Assembly: GCA_965649825.1 (NCBI GenBank)
Contig: OZ287717.1
Span: 75,201-139,200, forward strand
Reading direction: 5' to 3'
DNA: 64,000 nt
DNA from: Penicillus capitatus
Lineage: Eukaryota; Plantae; Chlorophyta
The position numbers and the translations under genes were made by a program. The first letter of the stretch is position 1. Each line of letters begins with the position of its first letter. This document shows positions 1 to 64,000 of this stretch, piece after piece. Below the pieces are notes generated by a model. That model was given only the letters and a program-made list of their open reading frames with translations, was not told where the DNA came from and ran no database searches.

Positions 1-3000
1 GTCGAATCCGGAAAGGCCGCGCCACAGCCCGAGCACGCCGCCGTCGGGCTCCAACCAAGGGTCCGTCGGCATCCACTCGACCCCGCCGACACATTCCCAC
101 CCTCGCTCGACCGTGTCGCCGGCGTCATCGTGCACTTCCAGATCGTACTGACAGGCCAGGTTACACCTGATGCGACGTAACCGCCACGATTTCAACTCCG
201 TACGACACCGCCCAAAGCCAAACGAACCTCCGGTGATCGGCATCCGCGACGTGTCCCGAGGCGTCCCGCACCCGTCTGCGTCGAAGACTGCCGACGGTGG
301 GCCCTCCGTGGGCCGTGGTCTGCCGAAATGTCGAATCCGGAAACGCCGCGCCACAGCCCGAGGACGCCGCCGTCGGGCTCCAACCAAGGGTCCGTCCGCA
401 TCCACTCGACCCCGCCGACACATCCCCACCCTCGCTCGACCGTGTCGCCGGCGTCGTCGTGCACTTCCAGATCGTACTGACAGGCCAGGTTACACCTGAT
501 GCGACGTAACCGCCACGATTTCAACTCCGTACGACACCGCCCAAAGCCAAACGAGCCTCCGGTGATCGGCATCCGCGACGTGTCCCGAGGCGTCCCGCAC
601 CCGTCTGCGTCGAAGTCTGCCGACGGTCGGCCCTCCGTCGGCCGCAATGTGCCCAAATGTCGAATCCGGAAAGGCCGCGCCACAGCCCGAGCACGCCGCC
701 GTCGGGCTCCAACCAAGGGTCCGTCGGCATCCACTCGACCCCGCCGACACATTCCCACCCTCGCTCGACCGTGTCGCCGGCGTCATCGTGCACTTCCAGA
801 TCGTACTGACAGGCCAGGTTACACCTGATGCGACGTAACCGCCACGATTTCAACTCCGTACGACACCGCCCAAAGCCAAACGAACCTCCGGTGATCGGCA
901 TCCGCGACGTGTCCCGAGGCGTCCCGCACCCGTCTGCGTCGAAGACTGCCGACGGTGGGCCCTCCGTGGGCCGTGGTCTGCCGAAATGTCGAATCCGGAA
1001 ACGCCGCGCCACAGCCCGAGGACGCCGCCGTCGGGCTCCAACCAAGGGTCCGTCCGCATCCACTCGACCCCGCCGACACATTCCCACCCTCGCTGGACCG
1101 TGTCGCCGGCGTCATCGTGCACTTCCAGATCGTACTGACAGGCCAGGTTACACCTGATGCGACGTAACGGCCTCGATTTCAACCAAGTACGACACCGCCC
1201 AGAGCCAAACGAGCTTGCACCGATCGGCATCCGCGGTGTGTCCCGAGACGTCCCGCACCCGTCTGCGTCGAAGACTGCCGACGGTGGGCCCTCCGTGGGC
1301 CGTGGTCTGCCGAAATGTCGAATCCGGAAACGCCGCGCCACAGCCCGAGGACGCCGCCGTCGGGCTCCAACCAAGGGTCCGTCGGCATCCACTCGACCCC
1401 GCCGACACATCCCCACCCTCGCTCGACCGTGTCGCCGGCGTCGTCGTGCACTTCCAGATCGTACTGACAGGCCAGGTTACACCTGATGCGACGTAACGGC
1501 CTCGATTTCAACCAAGTACGACACCGCCCAGAGCCAAACGAACCTCCGGTGATCGGCATCCGCGGTGTGTCCCGAGGCGTCCCGCACCCGTCTGCGTCGA
1601 AGACTGCCGACGGTCGGCCCTCCGTGGGCCGCAGTGTGCCGAAATGTCGAATCCGGAAAGGCCGCGCCACAGCCCGAGGACGCCGCCGTCGGGCTCCAAC
1701 CAAGGGTCCGTCGGCATCCACTCGACCCCGCCGACACATCCCCACCCTCGCTCGACCGTGTCGCCGGCGTCGTCGTGCACTTCCAGATCGTACTGACAGG
1801 CCAGGTTACACCTGATGCGACGTAACGGCCACGATTTCAACCAAGTACGACACCGCCCAAAGCCAACCGAGCCTCCACCGATCGGCATCCGCGACGTGTC
1901 CCGAGGCGTCCCGCACCCGTCTGCGTCGTAGTCTGCCGACGGTGGGCCCTCCGTGGGCCGTGGTCTGCCGAAATGTCGAATCCGGAAACGCCGCGCCACA
2001 GGTCGAGCACGCCGCCGTCGGGCTCCAACCAAGGGTCCGTCCGCATCCACTCGACCCCGCCGACACATCCCCGCCCTCGCTCGACCGTGTCGCCGGCGTC
2101 ATCGTGCACTTCCAGATCGTACTGACAGGCCAGGTTACACCTGATGCGACGTAACGGCCTCGATTTCAACCAAGTACGACACCGCCCAGAGCCAAACGAG
2201 CTTGCACCGATCGGCATCCGCGGTGTGTCCCGAGACGTCCCCGCACCCGTCTGCGTCGAAGACTGCCGACGGTGGGCCTTCCGTGGGCCGTGGTCTGCCG
2301 AAATGTCGAATCCGGAAAGGCCGCGCCACAGCCCGAGGACGCCGCCGTCGGGCTCCAACCAAGGGTCCGTCCGCATCCACTCGACCCCGCCGACACATCC
2401 CCACCCTCGCTCGACCGTGTCGCCGGCGTCATCGTGCACTTCCAGATCGTACTGACAGGCCAGGTTACACCTGATGCGACGTAACCGCCACGATTTCAAC
2501 TCCGTACGACACCGCCCAGAGCCAAACGAACCTCCGGTGATCGGCATCCGCGGTGTGTCCCGAGGCGTCCCGCACCCGTCTGCGTCGAAGACTGCCGACG
2601 GTGGGCCCTCCGTGGGCCGTGGTCTGCCGAAATGTCGAATCCGGAAACGCCGCGCCACAGCCCGAGGACGCCGCCGTCGGGCTCCAACCAAGGGTCCGTC
2701 CGCATCCACTCGACCCCGCCGACACATTCCCACCCTCGCTCGACCGTGTCGCCGGCGTCATCGTGCACTTCCAGATCGTACTGACAGGCCAGGTTACACC
2801 TGATGCGACGTAACGGCCTCGATTTCAACCGAGTACGACACCGCCCAAAGCCAAACGAACCTCCGGTGATCGGCATCCGCGGTGTGTCCCGAGGCGTCCC
2901 GCACCCGTCTGCGTCGAAGACTGCCGACGGTGGGCCCTCCGTGGGCCGCAGTGTGCCGAAATGTCGAATCCGGAAAGGCCGCGCCACAGCCCGAGGACGC

Positions 3001-6000
3001 CGCCGTCGGGCTCCAACCAAGGGTCCGTCGGCATCCACTCGACCCCGCCGACACATTCCCACCCTCGCTCGACCGTGTCGCCGGCGTCGTCGTGCACTTC
3101 CAGATCGTACTAACAGGCCAGGTTACACCTGATGCGACGTAACGGCCACGATTTCAACCAAGTACGACACCGCCCAAAGCCAACCGAGCCTCCACCGATC
3201 GGCATCCGCGGTGTGTCCCGAGGCGTCCCGCACCCGTCTGCGTCGAAGACTGCCGACGGTGGGCCCTCCGTGGGCCGCAGTGTGCCGAAATGTCGAATCC
3301 GGAAAGGCCGCGCCACAGCCCGAGGACGCCGCCGTCGGTCGCCAAACTTGGGTCCGTCGGCATCCACTCGACCCCGCCGACACATTCCCACCCTCGCTCG
3401 ACCGTGTCGCCGGCGTCATCGTGCACTTCCAGATCGTACTGACAGGCCAGGTTACACCTGATGCGACGTAACCGCCACGATTTCAACTCCGTACGACACC
3501 GCCCAAAGCCAAACGAACCTCCGGTGATCGGCATCCGCGGTGTGTCCCGAGGCGTCCCGCACCCGTCTGCGTCGAAGACTGCCGACGGTGGGCCCTCCGT
3601 GGGCCGTGGTCTGCCGAAATGTCGAATCCGGAAACGCCGCGCCACAGCCCGAGGACGCCGCCGTCGGGCTCCAACCAAGGGTCCGTCCGCATCCACTCGA
3701 CCCCGCCGACACATTCCCACCCTCGCTCGACCGTGTCGCCGGCGTCATCGTGCACTTCCGGATCGTACTGACAGGCCAGGTTACACCTGATGCGACGTAA
3801 CGGCCACGATTTCAACCAAGTACGACACCGCCCAGAGCCAAACGAGCCTCCACCGATCGGCATCCGCGGCGTGTCCCGAGGCGTCCCGCACCCGTCTGCG
3901 TCGAAGACTGCCGACGGTGGGCCCTCCGTCGGCCGCAGTGTGCCGAAATGTCGAATCCGGAAAGGCCGCGCCACAGCCCGAGGACGCCGCCGTCGGTCGC
4001 CAAACTTGGGTCCGTCGGCATCCACTCGACCCCGCCGACACATCCCCACCCTCGCTCGACCGTGTCGCCGGCGTCGTCGTGCACTTCCGGATCGTACTGA
4101 CAGGCCAGGTTACACCTGATGCGACGTAACGGCCACGATTTCAACCAAGTACGACACCGCCCAGAGCCAAACGAGCCTCCACCGATTGGCATCCGCGACG
4201 TGTCCCGAGGCGTCCCGCACCCGTCTGCGTCGAAGACTGCCGACGGTCGGCCCTCCGTGGGCCGCAGTGTGCCGAAATGTCGAATCCGGAAAGGCCGCGC
4301 CACAGCCCGAGGACGCCGCCGTTGGTCGCCAAACTTGGGTCCGTCGGCATCCACTCGACCCCGCCGACCCATCCCCACCCTCGCTCGACCGTGTCGCCGG
4401 CGTCGTCGTGCACTTCTGCGAGTCACTGACAGGCCAGGTTACACCTGATGCGACGTAACCGCCACGATTTCAACTCCGTACGACACCGCCCAAAGCCAAA
4501 CGAGCCTCCGGTGATCGGCATCCGCGGCGTGTCCCGAGGCGTCCCGCACCCGTCTGCGTCGAAGACTGCCGACGGTGGGCCCTCCGTGGGCCGCAGTGTG
4601 CCGAAATGTCGAATCCGGAAAGGCCGCGCCACAGCCCGAGGACGCCGCCGTCGGTCGCCAAACTTGGGTCCGTCGGCATCCACTCGACCCCGCCGACACA
4701 TTCCCACCCTCGCTCGACCGTGTCGCCGGCGTCATCGTGCACTTCCAGATCGTACTGACAGGCCAGGTTACACCTGATGCGACGTAACCGCCACGATTTC
4801 AACTCCGTACGACACCGCCCAAAGCCAAACGAACCTCCGGTGATCGGCATCCGCGGTGTGTCCCGAGGCGTCCCGCACCCGTCTGCGTCGAAGACTGCCG
4901 ACGGTGGGCCCTCCGTGGGCCGTGGTCTGCCGAAATGTCGAATCCGGAAACGCCGCGCCACAGCCCGAGGACGCCGCCGTCGGGCTCCAACCAAGGGTCC
5001 GTCCGCATCCACTCGACCCCGCCGACACATTCCCACCCTCGCTCGACCGTGTCGCCGGCGTCATCGTGCACTTCCAGATCGTACTGACAGGCCAGGTTAC
5101 ACCTGATGCGACGTAACGGCCTCGATTTCAACCAAGTACGACACCGCCCAGAGCCAAACGAGCTTGCACCGATCGGCAATCCGCGGTGTGTCCCGAGACG
5201 TCCCGCACCCGTCTGCGTCGAAGACTGCCGACGGTGGGCCCTCCGTGGGCCGTGGTCTGCCGAAATGTCGAATCCGGAAACGCCGCGCCACAGCCCGAGG
5301 ACGCCGCCGTCGGGCTCCAACCAAGGGTCCGTCGGCATCCACTCGACCCCGCCGACACATCCCCACCCTCGCTCGACCGTGTCGCCGGCGTCGTCGTGCA
5401 CTTCCAGATCGTACTGACAGGCCAGGTTACACCTGATGCGACGTAACGGCCTCGATTTCAACCAAGTACGACACCGCCCAGAGCCAAACGAACCTCCGGT
5501 GATCGGCATCCGCGGTGTGTCCCGAGGCGTCCCGCACCCGTCTGCGTCGAAGACTGCCGACGGTCGGCCCTCCGTGGGCCGCAGTGTGCCGAAATGTCGA
5601 ATCCGGAAAGGCCGCGCCACAGCCCGAGGACGCCGCCGTCGGGCTCCAACCAAGGGTCCGTCGGCATCCACTCGACCCCGCCGACACATCCCCACCCTCG
5701 CTCGACCGTGTCGCCGGCGTCGTCGTGCACTTCCAGATCGTACTGACAGGCCAGGTTACACCTGATGCGACGTAACGGCCACGATTTCAACCAAGTACGA
5801 CACCGCCCAAAGCCAACCGAGCCTCCACCGATCGGCATCCGCGGTGTGTCCCGAGGCGTCCCGCACCCGTCTGCGTCGAAGACTGCCGACGGTCGGCCCT
5901 CCGTGGGCCGTGGTCTGCCGAAATGTCGAATCCGGAAAGGTCGCGCCACAGCCCGAGAACGCCGCCGTCGGGCTCCAACCAAGGGTCCGTCCGCATCCAC

Positions 6001-9000
6001 TCGCCCCCGCCGACACATTGCCGCCCTCGCTCGACCGTGTCGCCGGCGTCGTCGTGCACTTCCAGATCGTACTGACAGGCCAGGTTACACCTGATGCGAC
6101 GTAACGGCCACGATTTCAACCAAGTACGACACCGCCCAAAGCCAAACGAGCCTCCACCGATCGGCATCCGCGGCGTGTCCCGAGGCGTCCCGCACCCGTC
6201 TGCGTCGAAGACTGCCGACGGTGGGCCCTCCGTGGGCCGCAATCTGCCGAAATGTCGAATCCGGAAACGCCGCGCCACAGCCCGAGCACGCCGCCGTCGG
6301 GCTCCAACCAAGGGTCCGTCGGCATCCACTCGACCCCGCCGACACATTCCCACCCTCGCTGGACCGTATCGCCGGCGTCATCGTGCACTTCCAGATCGTA
6401 CTGACAGGCCAGGTTACACCTGATGCGACGTAACCGCCACGATTTCAACTCCGTACGACACCGCCCAAAGCCAAACGAACCTCCGGTGATCGGCATCCGC
6501 GACGTGTCCCGAGGCGTCCCGCACCCGTCTGCGTCGAAGACTGCCGACGGTGGGCCCTCCGTGGGCCGTGGTCTGCCGAAATGTCGAATCCGGAAAGGCC
6601 GCGCCACAGCCCGAGGACGCCGCCGTCGGGCTCCAACCAAGGGTCCGTCCGCATCCACTCGACCCCGCCGACACATTCCCACCCTCGCTGGACCGTATCG
6701 CCGGCGTCATCGTGCACTTCCAGATCGTACTCACAGGCCAGGTTACACCTGATGCGACGTAACGGCCTCGATTTCAACCAAGTACGACACCGCCCAGAGC
6801 CAAACGAGCTTGCACCGATCGGCATCCGCGGTGTGTCCCGAGACGTCCCGCACCCGTCTGCGTCGAAGACTGCCGACGGTGGGCCCTCCGTGGGCCGTGG
6901 TCTGCCGAAATGTCGAATCCGGAAACGCCGCGCCACAGCCCGAGGACGCCGCCGTCGGGCTCCAACCAAGGGTCCGTCGGCATCCACTCGACCCCGCCGA
7001 CACATCCCCACCCTCGCTCGACCGTGTCGCCGGCGTCGTCGTGCACTTCCAGATCGTACTGACAGGCCAGGTTACACCTGATGCGACGTAACGGCCTCGA
7101 TTTCAACCAAGTACGACACCGCCCAGAGCCAAACGAACCTCCGGTGATCGGCATCCGCGGTGTGTCCCGAGACGTCCCGCACCCGTCTGCGTCGAAGACT
7201 GCCGACGGTCGGCCCTCCGTGGGCCGTGGTCTGCCGAAATGTCGAATCCGGAAAGGCCGCGCCACAGCCCGAGAACGCCGCCGTCGGGCTCCAACCAAGG
7301 GTCCGTCGGCATCCACTCGACCCCGCCGACACATCCCCACCCTCGCTCGACCGTGTCGCCGGCGTCGTCGTGCACTTCCAGATCGTACTGACAGGCCAGG
7401 TTACACCTGATGCGACGTAACGGCCACGATTTCAACCAAGTACGACACCGCCCAAAGCCAACCGAGCCTCCACCGATCGGCATCCGCGGTGTGTCCCGAG
7501 GCGTCCCGCACCCGTCTGCGTCGAAGACTGCCGACGGTCGGCCCTCCGTGGGCCGTGGTCTGCCGAAATGTCGAATCCGGAAAGGTCGCGCCACAGCCCG
7601 AGAACGCCGCCGTCGGGCTCCAACCAAGGGTCCGTCCGCATCCACTCGCCCCCGCCGACACATTGCCGCCCTCGCTCGACCGTGTCGCCGGCGTCGTCGT
7701 GCACTTCCAGATCGTACTGACAGGCCAGGTTACACCTGATGCGACGTAACGGCCACGATTTCAACCAAGTACGACACCGCCCAAAGCCAAACGAGCCTCC
7801 ACCGATCGGCATCCGCGGCGTGTCCCGAGGCGTCCCGCACCCGTCTGCGTCGAAGACTGCCGACGGTGGGCCCTCCGTGGGCCGCAATCTGCCGAAATGT
7901 CGAATCCGGAAACGCCGCGCCACAGCCCGAGCACGCCGCCGTCGGGCTCCAACCAAGGGTCCGTCGGCATCCACTCGACCCCGCCGACACATTCCCACCC
8001 TCGCTGGACCGTATCGCCGGCGTCATCGTGCACTTCCAGATCGTACTGACAGGCCAGGTTACACCTGATGCGACGTAACCGCCACGATTTCAACTCCGTA
8101 CGACACCGCCCAAAGCCAAACGAACCTCCGGTGATCGGCATCCGCGACGTGTCCCGAGGCGTCCCGCACCCGTCTGCGTCGAAGACTGCCGACGGTGGGC
8201 CCTCCGTGGGCCGTGGTCTGCCGAAATGTCGAATCCGGAAAGGCCGCGCCACAGCCCGAGGACGCCGCCGTCGGGCTCCAACCAAGGGTCCGTCCGCATC
8301 CACTCGACCCCGCCGACACATTCCCACCCTCGCTGGACCGTATCGCCGGCGTCATCGTGCACTTCCAGATCGTACTCACAGGCCAGGTTACACCTGATGC
8401 GACGTAACGGCCTCGATTTCAACCAAGTACGACACCGCCCAGAGCCAAACGAGCTTGCACCGATCGGCATCCGCGGTGTGTCCCGAGACGTCCCGCACCC
8501 GTCTGCGTCGAAGACTGCCGACGGTGGGCCCTCCGTGGGCCGTGGTCTGCCGAAATGTCGAATCCGGAAACGCCGCGCCACAGCCCGAGGACGCCGCCGT
8601 CGGGCTCCAACCAAGGGTCCGTCGGCATCCACTCGACCCCGCCGACACATTCCCACCCTCGCTCGACCGTGTCGCCGGCGTCATCGTGCACTTCCAGATC
8701 GTACTGACAGGCCAGGTTACACCTGATGCGACGTAACCGCCACGATTTCAACTCCGTACGACACCGCCCAAAGCCAAACGAGCTTGCACCGATCGGCATC
8801 CGCGGTGTGTCCCGAGACGTCCCGCACCCGTCTGCGTCGAAGACTGCCGACGGTGGGCCCTCCGTGGGCCGTGGTCTGCCGAAATGTCGAATCCGGAAAG
8901 GTCGCGCCACAGCCCGAGAACGCCGCCGTCGGGCTCCAACCAAGGGTCCGTCCGCATCCACTCGCCCCCGCCGACACATCCCCACCCTCGCTCGACCGTG

Positions 9001-12000
9001 TCGCCGGCGTCATCGTGCACTTCCAGATCGTACTGACAGGCCAGGTTACACCTGATGCGACGTAACGGCCTCGATTTCAACCAAGTACGACACCGCCCAA
9101 AGCCAAACGAGCTTGCACCGATCGGCATCCGCGGTGTGTCCCGAGACGTCCCGCACCCGTCTGCGTCGAAGACTGCCGACGGTGGGCCCTCCGTGGGCCG
9201 TGGTCTGCCGAAATGTCGAATCCGGAAAGGTCGCGCCACAGCCCGAGAACGCCGCCGTCGGGCTCCAACCAAGGGTCCGTCCGCATCCACTCGCCCCCGC
9301 CGACACATCCCCACCCTCGCTCGACCGTGTCGCCGGCGTCATCGTGCACTTCCAGATCGTACTAACAGGCCAGGTTACACCTGATGCGACGTAACGGCCT
9401 CGATTTCAACCAAGTACGACACCGCCCAAAGCCAAACGAACCTCCGGTGATCGGCATCCGCGGTGTGTCCCGAGGCGTCCCGCACCCGTCTGCGTCGAAG
9501 ACTGCCGACGGTGGGCCCTCCGTGGGCCGCAATCTGCCGAAATGTCGAATCCGGAAACGCCGCGCCACAGGTCGAGCACGCCGCCGTCGGGCTCCAACCA
9601 AGGGTCCGTCGGCATCCACTCGCCCCCGCCGACACATCCCCACCCTCGCTCGACCGTGTCGCCGGCGTCATCGTGCACTTCCAGATCGTACTGACAGGCC
9701 AGGTTACACCTGATGCGACGTAACGGCCTCGATTTCAACCAAGTACGACACCGCCCAGAGCCAAACGAACCTCCGGTGATCGGCATCCGCGGTGTGTCCC
9801 GAGGCGTCCCGCACACGTCTGCGTTGTAGTTTGCCGACGGTGGGCCCTCCGTGGGCCGTGGTCTGCCGAAATGTCGAATCCGGAAAGGGCGCGCCACAGC
9901 CCGAGAACGCCGCCGTCGGGCTCCAACCAAGGGTCCGTCGGCATCCACTCGACCCCGCCGACACATTCCCACCCTCGCTCGACCGTGTCGCCGGCGTCAT
10001 CGTGCACTTCCAGATCGTACTGACAGGCCAGGTTACACCTGATGCGACGTAACCGCCACGATTTCAACTCCGTACGACACCGCCCAAAGCCAAACGAGCT
10101 TGCACCGATTGGCATCCGCGGTGTGTCCCGAGGCGTCCCGCACCCGTCTGCGTCGAAGACTGCCGACGGTGGGCCCTCCGTGGGCCGTGGTCTGCCGAAA
10201 TGTCGAATCCGGAAAGGCCGCGCCACAGCCCGAGGACGCCGCCGTCGGGCTCCAACCAAGGGTCCGTCCGCATCCACTCGACCCCGCCGACACATTCCCA
10301 CCCTCGCTCGACCGTGTCGCCGGCGTCATCGTGCACTTCCAGATCGTACTGACAGGCCAGGTTACACCTGATGCGACGTAACGGCCTCGATTTCAACCAA
10401 GTACGACACCGCCCAGAGCCAAACGAACCTCCGGTGATCGGCATCCGCGGTGTGTCCCGAGGCGTCCCGCACCCGTCTGCGTTGTAGTTTGCCGACGGTG
10501 GGCCCTCCGTGGGCCGTGGTCTGCCGAAATGTCGAATCCGGAAAGGGCGCGCCACAGCCCGAGAACGCCGCCGTCGGGCTCCAACCAAGGGTCCGTCGGC
10601 ATCCACTCGACCCCGCCGACACATTCCCACCCTCGCTCGACCGTGTCGCCGGCGTCATCGTGCACTTCCAGATCGTACTGACAGGCCAGGTTACACCTGA
10701 TGCGACGTAACGGCCACGATTTCAACCAAGTACGACACCGCCCAAAGCCAACCGAGCCTCCACCGATCGGCATCCGCGGTGTGTCCCGAGGCGTCCCGCA
10801 CCCGTCTGCGTCGAAGACTGCCGACGGTCGGCCCTCCGTGGGCCGTGGTCTGCCGAAATGTCGAATCCGGAAAGGTCGCGCCACAGCCCGAGGACGCCGC
10901 CGTCGGGCTCCAACCAAGGGTCCGTCCGCATCCACTCGCCCCCGCCGACACATTGCCGCCCTCGCTCGACCGTGTCGCCGGCGTCGTCGTGCACTTCCAG
11001 ATCGTACTGACAGGCCAGGTTACACCTGATGCGACGTAACGGCCACGATTTCAACCAAGTACGACACCGCCCAAAGCCAAACGAGCCTCCACCGATCGGC
11101 ATCCGCGGCGTGTCCCGAGGCGTCCCGCACCCGTCTGCGTCGAAGACTGCCGACGGTGGGCCCTCCGTGGGCCGCAATCTGCCGAAATGTCGAATCCGGA
11201 AACGCCGCGCCACAGCCCGAGCACGCCGCCGTCGGGCTCCAACCAAGGGTCCGTCGGCATCCACTCGACCCCGCCGACACATTCCCACCCTCGCTGGACC
11301 GTGTCGCCGGCGTCATCGTGCACTTCCAGATCGTACTGACAGGCCAGGTTACACCTGATGCGACGTAACCGCCACGATTTCAACTCCGTACGACACCGCC
11401 CAAAGCCAAACGAACCTCCGGTGATCGGCATCCGCGACGTGTCCCGAGGCGTCCCGCACCCGTCTGCGTCGAAGACTGCCGACGGTGGGCCCTCCGTGGG
11501 CCGTGGTCTGCCGAAATGTCGAATCCGGAAAGGCCGCGCCACAGCCCGAGGACGCCGCCGTCGGGCTCCAACCAAGGGTCCGTCCGCATCCACTCGACCC
11601 CGCCGACACATTCCCACCCTCGCTGGACCGTATCGCCGGCGTCATCGTGCACTTCCAGATCGTACTCACAGGCCAGGTTACACCTGATGCGACGTAACGG
11701 CCTCGATTTCAACCAAGTACGACACCGCCCAGAGCCAAACGAGCTTGCACCGATCGGCATCCGCGGTGTGTCCCGAGACGTCCCGCACCCGTCTGCGTCG
11801 AAGACTGCCGACGGTGGGCCCTCCGTGGGCCGTGGTCTGCCGAAATGTCGAATCCGGAAACGCCGCGCCACAGCCCGAGGACGCCGCCGTCGGGCTCCAA
11901 CCAAGGGTCCGTCGGCATCCACTCGACCCCGCCGACACATTCCCACCCTCGCTCGACCGTGTCGCCGGCGTCATCGTGCACTTCCAGATCGTACTGACAG

Positions 12001-15000
12001 GCCAGGTTACACCTGATGCGACGTAACCGCCACGATTTCAACTCCGTACGACACCGCCCAAAGCCAAACGAGCTTGCACCGATCGGCATCCGCGGTGTGT
12101 CCCGAGACGTCCCGCACCCGTCTGCGTCGAAGACTGCCGACGGTGGGCCCTCCGTGGGCCGTGGTCTGCCGAAATGTCGAATCCGGAAAGGTCGCGCCAC
12201 AGCCCGAGAACGCCGCCGTCGGGCTCCAACCAAGGGTCCGTCCGCATCCACTCGCCCCCGCCGACACATCCCCACCCTCGCTCGACCGTGTCGCCGGCGT
12301 CATCGTGCACTTCCAGATCGTACTAACAGGCCAGGTTACACCTGATGCGACGTAACGGCCTCGATTTCAACCAAGTACGACACCGCCCAAAGCCAAACGA
12401 ACCTCCGGTGATCGGCATCCGCGGTGTGTCCCGAGGCGTCCCGCACCCGTCTGCGTCGAAGACTGCCGACGGTGGGCCCTCCGTGGGCCGCAATCTGCCG
12501 AAATGTCGAATCCGGAAACGCCGCGCCACAGGTCGAGCACGCCGCCGTCGGGCTCCAACCAAGGGTCCGTCGGCATCCACTCGCCCCCGCCGACACATCC
12601 CCACCCTCGCTCGACCGTGTCGCCGGCGTCATCGTGCACTTCCAGATCGTACTGACAGGCCAGGTTACACCTGATGCGACGTAACGGCCTCGATTTCAAC
12701 CAAGTACGACACCGCCCAGAGCCAAACGAACCTCCGGTGATCGGCATCCGCGGTGTGTCCCGAGGCGTCCCGCACACGTCTGCGTTGTAGTTTGCCGACG
12801 GTGGGCCCTCCGTGGGCCGTGGTCTGCCGAAATGTCGAATCCGGAAAGGGCGCGCCACAGCCCGAGAACGCCGCCGTCGGGCTCCAACCAAGGGTCCGTC
12901 GGCATCCACTCGACCCCGCCGACACATTCCCACCCTCGCTCGACCGTGTCGCCGGCGTCATCGTGCACTTCCAGATCGTACTGACAGGCCAGGTTACACC
13001 TGATGCGACGTAACCGCCACGATTTCAACTCCGTACGACACCGCCCAAAGCCAAACGAGCTTGCACCGATTGGCATCCGCGGTGTGTCCCGAGGCGTCCC
13101 GCACCCGTCTGCGTCGAAGACTGCCGACGGTGGGCCCTCCGTGGGCCGTGGTCTGCCGAAATGTCGAATCCGGAAAGGCCGCGCCACAGCCCGAGGACGC
13201 CGCCGTCGGGCTCCAACCAAGGGTCCGTCCGCATCCACTCGACCCCGCCGACACATTCCCACCCTCGCTCGACCGTGTCGCCGGCGTCATCGTGCACTTC
13301 CAGATCGTACTGACAGGCCAGGTTACACCTGATGCGACGTAACGGCCTCGATTTCAACCAAGTACGACACCGCCCAGAGCCAAACGAACCTCCGGTGATC
13401 GGCATCCGCGGTGTGTCCCGAGGCGTCCCGCACCCGTCTGCGTTGTAGTTTGCCGACGGTGGGCCCTCCGTGGGCCGTGGTCTGCCGAAATGTCGAATCC
13501 GGAAAGGGCGCGCCACAGCCCGAGAACGCCGCCGTCGGGCTCCAACCAAGGGTCCGTCGGCATCCACTCGACCCCGCCGACACATTCCCACCCTCGCTCG
13601 ACCGTGTCGCCGGCGTCATCGTGCACTTCCAGATCGTACTGACAGGCCAGGTTACACCTGATGCGACGTAACCGCCACGATTTCAACTCCGTACGACACC
13701 GCCCAAAGCCAAACGAGCTTGCACCGATTGGCATCCGCGGTGTGTCCCGAGGCGTCCCGCACCCGTCTGCGTCGAAGACTGCCGACGGTGGGCCCTCCGT
13801 GGGCCGTGGTCTGCCGAAATGTCGAATCCGGAAAGGCCGCGCCACAGCCCGAGGACGCCGCCGTCGGGCTCCAACCAAGGGTCCGTCCGCATCCACTCGA
13901 CCCCGCCGACACATTCCCACCCTCGCTCGACCGTGTCGCCGGCGTCATCGTGCACTTCCAGATCGTACTGACAGGCCAGGTTACACCTGATGCGACGTAA
14001 CGGCCTCGATTTCAACCAAGTACGACACCGCCCAGAGCCAAACGAACCTCCGGTGATCGGCATCCGCGGTGTGTCCCGAGGCGTCCCGCACCCGTCTGCG
14101 TTGTAGTTTGCCGACGGTGGGCCCTCCGTGGGCCGTGGTCTGCCGAAATGTCGAATCCGGAAAGGGCGCGCCACAGCCCGAGAACGCCGCCGTCGGGCTC
14201 CAACCAAGGGTCCGTCGGCATCCACTCGACCCCGCCGACACATTCCCACCCTCGCTGGACCGTGTCGCCGGCGTCATCGTGCACTTCCAGATCGTACTGA
14301 CAGGCCAGGTTACACCTGATGCGACGTAACCGCCACGATTTCAACTCCGTACGACACCGCCCAAAGCCAAACGAACCTCCGGTGATCGGCATCCGCGGTG
14401 TGTCCCGAGGCGTCCCGCACCCGTCTGCGTTGTAGTTTGCCGACGGTGGGCCCTCCGTGGGCCGTGGTCTGCCGAAATGTCGAATCCGGAAAGGGCGCGC
14501 CACAGCCCGAGAACGCCGCCGTCGGGCTCCAACCAAGGGTCCGTCGGCATCCACTCGACCCCGCCGACACATTCCCACCCTCGCTCGACCGTGTCGCCGG
14601 CGTCATCGTGCACTTCCAGATCGTACTGACAGGCCAGGTTACACCTGATGCGACGTAACCGCCACGATTTCAACTCCGTACGACACCGCCCAAAGCCAAA
14701 CGAGCTTGCACCGATTGGCATCCGCGGTGTGTCCCGAGGCGTCCCGCACCCGTCTGCGTCGAAGACTGCCGACGGTGGGCCCTCCGTGGGCCGTGGTCTG
14801 CCGAAATGTCGAATCCGGAAAGGCCGCGCCACAGCCCGAGGACGCCGCCGTCGGGCTCCAACCAAGGGTCCGTCCGCATCCACTCGACCCCGCCGACACA
14901 TTCCCACCCTCGCTCGACCGTGTCGCCGGCGTCATCGTGCACTTCCAGATCGTACTGACAGGCCAGGTTACACCTGATGCGACGTAACCGCCACGATTTC

Positions 15001-15700
15001 AACCAAGTACGACACCGCCCAAAGCCAAACGAACCTCCGGTGATCGGCATCCGCGGTGTGTCCCGAGGCGTCCCGCACCCGTCTGCGTTGTAGTTTGCCG
15101 ACGGTGGGCCCTCCGTGGGCCGTGGTCTGCCGAAATGTCGAATCCGGAAAGGGCGCGCCACAGCCCGAGAACGCCGCCGTCGGGCTCCAACCAAGGGTCC
15201 GTCGGCATCCACTCGACCCCGCCGACACATTCCCACCCTCGCTGGACCGTGTCGCCGGCGTCATCGTGCACTTCCAGATCGTACTGACAGGCCAGGTTAC
15301 ACCTGATGCGACGTAACCGCCACGATTTCAACTCCGTACGACACCGCCCAAAGCCAAACGAACCTCCGGTGATCGGCATCCGCGGTGTGTCCCGAGGCGT
15401 CCCGCACCCGTCTGCGTCGAAGATTGCCGACGGTCGGCCCTCCGCGGGCCGCAATCTGCCGAAATGTCGAATCCGGAAAGGCCGCGCCACAGCCCGAGAA
15501 CGCCGCCGTCGGGCTCCAACCAAGGGTCCGTCGGCATCCACTCGACCCCGCCGACACATTCCCACCCTCGCTGGACCGTGTCGCCGGCGTCATCGTGCAC
15601 TTCTGCGAGTCACTGACAGGTCAGGTTACACCTGATGCGACGTTGGGTGCTCGATTTCAAAACCGTACGACAGCTCCTGAAGCCGGACGAGCGGCCCGCG
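1..15700. repeat. Tandem satellite array, 329-bp GC-rich monomer, ~48 copies in window, truncated by the left window edge
   Basis: The motif GGTTACACCTGATGCGACGTAAC recurs every 329 bp (ATG at 170, 499, 828 ... 15306; the 15635 copy diverges after GCGACGT). 15635-170 = 47x329+2, explained by two 1-bp insertions (~2240, ~5178). The last monomer decays after ~15,645. Confidence 0.99.
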
Positions 15701-17990
15701 CCCGGCTTAGACGATGATGTCTTTCAACATGTCACTCAAAATCTTCAACACATAAGTATCAACAAAACGCCTGTGACATTACGAAGTACCCAGCGAAGTT
15801 GCCTGCATATCTCGATCTAATCCACACAGAGACAGCCCCAGACCCATCAATTCGGCACGTGGCAGGTAATCCAATTCTGACAGACGATGTCAAATCAAGC
15901 CATCTGCGCGAGGCTTCTTAGTCCACTGCAAATCCCATCAATCTAACTGATCTTCGAATCTAGCCGGGTCCTATTCTCTGAATAACGAAGATGTTTCGTT
16001 TCGCCGCAGTCTTGATCATGCGGAGCCTCAGAACGTCCATCTTAGAAGGATCTTAGAGGTCCATTCCAAGTAGCGTATTGGCCTTACGCTCTCGACCATT
16101 GTTGCCTCCGATAGAGATGCGCACTATCAATCGCGCTCGCACCTGGATAAATGAGAGATGCAGCCGCGAAACAAACACTGTTATTACTTGTCAAACAACG
16201 TTTTCTGTCTGAAGGTTGTCTCCAGGATATCCTTAATTTAAGCACGGAACGCTGCGTGTGTATGTTCGCTATCTGTCTTTCCAAACACTGACGGCGTCGA
16301 GACGTTTAACGTTGTCTCTGAAAAGTTCAAAGATGCGTCGCTGTGTCGACTGCCCGAAGACTTGCTCTGTCGTACAAGCAAGCACGCATCGTTGCCCACC
16401 GCTTTGTAGTGACGGAGTCGACAGAAGCGGTCTCTCGTAGAATCATCAGACGAACCTGTCAAGCTTCATTAGTTCCTTCGTAGATCTGCGGCGACGATCA
16501 CCGCGTCCAGGAGAAGTTAGCTGATATCGTCCAAATGACAAAAGACTTCTGCCAGACTGGTCATTGAAGGTACTCTGTTCTAACATGCAGATTGTCCTCT
16601 GATCTAACTCAATCTCTGACGTAGATGAGCAACCTGAATGGAAAACTGAACGGAACAGGAATTTCTCATAGGCTACGAATCAAATAACCTGAGAACTGCC
16701 TACAGGTCTGGCAGAAACGCCGTGGAAGAAAGCGAGCATACCCAGCTGATTCTAGAGGTTCAGAATCCATGTGTAGATAGAGACTGCGCACTGGAGACAG
16801 ATATCTCTCGACGTCAAAGAGGACAGGTGCGTATTTGCCAACTTAGTTACTGAGTTTTCGAATTTTGGATCATTAACATACGATTCGACAGCAGTGGCGA
16901 TCTTTGACATTAATGATTGTTTTATGTGCTGGACCTAAGAAGATCGGAAACCATCTGTGTTTTCATTAAGTGAAAACGCTGCTTCCTGGATGGAATGCAT
17001 GCTGCCTATGCTTGCTTTAGGATGTCGATCAAAAGTTTTCGCGGCAGTACACGACAGTTAGTTACCTGAGTCAGATTCCCGCTGGGTAGCTTTGCACTTG
17101 GGCGACCGAGACAGGAAGACTATAGTGACCAAACGCAATTATGACGAAGCTTAAGGCATCCGCCATGGATAGTTCTCCATGTTTCTTTGCCAACAATCTC
17201 GGCATTCTCATTCTTTGAGATCGCGCAATTTCAAGAGATAGATGTCAGTCAATGAAGAACCTGTTGCTGGACATTTCGTGTTGCACAAGATTTTGAGATG
17301 ACTTGAAATGAAGCGCCGGTGGGACGCAAGAAGCAGTTTCTGTGGTCGCGTGTTCCATGTCTAAATACAATAAACACAACACGGTTTGGAGAGATATGAA
17401 AGACACCGCTTGGATGAACAATGGATGTATGTAAAGACATCGAAGTGTGACATGATGTAGTGGTCTGAAAGCTATCGAACGCTGTCGTTGCTAAAAGGTG
17501 TGTTGATCCGTTGTTCTCAGCCAGAACGAAGATATTCTTGTGAAAACGGCATCAAAGACTGAGTACACTTCCACAGCCTTCTTGAATCCATGATGTTGTG
17601 CATGACACCAATCAAGAATGACATTCTTACCTGAATTATAGGCAGCATCGTGTAAAACATCCACGTGCATGTATTTTTGTCTTTCCAGCTTTTGTTAAGA
17701 AGCAGAACAGTCTGCATATGCATGGCAGGAATGCAGGTAAGGGAGGACATCGTCCCACAATCGTCTATTCGTAAGACTAACAGCGGCGTTTTACATCGTT
17801 TTCTTCACAGTACTGTGTATCAGATCCGCTATGCGTGAACCGTCAATCGAACTTAAAGACAAATAGACAATCGATCAACCCACCATGTCATAGAATCATA
17901 ATAAGAGATATGTTACTGCGAAGAATACCCACCCATGTTATTCTTTTTGTTTGCTCGACGCTTCCCCGTGACAACATCTCCTTCGTCCCT

Positions 17991-20556
17991 TCACATCTCC
18001 TCATCGGGAAAGTCGTCCTGTTGAGCAACAAATAGATCCCAGGTTAGATTTATGGCGGCCCTGTCAAAGGATGTGCTTTCGCGGCCGAGGTAAGATGCTG
18101 TGGAGATGTCAAAGTTGAAAACCGCATTCGGTATCATCTGCTTGAGTCCCTCTTGTGCGTTGTGCAGTTCGTGCAAGAACTTTTCGAAGGACCCAAAGAA
18201 AGCAATGATGCCTCTCATCTCTTCATCGTCGGCAGCTCTGATGTCTTTGGATGGCTCTCCGTTCTGACCGAGACCAGACCCTCCACTGCCTGCGGCCGGT
18301 CCCGTGTTCTTCCTCTTTTCGTCATTTTCGATGAGCTCGGAGACGACATCCATTGTTGAACTCGCTCTCTTCATCATCCGTTGCATCCTTCCTTTGTACA
18401 TCGCTCCAATCAAAGAAGAAATCACTTTCTCGTCAGATTCCTCCCCGTGCCCATGAGATTCTCCATGATGGGCTGCCTGTCCACCATGTCCATCTGCTCC
18501 TCGTCTTTGCCCGCCAGACTCTCCATCTTCCAAGTTCTCGATCCTCTTCACCTGTGCCAGCTCCACCTTCATTTTCTTTGCGGTATTCAACAGACCCTCT
18601 GGACAGTGAGATCCAGCGACCATAGTCAATGCATAGGTTGGCAACATCAAGAAGGATGCATGCACCAAGCAAAGAACACCGACCGCAATCAGTAGAACCA
18701 TCATCAGGACTTCGTTGCTGAAGACGTAGTCCGTGTATTCCGTGATAAAATTCACATCCTGCCAGGCGTTGAACGCGACAACAGCAATGGCCATTGCCGT
18801 CTCAAAGTACACAAATCGAAGGGCTTTTAGGATCAGCTGAGGCTGCTGAAACCAGAAGAGATTTGCAGAATCCGGAAGACTGTATCTGTCTGAGAATGTA
18901 TTGTAGCTGTCGTTGTGTCCTCCTCGCAGATGCATCAGCCATTCCCAGAAACGATTGGTCTTCGTCTGCGCATCCACTTGCGGCATAGACTTGGTCGAAC
19001 GATCTCCGTCGTCGACGATCTCTGCCGTCGTTGCTTCGGGATGCGGTTCCGAGTTTTCAGCTGCTTGACCTTGTCGCACAGCGTCTTCGAATCGAACGCT
19101 CCTCTCTTCGAAACTCTGCACTCTGCGCAATGACTTCTGCGATTTGCTGAGGGATCCAAAATTCTTCATCTACACCACAAGGCAGCCAGCCATCCTCTCA
19201 GAATCCCAAAAGCCATTGCAGAGAACATTACCGACAGACTTTGGTGTCCGAGATCTGGTCCTTCTCCTCCAGATTGTGATCCTGCGGAGTGTCTTGACAA
19301 GCGATTCGCCATATAGCTGACAGAACTGCACAAACACACACAGACAGCGCAACGTGAAGCTTCCTGAGATGCAGTCTATCATACTCTCTGATCAGCGTGT
19401 TTGGTGCCATGACACGTCGTGTACGTGCACTCTTTCTGTCTCCGTAGGCAAGATATGCCAGCTGTGTCAGCTTGATGCCAACCACCTCCAATTTTGTCCC
19501 CAAGATCAGCACAAGCAGCACAGCAGCAGCCGTCGTGACAAGGAGGAATTCTGGTACGAGAATCCAGATAGCAGCAGTCACCCACATGGTCCAATCAATG
19601 CGCACAACATTCGCAAATTCTTCCACGAGTGTGTTCACGACAAACGAAAGAAAATTGAAATCATCAGGAAACTCCATGCGCTCGATGAACAAGCATCTCA
19701 TCGAGAGATACAATGACTCATCGACAGCAGGAGAGAATTGAGCCCAGAATGACCAGAACCAGTAATCAAATGTGTTTCGACCGTAGATCAGCTTTGCGTT
19801 TTTGAGTTCTTTAAGTCTGTGATCGGGTCGGTCTTCATACTTCTTCCATCGGCGCATCCGCCAGAGACATATGAGAATTGACGCTGTCGCATACGAGATG
19901 TGAATGCAAGCCACCATGAAAATGAAAAGATGGGTTTGATGCAAGGCATTCGCCGACCAGAATGGTTCTTCATCCTTTGCACAAGAACTGCCGTACCCTT
20001 GTCCAGACACAGACCATTAGACATAGCAAAGCACGCCTTGTAAACTCACCAGCCTGGAGGCGTCGTCCAAAGAGGAGACGACGTCCACCATAGCCTTCAT
20101 CGGCGTAGCCTTCTCCATCCTCGGCATAGCCTTCTTTATTCTCAGAGGCATTTTCGTAGTCAGACTTAGAATCGCCGTCTTTCTCGTCTTTCGCGTAATC
20201 GTCACCGTATCCCCCTCCGTACCCACCCTTGTAGTTGGGGTCGTAGTCTGGGTTGTCCACACATATTTTCAAAACATATTCCTGCGGTTACGCCGAACAC
20301 CTCAGGTCTCCACCTCGACCGTGAACGAGGCACTTACTTCAGCCACAATAAGTAAAAAAGAAATGAGACCCAGCGCGAGTAACTCTTCCTCTATGTGGTG
20401 TACGGCTGTCCGCAATCCGCGCCGCGTTCGTCCTTGAAGCTGGTGTTCGAGGTAGTGCGAGAATTTCTCGAACAGCAAAGTGATGACGATAAAGGCCAGA
20501 AATATGGCGGCGATGCGGATGGACTCCGTTTCATCAATGGCACGTCCTGGCGCCAT
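17991..20556 (-). CDS. MLO: MLO-family seven-transmembrane protein (spliced, >=4 exons)
   Basis: MLO motifs: EELLALGLISFLL, EYVLKICVD, RRLL, ALHQTHLFIFMVACIH, FWFQQPQLIL, LPTYALTMVAGS. GT-AG introns at 20337-20282 and ~20049-19999; ATG 20556; stop 17991. Confidence 0.93.
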
Positions 20557-20636
20557 GGTCGAACACAATACAACGCGTAATCCCTGCCTTGAAAACCTTA
20601 GAAAACCTCAAATGTGAAAATGAACGCGAATGCCAC

Positions 20637-22047
20637 ATGGGTCGATCTTGTTCGCGTTGTGCGTTGGAGAGAGCTATTCTTAGAAGACCCAAGACGCGTG
20701 AGCAAGTGCGCTCTAACGCAATGCGTTTATCTTTCTTCGGTGCTTAGACGTCTTCTGCAGTTGTGCCGTTCCTGTTTCTTTGAAGTTTTCGAAGAGGAGG
20801 TGCATCAGACCATTCAGTCATGTCAGCTGTTCACCTCTGGTGAGAGAATAGCGATTGGAGCATCAGGAGGGAAGGATTCTACGGTTCTCGCCCATACACT
20901 GTCCCTGTTGAACAGACGACATCAGTAAAGCAGACGGATGAAAATGCATCCTGGATGTTGATGTCTTGTGTTTGCAGGTATGGACTGCAGCTCTTCTTGC
21001 TTTCTGTCGATGAGGGCATTGCTGGCTACAGAGATGATTCATTGGAGACAGTGAAGAGAAACCAAGAGCAATATGACTTACCTCTGAAGATCGTTTCTTA
21101 TAAAGATCTCTACGGTTGGACAATGGATGAAATTGTCAAACAGATAGGCACCAAGAATAACTGTACCTTTTGCGGCGTCTTTCGACGACAGGCAAGGGAT
21201 GCATCACATTGATGCTTACGGAATCTGTTTTGCTATTAGGCATTGGACAGAGGAGCACGTCTGGTTTGCGCCGACAAAATTGCTACAGGCCACAATGCAG
21301 ACGATTTGGATGAAACCATACTCCTGAATTTCATACGTGGAGACATGTCAAGGTACACCTATCCATCACATCGAGACAGCAGAATGTGGTAAAGACTGCG
21401 ACCTCTGCAGACTGATGCGGTGCACCGATCCTGTCACTGGGACAGATGGAGATATGCCCAGAGTGAAGCCCTTCAAGTATACTTATGAAAAGGAGATTGT
21501 GATGTATGCCTATTTTAAAAAACTGGACTATTTCAATACTGAGTGTGTCTACTCGCCTTTTGCTGCGAGAGGCATTGTGCGAGACTTCATCAAGGATCTG
21601 GAAGCGGTGCGTCCGTCTGGAATCATGGATCTGATCCACTCGGGAGAGCAATTCAGATTCCGTCCAACAAGCGAAAAATCGGTGGACCCACGTGCATGCG
21701 AGCGATGTGGTTTCATATCCAGTCAGGTAAGATGGATGTCACAATGTAGTAAGTACCCTTCTCTGTTCGATCACACCTCGTGCACATTGCTGACGTGATT
21801 GTTCTCTGCATAGACGGTTTGCCAAGCCTGTACACTCCTTGAGGGTCTGAACAAGGCATGCAGCTGTTGTTCTGTGAGGCACTCTTTCTGACATTGTGCT
21901 GCATAGGGATTACCGAAGCATGGAGTGCGCCGCATGCGAGCATGTGAACGGAAGGAACCATTGCCGACTGCTGAATCTGGAACAGCGTGTCCATCATCCA
22001 AGTGCACATGCGAGAACGATTCACAGAGAGAGTCTCCATCTCATTGA
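20637..22047 (+). CDS. CTU1: Cytoplasmic tRNA 2-thiolation protein 1 (Ncs6/CTU1), 7 exons
   Basis: N-terminal CxxC...[15 protein letters not shown]-loop [48 protein letters not shown]-terminal CERCG...[15 protein letters not shown]. Introns 20706-20760, 20925-20977, 21192-21239 (GC-AG), 21353-21410, 21727-21813, 21856-21906 (GC-AG). Confidence 0.96.
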
Positions 22048-22135
22048 CGGATCGGTAACGAACGATCGTAGAACGTACGCTCTTGCAATAATGGTTCACA
22101 AGAAACGTCGGATAATGGTCTTTGTCTGTCCGTTC

Positions 22136-23285
22136 TCAGAAAACAATCGTGTCCAGCATGGTTCCCATGCATTGCAGGATGTTGGAAGACATCAGATTGG
22201 TCACACTTTCTTGCATGTGCTTCTTCACGTCCAAACGGCCCACATTGGCGACAGCACGCTTCTCATGAGGGGTGTCTTGTTCCTCAGTGACGGCCTGCAA
22301 TGCACTCCACTGCGAACACAGTATCTCGTACAGGTGGACACACCTTGATGTATTTCTCAGAGAGGTCTTTCAACTCACTCACGAACTTTTCGTTCGTAAC
22401 AGCATGCTTTTCAAAATCCAGAATCGACAGACCGTCTGTCCAGCGTTTCTTGCTCAGGTTGAGCAACATGCGCTCTTCCAACTCATTCTTCCTGCAACAC
22501 TCGTGATCGATGGACAGCAGCGCAGAACACGCACGCACCTGTAGTTGATGGCAATGGAGTAGTAGTGACGGTTGAGACCGTGGATGAGTGCTTGTATGGA
22601 TGGTTTGTTCAGGTGTCCAACATTGGACGTTGTCTGTCTGGGCTCCTGGCCCAGCATCATCGTCTGGGGCGAAATCAAACGAAACGCATCCATCACAACT
22701 TTCCCCTTCACACTCTGTATCGGATCCACCACAACAGCAACGGCTCTTTGATTCAAAGCCTCGAAACTCTGGAAACAATGCGTGCATGAGAACTCGGATG
22801 CGTTCTCATTTTGGTGGCTATACGAACCTGCTGGGTGTTCATGTCCACACCGGAGAGCCAGCAACCAAATCCTGGATGGCTGTGATACCATCCAACAACA
22901 ATCTCTGATCTCCCCACTTGATTGAGCATCTCGCTCATTTTTGTCTGATAGACAGGATCCACGGCTTCAACGCTCACTCCTGTGCCAGACTGGGGCATGG
23001 CAAACACGTCAACCACCTTAACGGTGTAGTCGTCCACGAACTCCCCAAGCATGAGTCCCATAACTTCCATTGGCACGCCTGCCCTTCCTAGCGTCACATA
23101 CGCTGCTGACAAAACCGGCAGCAGGTCTGTACGCGAATACCGTGCTTTAGCATCTTGAGCAGCGCGAGTGACGATATGTAGAGCTGCTCCGAGCTGTCGA
23201 CCTGTGGCGTGTCCGACGGCGCGGTGCCCATTCCACTCCCGCTGTTCCCAACATTCTGTAACAAGTGGCGGAGTCTTGCATCCAT
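22136..23285 (-). CDS. RPN11: 26S proteasome lid deubiquitinase Rpn11/PSMD14 (JAMM metalloprotease), 5 exons
   Basis: [34 protein letters not shown]; JAMM motif [17 protein letters not shown]; C-terminus MLDTIVF*. Four GT-AG introns each join the frames cleanly. Confidence 0.98.
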
Positions 23286-23406
23286 TCTATCAGCTCAGAT
23301 TGGAGCAATCGAATAAAACCAAAGCGAAGCGTAATGTACAAAACGAGGACATTATTTCGACGTTTGTTGTAGATGAGCCGGATCATCTCTGATCCCCCAT
23401 CGAGAC

Positions 23407-24079
23407 TTAGTCACGGACGATGATGCATTCTCCCCCCTGCAGGACATCCTCATGTTCATCGCCATCGTCTTCCTTGGCGGAATCCGATTTCTTCAGGTTC
23501 TTCAGCAGAGCCTCATACCGTCTCTCCTTCTTCTCCATTTCAGCGACCTTCTCTCTGAGAGCCTTCAATTCCTACAAGGCAGTTCATCCCGATCCGCATG
23601 GATTTTACACAGGGATCTATGCATCGTACATTTTGAGCTGAATTGAATTCTTCTTTCTCAGATTCGTTTTCATTGGCCAGCATGGAGATCGCTTTATTCT
23701 TTTCATTCACGACAACATTCAGCCTCTCTACCTCGATATCCTAACAGTCATATCCACCGTCTGACCAAAATGGCGAGCCGTTGAGCAACGGACTTGTTTT
23801 CTCAATGTTGTATATACAGCTATCAGTTCTTCGAGCAGCAAATCTTTTACTTCGACGACTCGGTTAAAATATGAACCGAAGTCCAAAACTGAGAAGGACT
23901 TCTCCTGTTACAGACACATCGGAACATTCGACAGAACATCGCCGAGGCAGAAAGGTCGAGACCATGTCCTCCACTTCGACGACGAGGGTTTGGATGCGCC
24001 GTCGACGCGCAATCGAATCCGGAAAGAGTCTCTCCAGAACGCTCTTGGCCGTGTTTGCGATGTAGCCAAAGCTCGTCAT
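23407..24079 (-). CDS. Small coiled-coil protein of unknown function (~4 exons)
   Basis: Spliceable frames MTSFGYIANT...EDM | EKSFSVLDF...RKQ | DIEVERLNVVVNEKNK... | ELKALREKVAEMEKKERRYEALLK...IIVRD*, with GT-AG boundaries. No family recognised. Confidence 0.5.
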
Positions 24080-24122
24080 CCTGGTAAAGTGTTGGACAAA
24101 ATAGATAGAGCGGTAATTGTGA

Positions 24123-24736
24123 ATGTATTCGTTGTGGCTAACTCCGCCAAAGGGCGACGTCTGTCGAACACTCCAGAACACGATTCAGCATTTCAGTCAG
24201 AAATACACTGCTCCAGTGTTCTCGCCGCACGTGACGCTGGTCGGTGATGCGGGTCCGAATCGGGAGAGAGTAATCGAGGCAGCACGCAGCGTTGCGGAAT
24301 CTCGTAAGGTGTGCATGTCAAAGCAGCCCTTTCGGGTAAACACACGAGGATTGGGTATCAGAGCGTCTATCTCAAGTTCCAAGATGTCTCTTACAAGGAA
24401 GAGCCTTACTTTCAATGCGTCTTCATCCTTTGTGCCAAAACGGATGAGCTGCTGCAGTGGAGAGATGAGGTCATGAGGTCCCTCGGATTCGAAGATTCGG
24501 AATACATGCCTCACGTCTCGCTGCTGTATTCTCACATCGACAAAGAGAAGAGACAGGCTGCCGTTCGCGAAGCCGTGGATCGACTGTACAATGGCATCGA
24601 GGGAATGGAGGATCAGCTGCTTGGCGAGACAGGGTTCTGGGCCGGTGCCGTTGAGGTATGGAAGGTTCACGTGGAGGATGAAGAAATGAAAACTTGGGAA
24701 TGCATCGAAACAATTTCACTAGAGTCGCAGGATTAA
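24123..24736 (+). CDS. Cyclic phosphodiesterase (2H phosphoesterase, plant CPDase-like), 2 exons
   Basis: YSLWLTP start, two 2H motifs (PHVT, PHVSLLY) and YFQCVF, as in plant CPDase. Intron 24309-24361; stop TAA at 24734-24736. Confidence 0.9.
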
Positions 24737-24779
24737 CATGGTCCATTCCTGCAGTGCAGTCAAAATCATCTTTCTCTTA

Positions 24780-25880
24780 TCAATGGGTAACCAGACAGGT
24801 ATTCCAACTGGACAATAAACCAAGGGTGCCGCAGATACCGACGATCACAAGACACCCATCTGCTGTCAACAAAGGGGGCACTCCCGAAGAGAAAGAAGAT
24901 TTGGTCCATAATGACATCATGAGACTAGATCCAATGATGCCCAAAGACGAAACGGAGGTCGCTGTGTTCAAACGCTTGAACGTCATTATATCGAGTTCCC
25001 CCTTGCCTGCTGCCTCTTTCATCGCAAGAATCAAGAATGATAGCAGAATGAGACTACTCCCTAGACACCGCACACTGAATGTGGCAAAGCTGTCTACTGG
25101 AGCATTAAACATGAATGTCCATACTGCAACCGGACTGAGAAGGGCGACAGAGGCACACCCTAATAGTACAACGGTAAAAAATGAAAAGAAGACCGAAACG
25201 GGATTCTTTGATCGAAACGTGGCTGCCATGTCGCGTAACATGCCAGATCCAATGTCCCGTATGGCACCGAATCCGTAGAGTGCGGTGAATGCCACGGTGG
25301 GAAGGATTCGTGTGATTGCGAGTACGGTTCCATAGATCCAACTGAAACCTGCACTTTGATAACAGCTCAGCAAATGGAGCGCATCAAAGGCCGCCATGAC
25401 AGACAATGACCAACCAATGCGTTTGTGCACTTGAGTGTTGACTCGATCAAGAGCGATCGCCGTCTGCATGCCATCTCTGTCATTTATGCCATCCGAATGG
25501 GGGTGCTGACTTTCATGCTCTCGGCCAGTGACATCGGTATGAAGAGCAGAGCACCTGTACACCGTGTGAGCAGCTCTCTGGATGCTGTCCATTCTATTCC
25601 CATGCTTTGCTGCATGAAAACCGGAGCAGCGGCCACAGTGGCGGCAAATACCACGAGTAATGCAGAGGAGAATATCTGGTAAGCCGCCAGAGCGACGGGA
25701 TGATCTAAGAACAGAAACGCCTGTAGTAAAAGGACGCCGACGTTGTCTGCCCAGCTCACGTATCACATCCGCCTGTTTAATATCTACGACTGTTTCTTTT
25801 TGTTGCGTTTCCGGTTCGTAAGAAGGGAGAAACCGTTCGGTCTTAAACGATCGGCTGAGCATCTGAAAGGATATCATCCT
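24780..25880 (-). CDS. Uncharacterised multi-pass membrane protein, paralog 3 of a tandem triad
   Basis: Aligns with the 27421-28738 gene (ILPTVAFTALYG vs LMPTVAFLKLYG; KEAAGKGELDIMTFKRLN vs KDAADRGRLGFSTFKTLN) and shares an intron at the same position (MK|GT...CAG|TAIALD). 5' exon structure is uncertain. Confidence 0.75.
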   Translation of the reverse strand, partial: RMISFQMLSRSFKTERFLPSYEPETQQKETVVDIKQADVIRELGRQRRRPFTTGVSVLRSSRRSGGLPDILLCITRGICRHCGRCSGFHAAKHGNRMDSIQRAAHTVYRCSALHTDVTGREHESQHPHSDGINDRDGMQTAIALDRVNTQVHKRIGWSLSVMAAFDALHLLSCYQSAGFSWIYGTVLAITRILPTVAFTALYGFGAIRDIGSGMLRDMAATFRSKNPVSVFFSFFTVVLLGCASVALLSPVAVWTFMFNAPVDSFATFSVRCLGSSLILLSFLILAMKEAAGKGELDIMTFKRLNTATSVSSLGIIGSSLMMSLWTKSSFSSGVPPLLTADGCLVIVGICGTLGLLSSWNTCLVTH

Positions 25881-25968
25881 TTTGTGCGACAGGAAGGGGC
25901 GAGATGCCAGACAGCACGGAGAACCTACGGTCACATGTTACGCAGGTTTGGTGCTTTTTCAGTGAGGC

Positions 25969-26900
25969 TTATGTCACCGTGCTGGATCGTAAGGCGACAG
26001 AGCCCACTAGCTGTAGACATCGACAACATAAAAGTAGACTTCCTAAAGCGACGGTTCTGAGAATAGAGCCACAGCCGATTAGGTGGACAACGTAGATGGA
26101 TGCCGACCACGACGATTTAACGTAATTAGATCCGTCAATACACAGATTTACGTTACATTGGTGTTTGCTTGTTGATGCTGCTAAGCTTGACGCGACAGTG
26201 GCTTCTGTTCTGGCAACATGCACACTGTTGCCAAGTTGGGCAATCGAAAGAATAAGGGCTGCCATATTGAGCTGATGCATGAAACGAAAATATCTGTCGC
26301 CAGAACGTGCATGGCGGACGTCCGAATCGAAGAATGCGTGATGGAACTGATTGCAAAGATCATAGCTGTGCTCACCCCCATCGAAGAGTATCGAGCCGCA
26401 TGCAAGTTTTCTGACCAAGAGACCGAACGGACTGCTTCAAGCATTCTAGGAAAGATATTCGAGAGCATACGCATTCGCATGGCTCTAAGAAAGCAACGTT
26501 CATCAGTGGCTGGACAACAACAGACATCATAGATCGACACGCAATAGCGACACATGTCCTTGGAGCAGTGAGAGAATTTGACACTGGCGAAGGCAAGGCC
26601 TAAATGCCAGAGCGAGAGCAAAGCGCTTGTAGATCGATTTATTCGAGGCATTGAGTGCCACAGCAGACGGTAGATGATGGTCACCCAAGAGAACAGATCA
26701 TACTGTCGTCTGTGCTTGCATGCTGTCGGCTATGCTGGCACCATTCGATAACTGACGGATAAAAAGAGAAGAGACTGAAGCGTACGACAGGTCGCGTACC
26801 GTAATCGGAGGACGCATACGAACTCTTCCGCGCATTATCAGACGATGTTTACTCTCCGCGCCTGCCTTGGACTCCGTTAAACGTGTCGTCGGATAGATGC
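25969..26900 (-). pseudogene. Decayed middle paralog of the membrane-protein triad
   Basis: Homologous segments are spread over three frames: SAVALNASNKSIYKRFALAL; LSNIFPRMLEAVRSV..ENLHAARYSSMGVSTAMIF; RFMHQLNMAALILSIAQLGN. The conserved intron acceptor is mutated (ACCG|TCT instead of AG|TCT). Confidence 0.7.
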
Positions 26901-27420
26901 ATCTCCTAGTGATGAAGGGTCCAGATGGGATCCGTACCGACGGGTGAAAAAGCGATCCGAATGTGCGTCACTAGTGCGATCAGACACGTCCATTTCTGAG
27001 GGATGGACAAGAAAATGCCTTAGAGAGGCGCCGTTTCTACACCTCGTCTGTGACCTGCAGAAGATACCACTCGTGAAACCACCTGTCCCATACTCTCTCA
27101 ATTGACAGGATAGACATGACGTCTGTGTTCTGGGTCCATTCTGTGATGCAAGCTCCTTTCAAGTAGACGTAAGAAAAAGAGAATGAAAACAGTATGTCTT
27201 GGTCCGTCAACCATGTTCGACGCATGACCGTCTTTCTTCACCGTTCAGTCAAATTGCCGTCACACAAATCTCTCTAGATACCTACTCCATCGTTCTTCTC
27301 GTACAAAACCGCAGTCATCAAATCATGCGTTCAGAAAATGCACAGCATAGTTCCTCGCCAGAGAAAAGGGCAATAATCTAGATCAAGACGTCGCCCGACA
27401 AACAACTTCAGGTTTCATGA

Positions 27421-28738
27421 CTAGTTCCTCTTTGCAGCGATGGCGTTGTAGCCAGAGACCAGCGCCAACGATCCAAAGATGATGAATTTCGTTATCCAGC
27501 CAAACTGTGTCATCAACTCTGTGTTCTGTTCAACGATCACTTTCGTGGCAGCAGCAGCTGCTTTTGAGCTGGCGGCCGCCGCCACTGCCGGTACCGGTGT
27601 GGCGGCTGCGGTCACGCGGGCAAGGTAAAGCCCGTTGCCGATCTTGGCAATAGCCGCCGCGCACAATCCGATGTTCAGCGTCTTGAATGTGGAGAATCCG
27701 AGACGACCTCTGTCAGCTGCGTCCTTCAAAGTGAAACAGACGATCGATATCAAGAACATCTTGCATGCCACGCATCGAATGAAAAAATATGAAAAGGAAT
27801 CAGCACCGGGTGCCAGTATAGCAGACGCCATTGTGCTAGGAGAAATGCAGGCACAGACAGCAACGATCATGGTCACCACGGTGAGCAGGGAATAGAAGAC
27901 AGCATTGAGATTGTCTGGCTGGAAGACAGAACTGATTCCGGATAACACGCCAGGAATGATATCCGAAAGAGTGCTCGTGCCATACAGCTTCAAGAAAGCG
28001 ACGGTTGGCATCAGCTGCATGATCGAAGAGATCCACGTTCCGAGATTCGGCGGCGCCAATCCGTGAGCTGATATGTAAAAGAGTTTGAAGCCCATGATGC
28101 CCAAAGTCGAGAGAGCAAGAGTGAAGGCCAATCGTTTATACGTTGGCGAGTCCAATCGATTCGCCGCCACGGCAGACTACGAGCAGAATATTGGGTATCG
28201 ACTTAGCTAGGAGGCACCTGACCTGCATGCAGTAGGCTACGGAAGATGCGACGAGTAACATCGATGCGCCCGAACGATACAGCAGATCGGCGATGGGCAT
28301 CGGTGTGACGCCAAGAATCCTTTCAATCACCTTCGGGGCAGCGACAAAGACCATGACATTGAGCACAAGCGTAAGAGCGGTGAAGAGCTGATAGTTTCCA
28401 CGACCCAATGTATAGTCTACGGAGCCAAGCGTCTCCTTGAGAGACCGTAACAGAGTTAGGTGTATGCCGTACCGACAAAGCTACTCGAGCCTGACGCATC
28501 CTCCGAAGACTGCGCTTCTGCCGCGCAGATGAAGTCCTCTCGGTGAACGGAAGGATGCAGTGGAAAGGGCATGTAGGAAACGGAAGGACGCATCGGTCTT
28601 GCCGGCAAGGCGGTTCGTGGAAAACAGCCGGCGGTGTTTCCTAATGTACAACAGTCATACGTCTTCCCCTTTTTCGACAGGAATGCTCTTACTCGGAACA
28701 GCCATTGCGGCTTTTGTCGTATTCACGGACAACAGCAT
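27421..28738 (-). CDS. Uncharacterised multi-pass membrane protein with predicted plastid transit peptide, paralog 1
   Basis: Spliced model MLLSVNTTKAAMAVP|RNTAGCFPRTALPARPMRPS (Arg/Ala/Ser-rich leader)...|YTLGRGNYQLF...CMQ|SAVAANRLDSPTYKRL...DAADRGRLGFSTFKTLN...AAKRN*. Several hydrophobic helices. Confidence 0.75.
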
Positions 28739-28963
28739 CTTTGCTGTGGATTTCTAGAGAGAGGCAGGTGTTTCGGAAGAGACAGTCGATGATGAACCAG
28801 ATCTCTGCGTTAGATCCTTATCATCCGTCACATCGCCAAACGCGTCAGACGGCTGAAATGACGGCCGTTGCTGTGCGTCAACACGAAGAGACAGTTCGAT
28901 CTTGTGAACAGCGACGCCGAAATGGAGGCTGGTTTGTGTAAACGACAGACTCTCGTCTTTTCT

Positions 28964-29800
28964 TTAATAATGTTCACCGGCACCCCATCTAGATACAGCA
29001 CTGAATGTCCAACGTCTGATCTCCTGTAAGTCCCTTTCATAACTGACGTCGATTGTGTGGTGGACTTTCATCCACATCTTCACAGTCTTTGGGAATAAAG
29101 ATACGAAAATGATAGGTAGCGAACAAGCACTCCATAAATTGTCATAAGATTCAAGCCTCCCAAGCCGCACAGTATGTCCGTCTGCATTGCACGACAGATC
29201 TATGCTTAATACGCACCGAAGTGGAATGCGCACATTCATACACCACTAAACTCCTTTCTTCATTCATTTCACATCGACGTGGTTGCATTCCCGAATCGTT
29301 TAAGTAGAACAACGGATTGACGCCGCACTGACAGGGCTCGACCATCGGAGACGCGTCCTTGAGATAAGAGGCCAACGCATCGTACAACGGATTGGTGGCA
29401 AAGTAGCCATCAACTGGAGAAACACACATCCCTGGAAGCAGATCTGAGGATATCGAGAGATACTACTGGTGATGGTGGCGGTGGCATCGCACAACGCCCA
29501 TTCCCTCTCCTTCGCCTCCCTCTTAAAATCAAGAGATCAGTAAAGCAGCAGCACTCAATGTATGGCGGCTGCTGTACCTTTGGTGTCCTCCTCTTGAGAT
29601 CGGGCTTTGCAACAGCCCTTAGACAACCGAAAGCGAAGAACACTGTTCCGGCGCCGATCACCACGAACAGCCGCATGGCGAGATCTGTTGATGTGTGTTC
29701 TCAAGCAAGTGTAGCGACGAAGGCAATGCGATGGGCCCCAATGGTGATCGGTCTCCTCTCTCAATCCAATCCGCCAGCGTCGGCGCTCGCACGATCTTAA
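28964..29800 (-). CDS. Possible spliced hypothetical protein
   Basis: Successive open segments with plausible splice signals (...SQEEDTK|; VDGYFATNPLYDALASYLKDASPMV...; DLSCNADGHTVRLG...GEHY*). No recognisable family; model not closed. Confidence 0.3.
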
Positions 29801-29960
29801 CGACGACGATTCCTTAACGCATACGTTTGCGGCGAGAGAATGCGAAAACGCGAAGACCGTCAAAAAAACGCGACAGTAGATGGCGACGGTTTGACTCATT
29901 GCCAAACGACAAGAGACGTTTTAACAAAGCCCTTTCGGACGCGATGACTGTCCGTTCGTT

Positions 29961-31492
29961 CTATCTATTGCAGACACGCTTTGTGACGCTGACAATGTCT
30001 TCGACCTGAGGAAGCGCCATGCGTTCGAGATTGGCAGCGAATGGCATCGGGATGTCACACCCAGTCACACGTTCCACTGGACTGTCCAACTCATCAAAGC
30101 ACGCTTCCATAAGATAAGCCGAGATCTGAAACCACACCCACGCACACTCTACTCGAGATGCGACACAACAAGTGACCCGCACCTCGGCACCGATGCCGCA
30201 TGTCGGCCATCCTTCTTCGACCGTAATGGCTCGATGTGTTTTCTTGACGGAGGACACGAGGGCGGAGTGGTCGAACGGACGAAGCGACCGGAGATTGATG
30301 ACCTGTCACATCACAAGCACTCCCTTCCCGCCGCCCATTGGTCGTAGGAGATGGCACACCTCGCAGCTGATTCCCTCCTGTGCCAGGAGTTCTGCTGCTT
30401 GCACGTTGTAGCCAACCATCTTGCCAAATCCAATCAATGTCACATCCGTCCCCTCTCGCATGATCTTGGCTTTGTCCAACGGCAGTGTAAAATCAGGATC
30501 CAGCACATTCTGTGCCACGGGGAACTTCTGTCCATACAGGATCTCGTTTTCGAGAAAGACGACGGGATCTGGATCGCGAACAGCTGCCTTGAGCAGCCCG
30601 CGACTATCTTCCGAGTCATACGGTGCGACAACCTTGAAGAAAAGAAGAGGGCCGCCGTTATCGCATCGTTCATCCACTCGATACCGTCTGAGAGACAGGA
30701 GGAAAGCGCGAGGGTACCTTTAGTCCTGGAACAGAACAGTACCAGGCAGCAAAGCACTGGGAGTGTTGAGCAGCGACGCCGGCGGCTGCGCCGTTTGGTC
30801 CTCGAAAGACGATGGGACAATGAATCTGCCCAGCCGACATATACAGTGTCTTGGCCGCCGAGTTGACGATCTGGTCGATGGCCTGCATCGAAAAATTAAA
30901 CGTCATAAATTCCACAATGGGTTTCAGGCCAGAGAACGCAGCTCCCACGCCAATTCCCGTAAACCCAGCCTACACAACCCCTGTCAAACAAGTCCATAAC
31001 CGTCTTTGCGAGATGGACCTCAGTAATGGGTGTATCTTTGACACGCTGCGGGCCATACTTCTTCAGTAACCCAGCTGTGATCTGACCACGACGATGAACA
31101 TCGATTGCACTCCTGAGCGCCACCAGAGCCTGTGATGCTCACCTTGTAGGCTCCGTTGTATTCTGCCACCTATGCAGGCAACACACACGGTGGGTGTATT
31201 CGGAATACTCGGACAGAGGCTGACCTCTTCGCCCATGATGAACACGTCTTTGTCTCTGGCGAGTTCTTCATCGAGGGCAGAGTTCAAAGCTTCTCTCACG
31301 GTGAGCTGCTCAGACAGAAGGATTCCGTCAGTCCATGATTCCACTTTTCGATGCAGAAACCTCCGTGGTGGCAACGGAACGGGTGGCGATCTTCGATACA
31401 TCCGCCCAGCGACCCAGAACCTTAAACGAGAGTGAATACGGGCAGAATCGGAGGACATGGAGTACTTGGCCGAGTCTCGTGAGAGAGCGCAT
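29961..31492 (-). CDS. PDHB: Pyruvate dehydrogenase E1 beta subunit, mitochondrial type (8 exons)
   Basis: [94 protein letters not shown] introns join all segments; short N-terminal presequence. Confidence 0.97.
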
Positions 31493-32155
31493 GGTGACGG
31501 AAGGCAAATAAATGCAGAACAGTCGTAATGATGGCCTTAAGGTCAAATCATGGCATTCGATGGTCAATCGATTGGCATTGAACAGTCAGCGCGCTGCGCG
31601 ACGAGATCGTGGAAATGGAAAGGATGTATCGTGCCTCGAAAGGAACGCCGCCGCCGCCGGCTCTACCCCTCGCGTCGCTTCCTCTGCCTCTTTCTGTCGA
31701 TGCCCTCGCTTCCTTGCTTCATCTCCTGATCCGATGGATTCCACCAATGGCGGTGATGGACAGCCTTACCACATGACGCCTCGCTGACGCATGCCTCCGT
31801 TCGGTTTCTCTATTTAGGAACAGGGGAAGAGCCGCAGGCGCCGACGTGGGGTTTGATGACGGGTTGGCGAATGATTGCACAAGATGTGATCAACGATCTG
31901 GATGGAGACAACGAAGCATCCATACGCAGCGAAGGCATGCATGCATCGATGACGTGACAGGCCTAGCGAAAAGGGTCTATCTATGTGCTGCAGTGAATCG
32001 CACAACCAACACCGAAGCAGACGATTCCGTTGAGGATACTCTGCGAGCCATGCAGTCGAGTCGCTTGAAATCTGTCACCGCGAAGAGCGGGTGCGAATGC
32101 GGTAGGCTCTTTCTACAGGTCTGTGACGCGTGTAGCGTGCAGGGAGAATTTCTAT

Positions 32156-34085
32156 ATGGACTACCAGATGATGGAAGAAATCGGCAGCGGTGCGTTTGGC
32201 ACAGCCATCAAGGCAAAACGCCGCTCGGATCAGGAAACAGTCGTCGTCAAGGAACTCATCGGCCGAAAGATGACAGCCAAAGACATCCAAGAGGTACAGC
32301 AGCACTTTTCCATACCATGGACAGCGAAGCATGTCTTGCGATCCGTGGCAGGCCCAGAACGAAGTGAAAGTACTGGCGCATTTGCACCACCCTAACATCG
32401 TTCGCTACTACGATTTCTACAGCGGCAGTGGGAGAATGCACATTGTTATGGAATTCTGTGAAGTACCTGCCGGCCGCACTCTGTTAGACACCACCACGAA
32501 CACAAGTGGATTGGACAGGAAGGCGATTTGAGTTCGTATCTGAAATCGAGAGATGGCCAACTGCTGGAAGAGAATGAGATTATGATGAAATTTGTACAGG
32601 TCTGCTTGGCATTAGACCACACGCACAGTCAGGTAGGTCATCGGAGACGGTTATGGTGGCAGTCGTCCGCAGGGTTCTGCGTTTAGGGAATACTCCATCG
32701 CGATCTCAAAACGCAGAACGTCTTTCTGTCAGCTCACGGTATTCTGAAGCTTGGCGATTTCGGCATTTCGAGGATCATGGAAGGAGAACAGTCAATGGCA
32801 CGATCTATGGTCGGCACACCGTACTACCTATCGCCAGAGATCTGTGAGGTGACAGATGAGGGACGCCCTTTGCAGGAAGACAATCTCTGTGCCTGCAGGA
32901 CAAGCCTTACGGTCCAAAGAGCGATGTCTGGTCACTCGGTTGTGTCCTGTATGAATTGTGTATGCTGAAACACGCCTTTGAAGGACAGTCGCTGCCAGTA
33001 CTGATTCTGAAGATTCTCAGGTGGACAGCTTCCGTCAATATCTCAGTGGTTATAGATGTCTTGCATGGCTGGACAGTGGAACGGTGCCAGAGATTCCATC
33101 CAAATACAGCACGCACTTGACTGCCCTCGTCAAGCGACTGCTGTCTAAGAATCCCGACCAGCGTCCATCGATCGCCGAGATCCTCAACTTTGACTACGTC
33201 AGGTCCGGAAACAAAGAAAACGAACACAGTGGTCAAACCACAGCCCTTTGTATGCAGGACCCATTTGCAGCACTACGGTGCCCATATCCACTACACAGTC
33301 GTCCGAAGGAGAGAGTCTTTCCAGCGATCGCTCGAGCCCTTCGAGCTGCCATCTCCGGCAGATCACGAGATCGGGATGATGCGACATCGCAGATCGACTG
33401 AGCAGTCTCTCACTGGAGCCATCCATCGAAAGAGCCGTCCCTTTGGCGTCGACCAACAAGAATTGGATCAATGGGTCGAGATCGAAGATGACACGACGTT
33501 TGAGATCGCCCCTTACCGATACTACACTCAGGCAGCCTCTTCCGCCCTCCTGGCGGAGATCAAGATTCGTTATCTCTATGCCGTTTCAGGCGGAGGACGT
33601 TTTTCTCAACAAACTGAATCTGAGATCGGTACAGACGGAGTCATTTCCGCTGCCAGAGACACCCCTTGCCGCAGAGTTCAGTGCCAACATCGCCAAGATC
33701 ACGGCATTCAAGCGCAAAGTCTTTGGAGATGCGGCCCGAGGAAGGCACCGACCGTCATCGCATCATCGTCCACGCGTTTCTAAGGGCAAGGAAGTCATGG
33801 CCCCTGTGTTCGAATACGTGTCGGATGAGGAGCACCACGAAATGGTGTTTATTGAATCTGAGGAGGAGAGCGACACAGACACGGTGGAAAACATGAAGTG
33901 CGACCGACATACGCAGTCCTCTTTCTGTATGGCCATATCTGTGCCGCAGGGATATGGCTCAAGGCTTGACCAGCGTCGTTTCGCAGATTCAGAACATCAT
34001 GAAAGCACCTTCTGTCCAGATCGGAGCCTCGTGGCTGAACGAAGTGGACCTGCTTCCGCCCTTAGACAATCACCAAGAAGAGTAG
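32156..34085 (+). CDS. NIMA-related (NEK) Ser/Thr kinase with C-terminal tail (~9 exons)
   Basis: [81 protein letters not shown]. The HRDLKxQNVFL/GTPYYLSPE combination is NEK-typical. Confidence 0.93.
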
Positions 34086-34276
34086 AGAGGCCAGCTGTTC
34101 TCACAAAAGCCTGCGCCTGATCGCTGCAAACACTTCTCTGTCATGACAGATTGTTTTAAGAAGACCCTTAAAGCTGTGGCACAGCTGTTCTTTGTCACAA
34201 AAGAAATGTCTTAGGTGTAGAGAAAGGGTTTTATGTTCTGCATCTCCTTGGCTCTATCATACGTTTCTCGGACATT

Positions 34277-36105
34277 CTATCGCCTGTCTACTAAGTATTG
34301 AGATGCTCGATGACCTGTCTTTCCTAAGGGGGCGGCAGACTGATCGGAATCTGTCGTGTTGAGCGCCGCTTCCCTCGATCTAACAGGAATAGCCGAATGC
34401 GGTCTCTGCCAGAAACACACGCATTGAGATCCCAGAGCGCTAAGTGTGGCAGGGCAGTCATGACGCACGGGTCGGAGTTTACGTCGGCCTCCTGTAATAA
34501 TCTCATGCTGTCTCCCCACACTCGTCCTCCGCCTCTCACTCTGAAGCTCTCTATTCACAATCTCGACTCTCTCTTTCAGGTGCGATGTCTCTCTGGCGTC
34601 AGCGTTTGTCTGTCCGTGCAGGAAGGGTCCCACATTCAGCCAGCCATCATCGAGTGAACATCTATCGCACTTTAAAAGACGGAACACGTTTGCCGAGTTT
34701 TCGATTCTCCTCCTTCAATGCAGTGTTCTCTCGTCTCAGTTCGATGCATCGCATGTCACTCTTTTTCAACTGAGTCAGTCACACATGTGTACATAACGCC
34801 AAGATGCGCCGAATCTGGGCCCACTTTAGCAATGTCTTTGGCGTGCAGGAGCTTCATCTGCTGCATCTCTTTCTCAAGCATCCCTCTTCTCTCCTCTTCC
34901 CCTTTGCACTGCTCTAAGCTCTCTTCCAGTCGAAGTCGCTTCTCTTCTGAACGCTGCAAAGACGTAACAGTCCCATCGCCGTCGGAGATCGATCTATACC
35001 TGCAGTTCTGCCAGCAGTGTCCGGTACTTCTCTTCCATCTCTTTTGCCAGCTGCATGCTCATGCCTTTCAACACATCCCGTCCACGTTTCGTTTCACTCA
35101 GCCTGACCACAAACGCATCCCCCTTTGTCAAATCCCTTCCCCTTTCTGAGATACTGTTGCTTGGTTGTCACGTGGTACTGCCTCTCAGATTCCAGCGTCT
35201 GAGCCAGACAGGCGGCATGCTCTTTCAATGCCTCAATCTTGGACACGTACGCTCTTTCTCTCTGTGATCGAACATTGCTAGAATCCTGCTCTGCTTCGAT
35301 CTTGAGACATCCTACGGACCATTCTGGCTCATCCGATCCACGACACGCATCTCCCATCAGACCTTGGACTGCCAAAGCTGTTCCAGATGTGCATGGAGTG
35401 CACCCACGACCACCAGAATGCTCTCTTCTCTCAACGCACTCTTCTCCAACGCGATCTGATCCGCCGCGAGATGCTCCCGCTGCACGTGACACTGAAAAAC
35501 AGCCACTCTTGTGAGATCCGCAGATATCTGCTGGTCGCGACCCTCATCTTCACAAACAGCTCTCGAACGGCATCCTCGACGGCGTCGTTCGTCTGGAGTC
35601 GATGTAGCAATGCCTTTTGATCCTTGCAGTACTTTGCCATCTGCAGCTCCAGCCATTCAATCTCTCTCGCATGCGTCTCTTCTGATTGTTGGCCAACAGC
35701 CATACATAAACTCAGTTCATGCTCCAGGAGCTTCGATCTATCGCAATGCCAACGATTATGACGCCGCATGATCGCATGGGATCGACCAGATTCCACCTTT
35801 GCCTCTCCTCGTGCAACAGAGCTGTCACATCGTCATCATCCTCCCTCCTCTTCTCCCTTTCTACGCAGCATCATGCATCGCGCCATTCCCTTATCCCAAT
35901 GATCCCCGAAGCACGTCGCCGTGTTGGAGACGGGGGACGGCACGCGGATGTTCTGTTGGGAAGGATCGATGGCCGCCTCGCCGACCACGTCATGTCGCGC
36001 CGTCCGCGTGAGCGATCCTGCTCGATCTTCGATTTGACACCGGACGTCATTGTCGTTACTTTGATGGGACGATTCTGGAATACGACACGACAGCCACCTT
36101 CCCAT
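34277..36105 (-). CDS. Multi-exon coiled-coil protein of unknown function
   Basis: E/K/R/Q-rich segments (EREKRREDDDDVTALLHEERQR | SKLLEHELSLCMA...; RLEESLEQCKGEEERRGMLEKEMQQMK) separated by short GT-AG introns. Ends approximate. Confidence 0.55.
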
Positions 36106-36216
36106 TGCTGCTCGCCATGCGAAACTCTGTCAAAATAGATCACGTCGAGAAGAGGTGCCGCAACTCTCGGCCGACAACAGATCTCGACGCGACGCCTGGT
36201 CGACAGGGAGCTGACG

Positions 36217-39200
36217 ATGGCACTGGATGAAAGTGTCCCTCTCTCATCCTCATATCTCCAAGCATCGACGATGCCTCCGTTCAAAGAGAAGGACAAAGAG
36301 ACATTCTATCTGACTGTCGTCTCTTTTGACGCCGTCTCTGCCGAGGGCGCGTCACGAATGGTATCGAGGGACGATGGCATCGAGAAATGGAGTGCTCATA
36401 TGGTGTGATGGTCGGCAGAGTGGAGATGTGCTCGATCTCCCCGAAGACTGTCCTTCGTGTTTCGGAATGCTGACGCTGCGCGAGATCCCTGAGGATGCCT
36501 TGGCGTCTTTTGACATGAAACTGAATCGGCAGGACATTCGTGTATCGTTCAGGTGCAAGCGAGCCCACAACCAATGTCGCCTCGCGTGACTACCGATGGC
36601 TTTGTGTTAGAAACTACGGCGCGGCGTTACTGAATCGCACGGAGTACAGGAATCTGAGATGGTTTCATTTTGCTGCGACGGAGAACGTGATGCTGAAAGG
36701 ATGTCTTCTGAACACCGTCTCCTCATCCGAGAACAGACACCTGTTCAAATCGCTGATGGATGATCTCACTGTGTTTATGCAACCAAGTGCGCCGCCATCT
36801 GCATCGCTCGACACACAGGCTTCCTGCACACGCGTGTCTGTCTTCAGGCGAGAAGGAATCGTGGTATCTCATTGTTCCCTTGACAGAAACTGCCGCCGCT
36901 TGCTTTGTCCGACAAGGGAAGCGTCTCCTTGGCAGTAATCCGACGCCGACGTCACATCATGCATGGATGCATGCTTCTGTCTGCAGTGATCTGCCAGGAA
37001 AGGGCGTTGCAAGCAGTGGCTGCGCTTCGCAACTTCGCCAGACCTGGTGTGACACAAGCCTCCCTGGATGATCCGTCCTCCGTCTTCTTATCGTCCTACA
37101 ACGATGCGGACTATGTGATCCACTCTCCGCAGCGACGTGCAAGGTATGGCCTCCTCCACAGATGCATCCAGGATGCCTCTCTCGTGTTCCCTCAGATTTT
37201 CGGATTCTTTTCCGAAGAGAAGAAGCAGAAAAGCGGATCGACAGTTCTCCACCTATGCCGAGTACTTTACGACCAAGCTGGGCTTACCTGATCTCGATCT
37301 CGATCAACAGCTCATCGGCGCACAGAGACCTGCAAAGGTGCTTCCTTAAGCGATCCTTCCCGCAGCCTCAACCGTACTCTGTGCTTTCGCACAACAGCTT
37401 CCGGTTCTCAGAAGCGCCCGTGCACTTCTCGATCCACAAGCCCTGGAGTTGCGCCATCCGGCACACACGGTAACACCCTCTGCATGATTTCTGCGTGGTT
37501 GCCACGTGTCTGTGTCGACAGAACGGGGATCACTGTGCCTTCGTTGTTCCATCTTTGCTTCTTCTGCATCCATTAACTGCCAAGACGATTCGGGCTGCTC
37601 CTGTGTACTATGCCACCTGCTGGATGTTCGAATCTCAGCTGCGAGTGGCCGAATTGCGTGACACCTTGACAACAACACCCAAGCAAGCAACGGAACACCC
37701 GACAGAGGACCCAACGTCAGCAGATATCCACCACGCATAGACACCATCACTGTTCGTGGACTTTGGCAGTGCGTCCTGTCCTCAAGTGGATATGGCCCTT
37801 CTCTTTGAAGCGGTGACATTCAAAGGCCTCGTGGAAAGAAGACACTGCGAGAAACTCGAATTCATGGGTCGAGTGCAATACCCGTTCTCTATCGATCGAT
37901 CTCTTTGGTTCTGTGCCGTAGGTGATATGATTCTGAAAGTCATTGCAACGTTGTACACCTGCCTGACATCTCCGGAGAATTCCGATACGCTCATCGAAAC
38001 CCGATACAGTTTCCTCTCCAATGCTGCCCTGGCCAGACGATGTGTATCGACCCATCTTCACAAGTACTGGCCTTAGATTCGTGGCACGCCAGAAATGCAT
38101 TGGCGTTGCAGATATATCCGACACGTGCGACTTGGAAACGATGCCTGGTGCCCTCCAGGGACATCTGCCATCAAGGACTTCTGCAGCAGGTATGAGATTC
38201 TGTGGCATGAGGAAGAGTGGAAGCCCGAGAAAGTCGAGACCCACAGTACCCTGGGCGCCCTTGATCCTAATGATCTCACACAGCTGTTGCAGATTTCAAG
38301 CTGCTGGCAGACGTTATCGAGGCCATTATCGGCGCCTTCTACATGAGTAGTGGCCTCGAGGGGGCTGTCTACAGCATCCACCGTCTGGGCGTTGCTCCTG
38401 TGCATAACCTATACCGAGCCATTCGTACGCACGACCCCTCTGCTGGTCCACAGCATCCAACGCGGTCTGTGTTAGAACGTCATGGAGAAGATGCTTGGCT
38501 AACGAGGGCATTGATGGACGCATGCTCTTCTGCTGACAAAGCAACGAGCCTATCCACCAACACCACACCCCATCTCCCCATCGATGCGTCCCTTGAAGAT
38601 GACATCGCCGGTGCATGAGACATGGTCCTCCTAGGCAGCCGCCCTCATAGATCCCTCGTGTCTGTAGCCATTGAAAGAGTGATAGGTTACACATTTAAAG
38701 ACAAGTCGCTGGTGGCCATGAGCATGAAGAGAAAACAGGAGGCCATCAACGGCAGTCTCTTCAATTGGGAACGTATGGCGTTCCTTGGCGATGCGCTCAT
38801 CGATTTCCTGATCACGTGGCAGCTCCACGAGAGGAAAGCCACAGAAAGCGTTGGTGCGTTCTCTTCCACGGCATTCCTTTTCCCTCGGTCCTCTCCTCAG
38901 GCGAATGGACCAGTTGGAAGCAGAAACGGTACAATCAGGAACGCATCTGCCAGCTCTGTATCTCCCTCGGTCTCCATCGACACCTGCGTTATCCCAACAA
39001 GACCATCCATGAACAGATTCAAGAGTACATTGGACAGGTGTGAGATGTCACTCTTTTCTGCTGTCTAAGGTGTGCTTCTGGCAGCTGAGTCTCTCTTCCG
39101 ATGCGTCGATTTATGGAGAGGGAATGGAGGGGACACCCGTTTTACTGCATTTTTCATTTCAGTGTCTCGTCACATCGACTTTTCTAGACAACGGTGGCAG

Positions 39201-39869
39201 TCTGGCACAACTCCGGAAGATCTGGGACCCGTTGATGGAACCTCTGTACACTACGGAAGGCGATCAGCCGATAAATCCCGTTCACCTCCTCATCGACCAC
39301 TGCCAGGTCCTGTTCATCATCGCCTCGAATACCACGCCACTCCTTTTCTCTTTCCACGGATACAGAAACAGAAAAGGACGCTGCAGTTTAAGTACAGAGA
39401 GGACAGTGAAGAGGTCGATGCGGATAAGAGCCCTACAGAGAGGGAAGATGTGACAGAAAAGGATGTAGAGGCGTCATCCCCGTTGCCGTTCTGGAACGTC
39501 GCTGAAGACAAGATTCCGTATGACGATGACATCTGCCAGGGGCGTCGACTGAAAGAACTGTCCATCTGTGAGCATCCTTGTCGCCTTTTTACAGCGATCT
39601 CCATTTCGGCTGCTGTAGATCGTCATTGCGCCGCCTTCAGTTGCACAGACGACAGCGCAGATGAGAAGGGAGATGGCGACACGATGTGCCTCCCGATCAA
39701 CGACGCGCATGTCTATGTCAATGCGATCATCGATGGAAACTGCGTTGCAACAGGGATGGCCAGATCCGAGAGATTGGCCAGAAGAAGAGCCGCCAGTCTT
39801 GCATTGAGAGTACTGGGTGTCGCCGCTGAGGATATCCACACAGACTCGGTCGATCCACACAGCACTTGA
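36217..39869 (+). CDS. DCL: Dicer-like protein: Platform-PAZ-RNase IIIa-RNase IIIb(degenerate)-dsRBD, no helicase/DUF283
   Basis: Platform-like FYLTVV...PEDCPSCFGMLT; PAZ-like TYAEYFTTKLGLPDLDLDQQLI; RIIIa EKLEFMG|DMILK and LLADVIEAIIGAFY; RIIIb IERVIGYTFKDKSL...WERMAFLGDALIDFLIT...FLDNGG...PINPVHLL; dsRBD end ATGMARSERLARRRAASLALRVL; TGA 39867-39869. Confidence 0.9.
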
Positions 39870-40425
39870 GGGATCGCCACCCACATGTATCACGCACATA
39901 GATTCGTGGCTCGATCGAAACGAGCATACGGCATTCCTTGCGATTCCAACGATGCAGGAAAGCCTTCGAACGTATCCTTGATATTTGATCCCATGTATGC
40001 TAGCATCGTGACGACATTTTAGAAGGAACCAACCAACCTCGCATTTCATACGAACAACGGCTGTCACATCACCGCAAGCGACGCGTGGGTCCGTGTTGGG
40101 GGACCACCATGGCACTGATGCAAGAGGCTCAGATGCGCCTTTCAGGTATCAACAGAGAATGTGCTTGAATCGCTCAAATCACACACGGTCTTCCAAGTAC
40201 GCTTGCTCCAAGTCTATCGCCCCGCAGCACAGCACCATGCACGGAATGCGTGTGCTCTTCTGTGATTTGAGTACGAAAACAGAAACAGACCCATATGTAA
40301 CTTGTCCCCCTCCTCTGTTCACACGTTATCCAGCCGCGCTGTGTATAAGCGATGATGTTGTGTTAAGTTAACTGGAAAACGAGATGAAATCGGTCAAAGC
40401 AATGCCAGGCAATGTCCAACTGTGA

Positions 40426-40779
40426 TTAAACGGCTTCACCGTTCAATACACTGTCCAGTTCACCCATCTCCTCCAATTCCAACAACTCCTCCGCGTCTCC
40501 CACAAACTAAAGCGCGAAACGGGTGTCAATGGGTGTCTGTCTGGGTCAGGGGATAGGGTGGGATGACCCACGCACCTTGCCGTCTATGAAAAGCTGCGGC
40601 AGTTTCTTGGCGCCCGTCTCGTCAGGTTCCAGTTCATTCCGTCGCTCCGAGTCCATCGCAACGTCCACTTCTTCGTAGACCATCTTCCGACTCTCCAACA
40701 GCCTCTTAACGCGAAGGATTTCGTGCTTGAGTTTGATGGTCACGGGAACCGACGTCGAGTACAGAGTGACTTGTGGCAT
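40426..40779 (-). CDS. SH3BGR/glutaredoxin-fold small protein lacking CxxC, 2 exons
   Basis: VTLYSTS...LLESRKMVYEEVDVAMD...LPQLFIDGK|FVGDAEELLELEEMGEL; intron 40575-40507. Confidence 0.8.
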
Positions 40780-40843
40780 TTCCAACGAATGAGCGAACCG
40801 AACGCACACACACGCACGAACGCACAAATGATGATGACATAGA

Positions 40844-43105
40844 CTAAGCAACCAATGTCATTTTTCCTTTCTCATTGTTTTCCTTCTCCAGTTGCAACAC
40901 AGCCGCCGCTCCTTCAAAATCGCCATTCCTCTCCAGCGCCCTGGACAGGATCATATAGGCTGCATGATTCATCTGCTGACTGCTGCTGCTGAACTCGTCA
41001 AAGAACTGATAGATCAGATCAATGCGTTTGCACTCCCCTGCTGCCTGGATGAGATTACAGAAGACAGGCAGATCTATCTGGATTTGTTTCTCCTTCAATT
41101 CATTGTAGATCTGCAGCACCTTATCGATGTCGCGGTTCACACCATAGCCATGGATCAGGGCAGCATATGATCTGGTGTTCACCACCACATCGCTTTTCTT
41201 GTACTCTTCAAACAGCTCCTCCATCTTCTCCACCTGCCCCACTGTCCCTGCCAGATGCATCAAGGACGTGTAGGTGTGTTTGTTTGGATAAATGCCGACT
41301 CCCTTCATCTCTTCCAACAGCTTCATTCCGTCTTCCAAGTCGCCCAAGAGGTCGCATATGTGGATCATGGTCGTGTAGATAACGACGTTCAGATGCATAC
41401 CCCGTCGTTTCATCTCGTTAAAATATGTCCAAGCGCTCCGCACCCTTTCTCGGTCCTCTGATCTCGCACACATGTGTAGGATTAAGCTGTAACTCCGAAT
41501 GGGAGGAAACTTATCGTCCTGTCGCATCGCTGCTAACACTCCATCCATCGCTTCCCAGTTATCGCTATTGGCACAGGCTCGAATCATGGCAATGTAGCTG
41601 CCCAATGTGACCGGAAACGATAACTTTTGCATTTCGCTCACCAGATCAAGAATGCTTTGCAGTGCAACCTTCCAGTCTTTGATATAACGTACATCCGAGT
41701 GGTAGTCCAGAAAATACTTGTACACCGATGCCTGCATATGCGATCGGTTCTCTTTGAGCTGACCAAAGAAGAAATTGGCACGATCGAGTTGCCTGGCATT
41801 CAGGAAGATCTGAATGAGATACGAGAGCATCTCCCCCGTCACATAGATCCTGGCCGTCTGCATTTCTTCGATGAAGATTTCGGCGATGATAGCTGCCTCG
41901 TGCTCCAATGTCTTCGCACCCACCAATCCCCTCAGCAGAGCGATATAGATATCCCGCGACACAGCGGTCTCTCTTTCTCTCATAATACACAGCAAGCCAA
42001 AAACGCTTTTCCAGTCATCTTTTGAGAGAAAGAACGCCATTAACGCATCGTATGTTTCCACCGGCACCACGGGATTATTCTTCTCGATCTCATGATAGAT
42101 CCTCCAGCACATTTTCGCGATCTCGTTCGATTCTCTGACAGTCCGAGGCTTCGAAGACTCTCGAATGATGGACAGATAAAGGGCCGTCTTGACAGGCATC
42201 TTTTTTTCCACCATCTCATTGATATATTGTATGGAGAGATCCACATCTCCTCGTCTCAGAGCGATGCGTATCAAGGCACGGTAGGTATAGGCATCGGGCT
42301 CCAGTCCTTCATCCTCCATCTGTTTCATCAACATCTGCACCTGCACCAGGCCCTCCGTGGTATTCCGTTGCGGACGCGAAAATCCACTGATGAGCGTATT
42401 GTATGTCACGCAATCGGCTTTGATGCCTCTGGACTTCATCTCATTCAGCGTCTCGACGGCTCTGTCCAGTCCAGTATCCGCGGCAATGAATACCTGGATC
42501 AGTGAGTTGTAGAGGATGCGGTCGATGGTACACGTCTCGCTCTTTTCTGCTTCCTCCCATAGCTGCAAGGCCCTGTCAACGTCCTTCCGTTTCGAACAGA
42601 CATTCAGCATGATGGAGAACGTGAAGGCGTCTGGACTCAATCCTTCTTCCTTCAGCTGTTTGTAATAGTCCCAGCACTGTATAAACTGTCCCTTCACTTG
42701 AAACCCTTTGATCATACTGTTATACAGTGCCAGCGGTCTGTCTCTGAGCGTTATGAAGATTCTCTCCGCTTTCCACGTCTCGTTTTCGTTGACGAGCTTC
42801 ATCACTCTTTTCTCAATCTCACTCAATGGCCTTTCCGGTGAATGAGACGCGGGAACGTCAAGGACCTACACATATATCTTCCCCCCTCTGTCCGAGACCG
42901 AACGACGAGCGTTTACAGGAGATGGTGCAAGATCGTCTCCCTCGCCTGCCACGGAACGAACGACAATGCTGAGGTAAGGCGCTGCCCTGTTCAGAGGGGC
43001 ACGCTGAGAGATGTGGGAGATGCGCCGATTTCGGCCATCGCGTCGTGATCGGCCAGTCAGAACGGGAAGGCGCCTGACAGACGCTGTGGGCAGACGAGGC
43101 TGCAT
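40844..43105 (-). CDS. P-type pentatricopeptide repeat protein, probably organelle-targeted
   Basis: 660-aa ORF with many 35-aa PPR motifs (PDAFTFSIMLNVCSK, ADCVTYNTLISGFSR, NVVIYTTMIHIC, PNKHTYTSLM). Upstream Arg/Ser-rich exon (MQPRLPTASVRR...VVRSVA) joinable by a short intron 42869-42831; 5' end tentative. Confidence 0.9.
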
Positions 43106-43248
43106 CCGATGGAAGAACAAAGCGTGGCCGAACGCGAGCTAACCCTAAGATGTGTCGGCGAGTCGATAAGGGTGAAATGACACGTCGACTCGAACGCACA
43201 CACGCACGCTCAGAGGTCAATTCGAAGGCAGAGCAGACGGATCGTCTC

Positions 43249-45172
43249 ATGTCGATGATTGCGCACCTACTGCACCATCCTTCTCTTCTGGCACACAGCT
43301 TTCACATTCGGCATGATCTCACACGGCTGGGTTGTCGTTGGAGAGGAACGACGCAGAGAGGGCGGATTCCTGTGTCTCTCCCCAAAGCCGTCGACGACCT
43401 TCGTGAACACCATGCTGTCACATCAGCTCCACCTGCCTCAACCGATGTCATTGGACAGGTCTTGCATGCGTTTGCAGGAGATGCGTAGAGGGATCCGATG
43501 ATATCCAACAGGTGATGAGTGCCGAGGCGAATTTCGTCCGAGTCCGTGTGCTGACACCGGATCTGCTTGGGGAATGGGAACAACCGTCAGTTTCACCATG
43601 GACAGATACAGGCACGCATCACACATCGCTACTGAAAACGGCGCAGCCCTTTACCTCATGGCAGGCCTCGACATGCAGACGGGTCAACTGCTCTGCGTCG
43701 TGCGATCGGTGCTCAAGAAGATCAAGAGCCGTGTGTTGGTCGGAGACTTCGTCCGCGTTCAGTCCGTCGACTGGACAGACGAGAGAGGTTCGGTGCAAGC
43801 AGAGCAAGGATGACTGTGGGTTGGTGGTGTCGTCAGGTGTTGTCTCTGAAGTGCTGACACGGCGAACAGAGTTGGTCGATCCGCCAGTGGCCAACATTAA
43901 CCACATCCTCGTGCTCATGTCCATGACCGATCCGCCCGTAGACTCGCACTCTTTTCACAATGCTGTCCAATTGACGACCGCTGTGTCAGTTTGACTCCCT
44001 GCAGGCGACGCGGTTCTTAGTCGAGGCGCAGTCGACAGGGGTGCCAGTCACGCTGGCCGTTAACAAGGCCGATCTGGAATCGCCTCTCCATGTAAAGCAG
44101 CTGATGGAGCGCGTGGTCAGTTGGGGATACGAGGCGGTCATGTTGAGCTGCTGTTCGGGATATGGCATTCCCCGTTGCGCCGATATCTTGAAACACAAGA
44201 TCTCCGCCGTCATCGGACCATCCGGTACCTTCTAAACCCCCTTCGCACCGACATCCACGCACAAAATGGACACAGGTGTTGGAAAGTCCTCTCTCATCAA
44301 CGCACTGAGAACAGATGCACATGTAAGTGAATACGTGCGTGCGTGTGCGAGTGGATGGGCGGGTAGTGTGAGTCCTATGGGGGTCGTACGCACGCAGTTG
44401 GCTTACCTTGGATGAAAATCCATGCCGTGTCTTTCGCCTACCGTGTGATGTTGTGTGCTGGAGGTGCCGTATAGATGACGGCTCAGTCTGTGGGTAACAT
44501 CTCAGCCATCGGCCGGGGCAAGCACACAACGCGTGCCGTTTCGTTTCTGGAGCTTTCAGGCGGTGGTCTGTTGGCGGACACACCGGGTGCGGGTTGAGAT
44601 GTGCTCAAGAGGTGGGTGACATTGTTGCAGGGTTCAATGTACCGGACCTCTCTGGTATTTCGAGTGATGCTCTTCAAGACCTCTTCCCAGAGATCCAGAA
44701 ACGACGCGAGGCTGGGGCTGATGCCGCCAAATGTCGCTTTGCCAATTGCCAACACATCCTCGAACCGGACTGTCCCATCCGTGCCGAACCATGGGAGCGC
44801 TATCCACTCTACACCCGACTCCATCGAGAAATCCAGGCAAGCATCCGTCTCTCCAACACCCCAATGAACTACAGTCTGTTGGGAATGGACAGGAAAGGGA
44901 ACGATATGAGAGACAGGTGCTGCAGTTGACAAAGAAGAGACGTGAAGGACAGATCAAGAGAAAGAAAGCCAAAGGGGGTCAGTGGAAAGAAGAGGCCCTG
45001 CTCGAGACAAAGAGACATCGTCGCATCTCTAGACGAACCGTAAGTACTAGACAAACATTATCCAGACCTACCGTAACCATCCTTTCCCCAGAAAACCCAA
45101 ACACTCCGCGAACAAGTGGCAGACGAAGATGTCTCCCAGAACAACGAAGACGACGACGATCTGCTCCTTTAG
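43249..45172 (+). CDS. rsgA: Organellar ribosome small-subunit biogenesis GTPase RsgA/YjeQ (circularly permuted GTPase)
   Basis: OB-fold LLCVVRSVLKKIKSRVLVGDFV, DPPVANI, G4 NKAD preceding G1 GPSG|VGKSSLINAL, G2 GRGKHTT, G3 ADTPG, Zn-finger CRFANCQHILEPDC, and a plant-type basic C-terminal tail. GC-AG intron 44837-44892. Confidence 0.92.
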
Positions 45173-45545
45173 AGGCGAAGGGGAGCGTCGAGTGCGGGCG
45201 ATGGATACATCGAAGGGATCGTCATCACCAACCGACGACGTGTACGTACGTATCCATTTGATCGGCTGTGCATTCGGAGTCGGAGCAAACGTGTTTTGAC
45301 GCATCCATTCCTTCACCCTTTTTTATTGTTCACTCTTCGCGACTTTATCGAATTGGCGGAAAACGCATACGAGGACTCCGCACAGCACTGAAGGACACCC
45401 CTGTCGTGACGCCCTCCGTTTCGCATTGCTTCGAGGAACGGCGGCCGTTGTGTAGATACTTATACACCCCCGTTTACGATTCAGTTTTGAACACCACGCA
45501 GCCAAGACGCCATTTGTCTCCGGAAGCGGAAAAGCAGAATACGAG

Positions 45546-47089
45546 ATGCCGCTCCCTGGTGAAGTCGAGGCAATGGCCGTCGTCAAAGAACTGCAAAGAG
45601 AAGTCGAAAGACAAGTAACAACGCCACATCTTACTCCCTAACCACTCTACTTTATCCTTATCTCACACATTTTGTCACACTTCAGGCTGACCTTATCTAT
45701 CAATTGCGACAAGACAATGTCGATTTACGATCCAAACTAGAGTCCGAGAAAGGCAAGTGACCCGCTCACCCCCTTGGATCTTTTGGATCTCATCGAAGGA
45801 TGGTCTGTTGGCAGCGGCAAGTCAAAGATATGCAGATGAATTGCAGCGTGCTCTGAAAGGGCCATTCGGTCAGGCGTCCTCGTTCACTCAGAGTGATCTC
45901 GATACCGATCCGACGTAAGACCCAACGCGACTGTCTCTTGCGCTGCTCACGGTCTGCGTTTCGGACGGTGTAGACTGTCGATGTCACCGAGAGAGAGTGG
46001 CTGCTGCTCGACCATGAACAATGCACTGAGTCTGACCATTCGGACGCGGTTGCAACCATCTGCGTCAGAAGGTCAGCAAAATACATGCCTGCCTCTGTGA
46101 AGATGCCGGAGTCCGGTGGCCCTGCAGGAAGTTGGTTGGAAGATTCGGGATCGCTGACCTGTTCAGATCTCGAAAGCGGAAGCAAACAGCTAACGGACTC
46201 CGAAGACGTCATGAGCGATGCAAGTACGGACGGCCCGAGTGAGGCACGCGGCATTCCTGTGTGCTGTCTAGAGAATTCAGGGATCCATCCAAAGCGCAGC
46301 GCATTTTTTCGTTTGGGGAAGAATAAGATGCACAGGAAGACGTCTCTGAGGCAAAGCTTGCATAAGTCTCAACACTCAGAATTGTGTGACATGGTCGAAA
46401 GGGATGAGACCACAACACTGTCACTCACCCCGGATAGAAGTGCGAAACGCTTCTCGTCTGATGCCTTGCACCGACACCTGTCGACAGGGAGACGACCGAT
46501 TCCTGTTCAGCGCACTCCTGAGGGGCAGCAACGTACCGAGAGCTTGTCTCGGTTAGGCTGGACAGTCGAAGCAGGGCAGAAGCTCACTCTCGTCCAGGTG
46601 TGCTGTCACATCAGCTAACCGTCGTGGATGGTGGGCTTGGATGATAGGATTCATACACCAAACACAGAGACGTGTTCAATGACGACGTTCGCTTTATGTA
46701 TGAAGTACTGAAAGGACAGAGCAGAGCTCCGGAGATGGATATTGACGTGGAACTCCACAAGATGATGAAAGACTTTAAGACCTGGCGCAAACAGTTCGAA
46801 GTAAACGCCTCTGTCGATGGCCCTGTGCCTCTCTGAGGGATGCGGGATGGGTTAGGAATCTGTCAAGTGTCTTCAGTCTACGTTAAAGAAGAGAAATAAC
46901 AACTCGACATTCAGCACTTCGTGCGCTTCGGGCACAAAGTACCTCCCAACAGGACTGCCCTACACAGATGCTTGTTCATGCTGCGCGCTGCACAGACATC
47001 ACGAAGGATGTGGTGTTGCACGCAGATCGACGGTGGCTGCGTCCATTGGCAAGCTCTTCACGCGATCAACGACTGAGGAATTGCAGTAG
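45546..47089 (+). CDS. Multi-exon hypothetical protein with N-terminal coiled coil
   Basis: MPLPGEVEAMAVVKELQREVERQ|ADLIYQLRQDNVDLRSKLESEK|...; long Ser-rich exon 46085-46600; DVFNDDVRFMYEVLK...WRKQFE|ESVKCLQ...TEELQ*. No family recognised. Confidence 0.5.
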
Positions 47090-47599
47090 GTGTCTATCTG
47101 CATCTCCCTCTGTTGCCGGAGGGTTTTCTAGATGCCAGGAGAGGGCACTATCGGTGTCCCAATAATCTTCCCCTGACTATTCTTATCATATTCGAGACAA
47201 CAATAAGCGCGTGTGCGCGAGGATCCTAACTGACCCTCCAACATTTCATTGCGATGCACAACGGGCATCTATATCTCCGGCTGAGGACTGACGACTGCCC
47301 AGAAATCTTTTCTTCCCTCCATCTATATCACACCACATGCAGAGCAGCAATTCTTACCCCTCCGTACCACAACTCTTCTCATTACACTCTCCAGTCTTCA
47401 AGTTCAGAAACTCTGGCATGAGCAAACAAACGATTTGGAAGTGTCGTACGAGTTGTACATTAGCTGAGGGCACTCTGTTGTGTAATAAAAGCGGAGCGCA
47501 GGCTCAGCTTCGACGTCTTGTTCGGATGACAAGGACAAAACGCTTCCTTACACAATCTGTCTGTCGCTCGGCCTAACGTACCACCCCACCCCCATCCTC

Positions 47600-49377
47600 T
47601 CATATGCGTTTGGATCTGCGCACGAGTTGCATGGTGCGACTGTTCGGTTTAATGCTTCGACGTTTCATGGCTGCAACGGTCTCGAATACCCGGTGTCTCT
47701 GACCGTCATAGATATACCACTTGATGAGAGCGTTATACGTGTGAACATTTGGGTCAATTCCTCTCTCTTTCATCTCGTTCATGCATTCCAGGGCGCCGAT
47801 CTCGTCGTCGACGCTTAAGTACACCTTCACGAAGGACGTGTACACAACAACGTTCGGTTTTATGCCTTCTTCCGCCATATAGCTCATCAGCTTCTGTCCA
47901 GATCTCAGATCCTTGGCACAGGAACAGGCAACCAGCAGAGAGCTGATGATCTTGCAGTTGAGTCGAAGACCACGCTTTTTGAGGAGATCGGCGTAGTAGA
48001 AACAGTCCCGGAGATACTGCCGCACGTCTGTTTCGGGCGAGTGCTTCGCGCAGCAGTCGATCAATGTCCCGTAGGTAAAGATATCCCAACGCACGCCTCT
48101 CTTCTCCATCACTGCTGCAATCTCCTTAGCCCGTACATAGTTGCCCATTTCGGCACAGACTTTGAGCAGGGAGTTAAAGGTGTGCGTGTTTGGATCCACG
48201 CCATCCAACTCCATATCATCCAGCACCTGCGCGCAGCAATCGAACAGCTCTCCCTTCGGTATCCTTCTCCCGTTCTTCGCATAGCCATCGAGCATCATGC
48301 TATAGGTGATGATATCTGGCTGCACTCCCTCCAGCTTCATCTCCTGAAAGACGGACTGTGCTGTCTGCGTGTAGTGCACAGACAAACACATCTTGATCAA
48401 CGTGTTGTATGTCTGGATGTCACACTTGAGGCCTTTCTCAACGATTTCGCGCTTGATCTCTAAACCTTTCTTCACCAAAGCGTCGCCCGTGCCAAATGGA
48501 TTCAGTTCTGCATAGCCGTTCATCAATGTATTATAGGTAACGACTGTTCTCTCCAGCTTGAGTTTTCCTATTTCCTCGAAGACCTTGAGCGCTGTCTCTA
48601 GACTTCCAGCTTTGATGCAGGTCCGCATCAGGGCGTTCATTCCAGCGGTGTCAGGTTCAATGCCTAAGGATCGAAACTCAAACAGCACTTCGACTGCTTT
48701 CTTCAGATCGCCCTTGGCAGCACAGCCTGCCAACAGTGTACACTCAGCGTAGGTGTTGGGTTCGATCTTCGCCTTTCGCATCTCTTGATACCACTCGAAC
48801 ACTTTGTCCCCTTTGTTCAGCAGATAGTACCCGCGCATCATAGATACGTAAGTGAAGGAATTTGGTGCCACTCCTTTCTTCTCCATCTCAGTGAAAAGGC
48901 GCTCCGCTTCGCGCATGTTTTGAGAAAGGGCACATTCTTGTATTCTTTTGGAGTAGTACTTTACATCCATGACCGCCGCATTTGTCTTCTCTCCAGCAGG
49001 CTCCTCCTTCTCTGCGACTGAATCCAAGTCGATAGAGGCATCGCCATCGGGTAGGGAAGGATCTGGAAACGGAGCAGTGGATGTGTCGACGTCCACTCTT
49101 GCCTGAAGCTGCAGAGGACATCGAAGAGGAGAGATATTCTGTGTCGTCGTGACCTTGTGTGTTTTCATACGGTGTGTATTGGAATGAGAAAGCGACGAAC
49201 CGATCTGCTTCCGTCTCTCCGTGTATCGCGTCGCATGGCGAATTCCGTGTACCTGTGCAGACGACGTCTATGTCGTTTTCTTCGCTGTTGGCAGTGATGG
49301 CTTACGGAGAAGGAAGATGGGCGGCGACAGGAAAGGCGTCTGCCGTTGCAGCTCATCTGTCCGCCGAGCAGAACCAT
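47600..49377 (-). CDS. P-type pentatricopeptide repeat protein, probably organelle-targeted
   Basis: 522-aa ORF with PPR motifs (PNSFTYVSMMRGY, PDTAGMNALMRTC, PDIITYSMMLDGY, PNVVVYTSFVKVY). Arg/Ser-rich upstream exon joinable at ACC|GTATGA...CTGCAG|. Confidence 0.9.
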
Positions 49378-49588
49378 CGAACCACAGAGAATGCGTCTGA
49401 TGGAACTGGATGCAGTGTCCTTTCTATGATTGCGTTGAAGGAACTGTGCGTTATCGACGTGGAACCGGCAGAGAGCTCGTTTAATCGGCGGATTCGGTGA
49501 AACGCTTTCAGTGTCTCTTGGTTGACACCCGCATCTCTTCAAACACCACGTGCACAAGGACTACCGACGTTCATAACGATCAGATAGG

Positions 49589-52539
49589 ATGGAGGAGGAA
49601 CTGCGTTATCGCGGTAAGAAAGAGAGTCCTGGGAGTTCGTCTGTTGCTCCAAGGGAAGACAGAGAACCATCTCCGGTTAGCGAGCATGCTGAAAAACGAC
49701 AGACCCGAGGCACAAAGACTTCCTCCAGCGATAAGGGTCTTATTAGAAGGATTATTCGATGGAGTTCTCGGTTGCCGCAGAACATCCGTCGGGTCGCCTC
49801 AACGATAAATGACCTCCTCCAAATTCGTTGGATCGCCACCATCGACGACACCATCAGCGATATTGCTGTCTGTTTTGAGAATGAACGTGTTCATTCAACC
49901 TTGGTCAATCTATCCTGGAAAGTCTTATGGGTGAGCTACCTGTCTGCTATTGTCCTTTTGATTCGGGATATTATTCTTGTGGAATCTGCGAAGGGTGTCA
50001 TAGCTTACACGCGGGTATTGCAGGTTTTTTGTGTTCAGGCAATGTTCCCTTTCGCCTTTCTGCTGTTGGTTTATCTCACTGTTCAGTTTGTCAGCAGTAT
50101 GAAACATCTGGGAGAGTTCTTCCTCGGCAAACCGATATCACAGTACATCAATGATTTAGGAACATGCCTTCTGATCGGTTGGGCATTGCAGATTCTCCTC
50201 GATTTATCAGGGAAGCCTAATACAATTCTGCTGCAAATGCTCATTGCTATGAGCATAGCGACTTTGATCTCCAGTACCCTGGTATTTTTGGTGGTTTGTC
50301 GAATGCTCACAGTATTTTCTAATCGTTGGAGGTTCACTGCGACGGGCATGACCTATCTTTTTGCTTTGTTTTACTCCTACCAATTAGTCAGCCTGATCAC
50401 AAAGGCTTTCGCCAATTGGGGATTCTTTTTTCCTCTATTGGCAAAAATGATTTATCGTCTAAATGAGAGAATATTAAAGGAAGAGTCGAAATCAGATGCC
50501 AGGCAACAGAAGCAACACATTGCACACGAATTAATGAAAAGGGAAGAGACAGCCGTAATGCAGCAGAAAGAAGAACTCCATATGTCGATGACAAGACTCC
50601 AGATGATACTGCAAGGAATGCTGAATAAAATAGGGGAACTTTTGACACAGATGCATACGGATTTCAAGACATGGCAAGAAAGAATTCTGGCTGATCCAAA
50701 AAGATTTGAGGCTGATCCAAAAAGATTTGAGGCTGATCCAAAAAGATTTGAGGCTGATCCGGAAAGAAGTCGGGCTGATGTAGAAATAATTCGGGCTGAA
50801 CGGGCTGATGTAGAAAGAAGATTAATTCGGGCTGCAGTAGAAAGAAGATTAATTCGGGCTGAAATAGAAAGAAGTCGGGCTGAAGTAGGAAAATATCGTA
50901 AGGCTCCATGCCAAATCCGCGAAACACAAGAATCACAAGAGACCACCCAGAGTCTTGCAAAGCCTCTGGTACAAAGTTCAAAAACTCCGCCAGCCCATCA
51001 GGGAGAAATGGCACATGGTGTTCCGAAATTGAGTGAATCAGCATTGACATTGTTGCCTGCTCGCACGTCAGATGTCAGTCTGGATAATCTCTTTCTTCAC
51101 GCACCATCATCCACTAACAATCCAACCGAAATAGATTCTCCTACGCCTCTTAAATGTCTAATCACTGAGACAAGCGGAAGCCTGCCATCACAGAGAGCCC
51201 TTCTGCATGACGTAATGTGTTGCTCCATGAAAAGAGGAAACAAATGCACTGTTTGTGGGATGCCCATAGGTCATAGAAGGGCTGATGGTGATTCACAGAG
51301 AAGGCTGTGTTCATGGTGGATTAACGCCGGAGAGTATCGTGTGGAAGAAGACCACACTACGTTGGGCAATCGTTTATCCGATTTCCGCAACAGCATCGAG
51401 TTCATCTCCATCTGAATTTTCGACAGACTATACAGCACCAGAGATTCTTCAAGATGCAAACGATCCTCCTGATCCAAGTGCTGCAGTGGACATGTGGTCT
51501 CTCGGCATCATTGCCTTTGAGCTTATTGCAGGTCCGTCGCTCTGTTGACGACCACCTGTATACATAGCAGCTGCTCGTGTTCCCAGGCACACGGTTTTAT
51601 GGATCTCCTGCACTGCCGGGTCCGACTAGTCTGACAAAGAAAGCCATAGCAAGACGGATCAGAATCATCCAAAACTGTGACGCAAGTGATCTGTTGTTAA
51701 ACTTGATTGTACTCGAACCCGAGTGTCGATGGTCTGTCATGAGAGCTGCCATGAGTTCATTCTTTACGTCCGATCAAAATACCTCTAATGCAGTAAATTT
51801 TCAGAAGCAGGTCTTTAGCCCTTCAATATGCCATTTCTTTGATCTATTCATACAGGCACAGAGTACAAGGAATGATAAGTGCGACATATGCCATCTGAGA
51901 AAGAGCGTTTTTGAAGCACAGGGCGACGAACCTGTGTTGATATCGATCTGCATAGAGCATTACTATGCGCCCAGAGATCCTGCAGATCTATTTGGGCTGT
52001 TAATGGGTCGAGCAGCACCCATGGATCTGGATGCATTCTTCCATCCTAGAGATCCTGTCTTTCTTTTACACATTGTACAGAAGTACCAAATCCGTGTGTG
52101 CTTGAAGAGTTCTGAAAAACTCCCGTCAGACATACGTCTGGATCATGTATACCTCAGTCTTCGGGATGGCGAAAGAAAGGAACTGGAAGTCGTAAGCTTT
52201 CAGATTGCTGACGACGGATTTGAAATGGTCGCTCTGCCGGATTTCGGGAGCTTGCCTTTCAAGAAACACCAGAGGATACCATCTCCTCATCTTAAACATG
52301 AAGAGGATTATGTGCACCTTTTTCTCGACATGGAGATATCTGTAGACTCGGAGGAGTCCTTCCTTCCCTCCATCAAGCTCTACAGCTCATTGATCAGCAA
52401 GATGGTGTCCATGCGTGTATCTCCTAAAAGAGATTTTAGAAAGAAGCTCGAAGAATCGAAAGCGAGACTGCCACGGTGGATGCACAGCCATCTCCGCGGA
52501 GCCTGCTTCGTCCTCGAAACTGACCTATTCGATGTGTAA
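49589..52539 (+). CDS. Multi-TM + coiled-coil + C-lobe-only pseudokinase + beta-rich domain protein (cassette copy A), 3 exons
   Basis: Exons 49589-51211, 51270-51531, 51587-52539; both introns are GT-AG and at the same positions as in copy B. Kinase-like VHGGLTPESIVW...STDYTAPE...VDMWSLGIIAFELIAG; no N-lobe motifs or DFG visible. Confidence 0.75.
50690..50885 (+). repeat. Coding tandem repeats: 21-bp unit (ADPKRFE x3 plus ADPER) followed by imperfect RA(D/A/E)xxxRLI-type units
   Basis: GCTGATCCAAAAAGATTTGAG repeated at 21-bp period from ~50,690, then CGGGCTG...GAAAGAAG units, all in frame in the 608-aa ORF. Confidence 0.9.
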
Positions 52540-53379
52540 AGGAGTTTGTCGTGTGTGTTTTCTACTAATCAGAATGACCAAAACCGAGAGCCTCTTATTC
52601 TGCATCCTGGATGATCTGAGGCTGCACCAACCTTTCGAATAACGCCTTTATACAGTAATACTTTGCGTTTGTGAATGAGCAGACAAGCTTCGTTGATTTT
52701 GCGATCTGTTAGGATGTAGTTTTGGACACTCTGATGAATGTCGTTGTTTCTGCAAACACTGTCCGCGTAACAAAACTGAAGGAAACTACGTGAATGATTC
52801 GGTAACACGCCTTAGGAAAAGTACCTGTTGCTCAATGACGGTTTCTACCTTTCGACAATACGAAAGCCACAGACACTTAGTTGTTCTGTCCGTACAATAG
52901 TTGAGTCTATGCCACCAAGCGACGAGAATTTTCAATCAGCTCTCGATGACACGGCGCGAAACAAAAACTTGTGTGTTTGCATAGAGATCTTCCGCTCGCA
53001 AGGTCACAAAAATAAAGCGAAACATGGAAATTCATCTTTGCTACACTGTCAACGCAAAGCGAAACAGATTCTGGTGTTGAGCAACATTATCAGCCTGAAG
53101 AAGAGTGTTAGAGATAGAATTGCATACCAGCGTCAGCAGCATCAACGAGAAGAAAATATCAGAGAGTTCTCGCCAAGTGATCGAAACGTTCAACATTCCA
53201 CATCTTAGATAGAGGTCAGCATATAAAATAGGAACTATCTGATCCATTTAGAGCTTTTCTGCCTCCATTGAAGAGCAGTCTAGCTTGCTTGGCAGTGGAT
53301 CACCGTGAAAAGTGAGGAAAGTCATTTGACTGAACAATACCCAGATTTCCCATGGAGTTAATCCAGTAACAAAGTTCTG

Positions 53380-56300
53380 TACGGATTGATGTGCTTCTTC
53401 AAGTTGCTCCTTGAGAATCTGAATCATCCTTCGGTATCAAAACAATCAAGTACTTTCCAAAGAGTTTCCTACGCGAAATGGGAACTCTCTGAAAAGGAAG
53501 AACAGAATGAGAGCTGTTTTACTCGTAGGAAATGCGTTGTCTGTGGTTCAACGCTGCCTCGCCAGCATCGATGTACTGTGCGCGTCCTTTGAGCAGCTGT
53601 GATTCTTCTCTGCTTCGCACTCTGTCAAAGGTGTCTCCCATGATGGCGATCAGCATATTCAAAAGGACAACAGTTTCTACGAACATGTAGCAATAGAACA
53701 CAATGGTGATTGCAGTAGATTCATCTGCTCGCAGTAAATACAGCTAGAACAATGAAGTCATGTAATTCCATGATCAAGAAAGAAGAGATAATACCTCCGG
53801 TGAAAAATTGGCAAAGAGGGCACAGAACAGTGTTAAGAAGCTGTTGGGCAGTGTTCCAAAGAGTTTCTCTGCCTCTTTTTGGTGGTCAGATCCTTCGCCA
53901 TTCTCCAGAAGATGGTTGAACATGACAAAGAGCGCGAGACTAAAGCCGATGAGGATGGTGAGTGCAAGCAGCAGAAAGTGAAGACTCTCCTTGATGACGT
54001 TATTGATCATCAAAACAAGCGGACCTGTTGCCTTGAATGCTTTTGCATGATACCAGATCTGCCACAAACGACAAGGACTAAATTCCAGATAAGTACCATA
54101 TGTTGTTTACCTTGAACCAAACAAGGATAGATTCAATACCAACAAACACGGCGAGTTTTGAATTATATACCGGATTACGGTACGCAAGTGCATGAAGACT
54201 GGGAATGAACACCAACAGCGTCATGCAAGACGTCAACTGGACCCAGTTCCACTTGGAATAGAAATGGATTTTGAGACCGCGGAACTTGCTATCAACGAGC
54301 TTTTTTCCATCTTTCACCAATGATATGATCCGTTGGCACTCTTCGTGCATCATCCAAAAGGCGTATATCCACGAGAGCATCAATGACATGAATCTAAGAG
54401 TAAGAATTAGCATGTCCTTATCTTTGAAGTCGTTTTTAAAACCGATCAGTCTAGCGTAAAAACTGTAGACGAACAAAAAGGTCATGTATAAAACGGCATT
54501 GCTGTGGCGACGCTTCTTCCACAGAATACCTTCCACTTTAAGAAAATAGTCCACTTTACTGCATCGAATTTTTTGAAAAAATATCTGGCACTTTCTGAAG
54601 CAAAAGTTTCCGCAGGATGCCTTTGCTTCCTATCTGTGCAATGTCATCTAGGCATACGAGCTTCAGAGTCCCATGAACAGTGGACGCATCTCCGACATCA
54701 TTTTTCCTATCTATGGTCTTCCGATGACGATCTCGCCAGAGCGAATTGAGCTTTTCTTCGTGCAAGAGACTCCATTCCATAACTATATCCACTGTCTCTA
54801 TATGAAGTCCGGGGTGGCCCACTTCAGAGAAGAAGTCTTCGTGAGCATTCAGCTTAGACATGTCCACTATCAATGTGTTGCTGGAGAGGACGTCTTTGAT
54901 GATGTCGGGATACAGAATCCGAACGTCGACAAAGATATCCTTCAGGATGGCAGCTCCATGATTGATGGAGAGATAGCGTTGGCAAATCAAAGACATTACT
55001 TCCTTCGTGTAGTCTTTGCTGTGTAGGAATTTATTTCTAAAAGTGTCATGCAGTGGTTGCATGGATGTGCTAGAGCTGATCGGCGAAAGCATGCACAGCA
55101 TTGAATGCCCAAATCTGTGGTCTCTTGAGACGTTCTTTATGGTCTGGATTATCAGATTGTCCTTTTCCAGGTAGGCTGCCTCTAACGTGGACAGCCCAGT
55201 AACACCAGGCATGTTGCAGATTCCCACTCCGTAGTGGCTATAGAACCTAAATCAACCCAGATCTGCAGCAATCCACTGTTTGAGCATAGCAACTCACTCA
55301 TGAGAACATCTGGTCGTTTCTTCGGTGTTGCCATCAACTGTGAGTTTCAATTTACGTTCATCGGGAAGACAGCCCTCGGCATCATACGGGGTCAGTAAAC
55401 AGATTGGGCTTCCCTGATCCTTCTCCCAAGCGCCGTTGGCATGTATGATACAGTTACCGTTAAGGGAGAAAGAGAAAAAGAGAGATGTCATCAGTTCATC
55501 TCTTTCTGGCCCCATATCAATCGAAAGCATATGCATTGTGGTTTCCTCTGCAGAAAGCGCTCGTGTCAAATCAGGAAGATGCCAGATGTCCTTAGCATAC
55601 CAGCAATCTTGTAGACGCCGATGGATGATTTGCAGTTGCTTTCTTTGTGGATGCTGGCATAAGCAATCCATTCCCCGTCGTGTGAGATGGCACAGTCGAA
55701 GGAGATGTTTCCACCCACTTCCTCGATCCTGCTTGCCACATCAAGATCGGTCATCTCCGGTGTGATGACCAAGTGTTTTTGGGTGATCTCATTCCAGCCG
55801 ATCAAAACTCTCTTTCCATCATCCGAAATCTTGCGATGGCGCTTTAGGACTGACCGTCATTCATCTGGATCAAACTGACTGATTGTTGTTGCGAAATTTG
55901 ATCTGTAAGGAATGTTCCTCCAAGTTGAGCGCTTAAAATCGAAGACATGAACTTGCACAGTGTCCAGTAAAAGCACATTTCTTCCGAGCGTCTGCGATAA
56001 AGACAGACATGGAGCTTTGAAAACGCGGTGGAATCTCTCCAGACTCTCAACTGCGGATTCCATTTGACGACTACTGAAATCTGAACAGTAGATGATTTGG
56101 CCATTCATACATGTGATGAATAATATGTCTTCCGAAACATCCGGTGATTTGACAAGGAAGATATTCCTAGGGAAGACTTCTTGAGCATTTGTCCTTCGTC
56201 TGATGCAAACAAGACGCTGCAACAGTAATGCTTTCTTGTAAACGTCCTCGTCATTTTTATCCAATTGCTCTTCTGTAACAAAAACCTTGAAGTTCCCATC

Positions 56301-57700
56301 ACAGTTGGCGATAAAGGCTATCCTGCGTCCGTCTGCTGACACAGCTGCGTCGAGTATTTCTCTTCTTTGCTTGAGATCCTCAGGCAGTAAAACTTAGTTC
56401 TCCGATTCTGAGGCCCATGCTAGGAGATCGGAAATTTATTTTGCCAAAGCTTTTCCCTTAAGGTGGTAATAATCTTCGAGACACGAACAACGAAAGTCGT
56501 CATTCGATTCGGCTTCTTGAAGATGGGGTCGATATCTGACGCTGCATGCAGAATGACATTTCAAACAAGGAGGTGCAAATGCCAAGATTACCTCTTCTCC
56601 CATAACCATCACTCTGCATTCAGACTTGTCAAATGTGCAGGTGTTTACAGTACGAAATGGATTGCTTCTCATGGACGGTGGCAATCTACATTGCCACAGT
56701 GTAGCTCCAGACGTCAGTGATACCATGACGATGGCTTCGAATCTCCAGGAGAAGAAGGCAGCTATTGTGAGGTCGCTGCTGACAGCAAACTTGGGATAGA
56801 CGATGTCAGCCACTTTGTTGAGGTAACACTCTTCGCTCATCTTATCATCTACCATTCCACTCTCGAGCAAAGAGTCGAGCTTTTCTTCGTCAATTGCCCA
56901 TTGTCTCACTTCGCTTACTGTGAAGATCTCATCCGGGCATTCGGCAGGAACTGGCACGTAGACTTCAGTGCATACGACGTCCTGTTCCGCATTCCACAGA
57001 AGGAGACGTCTCCTCGAAAGGTCGAATGTTTCGTAGATGGCCACGATGAGTCCTTCACATGTGGAACACTGATCCAGAATCTGAGCATCCCAAGCAAGCA
57101 GTCCACGATGGAGTGTACGTCTGGCGAAGACTTTTGATCCTTGGGGTTTGAGATCTGATGTCCTGTAGATCTCAAGCGTAGGGCCATGGTCGTCTGTCGA
57201 TTTCTTCCAAAGCAACAGATAATTCCCTTCTCTGCCCCAAGTCCCGAAAAGGCCGTCAAGTACAACTGGAGCACTCTTCGAGCTTGGAATTGCAGGATCC
57301 GTTCCGCTGAAAACGCAAGATTCGGTTTTTCTCTCGATCGTAGTCACCTTAACGAAATGCAGCACTGGCCAGACAACAATCTGTGTGGCTTCATCTAGAC
57401 AAAAATCACTGTCATCATTGACAGTCCGTGTTTGTACCGCGTCACTTTGGCAAAAGGTCATCACACTTTGGCCGTTGCTCGAAAGTAACGGAACAGTCAG
57501 ATTATGATGTTCAGATGACAGCTCGACGGCATCCATTGACAACGCGTCATGAACGTGGTATACCCAGAAGACGACTTTATCTTCACGTCGCATTGCGAAG
57601 GCAAACGTTCTGTCATCTCTTGAGATCTGCCAAGCAGTTCCCGGGGAAAGATTGAGCGTGACTCGGAGTCTTCATGCATCTCTATGCCGCTTGGTCACCA
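53380..57700 (-). pseudogene. TRP-like cation channel with beta-propeller-like N-terminus, disrupted (cassette copy A)
   Basis: Channel motifs WNWVQL, YHAKAFKATGPLVLMI, pore helix FGTLPNSFLTLF, S6 VVLLNMLIAIMGDTFDRV; WD40-like blades (AAVSADGRRIAF, AISHDGEWIAY). In-frame stops TAA 56438-56436, TAA 56396-56394, TGA 55859-55857 and frameshift(s) near 54,520-54,580. Ends approximate. Confidence 0.75.
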
Positions 57701-59295
57701 AGAAGCCTGCTCTCTCATGTGCTGTCTCTGATCCGTCTTGTTCGATCGAAAACTCTTTTAGAATTCCGCCATCGCCGACGGCTAAAAGCGAGTGTATGAG
57801 ACCATCCATGAAACTCAGACACTGAACGTTTTCCGCGAAGAGTTCTACAAGCTCTACGATAAGGAAGTAATTCGCGGCATTCCACAACCTACACACAACA
57901 GCACTTTCGGCAAACTTTCATCTTTATGTTTTGTTTACGAGATCTTGCCCCTGAAATCGCCAGTGGCAAACAGCGTCCCGTCTTCGGAGAGGCGTAACAT
58001 GTGAACCGCCTTCCCACATCGGAACGCGTCACAAACGTTGGCACGCCATTAACGTATTCGTAGTCATCTAAGAACGAAAGCCAACGACCTGAAACCGTAT
58101 GCACATGTAGCCTCTGTGGTGAGCCGAGGCGCTTTTCGTCTGCATCACTTTTGACGGAACATTTGGTCAGAAGACGTTGTCTTCCGACAAAACGTATCGG
58201 CACGCCTGGCGCTGATTCTTCGGCGTTCTGCTCTGTTTTTCGACTTGTATCTCGCTCAATGAAGGCGTGTTCATTTCCGTTGTCAAAACCGAAGAAATAT
58301 GTCGCCGGGTGAATTAACAATGACGCCGAATGCACAATGTCAGAAATCGATGCCGTTTGTTCATGCTTACTTAGTCAATAGGCAGCATCTGTCTTGTCGC
58401 GTGCCCGACGTACGACGTACTGCAAACCTCTGCCATCGATGGTTATGTTGCTCAAAACTCTAATAGGACAGAATTGTGGTATGCAGATGAGGATGCATCC
58501 ACACGCTGTCGTTTTAAACAATAGGAAGTCCATATTGATGATGTTCCGATCATGTAGACTTACTATTCAGTTAGCTGGTTGTTTCTAGTGAAGACCACTT
58601 TCAATAGAGATGTCACAGAAATGGTGCTCGATCCACAGTGGTAGTCGATGCGTTTCAATGCGAGCTTTCATCTTGGCGGCACATCGTCCAGTTTCCAGAG
58701 TTTGAATGTCTTCTCTGAGCATTCGAACAGTGACCTCTCTTTTTAAATGCTGTTAGTGGACAGCACGTTCTTGACAGTTCTGGTTAACAAAGTAGTGGAA
58801 AAGCGACCGCGTTTTAGATGCTTGTACCGTAATGGACGGACGCTATGTCCACCTCCTACGACAAGTCTTTTGGTGTTAAGGCCTGTCCAGAATCACGTTT
58901 TGATTACGAGAGAAGTAGATTCCACTTCCTTCTCTGTGAAACGCCAAGGCGAGATAAGAGACGACGGTTACCATTCTCGCCGTTGACGGAGATAGACTTT
59001 GCTTTATATCACAGTTTCCCTGAACGAGATGGGCTTCCTGTCGAAGAAAGGACGTGTAGACAAGGATCGAGAATGAGGGCGTTATAATAATTATAGACCA
59101 TCATTGATTAGGGTGATCTGTGCATTTGACACAAAACGCGATAAGCAGCAGTAACGGGTTCTTCCGACGGATTCTATTGTTCTGTCGGACCTGCGCGAAA
59201 GAGTCGCGCGTCTGGTCGATTGCTACCACTTTGCTTAGAACCTTGCGCGTTACTAATTTCATCACTCCCATCCTACTCGTCCAGTTATTGAGGAA

Positions 59296-62200
59296 ATGGA
59301 TTTTGCACCGAGACTGACTGTCGACCGCGCGGATATTGTTCAAGATGAACAGACTCCGAGTGAAGGAACACCAACCGGTCCGTCACCGACACACAAGCAA
59401 AGACGAGAACCTTTTCTTGAGTATCTTAGCGACACGGAAAAAGACTGTTTTGAAGGTAAACGATTTCCTACGTTTCGAACGGCACTCTATGAACGCAAGT
59501 CCTTAGAAATTTCAGACCTATCCATAGGGAGCTTGTCGTCTCCTGAGTGTTTGCGTTTCTATACAGACAGTGCGATAGCAGAGTCATCGATGATAACGGA
59601 ATTTTCGCCACCGGCTTACCGGAGAACACCCTTGTCACCGAAAAATGCATCGAGGATGGCGAGGAAATACATTTCAACATCGTCCACGACATCGGTGCCG
59701 CAATTTGAGGGAATAGAAGATATCCGGATATCGAAGAACATGATGTCGAAATCAAATGCACAAGATAAACGTGAGTCTCCTTTTCTTCGCCAGGGAGTAA
59801 AACTCGAAATGAGCAACAGATCTGCCATCCATGCCGCTATACGGGCAGTCATCCATGCCGCTATACGGGCAGTCATCCATGCCGCTATACGGGCAGTCAT
59901 CCATGCCGCTATACGGGCAGTCATCCATGCCGCTATACGGGCAGTCATCCATGCCGCTATACGGGCAGTCATCCATGCCGCTATACGGGCAGTCATCCAT
60001 TAAACAGCGTCAGAAAAAAACGCGCCCTCCGGTGTGCCTTACGTTTTTGATGACACTCACTGTGCTTGCTAGATGCGCAACTCCAGGTGACGGATGCAAC
60101 TGCACTGCCAGATGTGCCTGATAGCCGTGAACATGTTTCCGGTGACGTCGCTGGTGTGACCATCGTTTCTCGTGTCGTTGAGTTTCTTGACAACAGCAGC
60201 GATCCAGAAGAGTCCTTCGACAAACAGAAAACACCAGATGCAGTTCGGCTGTATGATGACGAGCTAGGCAATGCATATATTTTCGACTGGCCAGCTGACA
60301 AAGTTGGACGCCTTGTTCTGACTCTCGACAGACCAGCGTCTGCCTCCTCCGGGATCCAAGTACAGCAGGTGCTGGGCCGATGTCGAGACGATACCTACAC
60401 GCCACTGATATTTCTCGCAAAGAAAGATACTCAAGGACGAACAGAGCTCATCGTCTTGCTCGACCCAAGAAATCCAGATTTACATCTATCAACCCTTCTT
60501 TCTGACAAACCTGAAAGAAACGAAACAAAATACGTTCCGATCCACATCAAGATCAAGTTTGTTATCGACATGCATCCGGGCAACGTTTTCCGACTCGAAG
60601 AAACAGTATACTGCCAAACCCAAAGAAAAGGACAATCCGCTCCTTCAGAATTGGCCCGTAAAGAAAGAAGCGGAATGCAGACTCAGACAGATACGTCGCC
60701 GGTCATCGATGAGGAAGGTAGCGGCAAACACGAAGCACCTAGTCTGACACTTGAGTCCATCGATCGGCAGACTCCAGCAGTTCCAAGTTCCGCGGTGGTC
60801 CATCCTTCTGCAGTTACGTCGGTTTCAAATGCATGAGAACTGAGATCACGTGTGATGCTGTACTAGGATGAAGAAGATAAGAGCAACGATAGTTCTCAGG
60901 GACCATCGAGGAGCTTCTTTGACAACAGTCAACGTATACCGCACACAGCGGTTTCCTCCAGAGATCAAGTTCCGACAGAACAGCCATCAGACAACGAAGC
61001 TCATACATCTTCGGAGGAAGTAAACCATTCTGGAGATTTTCGTTTGTAACTTGGAGTTGTAGATGACCGTTTCTGATAGTCAACCATTGTTATCCAAGCC
61101 ACGAAGCCGATCATCATCAACTAGTTTACGGAATACAAACAGAAAATGTCCATTCGAGAAATTATTATTGCCTGCTTCCACATCATCTCCGGTGTCCGAT
61201 GGACTCTTTCTTTGTTCACCGTCACCTCGGGATCTTCATGCACCGGGGCCCGAGAAGTCACTTAGACATTGGATGACAGAAAAGCCAGCAGAATTGGCGT
61301 CAAGAAAAGCTCTTTTGTTTGATGTAATGCCTCGTTGGACTCAATCAACTGTGCTCAGGAATTGATGTTTCAAAGGTGATTCAAGGTCTGGATCGAATTC
61401 ACATGCAAGGAGAAGTCCACGGTGACCTGAGACCTGAAAACATTGTGTGGAGTGGAAGAAGATTACAATGGATGATCCTGTTCCCGTGTCCACAAAGATC
61501 ACTCGATCCATTAACCTCGTCCCGACCATCCACTGATTACACAGCACCTGAAGCCCTCAGTGCTGGAGAGATCACGACCGATTTATCTTTCGCGATCGAC
61601 ATGTGGTCTTACGGAATTATCGCCTTTGAGGTCATTACAGGTCAGTCCTCTTCTGATACTACCAGGTCCTCACATGCTCCGGACGCGGTCTTCAGGCGTT
61701 CCGTTCTTCGCCACGATGCCCAATCTCTCGCCCAAGGATCTGACATCCAGAGACATTGTTAGGCGCATAAGCATCATCGACGATTCCGATACACGCAGCT
61801 TTCTCTCAGGTTTGATCACCCTGGATAAAAGAACCAGATTGTTTGCAGCCAGCGCTGCTCTGAGTCCATTTTTCACAAGGACTCGGAAAACAATCTTAGT
61901 TGAACATCAACAAAACAAAGTCTTTATGCTGCAGCCACAGGCATTCTTCAACGTTGTTTTGTTTCAGGAAATCGGAAGCAAAAGCGACGTGGTCCGTTTG
62001 ACCAACAGCACTGTCAATACTCCAGATGATATCATTCATGATTCTGTGGCCGTTGTCTCGATCGTAGTCGAGAAGCACTTCGCTCCACGAGATCCTGGCG
62101 ATCGACTTGGAATACTCAATGGCCGAGCGGTGCCGATGGATCTGGATAGATTCTTCTATCCTGCAGAACCAATATTCTTGCTGCACATCCGCAAAACACA

Positions 62201-62654
62201 TCAGATTCGTATTCGCATGGAGTGTCATGGAGTGTCTCTTTCGACTGCCGTGCAAGTGATTCATGTGAAGCTCACACCTCCAGATGCCGAAAGGCAAGAA
62301 TTGGATGTAATCGAAAGCCATAGCTTTGAAGACGGATTTGAAGTGCTCGCTTTACTGGATCCGAGTAGAATGCACTCCAAGAAGCTGTGCAGCCTTACGC
62401 CCGATTCTGGCTACCAAAATAAACGATACGTTCACCTGTTAGTTGAAATCAAATTCTCCGTGGATCCATCAAACAACACCTTCGTTATCCTTAAAGGCAC
62501 TCTGATCTGCAGAGTGGTTTCAGACAATGTTGAGTTTCCAAAGCGGAATTTTGATGAACAACACAAACGATCAGAAGCAAGACTGCCATCCTGGATGCAT
62601 CGCTCTGTTTTCGGAGCGTCTTTTGTTCTAGATAGTGTTCCATACATCGCATGA
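59296..62654 (+). CDS. C-lobe-only kinase-like protein flanked by two copies of a beta-rich domain (cassette copy B), 6 exons
   Basis: Exons ~59296-59770, 60073-~60811, ~60868-61019, 61063-61323, 61377-61640, 61696-62654, all phase-compatible GT-AG. VHGDLRPENIVW...STDYTAPE...IDMWSYGIIAFEVITG; C-terminal domain homologous to that of copy A. Confidence 0.75.
59826..60000. repeat. Perfect 24-bp minisatellite (CATCCATGCCGCTATACGGGCAGT) x7.3, intronic
   Basis: 175 bp = 7 full units + CATCCAT, lying between donor C|GTGAGT (59771) and acceptor CTAG| (60072). Confidence 0.97.
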
Positions 62655-63490
62655 ACACTTTTATAACAATAACGTCTTAAAGTGGAAAGAATGGCGACTG
62701 TCATTGGTGTTGGTTTCGTGATCTCTCTGCTGTGTTGCTGTCTGCAAGATGTGGCCCGGGATTCTATCGGCTACCATAATGGATTCAACCGTGGAAGTTG
62801 TATTAACCGGAGAGATGACTCAAGTCTTGCCTGTCTCGTGTTTGAACTAGGAAACTCCCCTGCTCTTTGGCTACCTAATGCTGTCTGTTTCGCAATCTAG
62901 CGTTCCAATACAGCGTTATTTCTAAACTTAGTGCTGTTTCTTAGTCTGTGTATTTTGGAATTCTTAAAAACGCAGAAGTACAATCGATCTACTTCATCTC
63001 GCACTACATTCATTAACGCTTATCATCTGTCGAATCTTGACATCATCCGTTGTTTAACTCACAGTTGGGTAATTTGTGATCAACTCTCGCGAACACAATG
63101 AATAGTAATCCATAAACTATGATATCAGAGTCAGCAATATGTGTTCGTAGTTGCATCACACATCTCTTTTTATTACGCAGTAAAACACATGCAAAGCTGC
63201 GGATAGAATGGACTAATTAAATACTTGCTTAGCAAGACTCTTCTATTAGCAAACTTCAAAAACAAGATAGGATTCGTGCAAATCTAGAAAAGGACCAGTA
63301 ATCACTCTTCTTCCATGTGTCTTTTCCTACTGCAGTCTAAGTAACCCAAGTTTGCATATCGGAAGGAACAATTAAGCGCCTGGGAGTACAAGCCCAACAT
63401 CAGTCACAGTTCCTATTCACGTTACACCGACAAGTCGATTATCGGTGTGCACTCTCTGGTGTTTGTTAAACATGGAGAAATGGCATCTGT

Positions 63491-64000
63491 TTACGCGTTT
63501 TCTTCTTGTTCTGTTCTCTCCCCAAGTGTTCCGAGACTTCTTCGAATTGTTTTCTTCAGTTCACCAAGTTCTGATCTTTGTCTCCTGTCCTGGTTTCTGA
63601 AAGCTGTTTCCATCATTTCTCTGATGGCAGTGATTCTACCACTCCATTCCCCTTCTTCATCACTGTTGATTTTGGCTGATTCATCTGCATCGCGAACCAA
63701 CACAAGCAAGTACTTCTTGATCAGTTTCCTGAGATAAACACGAACTCAAGAGACTCCTAAACTTAATGACAACTGCTTACTGGTATGCAATGCGTTGCCT
63801 GTGGTTCAACGCTGCCTCCCCAGCATCGATGTACTTTGCTCGTCCTTTGAGCAGCTGCGATTCCTCTCTGCTCCGCACCTTGTCAAAGGTGTCTCCCATG
63901 ATGGCAATCAGCAGATTCAGCAAGACAACGGTCTCCAAGAAGATGTAGGAGACGAATGTGAGCGTGATGAGCATGGAGACGTTGTTCGTTAGCAAGAACA
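63491..64000 (-). CDS. 3' end of TRP-like channel (cassette copy B), truncated by window end
   Basis: S6/TRP-domain region ETVVLLNLLIAIMGDTFDKVRSREESQLLKGRAKYID, nearly identical in protein to copy A. Intron after AYQ at the same position; last exon KLIKKYLLVLV...EQEENA* is open. Confidence 0.8.

Follow-up and report, generated by a model that had tools for sequence, protein, structure and literature searches.

What defines Dicer is a pair of RNase III domains that together make two cuts. Loss of the RNase IIIb site is familiar chiefly from human cancer, as a lesion by which miRNA strand output is skewed. In human DICER1, mutants of the IIIb metal site lose 5p miRNAs and keep 3p miRNAs (PMC6695490). 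Variation in both IIIb motifs has been reported for the Dicers of two diatoms (P. tricornutum DCR1 and T. pseudonana DCR) and for Trichoplax DCR2b (PMC4791657). The diatom Dicer-like proteins are described as carrying a pair of RNase III domains, to which P. tricornutum adds a dsRBD, and PAZ is not among their listed domains (PMC2724275). No report on conservation of the dead state, or on the biochemistry, of these degenerate-IIIb Dicers was found in the literature examined. A catalytic and a non-catalytic RNase III protein are paired in the editosome, where KREN and KREPB are thought to cut the mRNA strand only, and RNase III dimers in which one of the subunits is dead make nicks in dsRNA (PMC9508840, PMC3867540). 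Giardia Dicer consists of PAZ plus two RNase III domains (PMC2724275).

The DNA analyzed here, hereafter called the window, is a stretch of 64,000 nucleotides from the green alga Penicillus capitatus (contig OZ287717.1). An origin from Ostreobium was rejected, since the Ctu1 of that alga is only 75% identical. An earlier note, made from the letters alone, had singled out in it a Dicer-like gene with an intact RNase IIIa and a catalytically dead RNase IIIb, and had proposed that the product nicks dsRNA or acts as a scaffold. Judged from its sequence and that of its orthologs, the encoded protein is a Dicer-like ribonuclease that lacks a helicase and is conserved within a lineage of chlorophyte green algae. 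Two stretches of the single polypeptide matched Pfam Ribonuclease_3 (PF00636; about E 6e-25 to 1.9e-24), well outside what chance would give. Among solved structures the best match was Arabidopsis DCL1 (7eld; E 2.6e-31), and when the solved relatives were ranked by score, plant DCL1, DCL3, and DCL4 came first, followed by the animal Dicers.

Gene model, orthologs, and domain architecture

The gene was modeled with 17 exons separated by 16 GT-AG introns of 47-61 nt, and the open reading frame stays open across all of the introns (Table 1). The product is 931 amino acids long and the stop codon is at 39867-39869. Introns were curated by hand, in place of the biologically implausible models returned by a minimal-intron path search, and were later checked with a protein-to-genome spliced aligner against the two orthologous loci described below, L002 and L001. 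The first in-frame ATG downstream of a stop codon at 36136 is at 36217. Because homology with L002 begins at 36196, 21 nt upstream of this ATG, the 5' end of the gene is uncertain and an upstream exon is possible. No Dicer-like paralog was found within the window, and no annotated protein for the gene was found in the protein database. A word-indexed protein search returned one distant match for the C-terminal half and none for the alignment of the window and L002 proteins. Two scans of JGI metagenomes found no relative.

Orthologs were found by searching with a contiguous open reading frame as the query. L002 is a syntenic ortholog: its transketolase-like, NEK-like kinase, and DCL genes are ordered as in the window. 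The L002 protein is about 45% identical to that of the window, and synonymous sites are saturated. The L002 gene is intact over 17 introns and aligns exon for exon, with one extra intron in the linker between the RNase III domains, where identity is 30% over 43 alignable residues. L001 covers the PAZ-IIIa stretch, and its intron places match there.

Outside the RNase III pair, the domains were less readily assigned. The N-terminal region, which may be platform-like, contains the motif FGMLTLREIP, corresponding to FGLLTLREIP in L002. Residues 235-360 align to residues 1237-1345 of DCL1 inside a single 558-residue HMMER alignment, and the PAZ-like region is 51% identical to L002 and 48% identical to L001. 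The earlier note had called both PAZ and dsRBD intact, which overstates the evidence in each case. Pfam PAZ gave no match at E <= 1, and end-measuring by the protein is uncertain because Pfam does not recognize this domain. The Pfam dsrm match was sub-threshold (E 0.011-0.03, 15-17 bits against a cut-off of 23) and covered only residues 882-914, the C-terminal half of the model. It lies beside a variable acidic insertion of about 90 amino acids, which separates the first helix of the dsRBD-like region from its last strand-helix unit; this unit, VNAIIDGNCVATGMARSERLARRRAASLALRVL, corresponds to VDVIVEGVVISTGTADSEKAARRDAAVEALRIL in L002. The presence of PAZ and dsRBD domains is thus weakly supported by these comparisons. 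Helicase, DUF283, and zinc-finger domains gave no Pfam match in the protein, and a helicase-bearing Dicer fragment, used as the tblastn query, gave no match upstream of the gene. A search for upstream helicase exons was also negative, the upstream DNA being occupied by a NEK-like kinase gene and a minus-strand ORF. No room is left for helicase exons, because the upstream plus-strand gene is the NEK-like kinase in both the window and L002.

Table 1 Features of the Dicer-like gene and its predicted protein; positions are those of the window.
Feature	Residues	Position	Strand	Remarks
Dicer-like gene		36217-39869	+	
Exons 1-9		36217-36360, 36419-36552, 36611-36786, 36848-36934, 36987-37143, 37196-37337, 37398-37469, 37522-37715, 37770-37867	+	
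Exons 10-17		37922-38063, 38112-38245, 38293-38610, 38668-38853, 38901-39037, 39085-39306, 39366-39567, 39619-39869	+	
N-terminal region	1-180	36217..36933	+	42% identity to L002; no Pfam family match
PAZ-like region and connector helix	181-375	36934..37788	+	aligns to Arabidopsis DCL1
RNase IIIa	376-530	37789..38402	+	complete catalytic tetrad E399, D403, D500, E503
IIIa motif 1 acids	E399, D403	37858-37860 (GAA), 37924-37926 (GAT)	+	
IIIa motif 2 acids	D500, E503	38310-38312, 38319-38321	+	
Linker IIIa-IIIb	531-595	38403..38597	+	poorly conserved
RNase IIIb	596-765	38598..39258	+	three of four catalytic acids missing
IIIb motif 1, WERMAFLGD		38766-38792	+	A637 = GCG (38778-38780); D641 kept (38790-38792)
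IIIb motif 2		39136-39195	+	F730 = TTT (39151-39153); Q733 = CAG (39160-39162)
dsRBD-like C-terminal region	766-931	39259..39866	+	38% overall identity to L002

The two RNase III active sites

The two RNase III domains were compared at 24 columns that are at least 75% conserved among 24 canonical Dicers and DCLs. RNase IIIa, which contains the best Pfam Ribonuclease_3 stretch (residues 396-514), retains 19 of these columns, including all of the invariant ones. Its four metal-binding acids, as read in the earlier note, were confirmed. Motif 1 reads CEKLEFMG-D, where the hyphen marks a 54-nt intron with D403 just downstream of it, and motif 2 reads LLADVIEA. The tetrad is complete in all three of the related organisms (window, L002, and L001).

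In RNase IIIb, the canonical Dicer Glu, Asp, and Glu positions are occupied by Ala, Phe, and Gln, letters that were confirmed as reported earlier, so that one of the four catalytic acids is present, versus four of four in IIIa. Motif 2 is PVLLHFSFQCLVTSTFLDNG, with the core PVLLHFSFQ. The gap-free alignment of this motif to plant DCLs claimed in the earlier note was reproduced by HMMER on five structures: both IIIb motifs were placed without gaps on DCL1, DCL3, DCL4, mouse Dicer IIIb (3c4b), and human Dicer IIIb (2eb1). The alignment to the human and mouse domains, together with the literature (PMC6695490), also bore out the equivalence of the three altered positions to human E1705, D1810, and E1813. 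The domain retains 11 of the 24 highly conserved columns. Invariant E, D, E, and N are lost, as are K, G, and A near the active site that are conserved in canonical Dicers, and the fold-defining FLGDA and TFLD.G are retained.

The claim that no alternative splice restores a DxxE motif also held. A scan of all three plus-strand frames over 38668-39400 found only four [DE]xx[DE] strings (DQLE, EGME, EHEE, and DRCE), and for each of them both the frame and the distance to FLDNGG are wrong for a IIIb DxxE. A candidate acceptor at 39162, where the run ttttcatttcag resembles a 3' splice site, was rejected on three grounds. It would make an outlier intron of 125 nt; the upstream peptide SIYGEGMEGTPVLLHFSFQ is kept in frame in L002 with many third-base-only differences; and this peptide aligns to the plant G.G....P.VL segment. 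DxxE is absent under either splice at 39162. The string GVLLAAESLF (frame-0, 39069) was considered as a relic motif and rejected, as it would need a frameshift and its spacing is wrong. Regaining the three IIIb acids would take at least four base changes and no indel, and the IIIb state is therefore not a simple sequencing error.

The L002 IIIb motifs are KRHLAFLGD and PFALHTTFQALIATTFLD. The substitution pattern of the window was thus repeated in part: L002 has the same Ala and the same Gln, and Thr in place of Phe at the Asp position. Three of the four catalytic acids are lost in both organisms in which IIIb is visible (window and L002). The Ala codon is GCG in the window and GCT in L002, a difference in the third base only, and many codons of a IIIb-encoding exon likewise differ between the two species solely at the third base. 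Identity between the two proteins is 51% in IIIa, 47% in IIIb, and 30% in the linker. Across domains, pN was 0.33-0.37 versus a saturated pS of 0.82-0.90 (0.37 and 0.85 in IIIb). The dN/dS check proposed in the earlier note could be answered in part: in every domain pN falls far short of pS, and, with pS beyond the Jukes-Cantor limit, no value can be put on omega. That IIIb is nearly as conserved as IIIa, with Ala and Gln common to L002, indicates that the predicted dead IIIb is old and under purifying selection in these two species, and is not a product of decay or assembly error. The same near-equal conservation lends good support to the earlier view that the gene is not simply decaying.

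Proposed mechanism and alternative readings

From these features, cleavage by the Dicer-like enzyme is probably confined to one strand of the dsRNA. With moderate confidence, IIIb is proposed to be a non-catalytic pseudo-nuclease partner of a live IIIa, an arrangement giving one-strand cutting. IIIb would be kept because IIIa forms a processing center only in a pseudo-dimer with IIIb, a pairing that is assumed from homology, and IIIb would still help to hold the dsRNA. With a single active site, one strand would be cut per binding event. The cut would fall on the '3p' arm, the strand with its 3' end seated in the PAZ-like domain, and at a set distance from this end. The predicted product is a nicked duplex or, on a hairpin, a 3p small RNA and an uncut 5p-loop fragment, as in the human DICER1 RNase IIIb hotspot mutants. 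More tentatively, a green-algal clade may have fixed a 'half-Dicer', PAZ-anchored and with one active center, that measures from the 3' end and cuts that strand only. A second canonical Dicer or a partner nuclease elsewhere in the genome could alter this functional reading.

An alternative that we consider unlikely is that the protein still makes double cuts, with IIIa pairing with IIIa in trans, with one molecule acting at each duplex end, or with a second RNase III protein supplying the other cut, and with IIIb re-purposed for binding or regulation. RNase III domains dimerize readily, and the single-domain Dicer of budding yeast has been described as a possible homodimer (PMC4791657). The diatom degenerate-IIIb Dicer-like proteins are treated as bona fide RNAi enzymes (PMC2724275, PMC4791657); since they are assumed to support RNAi, a dead IIIb need not mean nicking only. 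The replacement residues Y, Q, H, and Q in IIIb are common to both orthologs, which suggests a new, constrained role. However, the conserved core motifs of IIIb and its 47% identity fit the usual role of intramolecular partner, and no partner gene was found within the window or L002.

The scaffold reading, in which the protein binds dsRNA as a scaffold or regulator without enzymatic activity and neither RNase III domain cuts in vivo, is considered improbable. Pseudo-enzyme RNase III proteins do exist, for example KREPB4-10 (PMC9508840), and a dsRBD-like tail is present in this protein; yet the IIIa acids and invariant columns have been kept in three organisms despite about 50% divergence, which would be hard to explain without catalysis.

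It is very improbable that IIIb is still catalytic through non-canonical residues. Single departures from the motif are tolerated elsewhere, as NxxE replaces DxxE in motif 2 of all four Drosha IIIa domains (Bollmann et al., PMC4791657), and conservation extends here to D641 and to the invariant His that precedes the lost Asp position. However, three of the four metal ligands are gone, both motif 2 ligands among them; the Asp position varies between the orthologs (Phe versus Thr); the neighboring conserved K, N, G, and A are replaced as well; and in human IIIb a single substitution at one of these positions is enough to abolish cleavage (PMC6695490). The least credible reading is that the gene is a pseudogene or an assembly or annotation artifact: the failure of the protein database search to return an annotated protein would agree with it, but the open reading frames are intact over 16-17 introns in two species with saturated synonymous sites, pN is low relative to pS throughout, and independent assemblies of different origin carry the same substitutions.

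One-strand cutting by a live IIIa paired with a pseudo-nuclease IIIb is the preferred reading. A dead IIIb kept beside a live IIIa through long divergence would mean that a one-site state can be selected for. If the half-Dicer proposal is true, there would be a natural small-RNA or RNA-processing pathway giving 3p-only products or nicked duplexes, and the protein would parallel, as a product of evolution, the hotspot state of human DICER1, and would correspond to the editosome nickases within one molecule. It may offer a system for studying the products of a single-site Dicer, the need for a dead domain, and the origin of strand-asymmetric small RNAs, and a PAZ-anchored, end-measuring RNA nickase could serve as a reagent. 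On this evidence, the small-RNA machinery of under-sampled chlorophytes also differs from the Chlamydomonas and land-plant models.

Comparison with known systems

The plant DCL1, DCL3, and DCL4 (7eld, 7vg2, and 9kby) are collinear with the Dicer-like protein from the C-terminal half of PAZ, across the connector and both RNase III domains, as far as the beginning of the dsRBD, and share with it the plant-type G.G....P.(V)L segment that precedes motif 2. Across the RNase III cores, identity is just 26-32%. Unlike canonical plant and animal Dicers, the protein is without a helicase, DUF283, and a Pfam-detectable PAZ, and all of the plant DCLs compared carry the IIIb acids, three of four of which are lacking here. 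Orthology to land-plant DCL1-4 was not indicated: identity was at most 32% in IIIa and 28% in IIIb, the helicase is absent, and identity to DCL1-4 was no higher than to the Naegleria or Dictyostelium Dicers. Helicase-less minimal Dicers (Giardia Dicer, Tetrahymena DCL1, and oomycete DCL2) are likewise short and without a DExD/H helicase; loss of catalytic residues in them was not found reported in the literature examined, and no close sequence relation to the Dicer-like protein was found.

Among the human DICER1 hotspots E1705, D1709, D1810, and E1813, the equivalents of all but D1709 are altered in the Dicer-like protein. The human changes are somatic, single-residue, and disease-associated, in an otherwise canonical Dicer, whereas in the alga the IIIb state is carried in the germline, spans several residues, and has been kept between species. 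The human mutants serve as the functional model for the algal protein. The uniqueness implied in the earlier note was overstated, since diatom and Trichoplax Dicers with degenerate IIIb motifs have been published (PMC4791657). In Trichoplax DCR2b, where the motifs are EKLAFLGD ... GDTFAAV, motif 1 shows the same change of Glu to Ala and the motif 2 Asp is kept. IIIb identity to the Dicer-like protein is 10-13% for the diatoms and 22% for Trichoplax, and these are not close relatives.

Because degenerate IIIb motifs and catalytic/non-catalytic RNase III pairs are both already published, the novelty of the algal protein is moderate. Like it, the trypanosome KREN1-3 and KREPB6-8 proteins combine one catalytic with one non-catalytic RNase III domain; in the trypanosome pair the outcome is one active site, thought to cut a duplex on one strand only (PMC9508840, PMC3867540). 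KREN and KREPB reside on different polypeptides of a mitochondrial editing complex, with zinc-finger, PUF-type, and RAM modules, whereas in the Dicer-like protein both domains share one chain with PAZ-like and dsRBD-like modules, and specific homology between the two systems is not detectable beyond the RNase III fold. The likeness would thus be one of working principle only, with the pairing of IIIa and IIIb assumed from Dicer structures.

Gene model, relatives and genomic setting

The Dicer-like gene (36217-39869, + strand) was modelled as 17 exons with 2796 coding bases, encoding 931 amino acids and ending at TGA 39867-39869. All 16 introns are GT-AG, 47-61 nt long, and end in YAG. Two of them, 37868-37921 (54 nt) and 39568-39618 (51 nt), have lengths divisible by three and no in-frame stop, so that retention of either would keep the frame.

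A word-indexed protein search returned only one distant Dicer, and two metagenome scans returned no relative. An exhaustive HMMER search with the ORF 37741-38073, the first half of RNase IIIa read through an in-frame intron, found two short ORFs from unannotated assemblies. One lies on L001, a 1.7-kb ENA metagenome scaffold with a partial relative (PAZ-like region to IIIa) that is 48% identical to the window and has introns at matching places. The L001 intron matching 37868-37921 is likewise in-frame and stop-free, which is why a short ORF was called through it. The other lies on L002, a 26.8-kb Logan contig from run SRR33785045 (41% GC, versus about 52% for the window), on which transketolase-like, NEK-like kinase and Dicer-like genes occur in the same order and orientation. 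Protein-to-genome spliced alignment showed the L002 ortholog to be intact, with about 868 amino acids and 17 introns (30-70 nt); its exons correspond one to one with those of the window gene, apart from one additional intron in the linker. The assigned start, ATG 36217, is the first in-frame ATG past a stop at 36136; similarity to L002 starts at 36196, which puts an uncertainty of some tens of residues on the N-terminus. Upstream of the gene, the window holds about 2 kb (34.3-36.2 kb) more than L002, including a minus-strand ORF starting near 35710 that L002 lacks.

Elsewhere, the Ctu1/Ncs6 neighbour is 70-77% identical to green algal and plant proteins (nearest named, Hariotina reticulata, 77%, and Ostreobium quekettii, 75%). 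The DNA is eukaryotic and was assigned to a chlorophyte that lacks a close relative among named database proteins. Positions 1-15643 are a 329-bp satellite (47.5 tandem copies, 95% identity) extending beyond the left end of the window; its GC content of 66% compares with about 50% for the remainder of the window, and its GC skew is strongly negative. A 235-aa ORF (59296-60003, +) ends in repeats of the peptide AIHAAIRAV, encoded by a 24-bp tandem repeat that is perfect over 7.3 copies (59826-60000). Paralogous ORFs without a Pfam family include an intronless pair at 51577-52539 and 61560-62654 (+; 36% identity, E 8e-60) and a hydrophobic pair, probably membrane proteins, at 24780-25934 and 27421-28170 (-; 30% identity, E 3e-24). 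A 608-aa ORF (49589-51415, +) with tandem ADPKRFE peptide repeats had no Pfam match.

Coordinates of motifs, catalytic positions and neighbouring genes
Feature	Position	Strand	Sequence or remark
Mlo-family protein	17991-20010	-	two ORF pieces
Cytoplasmic tRNA 2-thiolation protein Ctu1/Ncs6	about 20640-21700	+	
Transketolase-like gene, then NEK-like kinase	30000-34300 (L002 4277-8180)	-, then +	before Dicer-like gene
RNase IIIa motif 1	across 54-nt intron 37868-37921	+	CEKLEFMG|D
RNase IIIa catalytic position	37858-37860	+	E399 GAA
RNase IIIa catalytic position	37924-37926	+	D403 GAT
RNase IIIa motif 2	38301-38324	+	LLADVIEA
RNase IIIa catalytic position	38310-38312	+	D500 GAC
RNase IIIa catalytic position	38319-38321	+	E503 GAG
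RNase IIIb motif 1	38766-38792	+	WERMAFLGD
RNase IIIb catalytic position	38778-38780	+	A637 GCG
RNase IIIb catalytic position	38790-38792	+	D641 GAT
RNase IIIb motif 2	39136-39195	+	PVLLHFSFQCLVTSTFLDNG
RNase IIIb catalytic position	39151-39153	+	F730 TTT
RNase IIIb catalytic position	39160-39162	+	Q733 CAG
Intronless PPR proteins (n=2)	40844-42826 and 47600-49168	-	

Domain content and the two RNase III sites

The Pfam Ribonuclease_3 model matched twice (E 6e-25 with the C-terminal half, 1.9e-24 with the full protein). The top solved structure was Arabidopsis DCL1 (7eld, E 2.6e-31), in one alignment of residues 235-792 with DCL1 1237-1754, followed by DCL3, DCL4 and animal Dicers. Helicase, DUF283 and PAZ had no Pfam match in the protein. 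Residues 235-360 are termed PAZ-like from their alignment to DCL1 and their conservation, without a family-model match, and the dsRBD (dsrm) is sub-threshold (E 0.011-0.03), split by an inserted stretch of about 90 residues that is acidic and variable. The earlier description of PAZ, IIIa and dsRBD as intact held for the complete IIIa tetrad and was overstated for the other two. The nearest + strand gene upstream is the NEK-like kinase, and tblastn with a helicase-bearing Dicer fragment found no match upstream.

Each motif string quoted in the earlier note was located at the coordinates tabulated here. The human RNase IIIb metal-binding residues are E1705, D1709, D1810 and E1813 (PMC6695490), and the altered positions had been equated with the first, third and fourth. 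With the IIIb region alone as query, HMMER paired 'wermaflgd' with 'yqRLEFVGD' or 'RLEFLGD', and 'PvllhfsfqcLvtstfldnG' with 'PKVLGDIVESIAGAIFLDSG' or a second 20-letter motif. At the motifs, these alignments were gap-free in all five structures (DCL1, DCL3, DCL4, mouse 3c4b and human 2eb1), so the mapping was reproduced by an independent method.

The claim that no alternative splice tried restores DxxE was borne out by a scan of the three + frames over 38668-39400, in which the only [DE]xx[DE] strings were DQLE, EGME, EHEE and DRCE, none in the coding frame at the correct spacing to FLDNGG. An acceptor-like sequence ending at 39162, ttttcatttcag, was rejected: the resulting 125-nt intron would be an outlier that deletes the motif instead of restoring it, and the peptide lost is conserved in frame in L002 with many third-base-only differences. 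Reversion of Ala/Phe/Gln to Glu/Asp/Glu would take no fewer than four substitutions, with no indel, so that a simple error of base calling or assembly is not credible.

The IIIa tetrad is complete in the window gene and both relatives, reading QRLEFLGD ... LADVVEA in L002 and ALEFVG|D ... FADVVEA in L001. The L002 IIIb motifs are KRHLAFLGD and PFALHTTFQALIATTFLD, with Ala, Thr and Gln at the Glu, Asp and second Glu positions; the Ala and Gln of the window gene recur in this ortholog, with Thr rather than Phe between them. The Ala codon is GCT in L002 versus GCG in the window. Identity between the two proteins is 42% at the N-terminus, 51% in the PAZ-like region, 51% in IIIa, 30% in the linker, 47% in IIIb and 38% at the C-terminus. 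Across the two RNase III domains pN was 0.33-0.37 versus a pS of 0.82-0.90, a saturated value to which the difference in GC content contributes part of the excess. The intact ortholog, its similarity in IIIb and a pN well under pS agree with the earlier view that this is not simple decay.

Set against 24 canonical Dicers and DCLs taken from Bollmann et al.'s published alignment, IIIa retains 19 of 24 columns of at least 75% conservation, including all invariant ones, versus 11 (window) or 10 (L002) of 24 in IIIb. Four invariant residues (E, D, E and N) are missing from IIIb, as are the K of 'PK' and the 'GA' following motif 2; the two species share several of the replacement residues (Y, Q, H, Q). 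From these comparisons, the loss is active-site-specific, old and by now conserved in its own right. A dead IIIb beside an intact IIIa is strongly supported at the sequence level.

Predicted activity and alternatives

RNase III domains cleave only as dimers, one strand per domain; in Dicer, the 5p arm is the target of IIIb and the 3p arm that of IIIa. Bacterial RNase III heterodimers with one dead subunit nick dsRNA, and the classic form of bacterial RNase III for co-crystals, which binds RNA without cleaving it, carries Gln for Glu at the last catalytic position. Human IIIb metal-site mutants lose 5p miRNAs and keep 3p miRNAs (PMC6695490), and editosome KREN/KREPB pairs of one catalytic with one non-catalytic RNase III domain are thought to cut the mRNA strand only (PMC3867540, PMC9508840). 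By analogy, IIIb was probably retained as a structural and RNA-holding partner for IIIa. The enzyme would then have a single processing centre and would cleave just one strand, the one with its 3' end in the PAZ-like domain.

Double-strand cleavage achieved in trans, or through a partner nuclease, is unlikely. A purely RNA-binding scaffold is less likely again, as the IIIa site is perfectly conserved. Catalysis by IIIb through non-canonical means, with its invariant E, D and E replaced, appears highly improbable. Decay into a pseudogene and errors of assembly are in effect ruled out, and a pseudogene or artefact is the least probable reading.

Comparison with known systems

The protein shows clear homology to Dicer and Dicer-like enzymes and is predicted to work like them. 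Two features of the canonical family are absent from it, the helicase/DUF283 module and the full set of four catalytic acids in IIIb, and it is no ortholog of land-plant DCL1-4, whose RNase III cores are at most 32% identical. Unlike in the window gene, the IIIb motifs are canonical in Chlamydomonas DCL1-3 and Volvox DCL, so a dead IIIb is not a general green-algal trait. Variant IIIb motifs are on record for P. tricornutum DCR1, T. pseudonana DCR and Trichoplax DCR2b, the last of which reads EKLAFLGD and shares the Glu-to-Ala change (PMC4791657); the published accounts examined did not cover the evolutionary maintenance or biochemistry of these variants. Here, an intact RNase III domain and a degenerate one occur in a conserved, helicase-less, PAZ-like-bearing Dicer-type polypeptide. 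Heterodimers of a catalytic RNase III protein with a non-catalytic one have been called so far unique to kinetoplastid editing complexes (PMC9508840), and the Dicer-like protein would apply that principle within a single molecule.
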